The notes beneath the pieces were generated by a model. That model had not been told where the DNA came from. It saw nothing but the letters and a program-made list of their open reading frames with translations, and did not search any database. A stretch of 64,000 nucleotides of DNA from Candidatus Magasanikbacteria bacterium GW2011_GWC2_37_14. GTDB lineage: Bacteria > Patescibacteriota > Patescibacteriia > Magasanikbacterales > UBA922. The position numbers and the translations under genes are program-made. The stretch spans positions 441 to 64,440 of the forward strand of contig LBSX01000007.1 of assembly GCA_000990355.1 (NCBI GenBank). The letters are read 5' to 3'. This document shows, piece by piece, positions 1-64,000 of the stretch (positions are counted from its first letter, which is position 1; every line of letters starts with the position of its first letter).

Positions 1-1319
1 ACCTCAAACATCTTTGTTAAATCTCTTGTTTCAAGCTTCTCAGCCCTAGCTACTTCTGGTTTGGGTGGTTTGGCCAAAGTTTCTACTTGCAACGCCCCAT
101 CAACCACTTTATTTATCATTGGCAAAGTTTGTTTCTTTTTAGTACTAAAATCACCATCGCCAAAACACTGTTCATAAACTTTCGTAAAAAACTCGGCTTT
201 CTTTTCTGGAGGATGTTTACTCTTTTTAAAAATTGGATCTAATTTTGCTAAAATTTTGTTTAAATAATCTAAAAACCACTCCACATCTTTCCAAAGCACT
301 TTTTCATCCATTATCAATTGTGTTAATACTGTTTTAATATCCGGTGTATAACCCAAATATTCTTTTAATACTAAATAATCTTTATTTAAGGCTTGTTCCA
401 ACAATAACGCCCTTTCACTGGCAACTTCTACAATGGGTGCTTTTGCCTCTGCCACCACAATTTTTGGTTGTTGTTCTTTAACAACAGGCCTTGTTGGCAC
501 AGGTTCTTTTTTAATATCAGGCTTTCGATAAATTCTCCCTTCTGGAGGTTTTTTAAATTCTAACTGTCCAATATAATAAGTTCTAGCAAAATTTGCAGGG
601 TTAGAGGCTTCACCGGTCATTTTTATTTTATTATCATCACCAACAGCTAAAATTGTTCCTTCTAAATAATTTAATTTTGGATCATCTCGCCGAATGGGTG
701 GTATATAAGCCATAACAATTTCACCAGCTCTTACACGATTACGCAAAATATCAATTGGCGCTTCTGGCAAAACCAGTCTTTCTCTAGCTGGCAACTTTTT
801 TTCTACTCTTATCTGTGGTTCAAATGCCTTTGCTGCTGGTTCAATAACCTTTTCTTCAACTTTTGCTTCCACTTTAACTACTGGTTTTGGAACAACCGGC
901 TCCACTACTGGCCTAACAACTTCCTCTACTACTGGTGCAACGACTTCTTTTTCTTCTGTTTCACTATTCAATTCCGCTTCATCTTTGTTTGCTCCCTTGC
1001 CAATACTAACATCCACTAATTTTTCTATATCTCCCATAGCTGCTTCTATTCGTCTTTCTTTTTCGTCAGCAGAAATAGCTTTTATACCTTCGGCCGCATT
1101 TCTATCTACCAATTCTTGTTGATCTCTACTTACTCCAATATTATATTGTCGCAATTCAATTTCCTCTTGACTGAGTGGTTTGGAAATACCCCAAAGTTTT
1201 CTCCAAGTAGATTTTAATCCTAATTTTTTATTGTGAGCACCCAAAACATCAGACGTTTCTACATCTGGCAAATTTTTACCATCTACAATATATCGTCGTT
1301 GGTTACCTTCTATTCCCAT
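1..1319 (-). CDS. hypothetical protein, 5'-complete and running off the window start. It has charged and Pro/Val/Glu-rich repeats and no recognised domain.
   Basis: Manual reverse-complement translation is open from an ATG at ~1319 to position 1. The N-terminus reads MGIEGNQRRYIVDGKNLPDV... The ORF track omits it because it has no stop inside the window. Confidence 0.5.
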   Translation of the reverse strand, partial: MGIEGNQRRYIVDGKNLPDVETSDVLGAHNKKLGLKSTWRKLWGISKPLSQEEIELRQYNIGVSRDQQELVDRNAAEGIKAISADEKERRIEAAMGDIEKLVDVSIGKGANKDEAELNSETEEKEVVAPVVEEVVRPVVEPVVPKPVVKVEAKVEEKVIEPAAKAFEPQIRVEKKLPARERLVLPEAPIDILRNRVRAGEIVMAYIPPIRRDDPKLNYLEGTILAVGDDNKIKMTGEASNPANFARTYYIGQLEFKKPPEGRIYRKPDIKKEPVPTRPVVKEQQPKIVVAEAKAPIVEVASERALLLEQALNKDYLVLKEYLGYTPDIKTVLTQLIMDEKVLWKDVEWFLDYLNKILAKLDPIFKKSKHPPEKKAEFFTKVYEQCFGDGDFSTKKKQTLPMINKVVDGALQVETLAKPPKPEVARAEKLETRDLTKMFE

Positions 1320-1366
1320 ACAAAAATATACTAATAATTCTAGCTTAATATTTTAAGCTATTTTTG

Positions 1367-4300
1367 TCAATCAACTATCTTTTCGGCTTCAGTCAATTTA
1401 ACCGATAATAAATGCGAGATGCCATCGGCTCCCATGGTTACGCCATAGAGCGCATCAGAGGCATGCATGGTAACTCGATTGTGAGTAATTACTACAAATT
1501 GTGATTGATTAGAAAGTTCCTGTAAAATTTTGGTAAAACGCAAAGTATTGGCTTCGTCTAGTGCGGCTTCTACTTCGTCCAAAACTACAAAAGGTGGCGG
1601 ATTGGTATGAAGAATGGCACAGACCAAAGCAATGGAGGCCAAAGTGCGTTCCCCTCCCGAAAGTGCTTGAATATTTTTAATTTTTTTGCCAGGTGGGCAA
1701 GCAATTACATCTACACCCAACAAAATTTGTTCTTTTTTATTTTTAGGTTTTGCATTTTCCTCTTCTTCATTTTCTAATTCATTATTTAAATCTTCTATAC
1801 TAATATTTGGGTCTTCGGCTAATTTACTTTCACCATACAATTCTACCAAATCAGCTTTGCCGCCATCGAATAATATTGCAAAATATCGCGAAAATTCTTT
1901 TTTAATTTGTTTAAAAGCCTTGTCGCGTTTTTTCTTCATTAATTCATCTAATTCTACAATCAAAGATTCCAAATCAGTTAAAGCTTTATTTAGGTCAGTT
2001 AATTGTGAATCTAAATATCCATAACGTTCCTTTGTTTCTTGGTATTCAGCCATTACTTCTTCATCAATTCCGCCAATCAAACTTAATTGATATTTTAATT
2101 TTTGAATTTTTTCTAGCGTTAATTCCATTTCCACAACTGGCAAAACTTCGGTACCACGTTCTTTTAAGGCAGTTAACTGGGTGTGTAATTCTTGATAAAC
2201 TTCGTTGCTTAAATCTTCTTGTTTAGTTTCCAATTTGGCCACCAAAACCTGCTTGTCGTTTTTCTTTTCGACAATTTTAGATAAGGCTGTTTGTTCTTCT
2301 TGCATGGCATCTTGCAAAGCAAAAATTCTTTGCTTTTTCTTTTCTTCACCTTCGTTAAATAATTTCATTTTTTCTTCCACTCCCAATAATTCTTTTTCTT
2401 TATTTTTGATTTCTTTTTCTACACCACTTTTTTGTTTTTCTACTTGGTGTAAATTTTCACTATACTCTTCTGGAGTCATGTTATGCACCGACAGTTCTTG
2501 TTGCAAAGCAGATAATTCTCTGGCTAATTCTTGCTTTTGTTCTCCAAAAACAGTTAAACGACCTACAGCAATTTGTTCACCAGACAACAAACTTTGTAAA
2601 TCAGTTTTGGCCAATTCATAATCTTTATCAACCAATTCTTCCTGCTTTTGATAAGTTAATATTTCTTCTTCTAAAGTAACCAAATCTGTACCCATTAAAT
2701 AGGGCGAATCGCCATAAGAAAAACTTAAACCACGAGCCCGTTCTTTTTTGCGATAACCGCCTTTTAAAGAACCCGACACTTCTACCACATCTCCCTCCAA
2801 AGTTACCATGCGAATCCGACCAATACCAATTTCTCGCGCCACATCCAAATTATCCACAATTAAAGTATTACCCAAAACATAAGAAAAAATATTATTAAAA
2901 CGACTATCAAATTTGGCCAATTCTACGGCCAAGCCATGCACCCCAGAACGGTTTTTTAATTCATTAATATCTTGTGAAACAATTCTTTGCCTAATTTTAT
3001 TGAGTGGCATAAAAGTGGCCACCCCCAATTCTTGAGCGCGCAAATATTCAATAGATTTTTGTGCAGTGCCGTCATTATCGACAACTACCGAAGAAAGATT
3101 GCCTCCAGCTGCCACGTCTAGTGCCAAACGATATTTTTCATCTACTTCGGCCAACTGCGCCACGGTGCCATACACTACACCCAAACGATGGCGCTCTTCT
3201 AGCACTGCTTGCACAGCTTTTAACCCAGAATATTGCATGTATGATTGTTCATTTTTTACTTGCAACATTTTTTGTTCGAGATTACCAATCTTGCCTTTAA
3301 TTTCGGTGTGCTCTAATAATTTTTCTTCTACTTCTTTTTTCTTTAACAAAATTTCTTCGGCATTTTTTTGCGAATTATTTTCTGCATCAGTTAGTTCTTT
3401 TTCCAAACGTGCCACTTCGCCTTCTAAATTATTAATTTTACTTTGAAGCCAGCCTACATTTTGCTTGCCAGCTTTGGAATATTCAGTTTGTAATTTCCCC
3501 ATTAAAACTGCTTTTTCACTTTCTAATAAATTTTTCTGTCTTAAAATTTCTTGATACTCTTTTTGTAAATTGGCAAATACTTCCTGACGCGATTCTTCGC
3601 GAGCCAAACGAGCCATTTCTTCTTGCACGGCCAATAACTTGGCATTACTTTCGGTATATTCTTTATTAAAAACTTTTAACTCTTGTTGTAAAACTTCTAA
3701 TTGAGTTTGATTGTAATAATATAATGTATAAAAATATTTCTCTTGACACTCACGTAATTGTATTTCCACTTCTTGACGTTGCTCTAATTTTTTTACTTGG
3801 CGCGACAAAGTGCGCAGTCGTGGTTCTACTTCGTTGAGTAAGGCAGTAGCCTGATCAATATTTTCTTTGGTATGATACAATTTTAAAGCGGCTTGATGGC
3901 GTTTAATTTGAAACTCTTTAATTCCACAGGCTTCATCAAAAAAATCCTTGCGTTCTTGTGGAGTTTGTAAAAGTAGTCGATCAATTGTACCCTGACCAAT
4001 TACACTATAAGCGCCTTGGCCAAATTGCGCTTTGGCCAAAAGTATTTGCAAATCAATCAACCGAACATTGTTGTTGTTTACCAAATATTCACTTTCTCCC
4101 GAACGATAAAAACGACGAGTAATTACTAATTCGTCATAATCAATTGGCACACGCTTATCGGCATTGTCCAAAATCATCGTTACTGCCGCCATGCCCATTT
4201 GCCCTTTGGAGTCAGATCCCGAAAAAATAATATCTTCACCTTTTTTACCACGCAACATTTTCATACTCTGTTCACCCATTACCCAGCGAATAGCATCGGA

Positions 4301-4441
4301 GATGTTACTTTTGCCCGCACCATTTGGCCCAACTACCGAAGTAACCGTATAACGGCCATCTTTGGCTTGAGGCAGAAATTCCAAAAAAGCCTTTTGTGCA
4401 AAAGACTTAAAACCATGTATTTCTAGACTTTTTAAATACAT
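1367..4441 (-). CDS. smc: chromosome segregation protein SMC
   Basis: Walker A GPNGAGKSN near the N-terminus, long coiled-coil arms, a central hinge, a C-terminal LSGGE signature and Walker B VVLDEVEAALD. The likely true start is MYLKSLEIHGFKSF, 12 codons inside the tracked ORF. Confidence 0.9.
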   Translation of the reverse strand: MYLKSLEIHGFKSFAQKAFLEFLPQAKDGRYTVTSVVGPNGAGKSNISDAIRWVMGEQSMKMLRGKKGEDIIFSGSDSKGQMGMAAVTMILDNADKRVPIDYDELVITRRFYRSGESEYLVNNNNVRLIDLQILLAKAQFGQGAYSVIGQGTIDRLLLQTPQERKDFFDEACGIKEFQIKRHQAALKLYHTKENIDQATALLNEVEPRLRTLSRQVKKLEQRQEVEIQLRECQEKYFYTLYYYNQTQLEVLQQELKVFNKEYTESNAKLLAVQEEMARLAREESRQEVFANLQKEYQEILRQKNLLESEKAVLMGKLQTEYSKAGKQNVGWLQSKINNLEGEVARLEKELTDAENNSQKNAEEILLKKKEVEEKLLEHTEIKGKIGNLEQKMLQVKNEQSYMQYSGLKAVQAVLEERHRLGVVYGTVAQLAEVDEKYRLALDVAAGGNLSSVVVDNDGTAQKSIEYLRAQELGVATFMPLNKIRQRIVSQDINELKNRSGVHGLAVELAKFDSRFNNIFSYVLGNTLIVDNLDVAREIGIGRIRMVTLEGDVVEVSGSLKGGYRKKERARGLSFSYGDSPYLMGTDLVTLEEEILTYQKQEELVDKDYELAKTDLQSLLSGEQIAVGRLTVFGEQKQELARELSALQQELSVHNMTPEEYSENLHQVEKQKSGVEKEIKNKEKELLGVEEKMKLFNEGEEKKKQRIFALQDAMQEEQTALSKIVEKKNDKQVLVAKLETKQEDLSNEVYQELHTQLTALKERGTEVLPVVEMELTLEKIQKLKYQLSLIGGIDEEVMAEYQETKERYGYLDSQLTDLNKALTDLESLIVELDELMKKKRDKAFKQIKKEFSRYFAILFDGGKADLVELYGESKLAEDPNISIEDLNNELENEEEENAKPKNKKEQILLGVDVIACPPGKKIKNIQALSGGERTLASIALVCAILHTNPPPFVVLDEVEAALDEANTLRFTKILQELSNQSQFVVITHNRVTMHASDALYGVTMGADGISHLLSVKLTEAEKIVD

Positions 4442-4509
4442 AATGGAAATATTATAGCACTCTTGACAAATTCCCACAATAGGATTATAATGGCTAGCTT
4501 GTAATATTT

Positions 4510-5493
4510 ATGGAAAGAACTGCCAAACAAATCCACAATTTAATTATCAATGCCCAAAACATTGTTTTGGTGCCCCACCAAAACCCCGACGGCGACGCTC
4601 TGGGGTCTGTTTCGTCTTTTTCCTATTATTTAATTAGTCTAAACAAAAGACACTATATTTTTTGTGCCACTCCTGCTTCTAGCAAATTACAAACTCTCCC
4701 CCATTTAATAGAACCTAATAATTCCTTAGAAATTTGGAAAACTCAGCCTGATTTAATTATTGTTTTGGATTCGGGCGATCTTAAATACGCGGGCATAGAC
4801 CAAATAATTAGCAATCTCACTCACGAATATTTAATTATAAATATTGATCACCATAATTCTAATACCAATTTTGGCCAGCATAATTTGGTAATAAAAAATG
4901 CTTCTGCCACGGCCGAAGTTTTGTATCATTTTTATAAATATAATAATATAAATATCGACAAAAACATGGCCTTGTCTCTCTTAACCGGTCTAATTACCGA
5001 CACCGACAACTTTACCAATGGTGCCACTAATACTAGTTCTTTAAAAATTGCTTCGGAACTTATTCACCGCGGAGCTAATTTTAATTTTCTTAAAAACTGG
5101 TTTATAAAAGATAAAAGTATTCTCGCTTTAAAACTTTGGGGTACCGTGCTTTCCCGTTTAAGTAAACACGAAGAATTGGATATTGTTTACACTTATCTTA
5201 CCAAAAATGATTTTAATAATTTGGAAATAAATGAAAATGAAATCGAAGGTATAGCTAATTTTTTAAATAATTTAGGCGAAGGCCGAGCTTCTTTAATTTT
5301 AAAGGAATTATCTAACAAAAAAATAAAAGGTAGTTTACGTACTACCAACGATAATATTGATGTTTCGGTAATTGCCAAAACTTTAGGCGGGGGTGGACAC
5401 AAAAAAGCTAGTGGCTTTGTACTCGAAGGTACACTAGAGGAAGTACTAAAAAAAGTTTGGGAAGCAGTTGCCAAGAGCGAAAAAAAGAAGTAA
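4510..5493 (+). CDS. nrnA: DHH-family phosphoesterase (NrnA-like oligoribonuclease / pAp phosphatase)
   Basis: Motifs HQNPDGDALGS, IDHH and a C-terminal GGGH (DHHA1) are present. Confidence 0.8.
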   Translation: MERTAKQIHNLIINAQNIVLVPHQNPDGDALGSVSSFSYYLISLNKRHYIFCATPASSKLQTLPHLIEPNNSLEIWKTQPDLIIVLDSGDLKYAGIDQIISNLTHEYLIINIDHHNSNTNFGQHNLVIKNASATAEVLYHFYKYNNINIDKNMALSLLTGLITDTDNFTNGATNTSSLKIASELIHRGANFNFLKNWFIKDKSILALKLWGTVLSRLSKHEELDIVYTYLTKNDFNNLEINENEIEGIANFLNNLGEGRASLILKELSNKKIKGSLRTTNDNIDVSVIAKTLGGGGHKKASGFVLEGTLEEVLKKVWEAVAKSEKKK

Positions 5494-5524
5494 AATAGTT
5501 AAGTAATCCTTAACTATTTTTTAT

Positions 5525-6124
5525 ATGTCTAACAAAGAAATACAAAATCAATATCTGATTCCCACCGTCATCGAAAAAACATCTTATGGCGAACGCGCCT
5601 ATGATATTTATTCCAGGTTGTTGAAAGACCGAATAATTTTTTTGGGCACAGCGATTGATGACGCCGTGGCCAATACCGTAATTGCCCAATTATTATTTTT
5701 GGCAAATCAAGATTCGGAAAAAGATATTAAAATTTATATCAATTCTCCTGGTGGTTCGGTTACAGCTGGTATGGCTATTTACGACACCATGCAATTTATA
5801 AAACCCGATGTTTCTACCACTTGCGTGGGTATGGCTGCTAGTATGGCTTCGGTACTCTTGGCTGCTGGCGCCAAAGGCAAACGTTTTTGTTTGCCAAATT
5901 CCGAAGTGATGATTCATCAAATTATGGGTGGTATGGAAGGTCAAGCCAGTGACATCAAAATTCATGCGGAAAGAATTTTAAAATTAAAAACTAAATTAAA
6001 TAATATTTTGGTAAAACACACTGGACAAACTTTGGAAAAAATTGACAAAGATACTGATCGTGATTATTTTATGACTGCCGAGGAAGCAGTAAAATATGGT
6101 TTGGTAGATAAGGTTATCGAATAG
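5525..6124 (+). CDS. clpP: ATP-dependent Clp protease proteolytic subunit
   Basis: 199 aa with [27 protein letters not shown] (active-site Ser) and MIHQIMGG. Confidence 0.95.
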
Positions 6125-6126
6125 TT

Positions 6127-6205
6127 TTTTTCCCTCCCCTATAAGGGGAGGCCCCTCGTAGGGGGAGGAAAATAAAAAACTGCGATTTATATCGCAGTTT
6201 TTTAT
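6127..6205 (+). terminator. compound terminator: two GC-rich palindromes (ccctcccctataaggggagg; cccctcgtaggggg) followed by hairpin aaaaaactgcgatttatatcgcagtttttt
   Basis: Inverted repeats read directly after the clpP stop. The last hairpin has T/A runs on both sides and is bidirectional. Confidence 0.7.
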
Positions 6206-6396
6206 TTTCAACTATTTATAATAATTTTACCCTCACACCTATGTATAGGTGTTGGGGTTTATAAACACTTGAGTCACCCTTGGTCCTCCAAGGCCAAGGT
6301 GCTCCTAAGTAATTAGGAAAAGATCGAAAAGAACGTAGATTGGTTGCCCCGGAGCTGGGGCGAGATAGACGGCTTGGCGCCATCAAGAACGGAAGG

Positions 6397-7257
6397 TTAT
6401 TCGTCGCTACACGCGTCACCAACCCCGTTGCCGTCGGCGTCGGCCTGATCGGGGTTGTAATCGCAATTGCAATTGTCGTCATAATCGTCAATACCATCAC
6501 CATCGGAATCCCCCCAGGGATCAGTGATAGAATGGGGGGCGTTGGGGCAATAGTCGCAAATATCACCCAATCCGTCGTGATCCGAATCTTTTTGACCGGG
6601 ATTGTATTCGTAACTATTATTGCAATTATCTTCATCATCTCGGACACCGTCGCCGTCGACATCGGAGTCGCACGCGTCGCCCACCCCATCGCCGTCGCCG
6701 TCGTTCTGTTTAAAATAATCCCAAGGTCTTTCGTCCCCCGGTCCCTGGAGCTCCTCGAAGTTATGTAGCGAACTACAGTGACCCCAATCATCTTCGGTTT
6801 CATTGCGACACCCCATCACGTCAAATATATTGGGGCAGTTGTCGCAAGCGTCGCCGATGCCGTCGCCGTCCATGTCACCCTGATCCAGGTTGTCAATGCC
6901 CGGGCAGTTGTCTTCTGCATCGGGCAGGCCGTCGTTGTCGTCGTCGGCTTCACAGGCATCGCCCACACCGTCGCCGTCAGCGTCGGCCTGATTGTGGTTG
7001 CTGATCTTGGGACAGTTATCGCAGGCGTCGCCAACACTATCGCCGTCAGCGTCGGCCTGGTCGTAGTTGTCCACGGTTGGACAGTTTTCACATTTGTCGC
7101 CCACGCCGTCGTAGTCAGTATCGACCTGCGCAGGGTTGGCGATCTGCTCGCAGTTGTCATCATAGTCCACGACGCCGTCGCCGTCCGTATCCGGGACTTC
7201 GCACGCCGCGAACAACAGGGCCGCCAGCACCAGCACAAACCAATCGCACTGCTTCAT
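6397..7257 (-). CDS. G+C-rich secreted lipoprotein-like protein built of thrombospondin type-3 (Ca-binding) repeats
   Basis: The ATG for MKQCDWFVLVLAALLFAAC (lipobox-like) is preceded by GGAGG. It has 8 or more repeats of D-x-D-x-DG-x-G-D-x-CD-NCP-x(3)-N-x-x-Q. Third codon positions are almost all G/C. Confidence 0.7.
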   Translation of the reverse strand: MKQCDWFVLVLAALLFAACEVPDTDGDGVVDYDDNCEQIANPAQVDTDYDGVGDKCENCPTVDNYDQADADGDSVGDACDNCPKISNHNQADADGDGVGDACEADDDNDGLPDAEDNCPGIDNLDQGDMDGDGIGDACDNCPNIFDVMGCRNETEDDWGHCSSLHNFEELQGPGDERPWDYFKQNDGDGDGVGDACDSDVDGDGVRDDEDNCNNSYEYNPGQKDSDHDGLGDICDYCPNAPHSITDPWGDSDGDGIDDYDDNCNCDYNPDQADADGNGVGDACSDE

Positions 7258-7285
7258 CACACCCTCCGAGCAAAAGGTTCGCCCA

Positions 7286-7324
7286 AAAGCACGCCCGTGC
7301 CTCCGAGCAAGAACAAGAACAGAA
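7286..7324 (-). promoter_or_regulatory. conserved ~40-nt 5' leader element, copy A (aaagcacgcccgtgcctccgagcaagaacaagaacagaa on the plus strand)
   Basis: Identical to copy B at 9753-9791. It lies 25-30 nt upstream of the start codon of the TSP3-repeat gene. Confidence 0.6.
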
Positions 7325-7366
7325 CCAAAACTAACGCAAAGCGCAAAACTAACTAAATTCAAACTA

Positions 7367-7413
7367 CCAGCTTTTTGTAGCTGGGACCTTTCATTGTCAA
7401 AGAGCGAGAAAAG
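7367..7413 (-). promoter_or_regulatory. upstream architecture copy A: hairpin ccagctttttgtagctgg plus box TTGTCAAAGAGCGAGAAAAG (read TCTCGCTCTTTGACAA on the coding strand)
   Basis: The same hairpin-plus-box arrangement recurs at 9820-9868 upstream of the second GC-rich gene. On the coding strand the box contains TTGACA. Confidence 0.45.
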
Positions 7414-7462
7414 AATACAACAATTATATGCTTTTCTCATTCTTTAAACAAAATTCATTTCT

Positions 7463-7510
7463 TCGAGGGGGAGCCGAACACGCTTTCCAGCATGTCAGCT
7501 CCCCCTCGTC
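7463..7510 (-). terminator. hairpin terminator of the Cys-rich protein gene (cgagggggagc ... gctccccctcg)
   Basis: An 11-bp perfect stem downstream of the stop at 7625, followed by a T-rich run on the minus strand. Confidence 0.6.
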
Positions 7511-7624
7511 CGCAGTGTATAGTTACCACCATTCCGATTACTCGGTTTAGTGAATTTAAATCTCAAAGATCAATTAGCATTTAATTATACAGAGCGCTTA
7601 CTCTGTGTTGTCTATATTTGTAAA

Positions 7625-9724
7625 TTAATTGCACCAGGGGTCGAGCTGGTTGCACTGCCCATCGTCCCAGTTGCACAGGGCGGTGCAGGGGTTGCCATCG
7701 GGCAGGCACTTGTCCTGGTACACGCACTGGCCCGTTTCCGGGTTGCACGACCCGTTCTGGCAATTGTTACTCTTGCAGGTGTCCTCCTGGTAATGACACC
7801 TGTTGTTCCAGATGTTGCATTCGCCCATGTACATCACCGACTTACCTGTAACGGTACAGACTCGAGTGCCCAAGGTCGGACACTCCTCATGGGTGTCACA
7901 GGCCTCACAGCCCGGCACCGGCAAGTTGGTGCAAGCACCATTCTTATAATCACAGGCGTCGTCTGTACAGGGTTCGCCGTCGTCACACTTTTCCTGGAAA
8001 GCACAACTTCCAGTTTCCGAGTTGCAATAACCAGTTCCACAGGCGTCCGAGGAGCAGACGTACTCGTGCGTACGGCACCTATGCCCCCAGGCCTCACATT
8101 CCCCCGTGTAGGAGATTGCCAAGGAGCTGCCCCCGCACATCTGCGTTCCCGACGACGGGCACTGTTCGTGGGTGTCGCAGGCCACGCAACCTGCGACGGT
8201 CAGGTTCGTGCACGCGCCCGTGCTGTCGTCGCACGAATCGTCGGTGCAGGGGTTCTCGTCGTCGCACTTGTCGTTCTGGATACACCCTCCTTTCGTCGGG
8301 TTGCACTCAGCGACCTGACACAGACCATAGGCCTGACAAACTACGCCCGGGTAAGTGCAGACATGGTCCACACACTTGTTGTCGGTGCAGGGGTTCTGGT
8401 CATCGCATTTGTAGTCCCCGTCGCACCAGATCGGGTCGTTTTCGCACCGGTAGCCATTCTGGACTTCTGCGTCCGGAATGCAGATCTGGCCACCCCAATC
8501 ACACCGTTTATTGTTGGAGCACTTGTTGCCGTCATCGCTCCATTCACAGTAATCGTCAGTACAGGGGTTCCCATCGTTGCAGTCGGCGGTCACAAGACAC
8601 GGCACACAGCCGACCGTTTCCCGACAGCGCAGGCCCTGCCCGCAGATGGCGTCCGACGCCTTGTGGGTGCACACGCACAGCGAACCCTGAGGCTCGGCGG
8701 CGTCGATCGTACAACCCACTTCGTCATCTTCGCACACTGGTGGCGCGTAAAAACACTTGTGATCGGGCCCGCAAATATCGCCCGTACAAGGGTTGCCGTC
8801 GTTGCAGTCGCCCTCGTCCAGGCAGCACCCGGGAATCTTCTCGTTCTGGCACCCCTTCCCCTCTTCGCAGAAGTCGTTGGTGCACTCGTTGTTGTCGTCG
8901 CACGACACCTGAGCCTGCCCGCAACCAAGGTACAATTCGCACTTGGCCTCGGTGCACACCGAGCTGTCGCTCGGGCACATGCCATCCATGGGCAAGTGCT
9001 GGCACAGCCCGTTGCTGTCGCATAAGTCGGTGGTGCAGTTGATGCCGTCGTCGCAATCGGTCTTGGTCTCGACGCATTGGCCGTCTACGCACGCCACGCT
9101 GGCACACTTGGACGACGCGATGCATTCCGAGAAACCGTTCCCACACTTGACTTTCTGATGGATGCAACCGATCCCAACGACACACATGTCGATGGTCGTG
9201 AGTTCGCCATCCTCGCACAGCACGGGAAAGAACTGGCAACCAACGCCGGTCACGCACTTGGCCTGGTTGCACTCGTCGCCCAAACCCAAGCACGCGTTCT
9301 CGTTGACGTGACTGAAGTTGCAACCGGTCGCCGGCAAGCACTCGTCGGCCGTGCACGGATCGTCATCGTTGCAGGTGAGCGCCTTCTGCTGGCACCCGGC
9401 CTGCAGATCGCACTCGTCCATGGTACACGCGTTGTTGTCGTTGCAGGCGACGTGGTTCGGGGTATGGTAACAGCTACCATTGTCGCACCGCTCGATGGTG
9501 CAGAGGATGCCGTCGTCGGCGCAGTCGCCATCGAAGTCACACTCGGACGGGTGATTGTCCACCTCCACCTTGTCGACTTCAGCGACCTCCTCCACCACCT
9601 CGACTTCCTGGGCCACGTCGGCCGTACCGCCGTTGCCCGTGTCCGACGTGTTGACGGAGACGCCGCACGTCACGGACACCAACGCCACCAGCACCAGCGC
9701 GAAGAACTTCACGAAGCGGTTCAT
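7625..9724 (-). CDS. G+C-rich secreted cysteine-rich repeat protein (~100 Cys; repeats C-x-D-D/N-x-N-x-C-T-x-D-x-C resembling the Myxococcus cysteine-rich repeat family)
   Basis: The ATG for MNRFVKFFALVLVALVSVTCG (signal peptide) is preceded by GGAGG. Repeated motifs include CNDGNPCTDDYC, CDDQNPCTDNKC, CDDENPCTDDSCD and CDDGEPCTDDACD. The plus-strand ORFs here are antisense artefacts. Confidence 0.7.
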   Translation of the reverse strand: MNRFVKFFALVLVALVSVTCGVSVNTSDTGNGGTADVAQEVEVVEEVAEVDKVEVDNHPSECDFDGDCADDGILCTIERCDNGSCYHTPNHVACNDNNACTMDECDLQAGCQQKALTCNDDDPCTADECLPATGCNFSHVNENACLGLGDECNQAKCVTGVGCQFFPVLCEDGELTTIDMCVVGIGCIHQKVKCGNGFSECIASSKCASVACVDGQCVETKTDCDDGINCTTDLCDSNGLCQHLPMDGMCPSDSSVCTEAKCELYLGCGQAQVSCDDNNECTNDFCEEGKGCQNEKIPGCCLDEGDCNDGNPCTGDICGPDHKCFYAPPVCEDDEVGCTIDAAEPQGSLCVCTHKASDAICGQGLRCRETVGCVPCLVTADCNDGNPCTDDYCEWSDDGNKCSNNKRCDWGGQICIPDAEVQNGYRCENDPIWCDGDYKCDDQNPCTDNKCVDHVCTYPGVVCQAYGLCQVAECNPTKGGCIQNDKCDDENPCTDDSCDDSTGACTNLTVAGCVACDTHEQCPSSGTQMCGGSSLAISYTGECEAWGHRCRTHEYVCSSDACGTGYCNSETGSCAFQEKCDDGEPCTDDACDYKNGACTNLPVPGCEACDTHEECPTLGTRVCTVTGKSVMYMGECNIWNNRCHYQEDTCKSNNCQNGSCNPETGQCVYQDKCLPDGNPCTALCNWDDGQCNQLDPWCN

Positions 9725-9752
9725 CGTATCCTCCGAACGAACGTGTGGTCTC

Positions 9753-9791
9753 GAAAGCACGCCCGTGCCTCCGAGCAAGAACAAGAACAGA
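9753..9791 (-). promoter_or_regulatory. conserved ~40-nt 5' leader element, copy B
   Basis: Identical to 7286-7324. It lies ~30 nt upstream of the ATG of the Cys-rich gene. Confidence 0.6.
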
Positions 9792-9819
9792 AACCGGCAC
9801 AAAAACAACACCAAAATTA

Positions 9820-9868
9820 ACCAGCTTAAATGGCTGGATTAGCTAGGTTGTCAAAGAGCCGAGAAAAA
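9820..9868 (-). promoter_or_regulatory. upstream architecture copy B: hairpin ccagcttaaatggctgg plus box TTGTCAAAGAGCCGAGAAAAAA
   Basis: Paralogous to 7367-7413. The hairpin is followed on the coding strand by a U-rich tract, which is attenuator-like. Confidence 0.45.
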
Positions 9869-9920
9869 ATAATTTTATTACTCTTTCTTCGCTCTTTGGC
9901 TAAATTTTCTTTAACAGCAG

Positions 9921-9949
9921 ATTGTAACAAACAAATGTCTGTTTGTCAA
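9921..9949 (-). promoter_or_regulatory. consensus sigma70-type promoter, TTGACA-17-TACAAT on the minus strand, pointing at the Cys-rich gene
   Basis: Read on the reverse complement: ttgacaaacagacatttgtttgttacaat. Confidence 0.5.
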
Positions 9950-15992: not shown

Positions 15993-18956
15993 TTAAAATT
16001 TGAGAGAATTCAATATCACTTCAAATTTATCACCCTTACCACGCACAAACAAAGTTCCGGTTCCTTTGCCAATCTCTACTCCTTCAAATTCCCCACCTAA
16101 CTCTTCGGGTAAAGCATCTTTATAACGCACAGCCTCTTTTCCACCAATTGTCGAAGTAGTTAAAGCTTCCACAGACATTTTTTCACTACTTCGCGAACCA
16201 TTGGTAGAAATAAAGAAATAAGCACCAGTTTTTTCATCTTTTAAAATTAAACTACTATCTGTGTGTTCAATACTCCAACCAACAGGATACTGTAAAGTAA
16301 AATTAGCAAAACTACTCTCTTTAAAAGTTAACAACTGATTACTTAACTGTTCATTAATTTTTTCCTTAATTCTCTCACGTACTTGGGCCGGCCCCATATT
16401 AAACACACCTTGTTCAATATTTTTATTTTCTTTATTTAATTTATCAAAATCATTTTTAGTACAACCTGCTCCTACCATAATTAAAGAAAAACCCAGCAAA
16501 CCAATTGCCATAACCAAACTCAAAAATCTAAAATTAGTTTTTTTACCAGTTCTGCCCAAAGTATGTTCTACTTTGTAAATTCTTTCACGTGTAGAAATTA
16601 CCGTATCAGGATTAAGCGAAATACTGTCAATTCCCTCACGTACCAACATTTCGGCAAATTCCGGGTAGTCACTAGGTGCTTGGCCACAAATGCCAATTTT
16701 TCTTTTATATTTATGGGCTATTTGAATAACCTGACGAATTAAAGTCGTTACCGCTTTATTTTTTTCACTATACACATGCGCTACCAAAGCCGAATCACGA
16801 TCCACCCCCAAAGTTAATTGCGTTAAATCATTAGAACCAATAGAAAAACCATCAAATATTTTGGCAAATTCTTCGGCCAAAATCACGTTCGACGGTATTT
16901 CGCACATTACATAAACCTGCAAACCATTTTCGCCTCTTTTTAAACCAAATTCTTCCATGGTTTTTATTACTTGTTCACCTTCTTCTGGTGTACGACAAAA
17001 TGGCACCATAATAATTACATTGGTCAACCCCCACTCATCACGAACTTTTTTCAAGGCTTCACATTCCAATTTAAATCCAGCTTTATATTCCTTGGAATAA
17101 TAACGAGAAGCCCCACGCCAACCAATCATGGGGTTTTCTTCTTTTGGTTCAAATTCACGGCCTCCAATTAACGTAGCATATTCATTAGTTTTAAAATCCG
17201 ACAAACGCACAATCACCTCATTTTTATAGGAAGCGACTGCAATTCGCGCAATTCCTTCGGCCAATTTGTCTACACAATAATCTGATTTTTTCTTATAACC
17301 GCGGGTCATTTCGGCAATTATTTTTTTCGCTTTTTTGTCTTTTAATTTGTCATAATTTATTAGTGCCAAAGGATGAATGCGAATAAAATTAGAAAAAATA
17401 AATTCTTCGCGGGCCAAACCAATACCATCGTTTGGTAAAAATGATAAAGCAAAGGCGTTATCTGGGTCGCCCACATTCATCATAATCTTGGTCTTGGTTT
17501 TAACCACGTCTTTTATTTCTGTTTTCTTAACTTCAAATGGTAAAATACCTGCGTAAACATAACCCTCATCACCTTCGGCGCAACTAACCGTAATTGGTTT
17601 ACCAGTTTTTAATATTTTTCTAGCTTCTCGTGCTCCCACAATACAAGGTACACCAAGTTCACGTGAAACAATTGCCGCGTGAGAAGTTTTACCACCCTGT
17701 TCAGTAATAATTGCCGAAGCAATCCGCATAATTGGCTCCCAATCAGGGTCGGTAATTCGCGTAACCAAAATTTCACCTTTTTTAAAGCTTTTCATTTGTT
17801 TGGGGTTTTCTATTACTCTAGCTTTACCAGCCCCAATTTTCTGACCTACTGCTGTACCGCGTAATAATAATTTCCCTTTTTCCTTAAGCTGATATTTTTC
17901 TATTACCGAGTGACTTGACCTGGCTTTTACTGTTTCTGGTCTCGCTTGTACAATATACAATTTACCAGTATTACCATCTTTGGCCCATTCAATATCCTGC
18001 GATTTTCCATAATGTTCCTCAATCATCACTCCCCATTTTGAAAGTTGTACTACCTCTTCGGGAGTAATAGCAAATTTATTTCTATCAATTTGTTTCACAT
18101 TTTCTTGTTTGGTGCCTTGTAATTTCCCGTAAACTAATTTTACTTCTTTACTACCTAAAATTTTACTAATAATCGCCTGTTTACCTTGCTTTACTCCTTC
18201 TTTAAAAACATAAAATTGGTCTGGTGTTACCCGGCCTTTAACCACATATTCTCCCAAACCATAAGCTGCATTAATTAAAACCACACCTTTAAAACCAGAC
18301 TCTGTGTCCAAGGTAAACATTACTCCACTAGAACCAACATCAGAACGCACCATTTCTTGTACAGTTACCGACAAAGCAATACTCATATGTTCAAAACCTT
18401 TGGTTTCACGATAAGAAATCGCCCGATCAGTAAAAAGTGAAGAAACACATTTTTTAACGGCCAAAAGTAGATCCTCTTCGCCTTTAACATTTAGATAGGT
18501 TTCTTGTTGACCAGCAAAACTAGCATCTGGTAAATCTTCGGCTGTGGCACTAGAACGTACTGCCACAGAAATATTTTTTGTTTTAGCCAAATCAGCTAAT
18601 TTTTTGTATTCAACAATAATTTCTTGTTCTAAACTTTTCGGAAAATCAGAATTTAAAATATAATTTCTAATACTCTTTCCTACTCTAGACAATTCCTTCA
18701 TATTGGAAATATCCAAACCTTTTAATTCTTTTTTCATCTTGTCTTCCAGTTTTGCATATTTTAAAAATTGCCAATAAGCCGCGGCCGTAATTGCAAAACC
18801 ATTTGGCACACTAATTCCTTTGGGAGTTAACTTGGAATACATTTCTCCCAAACTAGCATTTTTACCACCCACAAGCGGAATATCTTTAATAGATATTTCT
18901 TTAAACCAAAGAATATTTTTGCTTGTCTTGAGTTTATCGAAAGATTTTTCAGTCAT
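15993..18956 (-). CDS. ppsA: phosphoenolpyruvate synthase (~810 aa) continuing in-frame into a ~172-aa lipoprotein-like C-terminal module
   Basis: N-terminal VGGKNASLGEM, phosphohistidine domain GGKTSHAAIVSRELGVPCIVG and a PEP-utilising C-terminal domain. After ...KVEHTLGRTGKK the frame reads on through MAIGLLGFSLIMVGAGC (lipobox) to the stop. The two parts join at an A7 run at ~16530. Confidence 0.85.
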   Translation of the reverse strand: MTEKSFDKLKTSKNILWFKEISIKDIPLVGGKNASLGEMYSKLTPKGISVPNGFAITAAAYWQFLKYAKLEDKMKKELKGLDISNMKELSRVGKSIRNYILNSDFPKSLEQEIIVEYKKLADLAKTKNISVAVRSSATAEDLPDASFAGQQETYLNVKGEEDLLLAVKKCVSSLFTDRAISYRETKGFEHMSIALSVTVQEMVRSDVGSSGVMFTLDTESGFKGVVLINAAYGLGEYVVKGRVTPDQFYVFKEGVKQGKQAIISKILGSKEVKLVYGKLQGTKQENVKQIDRNKFAITPEEVVQLSKWGVMIEEHYGKSQDIEWAKDGNTGKLYIVQARPETVKARSSHSVIEKYQLKEKGKLLLRGTAVGQKIGAGKARVIENPKQMKSFKKGEILVTRITDPDWEPIMRIASAIITEQGGKTSHAAIVSRELGVPCIVGAREARKILKTGKPITVSCAEGDEGYVYAGILPFEVKKTEIKDVVKTKTKIMMNVGDPDNAFALSFLPNDGIGLAREEFIFSNFIRIHPLALINYDKLKDKKAKKIIAEMTRGYKKKSDYCVDKLAEGIARIAVASYKNEVIVRLSDFKTNEYATLIGGREFEPKEENPMIGWRGASRYYSKEYKAGFKLECEALKKVRDEWGLTNVIIMVPFCRTPEEGEQVIKTMEEFGLKRGENGLQVYVMCEIPSNVILAEEFAKIFDGFSIGSNDLTQLTLGVDRDSALVAHVYSEKNKAVTTLIRQVIQIAHKYKRKIGICGQAPSDYPEFAEMLVREGIDSISLNPDTVISTRERIYKVEHTLGRTGKKTNFRFLSLVMAIGLLGFSLIMVGAGCTKNDFDKLNKENKNIEQGVFNMGPAQVRERIKEKINEQLSNQLLTFKESSFANFTLQYPVGWSIEHTDSSLILKDEKTGAYFFISTNGSRSSEKMSVEALTTSTIGGKEAVRYKDALPEELGGEFEGVEIGKGTGTLFVRGKGDKFEVILNSLKF

Positions 18957-18959
18957 AAA

Positions 18960-18984
18960 TAAAGCACCTTATTCAGGTGCTTTA
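18960..18984 (-). terminator. hairpin aaagcaccttattcaggtgcttt after the FN3-protein gene
   Basis: Perfect 9-bp stem with flanking T/A runs. Confidence 0.6.
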
Positions 18985-19039
18985 TATTATAACATAATTT
19001 TAGACTGTACTCAATTTTCTGGGGATTAACAGTGAATAA

Positions 19040-21232
19040 TTAATTCAATTCTGCCCCGTCAGTATACCCCTCACTCTCCAACACAGTCACTATTCTATCC
19101 AATCTAAAGTTAAGAGAATTGAAGACTGTTTCGTTTGGTATCCAACGTTTAACTTGTTTGGTAGCGTCAGTTGGGTTTGGCTCTAGACGGTAAACCTTAG
19201 AATTATTGGCGTACTTAATTAGGGTGTAATTAGGGTGGACAGTGGTGTTGGTTATTTCACTACCAGTGGTGTATTTGTTAAGTAAGTCTGAATCAATGTC
19301 TTCGATCCAGTTCCAAGAGTATTTAAGCGTGTTAAAGACTGCTTCGGAAGTAATCCAATATTTTTCTGTACCTAGAAGTAGGTAAACCTTTGGATCAGTG
19401 ACAATCTTTACTAGAGCACCATATTTAGGATCATACTTAGGGCCCCAGGGCATAAAGCCAAGGGTGTCGTTGGGGATAGTGTCTAGAATAGTCTTGGTGG
19501 TTGTCTTCACATCATTCCATGATGTGAAGTAGGTAAAGAAGACATTAGACTTGTTAAAGGCTCGTTTGGTGCATTCTGGAGTAATGTAGTAAACAGCAGG
19601 AGAGGTGGCCAGTTTGTAAGCAGATTTGGTAGTAAGAGCACAAGTGGTTGGTGGAGTAACTACTACTACAGGAGGAGTGGTAGTAACGACAACTGGGGTT
19701 TCGACGACAGTGGCCGAAAGATAATCAATACTATCGGAAACAACTGAACTAACATTAAAGCTAGAATCTCTAAATTTAACATAGACAGTCTTGGTACCAG
19801 CGCCAGTGGTTAAGAGCCAGATTTTACTAGAGTTGTAGGCTTCCCAAGTAGCGCCCGTAAAGTCTGAAGTATTGCTTAAGATCATTTGGCTAGCTCCCGA
19901 AGCAAGAAGGGTTAGCGTAACTTGGTTGGATTGTGCAGTAACAGCGTTTTCATTAATCTTGATTGAGATGTTGGTTGGAGGAGTGGTGTCGGAGGAACCG
20001 CCGCCATTTGGACTTGAATTGGTAAGGGCTGTAGCTGTAGAAGAATATGGGGAATAGGTTACGCCATCGTTCTTGTAAAGAGCAGCGACTTTAAAAGTGT
20101 AACTAGTACCAGGAGAAAGGGCAGTTACATCATAACTAAGATCAGTAGTAGTACCGATTAAAGTACCATTACTGTAAGCTACTTTGTAAGTAGTGTTAGC
20201 AGAGTTACCATTAGTAGCCCAAGCAACTTGAATGCTTGTTTTACCAAGAGTGGTAGCAGAAACTGTAGTTGGAGCAATGGCAATCGTACCAGCAGTAGCG
20301 GAACTAGCGGTAGAAGTGGCAGTAGAAATGTCATCGCCATTTTGTGCTAGAACTACAAATTGATAAAGAGTGTTAGTGGCTAAGTTAATCGCTGGGAAAT
20401 TAGCACCCCAAGTAGTGGTGGATTGCCAGATTGGTGTGCCAGCATTGGAAGCGCCAAGAGCGCTTAAGAAATACCCCGAAGTAGAATTGTAAATGGCATA
20501 TTCTGTGCCAACTGGGTTGGTGCCTACATCAATGGTAATGGGCATGGTAGAGGTGGTGGGTGTGCCAATGGTAGGGATACCTGGTGTAGTTGCGAGGGTA
20601 TACAAAGTAGCAGCAGAACTAGAAGCAGTCAAAACATCACTTGTATTTTTAGCTACCACAACAAAAGAATATTGGGTGTGTGTAGAGGTAGCCCATTCTA
20701 CAGCACCAAGAGATCCATCTAGATTAAGGTATAGATCACTACCGGTTTCGTAAACAGCAAAGTTAGTATCTGTAGGATTAGTATCGGCATTTACTGTTAC
20801 ATCCAAAGTGGTAATGGCTGGGTTATCTACTGTAGGAGCAACTGGTGTAGTTGCGAGGGTATACGAAGAAGTTGCTGGATCACCACCACCACCTTCGGCA
20901 GTTACTACTAAAAAGTATTCTGTATTGGTGGCTAAATCAGTAACAATGTAAGATAAAAAATCAGGAGAAGTAGTAGCTGCAGTTGTTTCCAAATTATAAT
21001 CTATGCCATCTAAAGAAGCCCATACACTATATGTAGCTTCAACACCACCACCAGCCACCCAGTGTAAAGTCATGGCTTCAGTGGAGGTAGCATCTACGTA
21101 TAGACCAGTGGGGGCGACGTTGGCAGCCAAGGCATTTGGTACTCCAACTAAAAATAAAAACAAAAATAATCCCACTACCATTCCCCAACTAAGGAAAGAT
21201 TTTGTGAGATTACCCAAACTACTCTTCAGCAT
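19040..21232 (-). CDS. secreted surface protein with tandem fibronectin-III-like repeats and a C-terminal beta-rich domain
   Basis: Signal peptide/TM (LFLFLFLVGVPNALA). Repeated ~95-aa Thr/Ser-rich modules (..YTLATTP..). Confidence 0.75.
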   Translation of the reverse strand: MLKSSLGNLTKSFLSWGMVVGLFLFLFLVGVPNALAANVAPTGLYVDATSTEAMTLHWVAGGGVEATYSVWASLDGIDYNLETTAATTSPDFLSYIVTDLATNTEYFLVVTAEGGGGDPATSSYTLATTPVAPTVDNPAITTLDVTVNADTNPTDTNFAVYETGSDLYLNLDGSLGAVEWATSTHTQYSFVVVAKNTSDVLTASSSAATLYTLATTPGIPTIGTPTTSTMPITIDVGTNPVGTEYAIYNSTSGYFLSALGASNAGTPIWQSTTTWGANFPAINLATNTLYQFVVLAQNGDDISTATSTASSATAGTIAIAPTTVSATTLGKTSIQVAWATNGNSANTTYKVAYSNGTLIGTTTDLSYDVTALSPGTSYTFKVAALYKNDGVTYSPYSSTATALTNSSPNGGGSSDTTPPTNISIKINENAVTAQSNQVTLTLLASGASQMILSNTSDFTGATWEAYNSSKIWLLTTGAGTKTVYVKFRDSSFNVSSVVSDSIDYLSATVVETPVVVTTTPPVVVVTPPTTCALTTKSAYKLATSPAVYYITPECTKRAFNKSNVFFTYFTSWNDVKTTTKTILDTIPNDTLGFMPWGPKYDPKYGALVKIVTDPKVYLLLGTEKYWITSEAVFNTLKYSWNWIEDIDSDLLNKYTTGSEITNTTVHPNYTLIKYANNSKVYRLEPNPTDATKQVKRWIPNETVFNSLNFRLDRIVTVLESEGYTDGAELN

Positions 21233-21352
21233 ATTTTTTATATATATGTAAAATTTTCATTTAAATGATTAAATGAAAACTAATATAATTATTAATTCAA
21301 AACTATTATACCAAAAATACTCTGTTAATAACACTATACTGTGGATAACTGT

Positions 21353-22792
21353 TTATTTTACCTCTCTAACTTCCAATAAATTTACATGCCCAGCTTGACC
21401 CACTGGTTCTCCAGAAACTACAATTACCTTATCACCTTTTTTAACTAATTTTAATTTTTTTACAAACAACATTGAGCGTTGGACTAATTCTTCTATTGTA
21501 TAACAGGGATTTAACACGAACGGCTCTACACCCCAAGACAAATTAAGTTGATTACGTACTCTTTCGGTACTAGTGGCCACCACAATTGGTAATTCTGGAC
21601 GATGACGAGAAATAAGTCGGGCAGTTTCTCCGGTAATTGAAGCGGCTAAAATTATTTTAGCACCAACTTTTTGGGCTAGCATTTTTGACATTTCACTTAC
21701 TACCTCATCTATTCTTTTTTGTTTTTTAACATATTTACTATTTTCTAAATCATCATAAACCGAATTTTCAGTTTCCATAATAATACTCGCCATCATCTGC
21801 ACAGTTTCGACTGGAAAACGTCCTACCGATGTTTCATTAGAAAGCATTACCGCGTCAGTATGTTCAATTACTGCGTTGGCCACGTCGCTCACTTCGGCTC
21901 GTGTCGGCCGAGGATTATTTTGCATAGAATCCAACATTTGAGTAGCCACAATTACTGGTTTGGCCATAAGCAAACACTCATCAATTAATTGTTTTTGCAC
22001 CAAAGGTACTTTTTCTGGAGGAATTTCTACGCCCAAATCCCCTCTAGCAATCATAATCCCATCTACTACTTCCAAAATTTCTTTAATATTTTTTACTGCT
22101 TGTTGTCTTTCAATTTTTGCAATAATTCTAATTGGTTGAATTGATTTTATTTTAAATTTCTTTTCATACTCTTCAATCAAAAAACGTAAATCCAAAATAT
22201 CTTGGGCACTATTTACAAAAGACAAATCTACAATATCCACTTTATTTTTTACGCCAAATTTTAAATCTTCTTTATCTTTGTCCGACAAAGCACTAATTCC
22301 CAATTTACTATCTGGTAAATTTATACCTTTGTTTGATTGCAACACTCCGCCATTTATTACCTCGGCTATAATACGTGTGTCAACCACTGACTTAATTACC
22401 GCGCCCATTCGCCCATCATCAAAAAACATTCTTTCACCTTTTTTTAAATATTTGTGTAAATCAGAAAAACGAATAGGAATAATTGCACCCGACATTTTGG
22501 TCAAAGAAGTGTCAAATTTAATTTCTGTTTTGTCTTTTAATTTTATTCCTTCTTTGGGTAATTCTCCTACTCTAATTTTTGGTCCTTCCAAATCTTGAAT
22601 AATAGTAATAGTTTTACCAGTTTTTTTACTAACAATTTTTAAATTTTTAATAATTTGCAAATGACTTTCATGAGTACCATGTGCAAAATTAAGCCGAGCA
22701 CAATTCATGCCGGCCAAAACCATTTTTTCTAAAGTAGCCAACGACGAAGAAGCTGGCCCCAAAGTACAAACTATTTTTGTTCGTTTACGCAT
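21353..22792 (-). CDS. pyk: pyruvate kinase
   Basis: It starts MRKRTKIVCTLGPAS and contains the catalytic motif MIARGDLGVEIP. The tracked ORF has a 32-codon spurious 5' extension. Confidence 0.9.
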   Translation of the reverse strand: MRKRTKIVCTLGPASSSLATLEKMVLAGMNCARLNFAHGTHESHLQIIKNLKIVSKKTGKTITIIQDLEGPKIRVGELPKEGIKLKDKTEIKFDTSLTKMSGAIIPIRFSDLHKYLKKGERMFFDDGRMGAVIKSVVDTRIIAEVINGGVLQSNKGINLPDSKLGISALSDKDKEDLKFGVKNKVDIVDLSFVNSAQDILDLRFLIEEYEKKFKIKSIQPIRIIAKIERQQAVKNIKEILEVVDGIMIARGDLGVEIPPEKVPLVQKQLIDECLLMAKPVIVATQMLDSMQNNPRPTRAEVSDVANAVIEHTDAVMLSNETSVGRFPVETVQMMASIIMETENSVYDDLENSKYVKKQKRIDEVVSEMSKMLAQKVGAKIILAASITGETARLISRHRPELPIVVATSTERVRNQLNLSWGVEPFVLNPCYTIEELVQRSMLFVKKLKLVKKGDKVIVVSGEPVGQAGHVNLLEVREVK

Positions 22793-22835
22793 AATAAAAA
22801 CAGTATACCATTTTTTTGGGAATAAAAAAAGAAAA

Positions 22836-24614
22836 TTACTCAATAAAACCACCGGCCTGTAAATTCCAAAGTCTACTATACAAACCATTTTTCTTTTTCA
22901 ATAATTTTTCATGCGTCCCCTCTTCTTGCAACTTACCATTTTCAATTACCAAAATCCGATCCATTTTCATAATTGTAGACAAACGATGAGCAATTACAAT
23001 TACCGTTTTACCTTTCATCAAATTATTCAATGCCGCTTGAATCAATGATTCTGATTCAGAATCCAAACTAGAAGTAGCTTCATCCAAAATTAAAATCGGC
23101 GCATTATGCAAAATTGCGCGGGCAATTGCCACACGTTGTCGTTCGCCACCAGATAATTTTATACCTCGTTCACCTACAAAAGTATTATAGCCCTCGGATA
23201 ATTCGCTAATAAAATCATGACAATAAGCCAACTTGGCTGCTTCTTCTACATCGGCGTCAGTTGCATCGGGCTTACCATAACGAATATTCTCTCGTAAAGT
23301 TCGATGAAACAAAACTGGATCTTGTGGCACCAAACTCGTTGCTTGCCACAAACTTTCCAAAGTAACTTTGGCAATATTTTGGTCATTAATCAAAATTTTT
23401 CCACCACTTAAATCATATAAACGTTGTATCAAACGCACAATTGTGGATTTACCAGCCCCAGAAGGACCCACCAAAGCTACTTTTTCCTGTGGTTTAATAA
23501 TTAAATTAAAATGCGACAAAATTGTTCGTGTCTCATTATAATCAAAAGTAACATTTTTAAATTCTATTTCACCTTTATTCACAATTAAATCTTTAGCATT
23601 ACGAATATCTTTTATATCATGTTCTTTTTCCAACATTTCTGTCATTTCGGCAGCATCGGCCAAATCTTCAAATATATGTTGGAGTAATCGACCAAAATCC
23701 CACAATCTCATAAAGAGTGATATTACATAAGATTGAACCAAAACAAAATCACCCACAGTAAATAAACCAACTCGCCATAATTGTACACCAAAATAAAGCA
23801 AGCCTAATTCCAAAGTAATAGCCAATAAACCCTGTACTGCTTCAAAAACATTGGAAAGATTCCAAGTAAACAAACGGATATTCCCTAAGCTATCTACTAC
23901 TTTAGAAAAATCACCCAATTCTTGTTTATAGCCATTAAACAATTTTATATTAGTATGATTAGTAAAAGTATCAGCCAATACTCCACTAACTTTTGAATCC
24001 AAATCACTGCGTTTAATATCATGTGGCAACTTAAATCTTACAAACAACCAATTTACTCCCATAAAAACTATTACCCACACCAACATCCCCACGCCCAATT
24101 GCCAATGATTTCTAGTAATAATTACAATAATCAAAATCACCTGTACTATTAGCGGTATAATATTAAAAATGGTTTTGTCAGCAATACTTTCAAATGACCT
24201 AGTAAATCTATTTACACGTTTAACAAGCGAACCAACAAAATTATTATGAAAAAAAGCAATTGAATGTTTATGCAAGTAACTAAAACAAGTACGTGACAAA
24301 TCAGCCATAATTTTTGCCTGAAAATAAGAGGCAAAAAAAGTGTTCAAACGAAATAAAATCCAAGCAACAAATTCCAACAAAGCCACTACTAACAATATTT
24401 TAATTAAAAGTGGCGCAATTACCGCTGTTGGACCAGGATTGGTTAATAAATCAAAAAACTTTTTATAATACAAAGGAACATAGGTATTAACACACCACAC
24501 AAAAATTGTCGCCAACAACATTATCCACCCACTCTTGGGGTAGACTTTTAAATGTTGCCAATAGTATCTCAATGTTGCTTTTACATTACTTTGCATATAA
24601 CATTTTTGCCACAT
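22836..24614 (-). CDS. ABC transporter, fused permease/ATP-binding exporter (MsbA-like)
   Basis: Six N-terminal TM segments, Walker A GPSGAGKST, signature LSGGERQRVAIARA and Walker B ILILDEATS. Confidence 0.85.
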   Translation of the reverse strand: MWQKCYMQSNVKATLRYYWQHLKVYPKSGWIMLLATIFVWCVNTYVPLYYKKFFDLLTNPGPTAVIAPLLIKILLVVALLEFVAWILFRLNTFFASYFQAKIMADLSRTCFSYLHKHSIAFFHNNFVGSLVKRVNRFTRSFESIADKTIFNIIPLIVQVILIIVIITRNHWQLGVGMLVWVIVFMGVNWLFVRFKLPHDIKRSDLDSKVSGVLADTFTNHTNIKLFNGYKQELGDFSKVVDSLGNIRLFTWNLSNVFEAVQGLLAITLELGLLYFGVQLWRVGLFTVGDFVLVQSYVISLFMRLWDFGRLLQHIFEDLADAAEMTEMLEKEHDIKDIRNAKDLIVNKGEIEFKNVTFDYNETRTILSHFNLIIKPQEKVALVGPSGAGKSTIVRLIQRLYDLSGGKILINDQNIAKVTLESLWQATSLVPQDPVLFHRTLRENIRYGKPDATDADVEEAAKLAYCHDFISELSEGYNTFVGERGIKLSGGERQRVAIARAILHNAPILILDEATSSLDSESESLIQAALNNLMKGKTVIVIAHRLSTIMKMDRILVIENGKLQEEGTHEKLLKKKNGLYSRLWNLQAGGFIE

Positions 24615-24930
24615 CTTCCAAATTTATCGCACTATTTACTGAATTACTAGCAGTAATTCCATTTAATAAACCACTATATTGCTTGGTAAATTGTTCCAAT
24701 AAAGTTGGTAAATAAATAAAACCCAAAATCGTTGGTACCGCAATCAAAACAATCCAAATATACTTAGTTATAACCATTAAAGTTAAGCGATTCTTAATTT
24801 TTTTATTTTGTTCATAAATAAGCTGAGACCATTGTAAATTTTTTACAAGCATTTCTTCAATACTTAATTTTTTTTCTTCTTGTAGAGACATAATATTTTG
24901 TGTCTCTATCTTATTTTTTTCTTCTACCAT
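24586..24930 (-). CDS. hypothetical small membrane protein
   Basis: 114 aa with a central TM region. It overlaps the start of the ABC exporter gene. Confidence 0.45.
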   Translation of the reverse strand: MVEEKNKIETQNIMSLQEEKKLSIEEMLVKNLQWSQLIYEQNKKIKNRLTLMVITKYIWIVLIAVPTILGFIYLPTLLEQFTKQYSGLLNGITASNSVNSAINLEDVAKMLYAK

Positions 24931-24937
24931 ATTATTT

Positions 24938-25405
24938 TTATTTATTTTTTAATTTCTTACCACCTAATTCTTTAATCACCATTTCAAACTTACCTACATC
25001 TTCAAAAGCCCGGTAAATTGACGCAAAGCGCACATAAGCAATCTTATCAAACTTCTCCAAATGACGCATTACCAACTCGCCTATTTCTTTACTAGTCACT
25101 TCCCTTTTCTTTTTCTTTTGTATATCTCTTTCAATTGCCTGAATCAATCTATTAAAAGCCTCTTGCGTATATGGACGTTTGGTAAGAGAACGGACAACTC
25201 CGCTTTCCATTTTACTCCGAGAATAACCTTCGCGTCGGCCATCTTGTTTTACCACCACAATATCCAATAATTCCGCTTCTTCTATTGTAGAAAAACGGTA
25301 AGCGCATTTTTCACATTCACGCCGGCGACGAATTGCCAAACCATCTTGGGTAACGCGAGAATCTACTACTTTGGTTTCTTTGTAGCGACAAACAGGACAA
25401 AACAT
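24938..25405 (-). CDS. nrdR: transcriptional repressor NrdR
   Basis: Zinc ribbon MFCPVCRYKETKVVDSR...CEKCAYRF followed by an ATP-cone. Confidence 0.9.
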   Translation of the reverse strand: MFCPVCRYKETKVVDSRVTQDGLAIRRRRECEKCAYRFSTIEEAELLDIVVVKQDGRREGYSRSKMESGVVRSLTKRPYTQEAFNRLIQAIERDIQKKKKREVTSKEIGELVMRHLEKFDKIAYVRFASIYRAFEDVGKFEMVIKELGGKKLKNK

Positions 25406-25472
25406 ATATCATGAAAACATTAAAACAAATAACATAAAAACATATTTATATTTTATCATTCTTAACAGTTAA

Positions 25473-25500
25473 AGTAAAATCTCCCTTACTCGGGGAGATT
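25473..25500 (-). terminator. hairpin aaaatctcccttactcggggagatttt after ftsZ
   Basis: Perfect stem with flanking A/T runs; bidirectional. Confidence 0.6.
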
Positions 25501-25543
25501 TTAAATATGTTTTAATGCTTTAATGCTATTTTGCTTTCATGTT

Positions 25544-26863
25544 TTACATGCCCATCTTTCTTCTTATAAAAGCTGGAATTTCCAAATCATTATCATCATC
25601 ACTATTTTTTGATTTTACAGGTACCACAGGAGTTACCGGGAAAATAGTGCGAGGAGAAGATTTTTTAACCGTGTCTTCGACTCCTTCAAACACTGGCTTA
25701 CTTACAAACATTGTTCTTTTTGCTGGAACATCTTCTTCTTTTTCTTTTACTTCTTCTCTTCTCACTTCTTTTATTTCTTCTTTTTCTTTATCTTTTTTGT
25801 TTAATGAACTAGTAGAATAAAAATTTCTAGCACCAGCAAAAAAACTTCTGGTATCGTCTTCTCTAAAATTTGACACAATTTTACTAACACGATCTTCAAA
25901 ACCAGTAGCCACTACGGTTATTCTTACATCATCTTTCATTTCTTCGTCTATTACTGCTCCAAAAATAACCTTGGCATTTTCATCGGCAGAAGCAGTAATT
26001 ATTTTGGCTGCTTCAGCTACTTCGTGCATTCCCAAATTAGCACCACCGGTAATTGTAAACAAAATTCCTCTAGCACCATCTATAGAAACATCCAAGAGTG
26101 GGCTAGAAATAGCTGCTTGAGCTGCGTCTACTGCTCTATTTTCACCACTGCCTGTACCAATTCCCATTAAGGCCGAGCCTGTATCTCGCATAATTGCTTT
26201 TACATCGGCAAAATCCACATTAATTAATCCTGGCACAGTAATTAATTCCGAAATACCTTGTACTCCTTGACGTAAAACGTCATCAACAATTTTAAAAGCT
26301 TCTACCAATGAAGTTTTTTTATCAATAATTTGTAATACTCGATCATTGGGAATTGTAATAATTGTATCAATATTTCTAGATAATTCTTCATGAGCTTTTT
26401 CGGCGATAGCTTTTCTTTGTTGTCCTTCAAAAGTAAATGGTTTTGAAACTACCGCAATAGTTAAGATGCCTAATTCTTTGGCAATTGCTGCCACTACAGG
26501 ACTAGCACCACTTCCAGTACCACCACCCAAACCACATGTTAAAAAAACCATGTCTGCGTCTTTAAGAATTTCTCGAATTTCATTTTGTGACTCTTCTGCA
26601 CTTTTGCGACCTAAATCAGGGTCCATTCCTGCACCCAAACCACGAGTTACACCCTTTCCTATGTGTAATTTATGAGGCGCACTGTTGTAATGAAGTGCTT
26701 GGACATCGGTATTCATGGCAGTAAAATCTACTCCTCTAATTCCTGCCTTTACCATTCTATCAATGGCCGACCCACCAGACCCACCAATACCAATAACTTT
26801 AATTTTTGCGAATGTTTCAATTTCTGGTTTTACTTGTGGCATATGAACAATTTTTGTACTCAA
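25544..26863 (-). CDS. ftsZ: cell division protein FtsZ
   Basis: Tubulin signature GGGTGSGASPVVA and a C-terminal acidic/Lys-rich tail. Confidence 0.95.
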   Translation of the reverse strand: MSTKIVHMPQVKPEIETFAKIKVIGIGGSGGSAIDRMVKAGIRGVDFTAMNTDVQALHYNSAPHKLHIGKGVTRGLGAGMDPDLGRKSAEESQNEIREILKDADMVFLTCGLGGGTGSGASPVVAAIAKELGILTIAVVSKPFTFEGQQRKAIAEKAHEELSRNIDTIITIPNDRVLQIIDKKTSLVEAFKIVDDVLRQGVQGISELITVPGLINVDFADVKAIMRDTGSALMGIGTGSGENRAVDAAQAAISSPLLDVSIDGARGILFTITGGANLGMHEVAEAAKIITASADENAKVIFGAVIDEEMKDDVRITVVATGFEDRVSKIVSNFREDDTRSFFAGARNFYSTSSLNKKDKEKEEIKEVRREEVKEKEEDVPAKRTMFVSKPVFEGVEDTVKKSSPRTIFPVTPVVPVKSKNSDDDNDLEIPAFIRRKMGM

Positions 26864-26879
26864 TTAACCTTAAATAAAA

Positions 26880-26902
26880 TAAGCGGAGTCTTACTCCGCT
26901 TA
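26880..26902 (-). terminator. hairpin aagcggagtcttactccgctt after ftsA
   Basis: Perfect 8-bp stem followed by a T-rich tract on the minus strand. Confidence 0.55.
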
Positions 26903-26950
26903 TAGTGTATAATTTTTAACTCCCCTAGTCAAAAAACGATTGTGTATAAC

Positions 26951-28213
26951 TTAAGGGATCAAAGATTTAAACCAACCCTTCACTTGAGCCGAAACTTTTT
27001 CTACACTTTTTAATCCCGCGTTTCCTCCCCTACCCATACCAGCTTGCATGCTTGCGCCCCAACGCACAAGTCCTATTGCTGTAGTAAAAGATAAATCATT
27101 TATTTTTTCACTAGCACTCAAAATATCTAACGGATAACCCAAAGTCGCTGGTAAGCGTAATTTATCTTTTGCCAAATCTACCAAGCCAAAAATTTTTGCT
27201 CCACCACCAGTAAATACTACACCGGCTGGTAACAATGAGCTACGACCAATTTTATTTAATTCAGTTTCTATTTTTTCCAAAATTTCTTCCATGCGAGCAT
27301 TAATAATTTCTGCAATATATTTTCTACTTACTTCTTCATTTAGTTCTGCCCCAAACATTTTCAAATCAATCATTTCTTTTTTATTTAAATGTCCAGGATA
27401 ACATTCTCCACATTCAATTTTTACTCTTTCTGCAACTTCAATCGAAGTACGTAATCCTATTGCCAAGTCATTGGTAACATGTTCGCCACCAATCGGTAAA
27501 ACTGCAGTATGAATAATATCGCCCTCTTCATAAACAATTAAACTCGTGGTCGCCCCACCAATATTTACCACTATTGCTCCCAAATCCCTTTGTCTTGGTG
27601 TGGTAACCAAATCTCCCACCGACAAAACAGAAAAAACCAAATCATCTATATCAATTCCTGTACGATAAACAGCTTTGGTAATATTTTTTATATGTGAAGT
27701 TTGGCCTTCAATTATTTGTGTGTCAACTTCCAACCGCACCCCAGTCATACCCACAGGATCTTTGATTCCAGTTTGTCCATCTACCACAAAAGCTCTAGGA
27801 ATTACATGTAAAATTTCATAATTTAGTGGTGTAGCTACTGCTCGCGAAGCTTCAATTGCTCTTTCCAAATCTTCGGCCGTAATTTCTCCGTCAGCCTTGG
27901 CCACAGCCACTACACCTTTACTATTTTGCGATATTATTTGCAACCCCGAAATACCAACCCAAGCATGTTCAATCGGTACGCCAATTAATTGTTCCATTTT
28001 TTCTAAACTATGAGAAACAGCCGATACTGTTTCCTCTATACTAGTAATTACACCCTTATGAATTCCCTCCGAAGGTACTTCTATTAAACCAACTATTTGA
28101 AAACTAGTTTTTTCTCCTGGAACAAAAACCTGCTTGGCTACTGCCAAACGCACCGAAGTAGAACCTAAGTCAAGTCCGGTAATTAATTCCACGTGTGCTT
28201 TTCTCTTTATCAT
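26951..28213 (-). CDS. ftsA: cell division protein FtsA
   Basis: Actin-like ATPase fold motifs DLGSTSVRLAV and VVNIGGATTSL. Confidence 0.9.
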   Translation of the reverse strand: MIKRKAHVELITGLDLGSTSVRLAVAKQVFVPGEKTSFQIVGLIEVPSEGIHKGVITSIEETVSAVSHSLEKMEQLIGVPIEHAWVGISGLQIISQNSKGVVAVAKADGEITAEDLERAIEASRAVATPLNYEILHVIPRAFVVDGQTGIKDPVGMTGVRLEVDTQIIEGQTSHIKNITKAVYRTGIDIDDLVFSVLSVGDLVTTPRQRDLGAIVVNIGGATTSLIVYEEGDIIHTAVLPIGGEHVTNDLAIGLRTSIEVAERVKIECGECYPGHLNKKEMIDLKMFGAELNEEVSRKYIAEIINARMEEILEKIETELNKIGRSSLLPAGVVFTGGGAKIFGLVDLAKDKLRLPATLGYPLDILSASEKINDLSFTTAIGLVRWGASMQAGMGRGGNAGLKSVEKVSAQVKGWFKSLIP

Positions 28214-28240
28214 AATAAGAAAATTTTATCATCTTCCAGA

Positions 28241-28600
28241 CTATAAAGCAATAAGATAAGGATAAAAAATAAAAATACCAATTATTAAAGCTACCAAAGA
28301 GGACAAAAATACTGCTCCGGCCATAATTTCTTTTATTAATTTTACTTGACCAGAGAGTCGTGGCTCTACTACATCCAAAAGTCTTTCAACCACACTGTTT
28401 ATTACTTCCATTATTAATACTAAAAAAATTAAAAGCAATAAAACAATTTTTTCACTCTTGGTTAAAGTCCAAACAAACATTAAAAAAATAACCAAAATAG
28501 CCAAGTAAACTTGTAGTCGAAAGTTTTGTTCACTTTTAAATACAGTTCTCAATCCATGTAAAGATTCTTTAAAACTAGAACCTAATCTTTTGAAATTCAT
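28241..28600 (-). CDS. dgkA: diacylglycerol kinase family membrane protein
   Basis: 119 aa, 3 TM, with the conserved EVINSVVE motif. Confidence 0.75.
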   Translation of the reverse strand: MNFKRLGSSFKESLHGLRTVFKSEQNFRLQVYLAILVIFLMFVWTLTKSEKIVLLLLIFLVLIMEVINSVVERLLDVVEPRLSGQVKLIKEIMAGAVFLSSLVALIIGIFIFYPYLIAL

Positions 28601-29025
28601 AATAATTCCTTTAACAATTTTTCTTGTGTAACAAACATTTTTTTAGCTTCTTCTTTTTTTAGATGATCATGTCCCAAAAGATGCAGAATACCATGAACCA
28701 TCATTCTAAACATTTCCTCCTCTACGTTAATTTTAAGTTCTCGTGCCTGTTTAATTATTTGCTTCTGGCAAATAAAAATATCTCCAAAATCTCTTTCTGC
28801 TTTTTTAAAAAAAACATTATCTTCTGTAGCAAACGATAAAACATCAGTTACCAGGTCATACCCCCTATACACTTTATTCAAATACTTTATTCTTTTCTCC
28901 CCCACCAAATGTACACTAAGCAAGCCATTTTTTTTAAGTTTCCCAAAAATCAAATTTACTAATTTTTTAATTTTTTCTTTTTTAAAAATTTCTTCTTTTA
29001 CCTGTGAAAAAACCAAACATTCCAT
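28597..29025 (-). CDS. ybeY: rRNA maturation endoribonuclease YbeY
   Basis: HGILHLLGHDH metal-binding motif. Confidence 0.85.
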   Translation of the reverse strand: MECLVFSQVKEEIFKKEKIKKLVNLIFGKLKKNGLLSVHLVGEKRIKYLNKVYRGYDLVTDVLSFATEDNVFFKKAERDFGDIFICQKQIIKQARELKINVEEEMFRMMVHGILHLLGHDHLKKEEAKKMFVTQEKLLKELL

Positions 29026-29031
29026 ATATTT

Positions 29032-30129
29032 TTAAGGTGTCACTGTCGTATTAACTGTTGGTTCACCCAAAACAGCTTGTTCCGGAATTTCTACCAAAGT
29101 TTTATTGGGACGAAAACTTTGTAACATTAATTGCATAAAATGTCGATAACTTATAAAACCACTACTGTCTGTATGGTAAGTAATCACATACACTTTATCA
29201 AAATTAACAAAATAACCCACCAAATCATCTCCTCTTTTTTTACCATTTTCTTTAAAACGGTTAACAAAATCACTAAGATCAATAAACCTCTGACCCGTGG
29301 CTGTTTTAGCAAACCAATCAGCAAAAGTATCATTTTTTTCTTTGTCCACTACGTCTATTTCTATGTAATCACCATCACTAGCGCTAAACAACACTTGCCG
29401 GCCTTCTTCATCCACTGTGCCAATTTGCCAGGTAGCAGGATAATAAACACGATATTGCCACTTGGGATCAATATATTCCTGTACTACGCCAGAATCCACT
29501 ATTTTCATTGGTGCCAAACCTATTGGATTATAAAGATTATAAACTTCTTGGCCATCATAATAACCATCTTTATCTGTGTCCCATACACCACTATCTGTCC
29601 CCAAAGTTTCTTCTTCAAGGTCTGTTAAAGAATCATTATCCATGTCGGCACTATTGGTCAAAAATACTGGCAAAAACTCCAAAGTTTTAACTTTACCCAC
29701 CAAAGTAGAAGTAGTGTTTTCAACCAAAGTCGTGGTGGTTATTTCTTCTATCACAGAAACCTGTTCCGTGGTAGTTGGCTTGTTTGTATTGTCTGTAGTA
29801 ATTTTTGGTAGTTCTGGCTCAACAACTACTGGCTTAGCAAAAAAACCAGCCTGATTTAAATAATACCAAGTAATTACACCTGTCACCAACAAAAACACCA
29901 CACCAATTACACTATACAAAACAATTTTATTTTTAAATAAACCCGCCAATCGATTATTTATACCAACTTCTGGCAATAATTTTTCTGGTTTATTTTTTAT
30001 TTTATCTTTGTTTTGATAATGGATAACTGGATCTTTACCACCATAAAATTCTTCGGGTATCACCAACATCGGCACATTAATGGCCGTTTTAATTATTTCT
30101 TTGTTTTTCTTTCTGAAAAACATAAACAC
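29032..30129 (-). CDS. membrane-anchored protein with thrombospondin-type-3-like Ca-binding repeats (paralog 1)
   Basis: N-terminal TM segment and DMDNDSLTDLEE...WDTDKDGYYDGQEVYNLYNPIG. It shares the D-x-D-x-DG...Y-N-P-x-G module with the next two genes. Confidence 0.6.
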   Translation of the reverse strand: MFMFFRKKNKEIIKTAINVPMLVIPEEFYGGKDPVIHYQNKDKIKNKPEKLLPEVGINNRLAGLFKNKIVLYSVIGVVFLLVTGVITWYYLNQAGFFAKPVVVEPELPKITTDNTNKPTTTEQVSVIEEITTTTLVENTTSTLVGKVKTLEFLPVFLTNSADMDNDSLTDLEEETLGTDSGVWDTDKDGYYDGQEVYNLYNPIGLAPMKIVDSGVVQEYIDPKWQYRVYYPATWQIGTVDEEGRQVLFSASDGDYIEIDVVDKEKNDTFADWFAKTATGQRFIDLSDFVNRFKENGKKRGDDLVGYFVNFDKVYVITYHTDSSGFISYRHFMQLMLQSFRPNKTLVEIPEQAVLGEPTVNTTVTP

Positions 30130-30131
30130 AA

Positions 30132-30947
30132 TTATTTAGTTTCTGGTAATTCAAAAATTTTTCCAAGGCCCGTTGGACTATAACCATTTTTTACTTCTGC
30201 TCCATCCAAATAATTATCACCATCACTGTCTGGATTAAGTGGATTGGTTTTCCAAATAATTACCTCATCACCATCACTTAATTCATCTTTATCTGTATCC
30301 CAATTATTGGGATCTGTACCAATTTCTACTTCTCTGGTATCATCCAGGCCGTCTCCATCTTTGTCAATTGGTTCACCAAAAAGCACTTGATCATCGGTTA
30401 TTTGTGAACCAATATCAGTAACAGTGTTATTTTCATTCCCAGTATTAACCACAGTATTATTATTTGCTTCTATTTGATTATTATCTATGTTATTAGTTGT
30501 ATCGGCAGTATTATTTTCCACCACAGCTGGTTGGTTAGAATTAATATATTTATTATAAGCCCACCAACCTCCCATTCCCAAACCACCCACAACCAAAACA
30601 ATCACCAACAAAGTAATAATTACTCTAGTGACTACTGGTTCTTTCAAATCATAGTTTTCTGTTGATTTAATAATTGGTGGAGTAGTTTCTTCTGGCATTG
30701 CCGAAAAAGACGGTCTACTAACCGGTATTTCTACATTATTAACTTCTGGCTGAACTTTTGGAGTAAGCACCCCCGCAGCCAAAGCACTGTTCCCTGCTCC
30801 TGGTTCCAGAGTAACTTCGTTTTCTTCGGTAGCAACCCCAGAAAACATATCTTCGGGCTCGCCTTGACCAAATGGAACAGGCTCGCCTACTGGCAAATTG
30901 CCAGGAATTCCCGAGGGATTTTTGGTATTGATTGGTTCATCAAACAT
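30132..30947 (-). CDS. membrane-anchored protein with TSP3-like repeats (paralog 2)
   Basis: DKDGDGLDDTREVEIGTDPNNWDTDKDELSDGDE...DSDGDNYLDGAEVKNGYSPTG. Confidence 0.6.
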   Translation of the reverse strand: MFDEPINTKNPSGIPGNLPVGEPVPFGQGEPEDMFSGVATEENEVTLEPGAGNSALAAGVLTPKVQPEVNNVEIPVSRPSFSAMPEETTPPIIKSTENYDLKEPVVTRVIITLLVIVLVVGGLGMGGWWAYNKYINSNQPAVVENNTADTTNNIDNNQIEANNNTVVNTGNENNTVTDIGSQITDDQVLFGEPIDKDGDGLDDTREVEIGTDPNNWDTDKDELSDGDEVIIWKTNPLNPDSDGDNYLDGAEVKNGYSPTGLGKIFELPETK

Positions 30948-30988
30948 ATAATTGTCCTGTCATTCCCGCGCAGGCGGGAATCTAAAAA

Positions 30989-31393
30989 TTATTTAACTAA
31001 TTTACCTGCACCTAATGGATTATAATTATTAATAATTTCATAGCCATCCCAATAGCCATCGTCATCAGTGTCTACCTTTGTTGGATCAGTTTTATAAACT
31101 TCTATTTCTTCTTTATCAGTTAAACTATCACCATCAGTATCAGAATCACGATTACTAGTGCCAATTTCTTTTTCTTTGGTATCCAAAATTCCGTCACCAT
31201 CCAAATCATTGGGATCTAATTTTAATTTTTCAAAAACTACTGTTTCCACTGGCTTAATTTTATTATCTAATACTACATTATTTTTATTCCTTAAAAGTAG
31301 CCAAAAACCAGCCAAGATTCCTGCTCCCAGTATTAAAACCAATAAACTAATTAAAATAATTCTTTTCATATTATTTTTTAAGTAGTAGGACAA
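30989..31393 (-). CDS. membrane-anchored protein with TSP3-like repeats (paralog 3)
   Basis: LDGDGILDTKEKEIGTSNRDSDTDGDSLTDKEE...DTDDDGYWDGYEIINNYNPLG. Its first codons overlap the end of the giant gene. Confidence 0.6.
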   Translation of the reverse strand: MSYYLKNNMKRIILISLLVLILGAGILAGFWLLLRNKNNVVLDNKIKPVETVVFEKLKLDPNDLDGDGILDTKEKEIGTSNRDSDTDGDSLTDKEEIEVYKTDPTKVDTDDDGYWDGYEIINNYNPLGAGKLVK

Positions 31394-34300
31394 CTCTCCA
31401 AAACATCCGCACTTACTTTCACATCACATTCATCAGTTCTAATCACCCCATCTGCATGGTCAACATCTACTGGAGCAATAATCGGCGCTGTATTATTTCC
31501 CCTAATCTTAAACACATACCAATACTTAGCCCGTGCATTACTACTAGTGCCCGAGGCATTACGAATACTAAAAGTACGGGTTGGTTTGTAAATTGAATAA
31601 GCTGGTATTTGATTTGCATGAGCCGTATATACTTCTACTTGCAAATTACTTCTCTTGGCGGGCCCACCAATAAAATTAGTCAAAGCACTCACCGTAAACA
31701 CATAATCTTTGCCAGCTCCTGCATCTACAGTAAAAGATTGTACATAAATTTTTGGAGTATGCACTTTGGCATGTACACAAACCAAACTTGTACAGCCATC
31801 CGGAACCCAATATTCATCTGCATTTTTAATTATTGTGCCAAAAGTTGTTGTTGGCAAACGATTGTGTGTCCATTCAGTCGGACTATTAGTTTTTATTACA
31901 TCACCCACAAAACCACCTAATTTATTTTCTTCTTCGCTCGTCCATTTTACTACTATTCTTACCGTGCTTGTTGGCACAGCTGGAGACATTATAACATCAT
32001 TCTCAATCCTAAGCGATTCATCATTAACTGGATAATCAAAAATATCACCATAACCATTTTTCCAAAAATCATTTGCAGTACCACCTCCCGAAACTTTGGT
32101 TTGCAAACCATTTTCATTAAAAAATACTTTATATTCATCTTTACACTGCAAATTTGTTTCTATACCCTTTGGTAAAACGTCTTCAACTGTAATTAATGAA
32201 CTTGATTTATAAAAATAAGCATAATTAGTAGGTACACCATTTTCATTAATATTTAATTTAATTTGTTTAAAATAATATAAATAACCTAAAACATTGGGAT
32301 AATTTCTATACAAACTAACCAATTCAACTCCATAAATACTGTCCCAATTAAACCCTTGCTCAATCATTGGATTTAAAATAGCAATCATTGGATTGGCACC
32401 ACCGTCTACTCTGTCCATTTCAGCACAATTTATACAATTATTTTGTAAATCCAGACAATTGTTTTCACAACTAAAATTTCCTTTATCATTAACATTACAA
32501 GACTTATTTGCTTCACCTACTACTTTGGTGGTAGGGTTATAAGTGCTACTTACTACCGTACCATCACTTTTTACATCACATTTTTCAAAAACTGGAGTGG
32601 TACTACTCACAATTACATCAATCTTACCATTACCACAATAATCAGTTGTTTCTTTAGTAAAGACTTTTTTACAATCACCCGAACACCAGGTGCAAATTTT
32701 GCCTTTGCCATATTCTGGTGTACATTCCAAACCATTTTGTGCTCCCATATCGCAAGCCTCTTTTAAATTTTCATCCACAATTCCGTTGCCACAATAATTT
32801 TCCTGGCCACTTTCTAGTGCGCAACTAATAGAACAGCCATCGCCATTTCTTGGTAAGCATTTTCCTTTACCAATTCCCGCGCAAGTATTATCAGTAGTAC
32901 AAGGTTTTTTGTTTTCACATTGCATACCGTCGTCACAAGTTTCACTACCATTCACTAATCCATCACCACAAAAAACAGTTGCTTTTAATTTACAATTATT
33001 TTGGCATTTGTCTGTATCTACATCATTGCCATCATCACACTCTTCCTGGCCAGCGTCTAGTACTCCATCACCACAATAAGAACCATATTTCTGACAATCC
33101 CACGAACAAGAATATTCTTTATTTTTGGCATAACTGGCAATAATCGGCACACAACGTCCTTTATATTCAGAGGTAGTTTTTACATCATTCAAAAAGTCAT
33201 TTACATTGCTGTAACCTGACAAACCCTCATCAATATTTATACTTTGGGTATTAATGTTACAATCATCATTTGTACGACAAACAAAATTAGTATTTAGGGC
33301 ACAATAACCTATTTTATCTGTACAAATATCATTTCTTTCCTTGGCCCAACCTGTTTTGTTGGCATCATTCAAATCCTGCAATGCCTGCATTAATATTACC
33401 GAAACTTCATCACAAGCATCACCAATACCATCACCATCAATATCATTTTGTAATGGGTTATAATTATTTGGACAATTGTCCTCTGTGCCACATTTTTCAT
33501 CTTTATCCACATCATTTTCTGCACAATTAGGATAATAATCACAAGCATTACCGAGTCCGTCACCATCCGAATCTGGCCCATTTGATTTTTTTAGTTGCAT
33601 TTCAGAAGGTAAACAAAAAGGCTGTCCCGCTGGACAAGAAGAACTCATAACACTGTTAGCATTTTTGGGACAATTATCCAAATCATTTATTATTTCGTCA
33701 CCATCACAATCTAAGCCTGGAAAACTCGAAAGATTACACTGTATTTTTAGTGGATCTTCTAAACCTAAATCAAAATTAATGATATGCGATTGTAAAGTAT
33801 TTATGTCTACCAACTTATCCAAATTATATTGATTAGCATAATTAAGCCAATTTCCTAAACCACTAATTAAACCACCATTTACATTAACAGAAGTCTCACT
33901 ACAATTACCTTGAAACACCCAATTCCCAGTTCTAATTGAAGCTTTGTTTTGTGCCAAAGGAGTAGTGGAAGTAAAGTCACACAACTCCAGCGGTTTATTA
34001 TTTGCATCTTTATCTATCAGACTATCTATACTACTATAAACAATATTATGAAAATTTCCACAATAAGCTTGATGTGGCCCCATACAAGCCACCACCCCAA
34101 CGCTATTTTCTCCCGCACAATGCCCATAAGTACCATTTAATTGTCCTTCATCACAAAACTCCGCACTTTCTTTTTCTCCATTACCACAAGTAAAATCCGC
34201 CTGGCAAGCACCATAACTCCAAGTACAAGTATTGGTACAAGTACGAGCCGCTTTGGTAGCACCGGCGCAAGCAGTCAAAACACCACCAATTTTTGTTTGG

Positions 34301-37300
34301 GCTGTTAATTCATTCTTTCCTGGTGGTTCACATTCTTCTCCTGGGGCGACAATACCATCACCGCATTTTTCGCCAAAAGCTCTAAAAGGAGTTTCACTAT
34401 TGCACCAAGGTGTGGTAGTAAAAGTACTAGTATTAATTTTTTCTTCCACAATATTACTACTTAGAGCAAAAAACTCTAATGGGGAATGTAATAAATAACT
34501 CTTGGTAGAAGAAACATAATTATATTCATAAATATTGGAAAATACCGGGCAATACACTGTGGAACTAGGGGCATACCAGCAAGTTTGTTTTTCTGCTCCC
34601 AACCCTGCATCTGTACAACTAGTCCAGGCATTTACTGGATCTTGTGGTAAAGTGCCAACCTTGGCTCCCAATGTATTATTCCAAGAAGGCCAGAGCGACA
34701 AGGTAGCTCCAGGAATAAAAGTCCCGCCTGGCAAATTTCCTTCAAAAGTAACTTTATTCAAATTACTAGTAAAATAACTAGCTAATTTATTTTGCATTCC
34801 CGCAATATCATTCAAACGACGCAAATCACGGAAAAATTTGGTTTTGGCATTGGAACAAATTCCCGAAGTATTTGTTTTAATATTGCCATTTGTTTCTCGA
34901 CATTCAAAGTCTGTATTACAAGAAAATTGATCATTAATATTATCTTGATTATCAAATAGTGTACCATCATTTAAACAATATTTATGATCGCTAATATTAA
35001 TATTAAATTCCAAAGAACCTAAAATTTGTTCCAAAACTTTTTTGGTATTGGCTTGTGCACCTTTGTTTAAACTTATTTGATAAATATTATTCCACAAAGC
35101 ATAATCATGGCCCGTGGTAGTTACCAAATTAAGTGCATTTATATAATAATTGTCACCATCTTGTACTGCATCAAAGCCGGCCAATTCTACTCTCTTGGCA
35201 TTTTGAGTATTGGGAAATCTTTGGGGACTGGTATACCAATCATAGGCCGATAAACGATCAGGATTTTGAAATATTTGTATACCAATTACATCATCGTTAA
35301 TGTTACTAAATAACAAATATCGGCGTAAGGTATCATCTGTAAGTGTAGGATTCATTATCTCTTCTACTTGTTCACCACCGCCAGTACATTGGTCAGCAAC
35401 ACTACTCGTTCCAACTCCACTACAAGTATCTGCTACCAAACTAGCAGGAGCAGCACCCACACAAGTATTAACAACTCCAGAAATTTTCCAAATAGGATCA
35501 AAAGGTACACAGTTCTCACCAGCATTACAACCAGTAGCGTCAGTACAAAAACGATAAGTTGAAGCATAATCTGGTGGATATTGGCCAGTTATTGTACAAT
35601 ATTTACTTTCAGTAACAAGATGTCTAAATTTGCAACTCTTATCCTTATAATATTGAAAATTATAAGCACCACCATATTTACTACAAGATACATACAAAGA
35701 ACTCTCACCAGGCAATACATACCAATCTGTTGTCGGGCAGTCAGTATCAACATTACAAACAGTTGACTGATTATTTGACTTTAATGAACAAGCACCTGGC
35801 TGTGCTACTGAATAATCAGGACAATCGGCACTAGTAGTACAACTTGTACTTGGACTGTGGACACATTTTCCAGGGGTGGCAGTGACTATTGGTGGACAAC
35901 TAGCATCAGTTGTACAACTTGTACTTGGGTTCTGGGCACACTGTCCGGGTACCACAACAATATTAGTCCCAGTATCTTTTTCAATTACTGGCAACAAATT
36001 CATGAATGGTAAGTCATCGGTGGTGGTGCCCGAACGACCTGCATCGGCACAATAACTTAAACTAAAATTATATTTATTATCCTTTAATGGCAGCCAACTA
36101 TCCTCGGTTTCTGGTTCTGGCCAAGGACGTTCACAAAATTTAGCAGTAAGCTCGGTACGTCCAGTAAATATTTTTCCAACCTGATTATTGGTAAGACTTA
36201 AATCATGGGTAACTTTGGCTTGAGCTACAGCTATCAACGACCCTTCTACTTGTCGTGAAGCAATATCTACACTGTCACTCGTGGCATCAAGTGGATTATC
36301 CGAATCTGGAATTGCAAAAACACGATTGTTTGCTGGGGCCCAATGCCAAGTCCAACCATAAGCTGGTGGTAAAGAAACAATTATTTGTCCATTTTCACTT
36401 TCGGCAAAAGAATCAAAAAATTCCGAAGTATTGGCTTTTTTATACCAAGCCTTTTCTGGACTAACTGTTACCTTGTTAATTTTACAAACATCTTTGCCTG
36501 TTTTAAATAACCAAACATCATCTAACTGGTCATTATTTTCTCCATCTTTGGCTCGGATACCTACTCCCCGCACGTCTTTAATGCCACTGTTTCCACCTTT
36601 TAAGATTACGGCATATTCGGTATCTTTTTCTAATAAATTATTTATATAAATTGCAATTGTGGTAGTATTTACAAAAGTTTCATTTCCTACAGTAATTTCT
36701 TCATAACGAACTTTTGACTGCACACCCACACTACCCTCACACCACACTACACTTGCAGGAGTAATAGTAGTGGCTACCGCTTGATCGTTGGTAAATAAAC
36801 TAACAAAAAATAATTTTATTTTCTGCCAAATGTTATTTAAAAAACCAAGCAATTTAGTATCTTGTTCCAAAGCATCTATTCCCATTAATTCATTAGCCCA
36901 AGCTGTACGATCAATAGTATTATTATTAGCACAATTATAGGTGGAACTAGTAGTGCCTTTTAGTAACACAATGTTATCTAATACTGTTTGTTTGTCAATT
37001 TCATTATTAAAAGTTGCTTCTAGATAAGTATTAAGACAAACTCCTTCACTACCCTCCTCAAAACCAGCACCATCAATTGGGTAAACTGTATTTCTTACCG
37101 GACGATAATAACAACAAGAATTTTTACCTACACCAAAAGTATTTACTTCTTGGGCACCATCGGCATCACCCGGACAATTATTATACCAGCCAGCAAAATC
37201 TCCATATTCTGCTTGGGTCTCAAATTCTTTATAACCACACTGTAAATAATATTTACCAGTACCAGTTTTTTGTTCTGCTGTTTGTAAACCTACTTTATCA

Positions 37301-40300
37301 CCATTAGCGTTGGTAAAAGAAATAGCTTTGGCATTAATTGGTGTATATTGGTCGTCAGTTGCTGGGTCTACCTCACCTTCACCAACAGCTGTGGCTACTT
37401 GCACGGGGTTTTCTCCTAAATTTTCGCCCGACAAACTAACTTCACAAAATCCATATTCACCCGAACCAGTTTCTCCATCACCACAGAGCGAAGGTTGTGT
37501 ATAATTTGGCGAAGAACCGCGCAAAGTACAATCTGGCCGACACCACTGTTCATTTGTGTCACATTTTAAATCACTCACATCTAAATTTTCCTCATCATAA
37601 TCTTCATTACAAAGATTTTGCAACAAACAGCTGCTATTACAAACTTTGTTTGCTGGTTGAATAGTAGTAAAAAGGGTATCACCTTCATTGTGAACTTTTA
37701 TTTTCTTGGCAACATCATCAATAATTTCACACTCTTCACCAGATTCTACTATATCATTGCCACAAATACTTATGGCGTTATTACAAGCCTGGGGAACATC
37801 TGCAGCTGTTTGTTCATCAGCTGCTTGTTCATCACACCAAGCCTGCGAAAGGGCTGTGCCAATATGTAAACAATTACTAGAACAACCTTTTTTCGTTGCC
37901 GTATCTTTGGTATCACATTCTTCACCCAATGTTACCGAACCACTACCACACCAAGAAACAGTTACCTGTCCAGCTGGTTGTGTAGATGCGGAACCTTTCC
38001 AAGTGCAATTATTACTTTTACAATAATTTTTTTGATCCATATCTCCTGGGTCACATTCTTCACCTAGAGCAGTAGAAACAAATCCATCACCACAAAGTCC
38101 AAGATTAATTCCAACCGTGGTAGTAGTTAAATTATTTCCCGTGTGCAAACAATTATAACCACAACCTGCTTCGGTGTCCGGGTCATCAATATCACAATCT
38201 TCACCAGCGCCTACTTCACCATCTCCACAGTAAGTTGGCACTTCAATTAATTTTTTGTCACTGCCCAGTGGCTTACAGACTGGACTGCAAAAAGAATTTA
38301 AAGGATCGCCAGTAGAAAAATTAGAAATAGTCGCTACTTCGGTAACATCAGCGGTCCATTCCCAACCAAAACTCCAGGGATTAAGATCTTGTCCATAGGG
38401 ACTACAACTATCGGGCTTGGTTTTTGGTAAAGACAAATATTTAGTTTTTTCTCCGATTAAAAACGAAGTAAAATTATTTGGCACTACTTCTACTTTTTCG
38501 GCTTTGCAAGGGGTGTCATCATTTTTGGTTCTAAATTTCCAGGCAAAAGCTTGTAAATCATTACCGACTTGGATTGAACCATTGGCTTTAAAAGCCCCAA
38601 TGGCTTTTATTTCACTTGTTAAACGCACTAAATACCAAGAATTTTTTACCAAATAAGGATCACTCACATTTATGCGCAAAGTATTGTAAGAAGACATGCT
38701 CTCATCAATTGAAATTAAATCATTCTGTTCATCCAATTTATCTTCGCTACAAAGTTCATCACCACACATATAAAATTCCAAACCATCAGCAAAAGTACTA
38801 GTTACCATCATTTGATTAAATTGCGCGCCAATACCAGCATTTATACAAGCTTCCTCACAATTTGGCCAATAAGAAATTACTTTCGGATCAGACAAATCCA
38901 CTACCAAAGTACTAGTGCCGGTAATAGTAGTTAAGTTATCATCAGTAACATTTTGTAAAGTATTGGTAGTGGCAGTAATTTTTACATTCCAAGGAGTGGT
39001 ATTGGACCACGCAATAATTTTTGCACGGCTATCTATATAACGCGGAGTTAATTTATTGTCACTAGGGTCACTCCCTCCCCGAGAAATTGTACTGCTTACC
39101 CAAGATTCATTATCCGTTTGCCAATTCCAGCCATATCCATCCACATTTAATACTGAACATTTTTGACTGCCCCGACCCCAAACATAATAAAAATAAGGTT
39201 GAGCTGGCGGATGCGGGTTAAAAGGATTAACCAAATCCTGTGGATGAGAAAAATCTTGCACCACACCCAAAAGATGAGTTACATAATTATCGGGAATAAT
39301 CCCAGCCGAAGCTAAAGTACAATTACCATCACCAGTCTTAAAATCAAAACAATAAGCAGTACCATCACTGCAGGGCTTGGTTTTTTTCAAAGGTTGATTA
39401 AATTCTACAAAATTACCCAATGTTTCTCTACGTTCGGCAGAAAAAATATTATCTTTTAATTCTACATGATACCAAGTATTAGAAACCAAATTTGTGGTAC
39501 CATCATGAATATACAAAACTGGATTATTATAAATCGGACCATTTACCTCTACTTCTTCTTTGTCGCTACAATCAATATCACCATTCTTTGCTTCAGCACA
39601 TTTGTATACTGTCACTTTGCCAACAAAATTATTTTTCATCGGCATGTTAAAACGCACCGCAATACTGGCATTCAAACAAGCATTAGTACCACCTTCCCAA
39701 TTTTGCCAAGGCACTGGTGTGGGAAAAGGCACAGTAACAGTTCCCTTACTCCAATTAACTTGGTCACAAACTTCCATTACTTCTGGCAAATGAGGAATTA
39801 AACCAGTAGTAAAACGCCACACATAACCAGCACTATCGGGCTGACCTTTACAACTTAGAGTACTTAATTTCCATTTACCAGCTTCTGCCCCCTCGCTACA
39901 ACACTGAAACCCAGGCATAGCTGTGTTACTATCTCGACAGTCATTAACCAAATAATTTACACTATTTCCAATTCTGTTATTTTTATCTTGTACTTTAATA
40001 GCACCGGTTTCCATGGTTAAGCCATTTTCATAAGGAATAATTGTTTGAATTTTTTCACCATCAATTGATTTGGAATAAGCAAAACCAACAGCATTTATTG
40101 CCTCACTATTTTCCAACCAACCACCACTGGTATTAGGCGACCAAAATTTAACCGTTGGTGTATCGGAAAAATTAATCCCATATAAATTTAAAAATTTTCC
40201 CGCTGGCAAAGGTGCCGGACCAGAAGCTGGAGCAATCGCACAAATTCCGGGCTGTGGCTCTCCTACCATCAAACCAAAAGTATTTTCTCCACTACTAGCC

Positions 40301-43300
40301 AAATTAAAATTATTTTTTAAAATTAAATTTACTTCATCTAATGTTTTTTCTGCTACTTGTGTTGAATGAATAAATTCTAACTTGTTAATTTTTCCATAAA
40401 ATAATCTAGAATTGTCATCTAATGAAGAAATAATATTACCTATTCTAAATGGCAAACTCTCTTTTTTTATTAAATCCGGATCTAAACCCAACTGGATTTT
40501 CGGAATAATTGGTAATGGATTACCCCCTTCACTTAAATAAACATTCATTTTATTATCCTTAATTTCAATCTTTAAATTATAAAGATTGGTAGAATTGTTT
40601 AATAAAGCCACATTCGCTCCATAATCACGCATCGACTTATCAAGAAAAACAGCCGAATGAATAAACAAATATCTTTTTACAATACCATCATTTTTTACTT
40701 GTTCATTTATATACACTTGTTCTTTGCCATCATTCCTAAAAAATAAAAATCTATATTTCATCCACAAATCACCACTTTCAATAAAACCAACATCCGATGA
40801 GGTTGTCAAATTATCTAGTTCAATATCAAATTCAATGGCAGTATCATTTAACAAAGAATAATCACCATTTGTGTCATTGTAAACTTTTGCTTCTGCCAAA
40901 GTATTTATACTATTACCAAGATTTAAACCAATGATATCCGCTAAATCAGCACTCTCGGTTACTATTTTATAAACTGTTTTACCACCAATAAATTTGGTAT
41001 CAATATTTTTTGGTATATTAACTATCACTTGAGTATCTTGCCAATTTTCCGAACACTGTGGTGGTAAACCAACAGTGGTTAATTCTTTACATTTAGTAGA
41101 ATCATAATTTATTGCACAAGCTTTGGCGTCGTTACTATTACCTGCCAAATAAACATGTCCACTAGAACCAAAATTAGACCCATAAATGGTAATTAAACTA
41201 CCAGGGGTTGTGGTAACTGGATCAATAGAACTAATAATTGGTGTTTTAACTGAACCATCACTCAAAATTTCAAATGGCACGCCATTACTATTTTCACCAT
41301 TCACTGTAGCTACTACCCCAACTTTACCTGCACTCAAAACTGGCACAAAAGACCTTACCACAGCATCAGACCAACCAGCACCAACAATTATGGCTTGTAC
41401 CCCACCAAATTTCATGGTGCTACCACTTTGGGTATCACCCAATCCTTTGCCCTGTATTACTACTTGCGCCTTAGATTCTGCTTCTCCTGGTGTAATCGCA
41501 CAAAGACCAGGACGTATAGCGTCATTTTTTAAAAACCAACCGTCATTTGGCCCTGGCATTACACCCCATTCAGGAGTAGTAAGCCCAGCAGTGTCATCAC
41601 TTGGTTTAATTGATTCGCCAGCAATCGTTAAAGTTTTAGCTGATTCTAATTTAATATCACTCAAAAAATTACGATCTAAATCAATATCAGCGGGCACTTC
41701 AATAATTACCCATTGGTCATGCCAAACATTTGTACCTTCTCCGCAATCAGCCAAATTTACATCTAGCCAATCTCCAGCACTTACTTCTCCATCTTGATTT
41801 TTATCTATTCCAAAACTCACTTTGCCTTTGGTACTACCAAAATTTCTTCCCAAAATTGTTACCCAATTACCAGCTCCCCCGTCCATTGGTTCTACATTTT
41901 CAATCAAAGGAAAGGGGCGACAAATTTTGTCATTAACATTTCCTGCGCCAACAGGGTCAATACATTTAAAACTGTAAGCGCAATCAAGGTCATCATGGCA
42001 CGAAGCCCCATCACCACCTCCACAAGAACCACCAACATCTGTCCCTGTTTCATTGCCATTTTTTATTCTATCTTTGCAATGAGCTCCAACCAACATATAG
42101 GTACTAGTAACTTCGGCAAACTTACTATCAATATCATTTCCTCGCAAAGTAAGAGAAATACGCTGTGGAACAATTAAATTTTCTGGAAAAAATACACGTT
42201 GACTAAAATTATAAGGATTATCTATAGGCGCATCCGAAGTGCTAGCAGGGCCATTAAAATAACCATAAATTCTCTCTCCTAAATTTTCAAAACTTCCATT
42301 ATTGAGTGTTAAACCTACATAACCAGCGCCACTTTCATCACTTTCACTGGTTCCAAAATAATATGCACTACCAACTGGCAAACGATCATCAGCTATCTCT
42401 TCTCTCACTCCACTTTTGTTTACCATTTCTACAACTAAGGGAGTTAAAATTGGGGCTAGACTATCTTTTACCGCACTCGTAGTTACGGTAAACTCTGCTT
42501 CGGCACTAAAATCTCCACAACTAGTTTTTAATTCCAAATTATAACCATCAATATCTTTGATATTGGGGCTAACAATTACTTGGTAAGTACCAGCTGGCAA
42601 ACAACTGGTGCTATCTTCACATTTTGTTTCACCAATATAAGTAGCCTGTATTAAACTATTGGCATCTGCCAACTCTCTACCCAAAACTTCAAAACTAAAT
42701 TCTTCGGTAGAGGTAACATTATTACGTAAAATTGTTAGATAATTTTTTATTTCATTACTACTCATGTTTTGCAGTTTTCTGCTAAATGTTACCCGAATAA
42801 CTGCATTATTCATTTGGGTATTGGTAGTTTTTGGGGTAATGCTTTGTACGACAAAATGTTTGTCTTCACAAGAACATAGAGTAGGAAATTCTCTGCAAAA
42901 AACACTCTCACATTCATCACGATTTTCCAAAACATATTTTAAATCGCGACAAGACAAATTGTCTCCATTGCCATCACCAAAACCTGTAGCGTCGGATAAC
43001 TGATTAATTACAAACTGAGCAATAGCCAAAGCTGAAAGAATAATCATTATACCAATCGCGGCATTAATTAAAATCTTTCTTGCCTGTCCAACTTTTTCTT
43101 CATTTCCCGCCGAAGTCATATAAACAAAACCACCATAAAGCATTAAGCCTAGGGCAATAATACCAAGTAAACCCAAAATAGCTCGGATAATCTGGGCAAT
43201 AATTAAACGGATATCAGTAGCTGGAAGATCTAAACTACCCCCGATTCTGTTTAAGCCAAAAGCATCTTGAGCAAAAACATTTGTTTTGAATAACAAAAAC

Positions 43301-43365
43301 ATCCCTAATAATAAAATTATGGAAAAGAAAATATTTTTTATAATTTTATTTTTACTCCAAAACAT
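31378..43365 (-). CDS. giant (3995 aa) secreted/surface protein: N-terminal signal plus two-helix membrane hairpin, Big_5-like Ig domains, many Myxococcus-type cysteine-rich repeats (CGDGxVxxGEECD) and TSP3 repeats
   Basis: Single uninterrupted ORF. Motifs read directly: CGDGEVGAGEDCD, CGSGSVTLGEECD, CGDGIVAPGEECE, CGDGVLDAGQEECDDGN, and DNCPNNYNPLQNDIDGDGIGDACD. Confidence 0.85.
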   Translation of the reverse strand: MFWSKNKIIKNIFFSIILLLGMFLLFKTNVFAQDAFGLNRIGGSLDLPATDIRLIIAQIIRAILGLLGIIALGLMLYGGFVYMTSAGNEEKVGQARKILINAAIGIMIILSALAIAQFVINQLSDATGFGDGNGDNLSCRDLKYVLENRDECESVFCREFPTLCSCEDKHFVVQSITPKTTNTQMNNAVIRVTFSRKLQNMSSNEIKNYLTILRNNVTSTEEFSFEVLGRELADANSLIQATYIGETKCEDSTSCLPAGTYQVIVSPNIKDIDGYNLELKTSCGDFSAEAEFTVTTSAVKDSLAPILTPLVVEMVNKSGVREEIADDRLPVGSAYYFGTSESDESGAGYVGLTLNNGSFENLGERIYGYFNGPASTSDAPIDNPYNFSQRVFFPENLIVPQRISLTLRGNDIDSKFAEVTSTYMLVGAHCKDRIKNGNETGTDVGGSCGGGDGASCHDDLDCAYSFKCIDPVGAGNVNDKICRPFPLIENVEPMDGGAGNWVTILGRNFGSTKGKVSFGIDKNQDGEVSAGDWLDVNLADCGEGTNVWHDQWVIIEVPADIDLDRNFLSDIKLESAKTLTIAGESIKPSDDTAGLTTPEWGVMPGPNDGWFLKNDAIRPGLCAITPGEAESKAQVVIQGKGLGDTQSGSTMKFGGVQAIIVGAGWSDAVVRSFVPVLSAGKVGVVATVNGENSNGVPFEILSDGSVKTPIISSIDPVTTTPGSLITIYGSNFGSSGHVYLAGNSNDAKACAINYDSTKCKELTTVGLPPQCSENWQDTQVIVNIPKNIDTKFIGGKTVYKIVTESADLADIIGLNLGNSINTLAEAKVYNDTNGDYSLLNDTAIEFDIELDNLTTSSDVGFIESGDLWMKYRFLFFRNDGKEQVYINEQVKNDGIVKRYLFIHSAVFLDKSMRDYGANVALLNNSTNLYNLKIEIKDNKMNVYLSEGGNPLPIIPKIQLGLDPDLIKKESLPFRIGNIISSLDDNSRLFYGKINKLEFIHSTQVAEKTLDEVNLILKNNFNLASSGENTFGLMVGEPQPGICAIAPASGPAPLPAGKFLNLYGINFSDTPTVKFWSPNTSGGWLENSEAINAVGFAYSKSIDGEKIQTIIPYENGLTMETGAIKVQDKNNRIGNSVNYLVNDCRDSNTAMPGFQCCSEGAEAGKWKLSTLSCKGQPDSAGYVWRFTTGLIPHLPEVMEVCDQVNWSKGTVTVPFPTPVPWQNWEGGTNACLNASIAVRFNMPMKNNFVGKVTVYKCAEAKNGDIDCSDKEEVEVNGPIYNNPVLYIHDGTTNLVSNTWYHVELKDNIFSAERRETLGNFVEFNQPLKKTKPCSDGTAYCFDFKTGDGNCTLASAGIIPDNYVTHLLGVVQDFSHPQDLVNPFNPHPPAQPYFYYVWGRGSQKCSVLNVDGYGWNWQTDNESWVSSTISRGGSDPSDNKLTPRYIDSRAKIIAWSNTTPWNVKITATTNTLQNVTDDNLTTITGTSTLVVDLSDPKVISYWPNCEEACINAGIGAQFNQMMVTSTFADGLEFYMCGDELCSEDKLDEQNDLISIDESMSSYNTLRINVSDPYLVKNSWYLVRLTSEIKAIGAFKANGSIQVGNDLQAFAWKFRTKNDDTPCKAEKVEVVPNNFTSFLIGEKTKYLSLPKTKPDSCSPYGQDLNPWSFGWEWTADVTEVATISNFSTGDPLNSFCSPVCKPLGSDKKLIEVPTYCGDGEVGAGEDCDIDDPDTEAGCGYNCLHTGNNLTTTTVGINLGLCGDGFVSTALGEECDPGDMDQKNYCKSNNCTWKGSASTQPAGQVTVSWCGSGSVTLGEECDTKDTATKKGCSSNCLHIGTALSQAWCDEQAADEQTAADVPQACNNAISICGNDIVESGEECEIIDDVAKKIKVHNEGDTLFTTIQPANKVCNSSCLLQNLCNEDYDEENLDVSDLKCDTNEQWCRPDCTLRGSSPNYTQPSLCGDGETGSGEYGFCEVSLSGENLGENPVQVATAVGEGEVDPATDDQYTPINAKAISFTNANGDKVGLQTAEQKTGTGKYYLQCGYKEFETQAEYGDFAGWYNNCPGDADGAQEVNTFGVGKNSCCYYRPVRNTVYPIDGAGFEEGSEGVCLNTYLEATFNNEIDKQTVLDNIVLLKGTTSSTYNCANNNTIDRTAWANELMGIDALEQDTKLLGFLNNIWQKIKLFFVSLFTNDQAVATTITPASVVWCEGSVGVQSKVRYEEITVGNETFVNTTTIAIYINNLLEKDTEYAVILKGGNSGIKDVRGVGIRAKDGENNDQLDDVWLFKTGKDVCKINKVTVSPEKAWYKKANTSEFFDSFAESENGQIIVSLPPAYGWTWHWAPANNRVFAIPDSDNPLDATSDSVDIASRQVEGSLIAVAQAKVTHDLSLTNNQVGKIFTGRTELTAKFCERPWPEPETEDSWLPLKDNKYNFSLSYCADAGRSGTTTDDLPFMNLLPVIEKDTGTNIVVVPGQCAQNPSTSCTTDASCPPIVTATPGKCVHSPSTSCTTSADCPDYSVAQPGACSLKSNNQSTVCNVDTDCPTTDWYVLPGESSLYVSCSKYGGAYNFQYYKDKSCKFRHLVTESKYCTITGQYPPDYASTYRFCTDATGCNAGENCVPFDPIWKISGVVNTCVGAAPASLVADTCSGVGTSSVADQCTGGGEQVEEIMNPTLTDDTLRRYLLFSNINDDVIGIQIFQNPDRLSAYDWYTSPQRFPNTQNAKRVELAGFDAVQDGDNYYINALNLVTTTGHDYALWNNIYQISLNKGAQANTKKVLEQILGSLEFNINISDHKYCLNDGTLFDNQDNINDQFSCNTDFECRETNGNIKTNTSGICSNAKTKFFRDLRRLNDIAGMQNKLASYFTSNLNKVTFEGNLPGGTFIPGATLSLWPSWNNTLGAKVGTLPQDPVNAWTSCTDAGLGAEKQTCWYAPSSTVYCPVFSNIYEYNYVSSTKSYLLHSPLEFFALSSNIVEEKINTSTFTTTPWCNSETPFRAFGEKCGDGIVAPGEECEPPGKNELTAQTKIGGVLTACAGATKAARTCTNTCTWSYGACQADFTCGNGEKESAEFCDEGQLNGTYGHCAGENSVGVVACMGPHQAYCGNFHNIVYSSIDSLIDKDANNKPLELCDFTSTTPLAQNKASIRTGNWVFQGNCSETSVNVNGGLISGLGNWLNYANQYNLDKLVDINTLQSHIINFDLGLEDPLKIQCNLSSFPGLDCDGDEIINDLDNCPKNANSVMSSSCPAGQPFCLPSEMQLKKSNGPDSDGDGLGNACDYYPNCAENDVDKDEKCGTEDNCPNNYNPLQNDIDGDGIGDACDEVSVILMQALQDLNDANKTGWAKERNDICTDKIGYCALNTNFVCRTNDDCNINTQSINIDEGLSGYSNVNDFLNDVKTTSEYKGRCVPIIASYAKNKEYSCSWDCQKYGSYCGDGVLDAGQEECDDGNDVDTDKCQNNCKLKATVFCGDGLVNGSETCDDGMQCENKKPCTTDNTCAGIGKGKCLPRNGDGCSISCALESGQENYCGNGIVDENLKEACDMGAQNGLECTPEYGKGKICTWCSGDCKKVFTKETTDYCGNGKIDVIVSSTTPVFEKCDVKSDGTVVSSTYNPTTKVVGEANKSCNVNDKGNFSCENNCLDLQNNCINCAEMDRVDGGANPMIAILNPMIEQGFNWDSIYGVELVSLYRNYPNVLGYLYYFKQIKLNINENGVPTNYAYFYKSSSLITVEDVLPKGIETNLQCKDEYKVFFNENGLQTKVSGGGTANDFWKNGYGDIFDYPVNDESLRIENDVIMSPAVPTSTVRIVVKWTSEEENKLGGFVGDVIKTNSPTEWTHNRLPTTTFGTIIKNADEYWVPDGCTSLVCVHAKVHTPKIYVQSFTVDAGAGKDYVFTVSALTNFIGGPAKRSNLQVEVYTAHANQIPAYSIYKPTRTFSIRNASGTSSNARAKYWYVFKIRGNNTAPIIAPVDVDHADGVIRTDECDVKVSADVLESCPTT

Positions 43366-43377
43366 AAAAAACTATTC

Positions 43378-45549
43378 TTATTTGAAAATAACTGTTTGAG
43401 AAATATCTTCGGTTTTTAAAGCCGACAAACATTTAGCAACTGTGGAGGTAACTTGTAAATCAGTATCGGTTGTTTGTACACAACCAGTATCTTTGGCACT
43501 CGCTGTTTCTACACCTACACAATTTTCTGTTGACAGAATACTACCATCATCTTCGTTGTAAGTAACTATACAAGCAGTTGATTGTCCTTGTGCCCCTTGT
43601 ACCACCGGGCCTCTTCCTGGATAAACACAATTTTGTACCAAATTTTTTATTGTACTAGGGATAGAAGGAAAATAATACAAATCTGCATTGTTTGGCCCAA
43701 AAATTCGGTGGTCCAGTTTGGTAACAGTTTTTCCAGCAAAAGTTTCGGAAATTGGACAAAACCAAATTGGCTCTACACCATTTACCGCAACCGGATATTC
43801 GTCTAATTTTATTCCATAAACAGAGTCTAGCCACATCCGACTATTAAAATGTATTTTTAAAGGTGCATTGTCAGTTACATTCTCCTCATCAATATCTGGT
43901 TCCACAGTTTGGATATAAGGTGAGGTACGATCTATTTTATTTATAATATTAAAATTCCAATAAAAATTATCTGGATTTCTTTCATTATCATTAATTAAAA
44001 GTGGATTACTAATTGTCGGTTTATGCGGTGTAGCTAATCTACCTTGGTTATTGTCATCCAAAGCATTACTCGCCATATCCATTGCACCCGAAAAAGGCAT
44101 ACCCTCAAATGGTAATTGTGCCCCTGGCATTAAATCTGCCGTACGTACCAGTGCCTTAAAGGGTTTGGTACAATTTTCTGCGTTAGAGGGGCAATCCAAT
44201 GGCAAACAATACATAGTTTCGCCACAACTATTTTGTCCACAAGCCAAACTTGAAACAAATTCCAAAGTACGGTAACGATTGGATAATTTCCAATTACCCA
44301 AAGTAGTAGTTGGAGTAACTCCAAAATTAGTATTTAAAATAACATTGGCAAAACTAGTGGGGTCAGCAATTATTTGTCCTTGCACACCAGTAGGATCCAT
44401 GGCCTCACTAAAATTTATTTGGATAATAGAATTACGTGCCGGTGTATCTTTGCCTGTTTCATTGCCAGTGGGATAAGTATCTACTACATATGGTGGAGTA
44501 AAATCTATTTGAGTATTGGTCTGAAAATTCCATTCATAATCCTTACGGCCAATATTCTTGGAAAACACTCCAGGTGTATCTCCTGGGGCTGGTTCTTTGT
44601 ATAAAATATTATTGGTTAAACGCACACTATACCAAACATCAGTGGTTTCACTGCCAATAAAATCATAAGGTTTAAAAACAAAAGTACGAGTATTTTTTTG
44701 TGCACCATCTTCATAAATAGTAAGAGCACTAGCCGTTACCAATTGCCCACCATTGGCAGTAATACTACCAAGATTGGCAAAATAAGTGTCAGTTGCCATA
44801 AAAATACCAATTGTACTAGTATTCATGGCGTCACATTCTGTAAGCCTGTTAATTTTATTATCTTTATTAACATCCAAGCAATCACCATAATAAGGAATAG
44901 CAGGAACCGCTCCACCAAACTCACAAGTAGTGGTAGGTTTATTATCTCCACCCCAACAACTACTATTCGTATTTACAATAATCGAAGCTGGATCAATTGG
45001 CTCAAAAAAAGTAACAACTATTGAGGTATTGCGTGGCACAGCTGTTTGATCACGGAAAGGATAATGGTCTTTTACCACTTGGCCCAAAGCGCCACTACCA
45101 GCAAAAGTGTTAATAATTGGCACCCCAGCAGCACCACGCCCGTTGTTTTGATTGCCGTCCGAAAGCATGTTAATTATAAATTGAGCAATAGCAAAAGCCG
45201 ACAAAATTATTGCCAAGCCAATCACGGCATTGATCATAATTTTTTTGCCTTTTGACACTTCTTCTTCGTTGCCACCCGAAGTCATAATCACATAACCAGC
45301 ATACATCATTATTACCAAAGCAATAGTTCCCAGCAATCCAAAAATTGCTCGAATGATTTGAGCAATAATTATACGAATATCAGTTTTTACCAAACCAATA
45401 CTATTTTCTACTGGTTGCAAACCAAACAAGTCATTGTTTTGTGCCTGCGCTGGCAAAACTTGCCAAAACAAAAAAGCCACCACAAAAACTAACAGCCCAA
45501 GGATGGCGGCTTTTAACCAAGAATGATTTTTATTTATCCAAGGCAGCAT
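43378..45549 (-). CDS. 723-aa secreted protein sharing the N-terminal membrane-hairpin domain of the giant protein, with Big_5-like (..IQINFSEAMDPTG..) domains
   Basis: N-terminal residues 50-125 align residue-by-residue with the giant protein (IRIIIAQIIRAIFGLLGTIAL.. vs IRLIIAQIIRAILGLLGIIAL..). Confidence 0.8.
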   Translation of the reverse strand: MLPWINKNHSWLKAAILGLLVFVVAFLFWQVLPAQAQNNDLFGLQPVENSIGLVKTDIRIIIAQIIRAIFGLLGTIALVIMMYAGYVIMTSGGNEEEVSKGKKIMINAVIGLAIILSAFAIAQFIINMLSDGNQNNGRGAAGVPIINTFAGSGALGQVVKDHYPFRDQTAVPRNTSIVVTFFEPIDPASIIVNTNSSCWGGDNKPTTTCEFGGAVPAIPYYGDCLDVNKDNKINRLTECDAMNTSTIGIFMATDTYFANLGSITANGGQLVTASALTIYEDGAQKNTRTFVFKPYDFIGSETTDVWYSVRLTNNILYKEPAPGDTPGVFSKNIGRKDYEWNFQTNTQIDFTPPYVVDTYPTGNETGKDTPARNSIIQINFSEAMDPTGVQGQIIADPTSFANVILNTNFGVTPTTTLGNWKLSNRYRTLEFVSSLACGQNSCGETMYCLPLDCPSNAENCTKPFKALVRTADLMPGAQLPFEGMPFSGAMDMASNALDDNNQGRLATPHKPTISNPLLINDNERNPDNFYWNFNIINKIDRTSPYIQTVEPDIDEENVTDNAPLKIHFNSRMWLDSVYGIKLDEYPVAVNGVEPIWFCPISETFAGKTVTKLDHRIFGPNNADLYYFPSIPSTIKNLVQNCVYPGRGPVVQGAQGQSTACIVTYNEDDGSILSTENCVGVETASAKDTGCVQTTDTDLQVTSTVAKCLSALKTEDISQTVIFK

Positions 45550-45574
45550 GGAACCTTAGATTAAACATTAAAAC

Positions 45575-46027
45575 TTATTTTTGTAAGAATTTACTCACAA
45601 CTTCGCGTACAATATTACCATCGGCCTTACCTTTTAATTCTTTCATTACCAAGCCCATGGTTTTTCCGACATCGGGAGCGCTGAATAAATTTTCACGCTC
45701 CAAAATTTTCTTTACCAAAATTTCAATTTCTTCTTTACTTAATTGCTTTGGTAAATAAACTTGCAAATAAGCAATTTCTTTTTCTACTTGTAATACCAAA
45801 TCTTCGCGTCCGCCTCTTTTAAAATCAGCCAATGAATCTTGCAATTGTTTTACTTGACGTAAAAGCACTGCCTGAATTTCGCTATCATCCAAAGGTTGCT
45901 GTTTTTCTATTTCAGCATTTTTTAATGCCGAAGATAAAATACGCAAAATTGACAAACGACCTTCATCCTTTTCTTTCATGGATTGCAACTGATCAGCGGA
46001 AATTTTCGTTCTGAGTTCCGATGACAT
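45575..46027 (-). CDS. GatB/YqeY domain protein
   Basis: 150 aa with typical YqeY layout (..LKNAEIEKQ...QLSKEEI..). Confidence 0.8.
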   Translation of the reverse strand: MSSELRTKISADQLQSMKEKDEGRLSILRILSSALKNAEIEKQQPLDDSEIQAVLLRQVKQLQDSLADFKRGGREDLVLQVEKEIAYLQVYLPKQLSKEEIEILVKKILERENLFSAPDVGKTMGLVMKELKGKADGNIVREVVSKFLQK

Positions 46028-46036
46028 AATTGTAGT

Positions 46037-46288
46037 TTAATATTTTTTTTGTTCTAATGGATCTTCGCGTAAACGACCAGTTTTGCGCAAGTATTCGGTT
46101 TTGGCAACCTTTTTAATATACTTCACGCGATTTTTATTTTGTTCGTTCTTACTTTTCTTTTCTTCAAAGAACTGGATTTTTCTAGCCTGTAATAATTTTC
46201 CAGACTGTTGCCAGCGTCTTTTTACTCTACGTAAAAAAGCATCGAAAGATTCTCCTTTTTTTCTTTTAATTTCTGACACAATATTCAC
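46037..46288 (-). CDS. rpsU: 30S ribosomal protein bS21
   Basis: 83 aa, basic, with the F(D/E)xALRRFKR-like core (ESFDAFLRRVKRRW). Confidence 0.75.
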   Translation of the reverse strand: MNIVSEIKRKKGESFDAFLRRVKRRWQQSGKLLQARKIQFFEEKKSKNEQNKNRVKYIKKVAKTEYLRKTGRLREDPLEQKKY

Positions 46289-46352
46289 CTCCCCCCCCTA
46301 TTAAAAATTAATTAACTTATTAAACCTATATTACACTAAATCTACGCAAAAG

Positions 46353-47771
46353 TCAAACTTTTGGCTGGAGCTTTTTTTCAAGCGCATTTTTTAGTTTTTT
46401 CTGGTCCACAATTTCTTGAATTCCCGATTCCATATCGCGGATAATTGCCGTGCCATCTTGGACTTCTTTTTGCCCCAAAATTAAACTATAACGCACTTTT
46501 AATTTGTCGGCCATTTCCATTTGTCCTTTTAAAGAAGACTTGCCAAAACTATGAGCTACTACAATACCAGACTTTCTTAAAACTTCTAATAAACGCAAAG
46601 CCCGACGGCGCGCTTGTTCACCAAGCTGAGCAAAAAATACGGACGGGAATACTTCTTTTATTTTACAAGTTCCTTCATCGGTTTGTTTGCGCAAAACACT
46701 TATTACCCTTTCTAGGCCAATAGAAAAACCGGCACCTGGCGTTGGCCGTCCACCCAATTGTTCTACCAAACCATTGTAGCGGCCACCACCACACAAAGCC
46801 GATTGAGCACCTTCACTGTCTTCTTCCAAATAAATTTCAAAAACAGTATCGGTGTAATAATCCAAACCTCGTACCAAAGTATTTTGCAGAACATAGGGCA
46901 CATTTATTTCATCTAAATATTCCAAAACTTTCATAAAATAAGACTTGGAACTTTCGGAAAGCCATTCAATAATTTGTGGTGCTTCATTTAAAACTTCTTT
47001 ACATTCTAAATTTTTGCAATCCAAAACGCGCAAAGGATTTTTTACCAAACGTTTTTTGCAATCTTCACAAAGATAACTGCGTTTGGTGCGCAAATAACCA
47101 GTTAATTCTATTAAATAATTTTGACGATCTTCGGGAGTGCCCAAGCTATTTAAATGCACATTTACTTTCAAACCCAAATCTTCTAAAAAATGATAAGCCA
47201 CGGCAATAAGTTCGGCATCTACCACCGGATCGTGTACGCCAAAAGATTCACAACCAAATTGGGTAAACTGGCGATAACGTCCTGCTTGAGGACGATCATG
47301 ACGAAACATTGGTCCATAGTACCAAAATTTTACTGGTTGCGGTAAACTTTGCATGCCATGAACAATAAAAGCTCGGGCGCAAGAAGCAGTGGCTTCGGGG
47401 CGCAAACAAATTTTGCCACCATCCAAGTCTTCAAAAGAATACATTTCTTTGTCTACTACATCGGTGCCCCGTCCCAAAGAACGAACAAAAAGAGCTGTTT
47501 CTTCCAAAATTGGGGTGTTGATCAATCCAAAACCATAGGCTTCGGCTAAATTTTCGGCTGTGTGGTGCAAAGTCTTCCAAAAAAATTCTTCTTTTGGCAA
47601 CAAATCCTTCATACCCCGAAGTAAGGCTGGAGTGCGCACCGAACCTTTTGTAGAAATTGTATTCTCTTCTCCGTCATTTTTGGCAGGAGTATTTTTTTCT
47701 TTTTTAACTAATTTTTTTTCTGAAAGATTTTTTTTCTTAGCAATTTTTTTATTATTTTTTTTAAGAATCAT
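46353..47771 (-). CDS. hisS: histidine--tRNA ligase with a ~45-aa Lys-rich N-terminal extension
   Basis: Class II motifs, HisRS-specific ...GGGRYNGL and a C-terminal anticodon-binding domain. Confidence 0.9.
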   Translation of the reverse strand: MILKKNNKKIAKKKNLSEKKLVKKEKNTPAKNDGEENTISTKGSVRTPALLRGMKDLLPKEEFFWKTLHHTAENLAEAYGFGLINTPILEETALFVRSLGRGTDVVDKEMYSFEDLDGGKICLRPEATASCARAFIVHGMQSLPQPVKFWYYGPMFRHDRPQAGRYRQFTQFGCESFGVHDPVVDAELIAVAYHFLEDLGLKVNVHLNSLGTPEDRQNYLIELTGYLRTKRSYLCEDCKKRLVKNPLRVLDCKNLECKEVLNEAPQIIEWLSESSKSYFMKVLEYLDEINVPYVLQNTLVRGLDYYTDTVFEIYLEEDSEGAQSALCGGGRYNGLVEQLGGRPTPGAGFSIGLERVISVLRKQTDEGTCKIKEVFPSVFFAQLGEQARRRALRLLEVLRKSGIVVAHSFGKSSLKGQMEMADKLKVRYSLILGQKEVQDGTAIIRDMESGIQEIVDQKKLKNALEKKLQPKV

Positions 47772-47776
47772 AAAGA

Positions 47777-48406
47777 TTATAAATTATAATTAGGAATAGA
47801 AAATTTAGTTATTTTATTTAATGGCCAGCCACGCAACCAAGCTCGACCAACAATTTCTTCTTTTTTAACTGGTCCAAAACGCCGAGAATCATAACTAGCA
47901 CCACGGTTATCTCCCAAAACAAAGTATTCATCGGCACCCAAAGTTTGCACCAAAGAACCAGTAGTCTTTTGATCCAAATAAATTTCTTCAACCAAAACTC
48001 CTTCGGGATGAGTTTCATTATAAATAATAATTTTATTGTTATCTATTTTTACTCGTTCGCCGGGCAAACCCACGACTCTTTTTAAATAATAATCACTATT
48101 GGATGGTGAATGAAGCACAATTACTTCACCTCTTTCGGGTGGACGAAAACGATAAGATAGTTCGTCAATTATTAAATAATCATTTTCATGAAAATTTGGC
48201 TCCATGGATTGCCCTTTTACATAAAAAGGTTTGAACAAAAAATAACGCACCAAACCAATGGTAATGACTGCCAAAATCGCCATTTTTAAAAAATCAAAAA
48301 AAATAGCACTAAACTTTTGTAAAAAAGTTTGCTCTTGATGGCTAACCACAGCCGAATTTATTAACTTTTCTGCTGATTCTTCTATTTTATCCTCTTCTTG
48401 GTTCAT
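47777..48406 (-). CDS. lepB: signal peptidase I
   Basis: N-terminal TM, GQSMEPNF (Ser box), VVGLPGERV and LGDNRGASYDSR. Confidence 0.9.
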   Translation of the reverse strand: MNQEEDKIEESAEKLINSAVVSHQEQTFLQKFSAIFFDFLKMAILAVITIGLVRYFLFKPFYVKGQSMEPNFHENDYLIIDELSYRFRPPERGEVIVLHSPSNSDYYLKRVVGLPGERVKIDNNKIIIYNETHPEGVLVEEIYLDQKTTGSLVQTLGADEYFVLGDNRGASYDSRRFGPVKKEEIVGRAWLRGWPLNKITKFSIPNYNL

Positions 48407-48464
48407 AAATATTTATTAGTACTAAATTATAACGCAAAAAACCGAAAAAAGCAAATAAAAAAAA

Positions 48465-48731
48465 TCAATTAGAAATTGTCTGTTTAATAAAATTTTCAAC
48501 ACTCAGTTCAGTCAATTTTACTTTAATTTTTTTTATTTTGTATTCTATCTGTCTAGCTTGTTTTATATCTTCAAATTCCCAAAATCTTTTTATTTTCCAG
48601 GGGCCTTTACCACAGGTAGATTTCGTTAACCCTTGATTATGTTCCTTTTCTCTGCTAAAAATATCAACAGTACTACCTAAATAAGGCCGCAAACAATTCG
48701 GACTTTCCAATAAATAAATATAACCTTTCAT
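48465..48731 (-). CDS. GIY-YIG nuclease domain protein (YhbQ/UPF0213-like)
   Basis: 88 aa with GYIYLLES...YLGST...REKEHN. Its start codon lies 1 nt from the tRNA-Ile 3' end. Confidence 0.8.
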   Translation of the reverse strand: MKGYIYLLESPNCLRPYLGSTVDIFSREKEHNQGLTKSTCGKGPWKIKRFWEFEDIKQARQIEYKIKKIKVKLTELSVENFIKQTISN

Positions 48732-48732
48732 G

Positions 48733-48806
48733 TGCGCGCGCCTGGAATCGAACCAGGGACCTCGTCATTATCAGTGACGCGCTCTAACCATCTGAGCTAC
48801 GCGCGC
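48733..48806 (-). tRNA. tRNA-Ile (anticodon GAU); CCA not encoded
   Basis: GCGCGCGUAGCUCAGAUGGUUAGAGCGCGUCACUGAUAAUGACGAGGUCCCUGGUUCGAUUCCAGGCGCGCGCA forms a cloverleaf with anticodon loop cuGAUaa. Confidence 0.85.
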
Positions 48807-48811
48807 ATAAT

Positions 48812-48879
48812 TTAATATAGTCGAACCTCCGACCTTCCCGACACTATCGGGACGCTCTAACCATCTGAGCTAGCCGCCC
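48812..48879 (-). pseudogene. 3'-truncated tRNA (acceptor 5' strand, D-arm, anticodon arm with loop auAGUgu, T-stem 5' half and T-loop only)
   Basis: GGGCGGCUAGCUCAGAUGGUUAGAGCGUCCCGAUAGUGUCGGGAAGGUCGGAGGUUCGACU, then AT-rich sequence. No complementary T-stem 3' half or acceptor 3' strand is present. It lies 5 nt from tRNA-Ile. Confidence 0.6.
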
Positions 48880-48892
48880 TTTTAATTTACTG

Positions 48893-48966
48893 TAGGCGTA
48901 TCCCGAATTGAACGGGAGACCTTTGCAATGTCAATGCAACGCTCTAACCAGCTGAGCTATACGCCC
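48893..48966 (-). tRNA. tRNA-Val (anticodon GAC); CCA not encoded
   Basis: GGGCGUAUAGCUCAGCUGGUUAGAGCGUUGCAUUGACAUUGCAAAGGUCUCCCGUUCAAUUCGGGAUACGCCUA forms a cloverleaf with a G1-U72 pair. Confidence 0.85.
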
Positions 48967-48974
48967 TTGGTTAA

Positions 48975-49175
48975 ACAACTGCCTGCCCGCCGTGTTTGCT
49001 GGTGCCACGGCGCCGAATGGCTTGCGGTATGAACCGAGAGGCGGGAGCATGAGTCCGATTATAGCAGAACTTTTTAATAAAATCAAGTGTACCAGAGTGA
49101 ATAAAAAAAATCAAGAAATCTTCCTACAAAAACACCCGCTTTTTACAGCAGGTGTTTTTCGTGATCCTCGGCCCA
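48975..49175 (+). ncRNA. candidate ~200-nt small RNA ending in a rho-independent terminator (aaacacccgctttttacagcaggtgttttt)
   Basis: GC-richer structured segment with stem cccgcc/ggcggg. Only a noise-like 74-aa ORF is present. The terminator hairpin plus T-tract at 49138-49172 was read directly. Identity unknown. Confidence 0.25.
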
Positions 49176-49520
49176 GGGTAGTGTCTATTCATACCCCTGA
49201 CGAAGCAGGTGGGTGATCGCACCTCTGGCCCACAGGCCAAAGAAATATTGATCTCCCTAGTATAAATATTTGCGGATATGAAATTCACTACCCAGCTCTA
49301 GGATCACTTATATTATATAAAATCAAAATACCGCTGTCAAGCTGAATTTTAAAAGTGCTTGCCCTATACCCTTGTGGTATAGGGTCAAATAATTTTCCGC
49401 CCGTAATAATTATTAATTCTAGTTACTAATTATTACGTGCGGGGGTAATGCATCACCTCCTTGACCCCTACACTTTTGCGAACGCGAATTCTTGCTCGGA
49501 CACCCGCCCTTGATGGACGA

Positions 49521-49722
49521 TTACTCTTCGCCGCGCCGCTCCTCGAAGAACAGTGCGATGGCGTTGTGGTCGCCCCTCCGCGTAAGACGACGGAGAAGAT
49601 CCCTCGAAGCGTCGGCAGGCACGTAGGCCACCAGAACCCCCTCCTGGGCCACGTTGTGCTGGCCCTGAACCACTGCGTCACCCGCAACCGTCGTCGTCAT
49701 CGTCCCCTCCTCATCGGCCATT
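49521..49722 (-). CDS. G+C-rich 66-aa hypothetical protein (MADEEGTMTTTVAGDAVVQGQHNVAQEGVLVAYVPADASRDLLRRLTRRGDHNAIALFFEERRGEE)
   Basis: GGAGG lies 7 nt upstream of the ATG. GC3 is almost all G/C. No recognised family. Confidence 0.4.
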
Positions 49723-49875
49723 TGTAGACCTCCTGCCCACGAATCCCTCCCGCGTCGTGGCCCTGTGCCAAAACGCGTAAGAAAAACCAAATTCTTGGTT
49801 GCTCTTGGCGCTTTGGCACAAAAAAATAATGCATTACCCATTTTTCTCCTTATTTTTTAAAGAACAATTAACAAA

Positions 49876-49900
49876 TAAAACACCCTGCTTTTATTTGCAG
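49876..49900 (-). terminator. hairpin caccctgc..gcagggtg downstream of ndk
   Basis: 8-bp stem with a flanking T-run. Confidence 0.5.
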
Positions 49901-50192
49901 GGTGTAAATTTATTTTTAGGTAATTTCTAACAACTACAACCACCTAAATATAACACCCCACAACTTGGTAACCATGCGTAATTTGCACGTACCAAAAGAC
50001 CACGGTCGCAAATGACGGAGTGTTTAATTAAATTTTTGTTAGAAAATGAATTCATACTAAATATATAGTATAACAATAAAAATATTTTGTAAACACACTT
50101 ATCCACAAAACAAAAGTCACCATTTCGCTGGTGACTTTATAAACTTTAAAACTTTATAACCTGCCTCGCCGGCAGGCAGGCTTTACAAACTC

Positions 50193-50672
50193 TTATACTC
50201 TCTCATCATCCATGTACACGTGTAAGTATTCGGTTTTGTTATAATCAAAAATTTCTTCGGCTTTAAAAAATCTATTTACTTCTGCTTCGGCAGTTTCTAC
50301 ACTATCGGAACAATGAACTACATTGCACATACCCATGGCCAAGTCGCCACGAATTGTACCACCATCGGCTTTGGCTGCATTGGTTACTCCGGCAATCAAA
50401 CGCACAGCTTCTACTGCTCCCTTACCTTCGGCACACATACAAACTACTGGACTAGATTTCATAAAAGCCTCAAGCCCAGGATAAAATGGTTTTTCTACAT
50501 GGTGAGCATAATGTTCACGAAGTTTATTTTCGTCCAAATACATCATTTTCAAACCCACAACTTTTAAACCTTTCATTTCTAGTCTTTTTAAGACTTCGCC
50601 AACCAAACCCCTTTGTACGCCATCGGGTTTTACAATTAAAACTGTTTTTTCAAAAATACCAGTAAAATTCAT
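50193..50672 (-). CDS. ndk: nucleoside diphosphate kinase
   Basis: It starts MNFTGIFEKTVLIVKPDGV and carries the active-site NVVHCSDS. Confidence 0.9.
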   Translation of the reverse strand: MNFTGIFEKTVLIVKPDGVQRGLVGEVLKRLEMKGLKVVGLKMMYLDENKLREHYAHHVEKPFYPGLEAFMKSSPVVCMCAEGKGAVEAVRLIAGVTNAAKADGGTIRGDLAMGMCNVVHCSDSVETAEAEVNRFFKAEEIFDYNKTEYLHVYMDDERV

Positions 50673-50825
50673 ATAAATAGCTAATTTAAGAGTAATTTTA
50701 GTGCATATATTATAGCACATTTTAAAGGTTTTGTCAATAGTGGATAAAAATCACCTTATTCTTGACAACAACTAAATATTACTGTTTAATATGATAGAAC
50801 CAACATCTCCAATGCGGGAGGGTCC

Positions 50826-50941
50826 ATGGCGGGAGGAGTCAAGAGCTCGAAGGGCCACAAGGCCAAGAGGAAGAAGGGCTGGACCAGGCACTCGAACGGC
50901 CCGAGCCGCGGAGGCTCGAACAACCGTAAGGGCGCCAAGTA
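50826..50941 (+). CDS. G+C-rich 38-aa Lys/Arg-rich peptide (MAGGVKSSKGHKAKRKKGWTRHSNGPSRGGSNNRKGAK)
   Basis: GGGAGGG lies 6 nt upstream of the ATG. It is followed by a 28-bp perfect-stem hairpin at 51040-51098 and a terminator at 51098-51128. Confidence 0.35.
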
Positions 50942-51097
50942 ACGCGACGTTCTTCGCGTCAAGCGCCCCTGGTCCACAACCAGGGCCACATTCTCAAGTC
51001 CGCTGCCGCCGCGGAGATTAACCAGGTTCGTTCTGTTCCTGCGTTGGTCTCCACAGCTAAAATATTTTTAGTTGTGGAGAACGCAGGAACAGCTAAA

Positions 51098-51128
51098 TAA
51101 AAACATCCGCCGATGAGGCGGATGTTTT
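51098..51128. terminator. bidirectional terminator aaaaacatccgccgatgaggcggatgttttt
   Basis: Perfect stem flanked by A5 and T5. It serves the 38-aa gene on plus and the 706-aa gene on minus. Confidence 0.7.
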
Positions 51129-51137
51129 TAAAAATTT

Positions 51138-53213
51138 TTAACTTCCTGCTGGTTTATTTATGGCTGATAATGCTTGTTCTATAACTGCTTCTCTTTTTAA
51201 TAATCCATGTTTCCCCCTGCCATCATCTCCACCTAAAATCTTTTGTGCTTCTAACAAACGATCCAGCAAATATTTCCGGTCACTTTCACTTCTTTTCAAT
51301 CTATCTTCCAAATCTTTATTAATTCCTTCCAAATTTTCACCATGAAATTTCACTTCACCTAATTCTTTTTTCATTCTTTCCACCGCCTTAGGCAATGTCT
51401 CGCCTGGTTCTGGTTTTATCACCGTTTCTAAGGAAACTAATAAAGCTTGTAATTCTGCTTTCTTTAAAACCTCTTTGGCAGCCACACCCTTGCCACGTTC
51501 CAAAGCTTCTTTACCAATTCTTTCCGCATCAGAAACTGTTAAAGCAACTTGTTGATCTGGGGTTTTACCCTTGTTTATTCTTTCACTCAAACGTTGTTTA
51601 AATTCTCGCAACTCTTCTTCTCTGGTCTGTGCCAAATCCGGAGTTTCATATAATGTGCCAGTCATTGTTCTGTTGCCACGCACATCCTTGATTAAATTAC
51701 GGTTAGTAGTCAAAATATATTGTTGAGTATTTTGGTCAAGAACAGAAACTTCCGCTTCTACAATAGCTTGTATTTTATTCAAAAACACCGCGTCTCTTTC
51801 TACAGCATTTTTAAATAACTCTTGGAGATATTCCCCAAGTCTAATTTCATTTCCACGTTCTTGAGGAAATTTTTCATCCAAAAAAAGTTCATAAGCTTTT
51901 CTTGTATTCACAGCATATACCCCACCAGTTTCAATTTGATTTTCAGTTGGAGGAAATTTTTCCAAGGCATCCCTAAAAGTCAAATAACGGGCCAAACCTT
52001 CCATGTTTGTTGTTGGTTTTGGTGCATGAGTATGTTCATCTGTGCTATCCTGTAAATTAGTCAGGGATATATCACTTAAAAATTTTGTTTGTAAAAAATT
52101 TAAAACAATATTTTTAACTGCCTCGGGTTTTAATTGAGAAAATTGACTCATGTCGCCAACGGCGTTAACAAAAGTATATTGTGAGTAGCCTGTTTCAGCA
52201 CTCTTATTTGCACCCAAACGAAAATTTCTTTGGCAATATTCCAAAATCTTACGTTTTTCTGCCTCATTCTCTGCACCGGGTAATTCTTCTTCCACAATTT
52301 CTTTTGTCTGCTCAAAAAAATCTTGCCAAAGCATTTCTTCCATTCTTAAACGTCTTTCATCATACAAAACTTCTCGCTCAAAAGCCGGTGACTTTATTGT
52401 AAGTTCAGCATTTTCAGAAGACAAACCTTGATGGAATATTCTTTTACCATCTGCCCCCAAAGTTTGGACTTGATAAACCGTTTCTGGATAAAAACCATAT
52501 TGCCCTTTATTTGCTCTATTTTTTTCTGTTGTTGCAACAGCATGTTCCAAGTTTTTTACTGTTTGTCTTTCTCTAGTTGTGTTAGCTTCAACCAACTTCG
52601 CACCTGCATAATCACAATAACCTTCATAAGTCTCTGGAACAAGATCAAAATTATTATAAGCCTCTTGTAATTGTGCTTGTTCTTCTGTTGTTAAAGCATT
52701 CTCGGCTCTTTTTTGTTCCAATAATTTTGTAACCAACTTGGCACAATATTCTCTAATTTTTGGTCTGGCTTCTTGCACCCTTTGGTGAATTTCCAACATT
52801 TCTCGCAAAACCCTGCCTTTTTCTTTTTCGGCTGTATCGCCAGCTTCGTATTCGGCAATTAAATCCTCTACACTCATATTTTCGGCACTAGCGTTTTCTT
52901 GTAAAATCTGTACACCTTCTTTTAAATCTTCTTCATCCTCAGAAGAAATATTATACAAAGCCGACATTTCTCTACCCACCTCGGTCTTAAATGATTCATC
53001 ACCAACAAACCCATTCAATTCTGTGGCCATTAAAGTTAAATAATTAACATCTAATTCATGTTCAGGACTAGTAGAAGCAAAAAATTCGCCCATTCTTTCT
53101 AGGTCATCTATTTGGCCAGCTACCGTTGCCCCTTGTCCTTTTTTCTCTTCTGCAGCTCTTTTAAAACCTCTTTGTTCACCAACTCCCGCTGCAACTTCTT
53201 TAAATCTACCCAT
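51138..53213 (-). CDS. hypothetical acidic, coiled-coil-rich protein (~690 aa)
   Basis: Long ORF with host-like composition, starting MGRFKEVAAG. No NTPase or other motif recognised. Confidence 0.55.
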   Translation of the reverse strand: MGRFKEVAAGVGEQRGFKRAAEEKKGQGATVAGQIDDLERMGEFFASTSPEHELDVNYLTLMATELNGFVGDESFKTEVGREMSALYNISSEDEEDLKEGVQILQENASAENMSVEDLIAEYEAGDTAEKEKGRVLREMLEIHQRVQEARPKIREYCAKLVTKLLEQKRAENALTTEEQAQLQEAYNNFDLVPETYEGYCDYAGAKLVEANTTRERQTVKNLEHAVATTEKNRANKGQYGFYPETVYQVQTLGADGKRIFHQGLSSENAELTIKSPAFEREVLYDERRLRMEEMLWQDFFEQTKEIVEEELPGAENEAEKRKILEYCQRNFRLGANKSAETGYSQYTFVNAVGDMSQFSQLKPEAVKNIVLNFLQTKFLSDISLTNLQDSTDEHTHAPKPTTNMEGLARYLTFRDALEKFPPTENQIETGGVYAVNTRKAYELFLDEKFPQERGNEIRLGEYLQELFKNAVERDAVFLNKIQAIVEAEVSVLDQNTQQYILTTNRNLIKDVRGNRTMTGTLYETPDLAQTREEELREFKQRLSERINKGKTPDQQVALTVSDAERIGKEALERGKGVAAKEVLKKAELQALLVSLETVIKPEPGETLPKAVERMKKELGEVKFHGENLEGINKDLEDRLKRSESDRKYLLDRLLEAQKILGGDDGRGKHGLLKREAVIEQALSAINKPAGS

Positions 53214-53271
53214 ATATTTAAAATTAAAATTATTTATATAATAAATATAGTATAGCAAAACCTATTTTTTT

Positions 53272-55620
53272 CTACAACTCATCCAAGTCTTTTAAAAAGC
53301 TTACCACATTATTTCGTACTTTCGCACTATTCGTAATTTGCACATCATTGTCATCCTCACTCACATATTCTATTTCATCTTGTCCTGAGCTTGCCGAAGG
53401 GTCGTCGCCAAACACTGTTCCGCCATTCATTTCACTCTTACCCGCCTGCCATGACTTACCGACAGACATGTCGGGCAGGTCCAATAACTCATTATTTAAT
53501 TCTTCCAAAAACAAACTTGGAGTAGCCAGTACGTCGCCCCAACCACTAGTGAGTGAATAGGTAAGCTGTAAATATTTTTTAGCCCGAGTTACTGCCACAT
53601 AAAACAAACGTCGTTCTTCTTCCAAGCCTCCATTTTCCCGCAAAGCCCGGTCATTGGGGAATTGGCCATTGGTTAAGCCAATAATAAAAACTGCTTCCCA
53701 TTCCAACCCTTTGGCTTGGTGAATGGTAGACAAAACAACTTTGTCGCCACCTCGCTGTAGAGACGCAAAATTTTGCGTCTCTACGTTTGTGTCAACCCGC
53801 CGAAACGACTCTTGTAAAGTTGCCTCTGCTAAAAATGTGTTTAAATCCGGTTGTTGTTTGGCAAACCCAGCTAATTGTTGTAAATCTTCCATTCGTTCGC
53901 GATAATCTGGATATTCATTTTCCAAATATTCAATATATTTTGATTCCAAAATTTGTAAAATTAAATCACTTGGTTTCCCTCCTGCTGATTTCCCTCCCCT
54001 TGTAGCCTTCGCCGTGAGCTCAGGCCGAACGGGGGAGGGTGGGGTGGGGTCTGCATCAACAACTAACATTAATTTCTCATAAATCTGTAAAAAATCATTC
54101 CAGCCTATTTGCGCTTTGGCAGATAATGTAGCTCCTATCTCTCGTAAGTTCCCTCCCCTATGAGGGGAGGGTGGGGTGGGGTTTGTCTCGTCCGAAACCC
54201 CCTCCTCTCCTCCCCCTTGTAGGGGGAGGGACATAATTTTTTCAATAATACGTTCAGCACTCACCGCCCCAATCCCCACTTGCATATTTAATACTCTTCG
54301 CCAAGCCACGTTATCTTCAATATTATTAATAATTCGCAAATATGCCAAAGCATCTTTAATATGCGCCCGTTCAAAAAACCGCACTCCACCACGATAATCA
54401 TAATCAATCCCCCGCTTTACTAATTCCATTTCCAAAGCTTGGCTGTGATAAGCTGCTCTAAACAACACGGCAATTTTACTTGGCTCCACTCCTTCGCTCT
54501 CTAATTCAAAAATACGATTAGCAATATATTCTGCTTCTTCTTTTTGATCGGCAAAAGCTTGCAATTCTGGCTTGGCAAATTTTTCTTTTATGCTTTTTAA
54601 CTTTTTTTCGTATTGATTTAAATTATTACTAATTACATTGTTTGCTAAATCCAAAATATTGGGTGTAGAACGATAATTAGTTTCGAGCTTAAATACTTTT
54701 GCATCTGGGTATCTGCCCTCTCCGCCAAAAGCGGATCCGTCTTTGGCAGAGAATGATAAAATATTTTGAATATCCGCCGCACGAAAAGAATAAATACTTT
54801 GGGCATCATCACCCACTACCAATAAATTTTTGTGCTTTGATGCCAACAAATCAATAATCGAAGCTTGAATTTTATTGGTGTCTTGATATTCATCTACCAA
54901 AATATATTGAAATTGTTCGGCTAACTTATTTTTTATTCCTTGTTCCTTTACCAAGAGCAAATACCAATTCACCAACAAATCATCAAAATCCATCGCATTA
55001 GCTTCTTGTTTGCGTTTGGCATAATCCTCAGCAATGCGCACAATTGTTTCCGATACCGACAAAAAATGTTCATATTTTAAATCCAAGACATCTTCAATGG
55101 TCATTTCACTATTCCTAGCATAAGAAATAATTGATTGTAATACAGCTGGCGAAGGAAATCTTTTTTCTGTGCGATCAATTCCCTCTTGTTTTAAACACAA
55201 TTTAATTAAAGCCAAACTATCTTCACTATCCAAAACAGAAAAATTATTTTTATAGCCTAAAAGCAAAGCATATTTTTTTAGCAATCGATAACCAATATGA
55301 TGAAACGTCCCCGACCACTGCAGGTGTGTCCCCCTCTTGACCTCGAGGGGACCAGGGGGAGTTGCCGAGGTTAAGTCTGAATCAACTAAATTCATCACCC
55401 TCTCAATCATTTCTTTGGCCGCCTTGTTGGTAAAAGTTACTAACAAAATATTTTCTGGTTTTATACCCTGTTCCAGCAAATACGCCACGCGATAAGTAAT
55501 GGTGCGGGTCTTGCCACTACCTGCTCCGGCCAATACCAAACATGGGCCATCGCCCTCATACACAACTTTTAATTGTTCGACATTTAATTCTTTTTTAAAA
55601 TCAATCATATTAGTCGTCAT
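53272..55620 (-). CDS. UvrD/PcrA-family ATP-dependent DNA helicase carrying multiple in-frame GC-rich palindromic insertions
   Basis: Motifs I GAGSGKTRTIT, Ia TFTNKAAKEM, II DEYQDTN, III GDDAQSIYSFRAAD, V/VI VLSTIHQAKGLEWEAVFIIGL and RRLFYVAVTRAKKYLQL. Extra Pro/Gly-rich segments (e.g. DLTSATPPGPLEVKRGTHLQ, NPTPPSPHRGGN, DPTPPSPVRPELTAKATRGGKSAGGKP, VETQNFASLQ, SASSGQDE) coincide with palindromes. Confidence 0.9.
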   Translation of the reverse strand: MTTNMIDFKKELNVEQLKVVYEGDGPCLVLAGAGSGKTRTITYRVAYLLEQGIKPENILLVTFTNKAAKEMIERVMNLVDSDLTSATPPGPLEVKRGTHLQWSGTFHHIGYRLLKKYALLLGYKNNFSVLDSEDSLALIKLCLKQEGIDRTEKRFPSPAVLQSIISYARNSEMTIEDVLDLKYEHFLSVSETIVRIAEDYAKRKQEANAMDFDDLLVNWYLLLVKEQGIKNKLAEQFQYILVDEYQDTNKIQASIIDLLASKHKNLLVVGDDAQSIYSFRAADIQNILSFSAKDGSAFGGEGRYPDAKVFKLETNYRSTPNILDLANNVISNNLNQYEKKLKSIKEKFAKPELQAFADQKEEAEYIANRIFELESEGVEPSKIAVLFRAAYHSQALEMELVKRGIDYDYRGGVRFFERAHIKDALAYLRIINNIEDNVAWRRVLNMQVGIGAVSAERIIEKIMSLPLQGGGEEGVSDETNPTPPSPHRGGNLREIGATLSAKAQIGWNDFLQIYEKLMLVVDADPTPPSPVRPELTAKATRGGKSAGGKPSDLILQILESKYIEYLENEYPDYRERMEDLQQLAGFAKQQPDLNTFLAEATLQESFRRVDTNVETQNFASLQRGGDKVVLSTIHQAKGLEWEAVFIIGLTNGQFPNDRALRENGGLEEERRLFYVAVTRAKKYLQLTYSLTSGWGDVLATPSLFLEELNNELLDLPDMSVGKSWQAGKSEMNGGTVFGDDPSASSGQDEIEYVSEDDNDVQITNSAKVRNNVVSFLKDLDEL
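53757..53784. repeat. palindromic element, family GTAGAGACGCA...TGCGTCTCTAC (copy inside the helicase CDS)
   Basis: gtagagacgcaaaattttgcgtctctac. A second copy, gtagagacgcattgcaatgcgtctctac, is intergenic at 61055-61082. Confidence 0.7.
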
Positions 55621-56480
55621 TCTACCACCAAAATTACCTTGCGTCCATTTTTTACATCACCATTATTCCAATCATGAATAGCATTCATTAAATCTTGATA
55701 TTTATATTTAAAATCTTTGCCAAACTGTGTGCCTGGATCATTGGTAATAAAATTTTCTTCATCATAACCTTTAATAATCAATGCATGGTAAATTGGTCCA
55801 CCATTCCGAAAATTTGGATTAGGTAACACTTTACCGTTCGCTACTACCAACACTGGTTTATTATTTGCAATAAATTTTTTTATATCATCAACAGTTGGAT
55901 TTTCAATAATTTTAATTTGTCCTACTAAATTTAAATGAAAATATTCCTCTGTCATTTGTTTGATATCAACAATTGGGATACTTAACCCCCAGCCCTTATC
56001 CTCTTCCCATTTTACCATTTTCAAAATTTCATCACGCGAAAAAATAGGGCTTAAATTATAACCTTTATAATAGGCATCAAGCATAAGTAAAGCCGCTTCT
56101 TCACACGCATCTTGCCACGGCTGTTCCCAATTTTTTTCTGGCGCTTGTGAGGTAAATGGAACATTCAAAATAAATTCTTTTGGGAGTATTGTGCTGTCAT
56201 TCCCTACTTCGGTACCAGATGTCGAGCTTGCCTGCCGAGGAGGCAGGGAATCCCTTGCTTCTGTAATTTTGACCGTGCTTGTAATGCTTTCAGGTGTTAA
56301 TGCTTTAATGTCTTCACTGCTATCTGTTATCTGTTGTTTGCTATCTGAAGATACTGTTTCATAATTAATTATTATCTCATCATTCACAAACATTTTTCCA
56401 AAAATATAAATCGTCCCTACCAAAAAACACCCGCTCAAAATCAGGCAAATTGTGTTTAATATTGTATATTTTGACTTCAT
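55617..56480 (-). CDS. C39-like (papain-fold) peptidase domain protein with N-terminal membrane anchor
   Basis: VPFTSQAPEKNW...DACEEAALLM (catalytic Cys) and ...IYHALIIKGYD (His). An in-frame palindromic insert lies in the linker. Confidence 0.65.
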   Translation of the reverse strand: MKSKYTILNTICLILSGCFLVGTIYIFGKMFVNDEIIINYETVSSDSKQQITDSSEDIKALTPESITSTVKITEARDSLPPRQASSTSGTEVGNDSTILPKEFILNVPFTSQAPEKNWEQPWQDACEEAALLMLDAYYKGYNLSPIFSRDEILKMVKWEEDKGWGLSIPIVDIKQMTEEYFHLNLVGQIKIIENPTVDDIKKFIANNKPVLVVANGKVLPNPNFRNGGPIYHALIIKGYDEENFITNDPGTQFGKDFKYKYQDLMNAIHDWNNGDVKNGRKVILVVE

Positions 56481-56518
56481 TATTCTATTATATAGTGTAA
56501 AACTTAAAAAAACAAAAA

Positions 56519-56569
56519 CCGCCCTCTGCTTGATTTCCTTTTATAAAGAAATCCAGCAGACTGGGGCGG
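56519..56569 (-). terminator. imperfect long hairpin (ccgccctctgcttgatttcc / ggaaatccagcagactggggcgg) after the GC-rich 172-aa gene
   Basis: Preceded on plus by aaaaacaaaaa, which reads as a T-run on the minus strand. Confidence 0.5.
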
Positions 56570-56590
56570 TTCTCCCTCTTTGTCTGCGTT

Positions 56591-57088
56591 CTAACGAACT
56601 ACGCGGACAAATGAGGATTTGTTGGCAGATTTTGCCTTGAAAGAACGCGAGGGGGGGGTGCTTTTGATACCCTTTTTAGAGGGTTTGGGTTTTTTACCAC
56701 CGGGAAGGGCGGTAAAAAGAGAGGCTCGAAGCACTTGTGCTGTGTCATCGTCTTCGGGAACTTCGTCAACGAACCGAAGTCCGACGAGAGGCGGCTTGAC
56801 TTGAACAGCAGGTGCCTGGCCCATTACGCCGGCTTTCTGTCTCGCCAGTCTGGCCAGTTCTTCCTGCTTGCTCTTCAGCTCACTGCGCAAACGCGCCAGA
56901 ACAGGTTCGTCCTTTTCTTCCACTTCGTGGAAATTGGGATGCCCGTTATGGCACGCTTTCTTGTAGACCCGAACCCAGGAACCTCCTTGAATCCCTTCCG
57001 GGTTTTTGTAGTGCTCAGAGAAGTCAGAATCCTCGAACACCACAGTTTGTCTACACTTCCCGTGTCTACAGGTTATTCTCGCCTGCAT
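56591..57088 (-). CDS. G+C-rich protein with N-terminal Cys/His zinc-binding-like region, central coiled-coil and Lys/Pro-rich histone-H1-like tail
   Basis: MQARITCRHGKCRQ...KKACHNGHPNFHE; LARLRSELKSKQEELARLARQ; KKPKPSKKGIKSTPPSRSFKAKSANK. The start is ambiguous: ATG at ~57088 or TTG at 57109. Confidence 0.45.
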   Translation of the reverse strand: MQARITCRHGKCRQTVVFEDSDFSEHYKNPEGIQGGSWVRVYKKACHNGHPNFHEVEEKDEPVLARLRSELKSKQEELARLARQKAGVMGQAPAVQVKPPLVGLRFVDEVPEDDDTAQVLRASLFTALPGGKKPKPSKKGIKSTPPSRSFKAKSANKSSFVRVVR

Positions 57089-57229
57089 CTTGCGGACCCC
57101 CGTTTTCAAAAAACGTCCTGGTTTCGGCGGGGTTCAAAGCACCAGCCTCCTTTCAAATTTATTATATAAACAATTGATTTTTTATGCAATATCAGTTAAA
57201 ATCAATCTGTAAATCAGGATTATCAGTAA

Positions 57230-58450
<1,221 letters not shown>

Positions 58451-58451
58451 C

Positions 58452-58477
58452 TGTCATCCTGAACTTGTTTCAGGATC
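58452..58477. repeat. palindromic element, family GTCATCCTGAAC..TTCAGGATC (tgt-uppP spacer)
   Basis: ctgtcatcctgaacttgtttcaggatcc. Related copies: 61088-61114; 62832-62856 and 30958-30982 (gtcat(c/t)c(c/t)cgcgcaggcggg(g/a)atc); 56196-56254 and 61854-61892 are longer variants inside CDSs. Confidence 0.65.
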
Positions 58478-58487
58478 CCCAAAAAAT

Positions 58488-59288
58488 ATGACCATCCTAC
58501 ACTCAATCATTCTTGGCATTGTGGAAGGCATCACCGAATTTTTACCTATTTCTTCAACTGGGCATTTAATCCTCACTGCCAAACTTTTGCATTTACCCGA
58601 AACCAATTTTAATAAAAGCTTTGAAATCATTATTCAACTCGGAGCAATCTTAGCTGTTTTAGTAATTTACTGGAAAAAACTTTTTTTAAATAAAGAAACA
58701 TTCAAAAAAGTTGCTTTGGCTTTTATTCCCACAGCGATTATTGGTTTAACACTCTACAAAATTATCAAAAGTTATTTATTAGGTAGTACCACCGTCGTTC
58801 TCTGGTCACTATTAATTGGTGGTATTATTATCATTATTTTTGAAAAATTTTATTTACCCTGTACCGCTCTGGTACAAGGTCATGAAAATTCCGAAACAAA
58901 TCTTGCTTTGGAAAAAATTACTTACAAACAAGCATTGCTAATTGGACTATTCCAATCAATTGCTATTATTCCCGGCGTTTCGCGTTCTGCAGCTACAATT
59001 ATTGGTGGCTTATCACTTGGCCTAAACCGAAAAACAATTGTAGAATTTTCTTTTTTATTAGCCATCCCAACCATGGCTGCCGCCACTGGATTAGACTTAA
59101 TCAAAAATGCTTCTAGTTTTTCTAGCAGCGAATTTGGTATTTTGAGTATTGGTTTTGTTACTGCTTTCTTGGTCGCCATTCTCGCCGTTAACTGGTTTTT
59201 AAAATTTATTACCAAACATACTTTTATTACTTTTGGCATTTACCGGATTGCCATTGCAATTTTATTTTTTATTTTGTTTATTAAATAA
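58488..59288 (+). CDS. uppP: undecaprenyl-diphosphatase
   Basis: ILGIVEGITEFLPISSTGHLIL and PGVSRSAATIIGG motifs with 7-8 TM. Confidence 0.9.
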   Translation: MTILHSIILGIVEGITEFLPISSTGHLILTAKLLHLPETNFNKSFEIIIQLGAILAVLVIYWKKLFLNKETFKKVALAFIPTAIIGLTLYKIIKSYLLGSTTVVLWSLLIGGIIIIIFEKFYLPCTALVQGHENSETNLALEKITYKQALLIGLFQSIAIIPGVSRSAATIIGGLSLGLNRKTIVEFSFLLAIPTMAAATGLDLIKNASSFSSSEFGILSIGFVTAFLVAILAVNWFLKFITKHTFITFGIYRIAIAILFFILFIK

Positions 59289-59293
59289 AAAAT

Positions 59294-59770
59294 ATGAAAA
59301 TTACTCTACTTGTTATTGGCAAATTAAAAGAAGACTATTGGCGCCAAGCCGAAGCCGAATATTTAAAACGCTTGTCTGCTTTTGTTAAGCTAGAAATTAT
59401 TGAACTTAAAGAAGAAAGTTTTACAGAAAAAGATAATCCCGAAACAATCAAAACCAAAGAAGCCAAAAAACTTGAAGAACAATTAGCTAAAATAAAACCC
59501 GATTATTTAGTTGCTATGAACAGTACTGGCAAACAATTTTCTTCAATCAAACTCTCTGAGCAATTTAACAATGTGACAATTCAACAATGTAACAATGTAG
59601 TTTTTATCATCGGCGGTCCCCTTGGATTAGACAAAACTATTTTAGATCATGTCAATTTAATTTTAAGCCTTTCCAATCTGACCTTTACTCACCAAATGGC
59701 ACGCATAATTTTGGAAGAACAAATCTATCGCGCTTTCATGATTAAAGAAAATAGAAAGTATCATTATTAA
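59294..59770 (+). CDS. rlmH: 23S rRNA (pseudouridine1915-N3)-methyltransferase RlmH (SPOUT)
   Basis: MKITLLVIGKLKEDYW... and the C-terminal FTHQMARIILEEQIYRA motif. Confidence 0.85.
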   Translation: MKITLLVIGKLKEDYWRQAEAEYLKRLSAFVKLEIIELKEESFTEKDNPETIKTKEAKKLEEQLAKIKPDYLVAMNSTGKQFSSIKLSEQFNNVTIQQCNNVVFIIGGPLGLDKTILDHVNLILSLSNLTFTHQMARIILEEQIYRAFMIKENRKYHY

Positions 59771-59808
59771 ATAAATACCCCGGGCCAATCCCGGGGTATT
59801 TATTTAAG
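59771..59808. terminator. bidirectional terminator aaataccccgggccaatcccggggtattt
   Basis: Perfect 9-bp GC stem with A/T flanks between convergent genes. Confidence 0.7.
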
Positions 59809-60226
59809 CAAATTTTGAAAATTGTTTTCCTTTATAATTTCTATGCGGATCTGGATTTTTATGAGGGTCTCTCATTTCACCACTCCCCATACCTTGTCTA
59901 CTTGGTAAATTATTAACATCAATTTTTCTTCTAGGACCATTTTTATAATCACCTGGTAATCTGTCTCTTACAACAAGACCATCTGGTTCTACCAAATGAA
60001 CGGCTACCTCTTCGGTAGTTAAACCATGTCTATAAGTAGGCAATTCACTTTCTTTCAAATCCTCTAATGGATTTTTATCTTTTAACGAGGCCTTCTTTAA
60101 CCGTGCTTCTTCTATAGCTTTAGCGTTCATTGAAACTACTTCGGAACGTCTGGAAGAACCAAAATTGTTATATCTTTTTTTCTCATTGCCCCTAGGCCTC
60201 TGGGCCAAATGGACTTCTTGGAACAA
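59804..60226 (-). CDS. hypothetical protein (140 aa, charged)
   Basis: ORF with host-like composition. No motif recognised. Confidence 0.4.
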   Translation of the reverse strand: MFQEVHLAQRPRGNEKKRYNNFGSSRRSEVVSMNAKAIEEARLKKASLKDKNPLEDLKESELPTYRHGLTTEEVAVHLVEPDGLVVRDRLPGDYKNGPRRKIDVNNLPSRQGMGSGEMRDPHKNPDPHRNYKGKQFSKFA

Positions 60227-60345
60227 AACCTTCTTTACCCATATAATTTTAAAGTTAATAATTATATAAATATTTTAACATCTTATTAAAAACCTGCCAA
60301 CCCCCCTGTACAAAATACCTTTTATTCACTATAATCACTAATAAT

Positions 60346-61041
60346 TTGGCAATAACACTTTATAACTATTATATGCGCTCATACAAATATCTCGCCTTCA
60401 TCACCACTTTCTTTTCTGTAGTTCTAATTTTATCCAACATTGCCAGTAGCAAAATTCTTTCACTTGGTTGGTTTAGTTTTGATGGTGGCACAATTCTCTT
60501 TCCGCTCGCCTATATCTTTGGCGATGTGCTTACCGAAGTCTATGGTTATGCCAATTCCCGTCGAGTAATTTGGACTGGTTTTATTATGAATGTTTTAATG
60601 GTTTTAGTTTTTTGGATTGTTGGAATTTTACCACCTGCCATGGACTGGAGTAACCAAACTGCTTTTGATGCGATTCTTGGTGTGGTTCCACGCATTGTTC
60701 TTGGTAGTTTGTGTGCTTATTTAATTGGTGAATTTTTAAATAGTTATATCTTGGCAAAATTAAAAGTAAAAACTGCGGGTAAATATTTTTGGCTTCGCGC
60801 CCTTGGTTCTACATTGGTTGGAGAATTTTTTGATACTACGGTATTTTTATTAATTGCCTTTGCTGGTGTACTACCTTGGAATTTAATTTGGATTATTTGG
60901 CTTTCTAATTATATTTTTAAAGTTGGTATAGAAATTATTTTCTTACCGCTCACCTACCGTGTGGTCGCTTTCTTAAAGAAAAAAGAAAATGAAGATTATT
61001 TTGACAAAGATACTAATTTTAATCCACTGACATTGTCGTAA
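60346..61041 (+). CDS. queuosine-precursor transporter, YhhQ/Vut_1 (DUF165) family
   Basis: 6-TM protein with LFPLAYIFGDVLTEVYGY and GEFLDSxxF-like motifs. Confidence 0.75.
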   Translation: MAITLYNYYMRSYKYLAFITTFFSVVLILSNIASSKILSLGWFSFDGGTILFPLAYIFGDVLTEVYGYANSRRVIWTGFIMNVLMVLVFWIVGILPPAMDWSNQTAFDAILGVVPRIVLGSLCAYLIGEFLNSYILAKLKVKTAGKYFWLRALGSTLVGEFFDTTVFLLIAFAGVLPWNLIWIIWLSNYIFKVGIEIIFLPLTYRVVAFLKKKENEDYFDKDTNFNPLTLS

Positions 61042-61201
61042 TGTCGTCACTCACGTAGAGACGCATTGCAATGCGTCTCTACAATAGTTGTCATCCTGAA
61101 CTGGTTTCAGGATCTTTCATAAATTTAAGCATTTTAGTAAATCTGACTAACGGAAAGATACTGAAATAAATTCAGCATGACACACAAAACAAAAACCGGG
61201 T

Positions 61202-61492
61202 TTATGACCCGGTTTTTTTAAATATTGATTCTAATTTCGCTTTTGCTTGATCTGGAGTAGCTGTTACTTGTGCTTCTTTTTTCTTTTGAAATTCTCTTAA
61301 ATCATCTGCAACACTAACACTTGTTCTTAATTTTCCTTCTGTACCAACAACCGGTCGTGTTCTTTCTGCACCAGCTCTTCTCTTTACCACACCAGGTGCA
61401 ACTTGTTCTCCTAACACAGATCTTACTGGCACACCTCTTGTTGCTTCAACAGGTGGCATATGTTCACCTGGTCTACGTGGCATCCAAACCAT
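61202..61492 (-). CDS. hypothetical 96-aa basic protein
   Basis: ORF with moderately elevated G+C. No motif recognised. Weakly supported. Confidence 0.3.
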   Translation of the reverse strand: MVWMPRRPGEHMPPVEATRGVPVRSVLGEQVAPGVVKRRAGAERTRPVVGTEGKLRTSVSVADDLREFQKKKEAQVTATPDQAKAKLESIFKKTGS

Positions 61493-61591
61493 ATATTTTA
61501 AATTAATTGCCTGCCTGCCGATGAGGTAGGGCCTAAATTAGCCAATATTTATTTAAATACCTATATATTATAGCACAAAAATCGCCTTTTG

Positions 61592-62821
61592 TCAATAGAT
61601 AAACATCGCATCACCAAAACTAAAAAACCGATATTTTTCTTTTACTGCCTGCCTGTAACACTCCAACATAAACTCTTTACCACTGCCAGGAGCACTCTTG
61701 TCCGCTGTAGCTTCAGCGAAGGCGGAGACCAACATTAGTAAAGTTGACTTAGGTAAATGAAAATTTGTAATCATGGCATCCACTATTTTAAATTCAAATC
61801 CTGGTTTAATAAAAATATTTATATCACCATGATAGGGCCTAAGTGTCATTGCGAGCCCTGCTCGAGCAGGGCGTGACAATCCCCCAGTTTTATCTTTAAC
61901 CATTGGGATTGCTTCGTCGCCTATGTCGGCTCCTCGCAATGACAAACTCGCAATCCCTTCCAACGTCCTCACTGTTGTCGTACCAACCGCCACCACTCGC
62001 CGACCTTCGGCTTTGGCACGATTAATTTTTTCAGCATTTTCTTCACTAAGTTCAATCCATTCACTATGCATGGTATGGTCTTCCACTTTTTCTGATTTTA
62101 CTGGCAAAAAAGTTCCCAATCCCACATGCAAAGTTACTTCGGCAAATTCCACACCTTTATTTTTAAGTTTTTCAATTAAAGAATCAGTAAAATGAAAACC
62201 CGCAGTTGGTGCTGCCACTGAACCTTCGGGTTTTGCATAAACTGTTTGGTATGTTTCTAATTCATGTGGCTCATCTTTTACATAAGGTGGCACAGGAATG
62301 TGACCATATTTATTGGCTTTAGCTCGTACAATATCGGCGTTATCGGGAAATTGCACCAAAATTGTTCCATCATTTTCTTTAACCAAGGCATCACAATAAA
62401 AATCAGGAGTTTGCCCTGAGCTTGTCGAAGGGGCAAACACCACTCGCATCCCCTCTCGTAAATGTCGCCCTGGCTTAGCCAATACTTTCCACACTCCTTG
62501 ATTTTCCATTTCACGAATTAAAAAAATTTCTATTTCTTTTTTGTGTTCCAATAATTCTTGATTATTTTCTGCTTCCACTAATTTACCAAATAACCGAGCT
62601 TTAAAAACTTTGGAATTATTCCAAACCAACAAATCACCGGGTTTTAAATAATCTATAATATCATAAAAATGCTTGCCCTGAGCGGAATGAAATGAAGCCG
62701 AAGGGTTTTCTTTAATTTTTTTTCTATCAACAACAAACAAACGCGAACTATCGCGTGGCGCAAGTGGATACTGAGCAATTAATTCTAATGGGAGGTTGTA
62801 GTCAAAATCAGTTGTTAGCAT
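61592..62821 (-). CDS. queA: S-adenosylmethionine:tRNA ribosyltransferase-isomerase with two in-frame palindromic insertions
   Basis: MLTTDFDYNLPLELIAQYPL, VAVGTTTVRTLE and FMLECYRQAV. Inserts read APSTSSGQTP (at 62409-62437) and ...TGGLSRPARAGLAMTL... (at 61854-61892). Confidence 0.9.
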   Translation of the reverse strand: MLTTDFDYNLPLELIAQYPLAPRDSSRLFVVDRKKIKENPSASFHSAQGKHFYDIIDYLKPGDLLVWNNSKVFKARLFGKLVEAENNQELLEHKKEIEIFLIREMENQGVWKVLAKPGRHLREGMRVVFAPSTSSGQTPDFYCDALVKENDGTILVQFPDNADIVRAKANKYGHIPVPPYVKDEPHELETYQTVYAKPEGSVAAPTAGFHFTDSLIEKLKNKGVEFAEVTLHVGLGTFLPVKSEKVEDHTMHSEWIELSEENAEKINRAKAEGRRVVAVGTTTVRTLEGIASLSLRGADIGDEAIPMVKDKTGGLSRPARAGLAMTLRPYHGDINIFIKPGFEFKIVDAMITNFHLPKSTLLMLVSAFAEATADKSAPGSGKEFMLECYRQAVKEKYRFFSFGDAMFIY

Positions 62822-62865
62822 AAAATTTCACTGTCATCCTCGCGCAGGCGGGGATCCAGAAATAA

Positions 62866-63738
62866 TTATAAATGAATTTTATTAGTATTATGTTCTTCCA
62901 AAGTTTTAGCATAATGCACTGTTCCATCACTAGATGTAAGAAAATACCAATAACTATTTTTTGTTGGTTCAAGTGTGGCTTTAATTGAATCCAAGCCTGG
63001 ATTGCAAATGGGACTTGGAGGAAGACCGGGATATTTATAAGTATTCCATAAAGAATCTACCTGACGATCTTTGGCAGTGGTGTAAACATTACCCTCTTTG
63101 GCAACAACATAATGTACTGTGGAATCAGCTTGCAACGCCCAATTTTTCTCCAGTCTCCGCCAAAAAATATCAGCCACTAATTTTTTATCTTCTATATTTC
63201 TAACTTCTTTCTCCAAAATACTGGCCAGGATTAAAATCTCGTGTAAACTTTTTTTAGAAGCTTTTACTTTATTCAAAATATCTGGTGTTAATTGATCTTT
63301 TCTAATAAAATAAAATTTATCAATTACACTTACCAAATCACTATCTGCAAAAACTCTAACTGTTTCTGGAGCCAGGTAACCTTCCATACTCAAACCAAAT
63401 GGTTTCTGTCCAAGCAAATCATCCGATGGACCAAACGAAAAAATTTCTTCACTTACTTTATACTTTCTAGCTGGCTCACCAGTAATAGCATAAACATCTG
63501 CAGTACTACTCGCTAATTTTTTATCCACTAAATATTTTGCCACATCACGCAAATCCCAACCAGGGATAATTGTTAAAGTTACTTCTGCTCGCGGTGGTAA
63601 TGGAATATATTTGGGATGAAAATAACGATAACACTTATAACTTCCAAACAACAACAAAAACAAAGCTAAAATGCCAATTAATTTATACAACTGAAAATTT
63701 GAAATCTTGCCTATCGGCAGACAGGTTTTAATTTTCAT
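62866..63738 (-). CDS. mltG: endolytic murein transglycosylase MltG (YceG family)
   Basis: N-terminal TM and the YceG-like domain (TIIPGW..., ...LASILEKE...). Confidence 0.85.
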   Translation of the reverse strand: MKIKTCLPIGKISNFQLYKLIGILALFLLLFGSYKCYRYFHPKYIPLPPRAEVTLTIIPGWDLRDVAKYLVDKKLASSTADVYAITGEPARKYKVSEEIFSFGPSDDLLGQKPFGLSMEGYLAPETVRVFADSDLVSVIDKFYFIRKDQLTPDILNKVKASKKSLHEILILASILEKEVRNIEDKKLVADIFWRRLEKNWALQADSTVHYVVAKEGNVYTTAKDRQVDSLWNTYKYPGLPPSPICNPGLDSIKATLEPTKNSYWYFLTSSDGTVHYAKTLEEHNTNKIHL

Positions 63739-63751
63739 TAGAAATTAGTTA

Positions 63752-64000
63752 TTAGAAATTAAAAAATTGTTTATAGTTCTCTCTCGCCCACTCCAACCTC
63801 TCCGGCACACCCACATCTATCCAAATATCTTTAAATTCATAAACATACAAATTATTTACATTTGGAAAAACGTCATATTCAATACTAAATTCTTGGCTTT
63901 CTGGAAAATACTTTTTTATACTTGGATTAAAAATATAATAACCACCATTTTGATAACCTGGCTCATGAATACCAGTCTTTTCTTTAAAAGCCGTTAAGTG
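63752..64000 (-). CDS. sugar-phosphate nucleotidyltransferase, C-terminal 82 aa (N-terminus beyond the window)
   Basis: Manual translation ...GYYIFNPSIKKYF...IWIDVGVPERLEWARENY, typical of the G1P thymidylyl/uridylyl-transferase C-terminus. Confidence 0.55.
   Translation of the reverse strand, partial: HLTAFKEKTGIHEPGYQNGGYYIFNPSIKKYFPESQEFSIEYDVFPNVNNLYVYEFKDIWIDVGVPERLEWARENYKQFFNF

What the first reader, a model, noticed from the sequence alone, without database searches (positions are those of the whole stretch)
53272..55620. UvrD/PcrA-like helicase riddled with in-frame GC-rich palindromic insertions
At least five G+C-rich palindromes lie inside the helicase coding sequence: 55328-55352, 54151-54229 (two copies), 53993-54049, 53757-53784 and 53389-53408. 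Each coincides with an extra Pro/Gly/Ser-rich peptide segment between conserved helicase motifs (for example DLTSATPPGPLEVKRGTHLQ between motif Ia and GTFHHIG, and VETQNFASLQRGGD just before motif V/VI). The same cores recur in intergenic DNA and in other genes, so these are mobile or amplified elements that inserted without breaking the frame. That is the behaviour known for Rickettsia palindromic elements; I am not aware of it being described for this kind of genome.
Basis: partly seen in the sequence, partly recalled or inferred. Interest (0 to 1): 0.85.

Follow-up and report, generated by a model that had tools for sequence, protein, structure and literature searches.

The report
Helicase gene peppered with tiny palindromes
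A DNA-repair helicase gene of an uncultured, small-genome groundwater bacterium (Candidatus Magasanikbacteria) carries seven short, mostly G+C-rich repeat insertions, most of them palindromic, that keep the reading frame and add about 96 floppy amino acids; this kind of "selfish DNA inside genes" is known from other bacteria but I found no report of it for this group.

Summary
ORF 53272-55620 (-) is a 782-aa UvrD/PcrA helicase of Candidatus Magasanikbacteria GW2011_GWC2_37_14. Its syntenic orthologs are about 670-700 aa. Seven lineage-specific segments are 57-69% G+C, except segment E at 41%; the rest of the gene is 37%. They total 96 aa, 45% Pro+Gly+Ser. Five fold as palindromes; two (55330-55365 and 53383-53400) are degenerate or half copies.

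The cores fall into at least six families. These recur in the window between genes, often just 3' of genes, and inside tgt, queA and a C39 peptidase gene. They are 10-40 times denser in 185 kb of Magasanikbacteria DNA than in 1.2 Mb of control DNA.

Mobility is supported. Different families occupy the same site in different orthologs, and the same element sits at different sites. One element is nested inside another. Copies are read in different frames, and presence is patchy on the ortholog tree. AlphaFold places every insert in low-confidence coil.

The best match is REP/REPIN-like palindromic repeats inserted in-frame. These are already reported in DNA-repair genes, including UvrD/REP helicases, of other phyla. 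What is new is the host group and the density. The mobilising enzyme is unknown.

The parts
53272..55620 (-). UvrD/PcrA-type helicase gene, 782 aa. The true start is probably Met5 at 55608, as in the orthologs.
55330..55365 (-). Insert A, aa 86-97 (ATPPGPLEVKRG). A degenerate palindrome (55329-55360) between motif Ia and GTFHH, at the 1A/1B domain junction of PcrA. This site is a hot spot that carries F1, F2 or F5 elements in other orthologs.
   Evidence: (I10)
54721..54750 (-). Insert B, aa 291-300 (SAKDGSAFGG). An exact 30-nt insertion of a double TCCGCCnnnGGCGGA element (family F6); the imperfect palindrome spans 54719-54752. The same element sits at the same codon junction in L084 as a perfect 30-nt palindrome. 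Not in the original finding.
   Evidence: (I2)
54148..54233 (-). Insert C, about aa 463-490 (SLPLQGGGEEGVSDETNPTPPSPHRGGN). A REPIN-like doublet of two F1 hairpins (54151-54171 and 54209-54229) in inverted orientation, with pairing tails. About 90% identical over 62 nt to an element at a different site of the L082 helicase.
   Evidence: (D2, I3)
53977..54051 (-). Insert D, aa 524-548 (DPTPPSPVRPELTAKATRGGKSAGG). An F1 element with an ACCCCACCCC tail whose loop holds a nested F3-like core (54004-54030). It shares a 19-nt exact direct repeat, GGGGAGGGTGGGGTGGGGT, with insert C (54032-50 = 54164-82).
53757..53784 (-). Insert E (VETQNFASL). A perfect 28-nt palindrome of family F2, GTAGAGACG-N10-CGTCTCTAC, just before motif V. 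F2 lies at the same site in L083, L087 and P0028.
   Evidence: (I5)
53440..53478 (-). Insert F, aa 715-727 (LPDMSVGKSWQAG). A 39-nt insertion with CTGCCC...GGCAGG outer pairing (F5-like), unique to this protein. Not in the original finding.
53383..53400 (-). Insert G, aa 741-746 (PSASSG). The core of family F3 (CCTGAGCTTGCCGAAGG), not itself palindromic. The full hairpin version lies in queA at 62406-62441.
61055..61082 (.). Intergenic F2 copy, a perfect 28-nt palindrome 14 nt downstream of the Vut_1 gene, between convergent genes.
62406..62441 (-). F3 hairpin inside queA (PSTSSGQT), a lineage-specific indel.
61855..61872 (-). 18-nt perfect palindrome GCCCTGCTCGAGCAGGGC inside queA, within a lineage-specific 22-aa segment.
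58255..58277 (+). F1 hairpin inside tgt ([10 protein letters not shown]), a lineage-specific indel.
56228..56250 (-). F5 hairpin inside the Peptidase_C39_2 gene (RDSLPPR), a lineage-specific indel.
6132..6173 (.). Two adjacent F1 hairpins, 8 nt downstream of clpP (intergenic).
15655..15687 (.). Intergenic F1 hairpin with a C-rich tail.
50158..50182 (.). Intergenic F5 hairpin, 11 nt downstream of ndk.
61509..61536 (.). Intergenic F5-like hairpin downstream of queA.
30962..30981 (.). Intergenic F4 hairpin ATTCCCGCGCAGGCGGGAAT.
62836..62855 (.). Intergenic F4 hairpin between yceG and queA.
51098..51130 (.). F6-like hairpin (TCCGCC-GATGA-GGCGGA) flanked by A and T runs. A bidirectional intrinsic-terminator-like site 3' of ORF 51138-53258.

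Best explanation
The helicase gene has been colonised repeatedly by short REP/REPIN-like palindromic repeat elements that are dispersed through Magasanikbacteria genomes. There are at least six sequence families. Units are 15-45 nt, and some are paired into roughly 85-nt doublets.

In intergenic DNA the elements sit mostly just 3' of genes, like REPs or terminator stems. Copies also land inside genes. Only some of those persist: the ones that add a multiple of three bases, carry no stop codon in the frame used, and fall in tolerant loops, domain junctions or the C-terminal tail. G+C-rich sequence rarely contains stops.

Persisting copies are translated into Pro/Gly/Ser-rich disordered loops and then decay by point mutation. 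That decay would explain the gradient from perfect palindromes (E, C, B) to barely recognisable ones (A, G).

Shown: the elements are repeats, they are lineage-specific insertions, they occur at varying sites and in different frames, and they lie in predicted coil. Inferred: translation, tolerance by the enzyme, and the copying mechanism. The most likely mechanism is a single-strand hairpin intermediate handled by a HUH/RAYT-type transposase or by host replication and repair. No such gene was seen in the window.
For: - Indels: seven G+C-rich segments are absent from most of 21 syntenic orthologs and from PcrA.
- Repeats: the cores recur in the window above chance. The six families are 10-40 times denser in 185 kb of Magasanikbacteria DNA than in 1.2 Mb of other phyla.
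- Both locations: copies occur between genes and inside tgt, queA, yceG and the C39 peptidase gene as lineage-specific indels.
- Same module at different sites: NPTPPSPxRGG is at site A in P0002 and P0010 and at sites C and D here. A 62-nt composite is about 90% identical between site C here and site D of L082.
- Different families at one site: site A holds F1, F2 or F5 in different orthologs.
- Nesting: an F3-like core sits inside an F1 loop at site D.
- Frames: F1 and F3 are read in different frames and orientations. Among 50 F2 copies in ORFs of at least 200 aa, only the two stop-free frames are used, 30 and 20 times.
- Patchy phylogeny: insert B lies at the same codon junction in three clades whose sister lineages lack it.
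- Structure: AlphaFold low-confidence coil segments 83-96, 272-302, 468-486, 529-545, 608-624 and 717-774 coincide with all the inserts.
- Composition: Pro+Gly+Ser is 45% in the inserts against 13% elsewhere, and there are almost no stops in any frame.
- Precedent: intragenic REPs, often dimers encoding 20-30 aa, occur in repair genes including UvrD/REP helicases (PMC3733652).
Against: - No transposase or RAYT was found among about 30 window ORFs scanned with Pfam, and the rest of the genome was not available.
- No target-site duplication flanks 130 F2 copies, so the insertion chemistry is unknown.
- A 28-nt unit is not a multiple of three, and how the frame is restored was not resolved.
- There is no strain-level presence/absence polymorphism. 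The nearest ortholog is only 66% identical by BLASTP, or 74% in the MAFFT alignment.
- Translation of the inserts is inferred from frame conservation only.
- The AlphaFold model is mediocre (mean pLDDT 68, pTM 0.42, 22-sequence alignment). Lineage-specific inserts would score low anyway.
- Enrichment in this gene relative to its neighbours is partly an ascertainment effect, because the families were defined from this gene.
Confidence: 0.8

Rival explanations
1. The hairpins are kept because they act as nucleic-acid signals inside the gene. Possible roles are antisense-transcription terminators, mRNA stabilisers or pause sites, or binding sites for a dimeric protein. On this reading the peptide is a by-product.
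For: - F2 copies are exactly 28 nt in 107 of 135 cases. In 69 of 135 they are perfect palindromes whose inner 10-mers differ but stay self-complementary. That points to a constraint on symmetry, not on the peptide.
- Intergenic copies sit just 3' of genes, also in phage contigs.
- Two helicase hairpins score as terminator-like on the antisense (+) strand.
Against: - The elements are absent from most orthologs and are replaced by unrelated families at the same sites, so no site-specific function is conserved.
- None is followed by a U-run on the sense strand.
- The degenerate copies A and G show no maintenance.
- Perfect symmetry can also come from recent insertion or from the copying mechanism.
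Confidence: 0.1
2. The extra segments arose locally, by slippage or template switching, or by selection for flexible Pro/Gly linkers. The sequence similarity among sites would then be convergence.
For: - The segments lie in loops that vary in length in all UvrD-family proteins.
- Low-complexity C- and G-runs are prone to slippage.
Against: - The 62-nt composite is about 90% identical at different sites of two orthologs.
- Identical 28-nt F2 sequences occur in unrelated metagenome contigs.
- The same cores occur in non-coding DNA and in different frames.
- The G+C contrast between inserts and the rest of the gene is sharp.
Confidence: 0.04
3. The inserts are not part of the mature protein. They would be removed from the mRNA or skipped by the ribosome, like the byp elements of Magnusiomyces mitochondria or T4 gene 60.
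For: - They are short G+C-rich hairpin inserts in an A+T-rich genome, which resembles mitochondrial byps and GC clusters (general knowledge; PMC8811140 for GC clusters).
Against: - All seven inserts keep the frame and lack in-frame stops. The chance of seven unconstrained inserts all keeping the frame is about (1/3)^7.
- F2 copies in 50 long ORFs avoid the one frame that reads TAG. Skipped sequence would not need to do that.
Confidence: 0.03
4. Assembly or sequencing artefact in a metagenome-assembled genome.
For: - The window is a MAG contig and contains kb-scale G+C-rich islands.
Against: - The same families occur at orthologous and non-orthologous sites in independent assemblies from JGI, ENA, NCBI and Logan.
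- The frame is always preserved.
Confidence: 0.02

Closest known systems
REP / REPIN elements (repetitive extragenic palindromes and their doublets), including intragenic REPs (Di Nocera et al. 2013, PMC3733652; Bertels & Rainey 2011, PMC3116915)
   Same: - They are 20-40-nt G+C-rich stem-loops in several families per genome.
- They lie preferentially just 3' of genes.
- Doublets in inverted orientation form a larger hairpin, as insert C does.
- In-frame copies inside genes encode 7-30 aa, notably in DNA-repair genes including UvrD/REP helicases.
   Different: - No unpaired GTAG or CGTC tag was identified. F2 has GTAG and CGTC, but both lie inside the stem.
- No RAYT was seen.
- The host is a CPR bacterium with an A+T-rich, reduced genome.
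- Roughly half the copies in this window are inside genes.
- One gene carries seven inserts from at least five families, against one or two per gene in the published tables.
Rickettsia palindromic elements (RPE; Ogata et al. 2000, as cited in PMC3733652 and PMC1779305)
   Same: - Palindromic selfish repeats are inserted in-frame in essential genes of a reduced genome.
- The encoded peptides are thought to sit on the protein surface.
   Different: - By my recollection RPE-1 is roughly 100-150 bp. Here single units are 15-45 nt and only the doublet C reaches about 85 nt.
- The sequence families are unrelated as far as was seen, and the phylum is different.
- Di Nocera classes RPE-4 and RPE-6 as CGTC-type REPs, so the two categories overlap.
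Small dispersed repeats (SDR) of cyanobacteria (Elhai et al. 2008, Genome Res 18:1484; cited in PMC3116915; paper not readable here, content from memory)
   Same: - Very small (about 21-27 nt) dispersed units, some of them hairpins.
- They are found inside genes and nested in one another.
- Mobility was inferred from comparison of orthologous loci.
   Different: - They were described for heterocyst-forming cyanobacteria.
- Sequence identity to F1-F6 was not tested.
GC clusters of yeast mitochondrial DNA (review PMC8811140)
   Same: - Short G+C-rich palindromes spread through a very A+T-rich genome.
- They nest within each other and can occur in-frame in a coding gene (var1, from memory).
   Different: - The genome is an organelle genome and the sequences are unrelated.
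- This is an analogy only.

Membership tests
UvrD/PcrA/Rep superfamily-1A helicase (the host gene) | N-terminal UvrD-helicase and C-terminal UvrD_C domains with the conserved motifs in order | tested here: met
   Pfam PF00580 at 9e-81 and PF13361 at 7e-64. PcrA 1pjr at E 2.6e-97, with motifs aligned on both sides of every insert.
REP / REPIN | Short (about 20-40 nt) imperfect palindrome forming a G+C-rich stem-loop | tested here: met
   Stems are 8-14 bp with 60-78% G+C. z-scores range from -2.1 to -6.5 for B, C, E and F.
REP / REPIN | Many dispersed copies per genome falling into sequence families | tested here: inconclusive
   About 20 family copies were found in 64 kb, and recurrence was seen in 7 related loci. 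The whole genome was not available, so copy number per genome is unknown.
REP / REPIN | Unpaired GTAG or CGTC tetranucleotide tag at one end | tested here: not met
   F2 starts with GTAG and contains CGTC, but both are base-paired within the palindrome. F1 carries a C-rich tail (ACCCCACCCC) instead. F3-F6 show no such tag.
REP / REPIN | Predominantly extragenic, close to the 3' ends of genes | tested here: inconclusive
   Intergenic copies are 8-14 nt downstream of clpP, ndk and Vut_1. Roughly half of the copies in the window are intragenic.
REP / REPIN | Cognate RAYT (HUH Y1 transposase) gene flanked by REPs | not testable with these tools
   No Y1_Tnp hit among about 30 window ORFs. The remainder of the genome could not be scanned.
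REP / REPIN | Doublets of inverted units forming a larger hairpin (REPIN) | tested here: met
   Insert C has two F1 hairpins in inverted orientation with 76% complementary arms (54164-84 and 54195-215). Fold -51.7 kcal/mol, z = -3.8.
Rickettsia palindromic elements (RPE) | Element length of the order of 100-150 bp (RPE-1) with palindromic termini | tested here: not met
   Units here are 15-45 nt and the largest composite is about 85 nt. The RPE length is from memory.
Rickettsia palindromic elements (RPE) | In-frame insertion in functional genes at surface-exposed positions | tested here: met
   The frame is intact through seven inserts. All lie in predicted coil or low-pLDDT loops.
Rickettsia palindromic elements (RPE) | Sequence similarity to RPE consensus sequences | not tested
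   No RPE sequences were compared.
MITE | Terminal inverted repeats plus target-site duplication, 70-300 bp | tested here: not met
   No direct-repeat flanks above chance for 130 F2 copies. The units are far shorter.

The most novel reading that the evidence does not exclude
The 28-nt element at 53757-53784 belongs to a palindrome family of exact length (GTAGAGACG-N10-CGTCTCTAC). The family is spread across bacteria of very different G+C content, Bacteroidota-type secreted proteins, CPR genomes and phage contigs. Its centre changes but stays self-complementary, it has no target duplication, and it enters real genes only in the stop-free frames. This would be a pan-bacterial nano-element copied by a mechanism that regenerates perfect dyad symmetry, for example fold-back synthesis from a single-strand hairpin. 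It might travel on phages and need no dedicated transposase in the host. Together with the other families it would be a major, overlooked source of the lineage-specific loops seen in proteins of reduced CPR genomes.
Probability: 0.2. Interest if true: 0.7.

Novelty: new member of a known kind. Interest (0 to 1): 0.5.

Why it matters
- CPR/Patescibacteria genomes are small and are usually treated as streamlined. If they are seeded with REP-like elements that enter essential genes, part of the "CPR-specific insertions" and length variation in their proteins is selfish DNA rather than adaptation.
- That affects protein-family clustering, structure prediction and phylogenetic marker alignments. 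Here tgt, queA, yceG and uvrD all vary in this way.
- It gives a second example, independent of Rickettsia, that genome reduction and intragenic palindromes can go together.
- It provides a natural map of insertion-tolerant sites in a UvrD/PcrA helicase.
- The repeated link between such elements and DNA-repair helicase genes, noted in PMC3733652, remains unexplained and could now be tested in a new lineage.

Tried and rejected
- Searching genome contigs with the helicase alignment used universal motifs and returned 80 distant UvrD loci from other phyla. These were useless as orthologs and were reused only as control DNA. The single scan of that collection was thereby spent.
- DNA could not be fetched for P0019 and P0003.
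- G+C-island calling and a repeated-11-mer census were too noisy. Ordinary G+C-rich codon runs and the kb-scale G+C-rich islands dominated. The match of CCCCCTCTTGAC at 10016 turned out to be a promoter -35 region, not an element copy.
- Target-site duplications for F2 were looked for and not found.
- Pairs of F2 copies spaced 1857 nt apart in several viral contigs suggested a bounded mobile unit. They simply flank a phage capsid gene in related phages.
- A full-text search for GTAGAGACG returned only primer sequences. Elhai 2008 could not be read.
- Rfam found only tRNAs at gathering threshold.
- A second Pfam batch failed on a coordinate error and was not repeated.
Full report
**What the locus is.** The window is a chromosomal contig of Candidatus Magasanikbacteria bacterium GW2011_GWC2_37_14, a member of the candidate phyla radiation. 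The helicase protein is 100% identical to the NCBI record of that name. Background G+C is about 35%. ORF 53272-55620 on the minus strand is intact and 782 aa long. It matches Pfam UvrD-helicase (9e-81) and UvrD_C (7e-64) and aligns to PcrA 1pjr at E 2.6e-97. Gene order around it is Peptidase_C39_2, then the helicase, then (sometimes one or two genes further on) ndk. Further out lie tgt, Vut_1, queA and yceG. This order is shared with the loci of its best homologs, so those are true orthologs. Most orthologs are 665-705 aa, and insert-free ones are 670-672 aa.

**Checking the observation.** I aligned the protein to 21 orthologs. I also made a codon-aware alignment to seven orthologs whose DNA I could fetch. 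Together they isolate seven internal segments present here but absent from most orthologs:
- A: aa 86-97
- B: aa 291-300
- C: aa 466-486
- D: aa 524-548
- E: aa 613-621
- F: aa 715-727
- G: aa 741-746

These total 96 aa. One search counted 106 aa over all segments gapped in at least four of seven orthologs, a count that also includes the 4-aa N-terminal extension and a 9-aa A+T-rich C-terminal stretch. Insert G+C is 57-69% (E, the AT-centred palindrome, 41%), against 36.8% for the rest of the gene. Pro+Gly+Ser make up 45% of the insert residues against 13% elsewhere.

Five segments are palindromic and fold better than shuffled controls: E (z = -6.5), C (z = -3.8), B (z = -3.4), F (z = -2.1), and D only weakly (z = -1.3). 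A (+0.5) and G (+0.9) are not significantly structured. One (55328-55352) is a decayed palindrome. One (53389-53408) is a repeated core rather than a palindrome. Two real inserts, B and F, were overlooked. The cores recur in the window well above chance.

**The elements form families found in and between genes.** From the helicase and the window I defined six families:
- F1: CCTCCCC..GGGGAGG, often preceded by an ACCCCACCCC tail
- F2: GTAGAGACG-N10-CGTCTCTAC
- F3: CCTGAGCTTGYCGAAGG
- F4: TTCCCGCGCAGGCGGGAA
- F5: CCTGCC..GGCAGG
- F6: TCCGCCnnnGGCGGA

In 185 kb of Magasanikbacteria DNA (the window plus seven ortholog loci) they occur at 1-7 copies per 100 kb each. That is 10-40 times their density in 1.2 Mb of DNA from other phyla for five families and about fivefold for F4. 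Intergenic copies sit 8-14 nt downstream of clpP, ndk and Vut_1, or between co-directional genes. An F6-like hairpin forms a textbook bidirectional terminator at 51098-51130. Intragenic copies are not confined to the helicase. In this window tgt (58255-58277), queA (62406-62441 and 61855-61872) and the C39 peptidase gene (56228-56250) carry them. In each case they coincide with a lineage-specific indel. Orthologs of tgt, queA, yceG and C39 in the other loci carry their own inserts, up to 65 aa in one tgt.

**Evidence that the elements moved.**
- *Same element, different sites.* The module NPTPPSPxRGG is at site A in P0002 and P0010 and at sites C and D here. Sites C and D share a 19-nt exact repeat. 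A 62-nt composite is about 90% identical between site C here and site D of the L082 helicase, although the two proteins are only 55% identical by BLASTP (68% in the MAFFT alignment).
- *Same site, different elements.* Site A holds F1, F2 or F5 in different orthologs. Site E holds F2 here and in L083, L087 and P0028, but two F1-like units in L085.
- *Nesting.* Insert D is an F1 element whose loop carries an F3-like core.
- *Frames.* F1 is read as PSPHRGG, SLPLQGGG or PPLKREG, and F3 as PSTSSG, LRQAQ or PELTAKA. The unit is therefore DNA, not a peptide module.
- *Patchy phylogeny.* On a neighbour-joining tree of 635 gap-free columns, insert B (an exact 30-nt insertion between the same two codons) is present here and in P0020, and as a remnant in P0009. 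These are three separate clades whose sister lineages lack it. This means either recurrent gain at one spot or repeated precise loss.

**The 28-nt family reaches far beyond this lineage.** Of 135 copies, 107 are exactly 28 nt. Sixty-nine are perfect palindromes whose inner 10-mers differ (CGATTAATCG, TTGCATGCAA, CAAAATTTTG and others) yet stay self-complementary. By chance an inner 10-mer would do so about once in a thousand.

There is no target-site duplication. Ten percent of copies are nested in larger palindromes, against 0.4% expected. Fifty copies lie in ORFs of at least 200 aa, and all use one of the two frames that avoid the TAG in GTAG: 30 read VET..SL and 20 read RD..VST. Host genes include ClpB, SecA, a family-2 glycosidase, an MmeI-type enzyme and Por_Secre_tail proteins. 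The family is equally common in viral contigs, where it sits 3' of capsid and protease genes.

**Where the inserts sit in the protein.** AlphaFold2 on the 22-sequence alignment gave a modest model (mean pLDDT 68, pTM 0.42). The low-confidence coil segments 83-96, 272-302, 468-486, 529-545, 608-624 and 717-774 coincide with all seven inserts; 313-333 is also below 50 but holds no insert.

I mapped positions onto PcrA using the alignment. The domain limits are from my knowledge of the PcrA structures, not from a tool result.
- A lies at the 1A/1B junction.
- B lies between motifs III and IV.
- C and D lie in the variable 2B domain.
- E lies at the 2B/2A junction, just before motif V.
- F and G lie in the C-terminal tail.

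None of the hairpins is followed by a U-run on the sense strand. The inserts contain almost no stop codons in any of the six frames. That is an automatic consequence of G+C richness, and it explains why such elements can survive in coding DNA.

**Most likely mechanism.** Dispersed REP/REPIN-like hairpin elements are copied to new places. Intergenic copies near 3' ends are neutral or useful as terminator or stabiliser stems. Intragenic copies survive only if they add 3n bases, are stop-free in the frame used, and fall in tolerant loops. They are then translated as flexible Pro/Gly/Ser-rich loops and decay.

The repeat nature, insertion polymorphism, site and frame variability and loop location are shown. 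Translation, tolerance and the copying enzyme are inferred. No transposase was found in the window, and the rest of the genome could not be searched.

**Comparison with what is known.**
- *REPs and REPINs.* Di Nocera et al. (PMC3733652) describe 20-40-bp tagged REPs in more than 80 species. [quoted passage not shown] Their table lists UvrD/REP helicase genes of Rhodopseudomonas palustris and Kosmotoga olearia. REPINs are inverted REP doublets (PMC3116915), and insert C has that architecture.
- *Rickettsia RPEs.* These show the same behaviour, but by my recollection RPE-1 is several-fold longer.
- *Cyanobacterial SDRs.* Elhai 2008 could not be read here, so this comparison is from memory.
- *Yeast mitochondrial GC clusters.* See PMC8811140. 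These are an analogue only.
- *CPR literature.* Three full-text searches found nothing for CPR or Patescibacteria.

**Verdict.** What is new is the host group, the number of families, and the load on one gene: seven inserts from at least five families, 12% of the protein. The open points are the mobilising machinery, how 28-nt units end up in frame, and why repair helicase genes are hit so often.

Noticed in passing
window 6200-9820: A kb-scale island of 50-58% G+C in a 35% G+C contig. It encodes two secreted-looking repeat proteins: 6397-7440(-) with TSP_3 repeats and 7625-9814(-) with Dicty_CTDC Cys-rich repeats. They share a 26-nt exact repeat near their 5' ends (7286-7311 and 9754-9779). 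Possibly foreign DNA or a mis-join.
   Followed up: partly
window 13500-15700 and 48900-51100: Two further G+C-rich stretches with little or no Pfam-annotated coding. They contain tRNA-Asp, tRNA-Ile and tRNA-Val, and several strong hairpins (50902-51015). Their nature is otherwise unexplained.
   Followed up: partly
window 49159-49308 (-): Sub-threshold match to 6S RNA (35.9 bits against a gathering score of 46.4; E 4e-5 for the 2.3-kb search). Possibly a divergent CPR 6S RNA.
   Followed up: partly
window 10016-10295 (+): A consensus sigma-70 promoter (CTTGACA, 17 nt, TATAAT) is followed about 220 nt later by a strong hairpin plus T-run (10265-10295). There is no ORF and no Rfam hit. This is a candidate unannotated small RNA.
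   Followed up: partly
L212 559-586 and 2416-2443, and other IMG/VR loci L208-L287: The 28-nt GTAGAGACG-N10-CGTCTCTAC palindrome is common in viral contigs. In L212 it sits just 3' of the major capsid and prohead protease genes. A recurring 1857-nt spacing in several contigs reflects related phages, not a bounded mobile unit.
   Followed up: partly
L084 3372-3400 and 10814-10843: The same double TCCGCCCAAGGCGGA element occurs in two genes (yceG and the helicase) of one other Magasanikbacteria genome. In the helicase it is a perfect 30-nt palindrome.
   Followed up: yes
L082 7644-9050 (tgt ortholog): This tgt gene carries a 65-aa block made of four F1 hairpins plus an F5 hairpin, making the protein 468 aa against 384 aa in insert-free orthologs. 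The load on the helicase here is therefore not unique.
   Followed up: yes
window 31378-43365 (-): A 3995-aa ORF lies next to a T4SS_pilin/Big_5 protein (43378-45549). Its counterparts in related loci are 4654-5275 aa. It holds few palindromic elements despite its size.
   Followed up: no
window 55609-55620: The annotated ORF starts four codons (MTTN) upstream of the Met at which almost all aligned orthologs begin, so the true start is probably 55608.
   Followed up: partly
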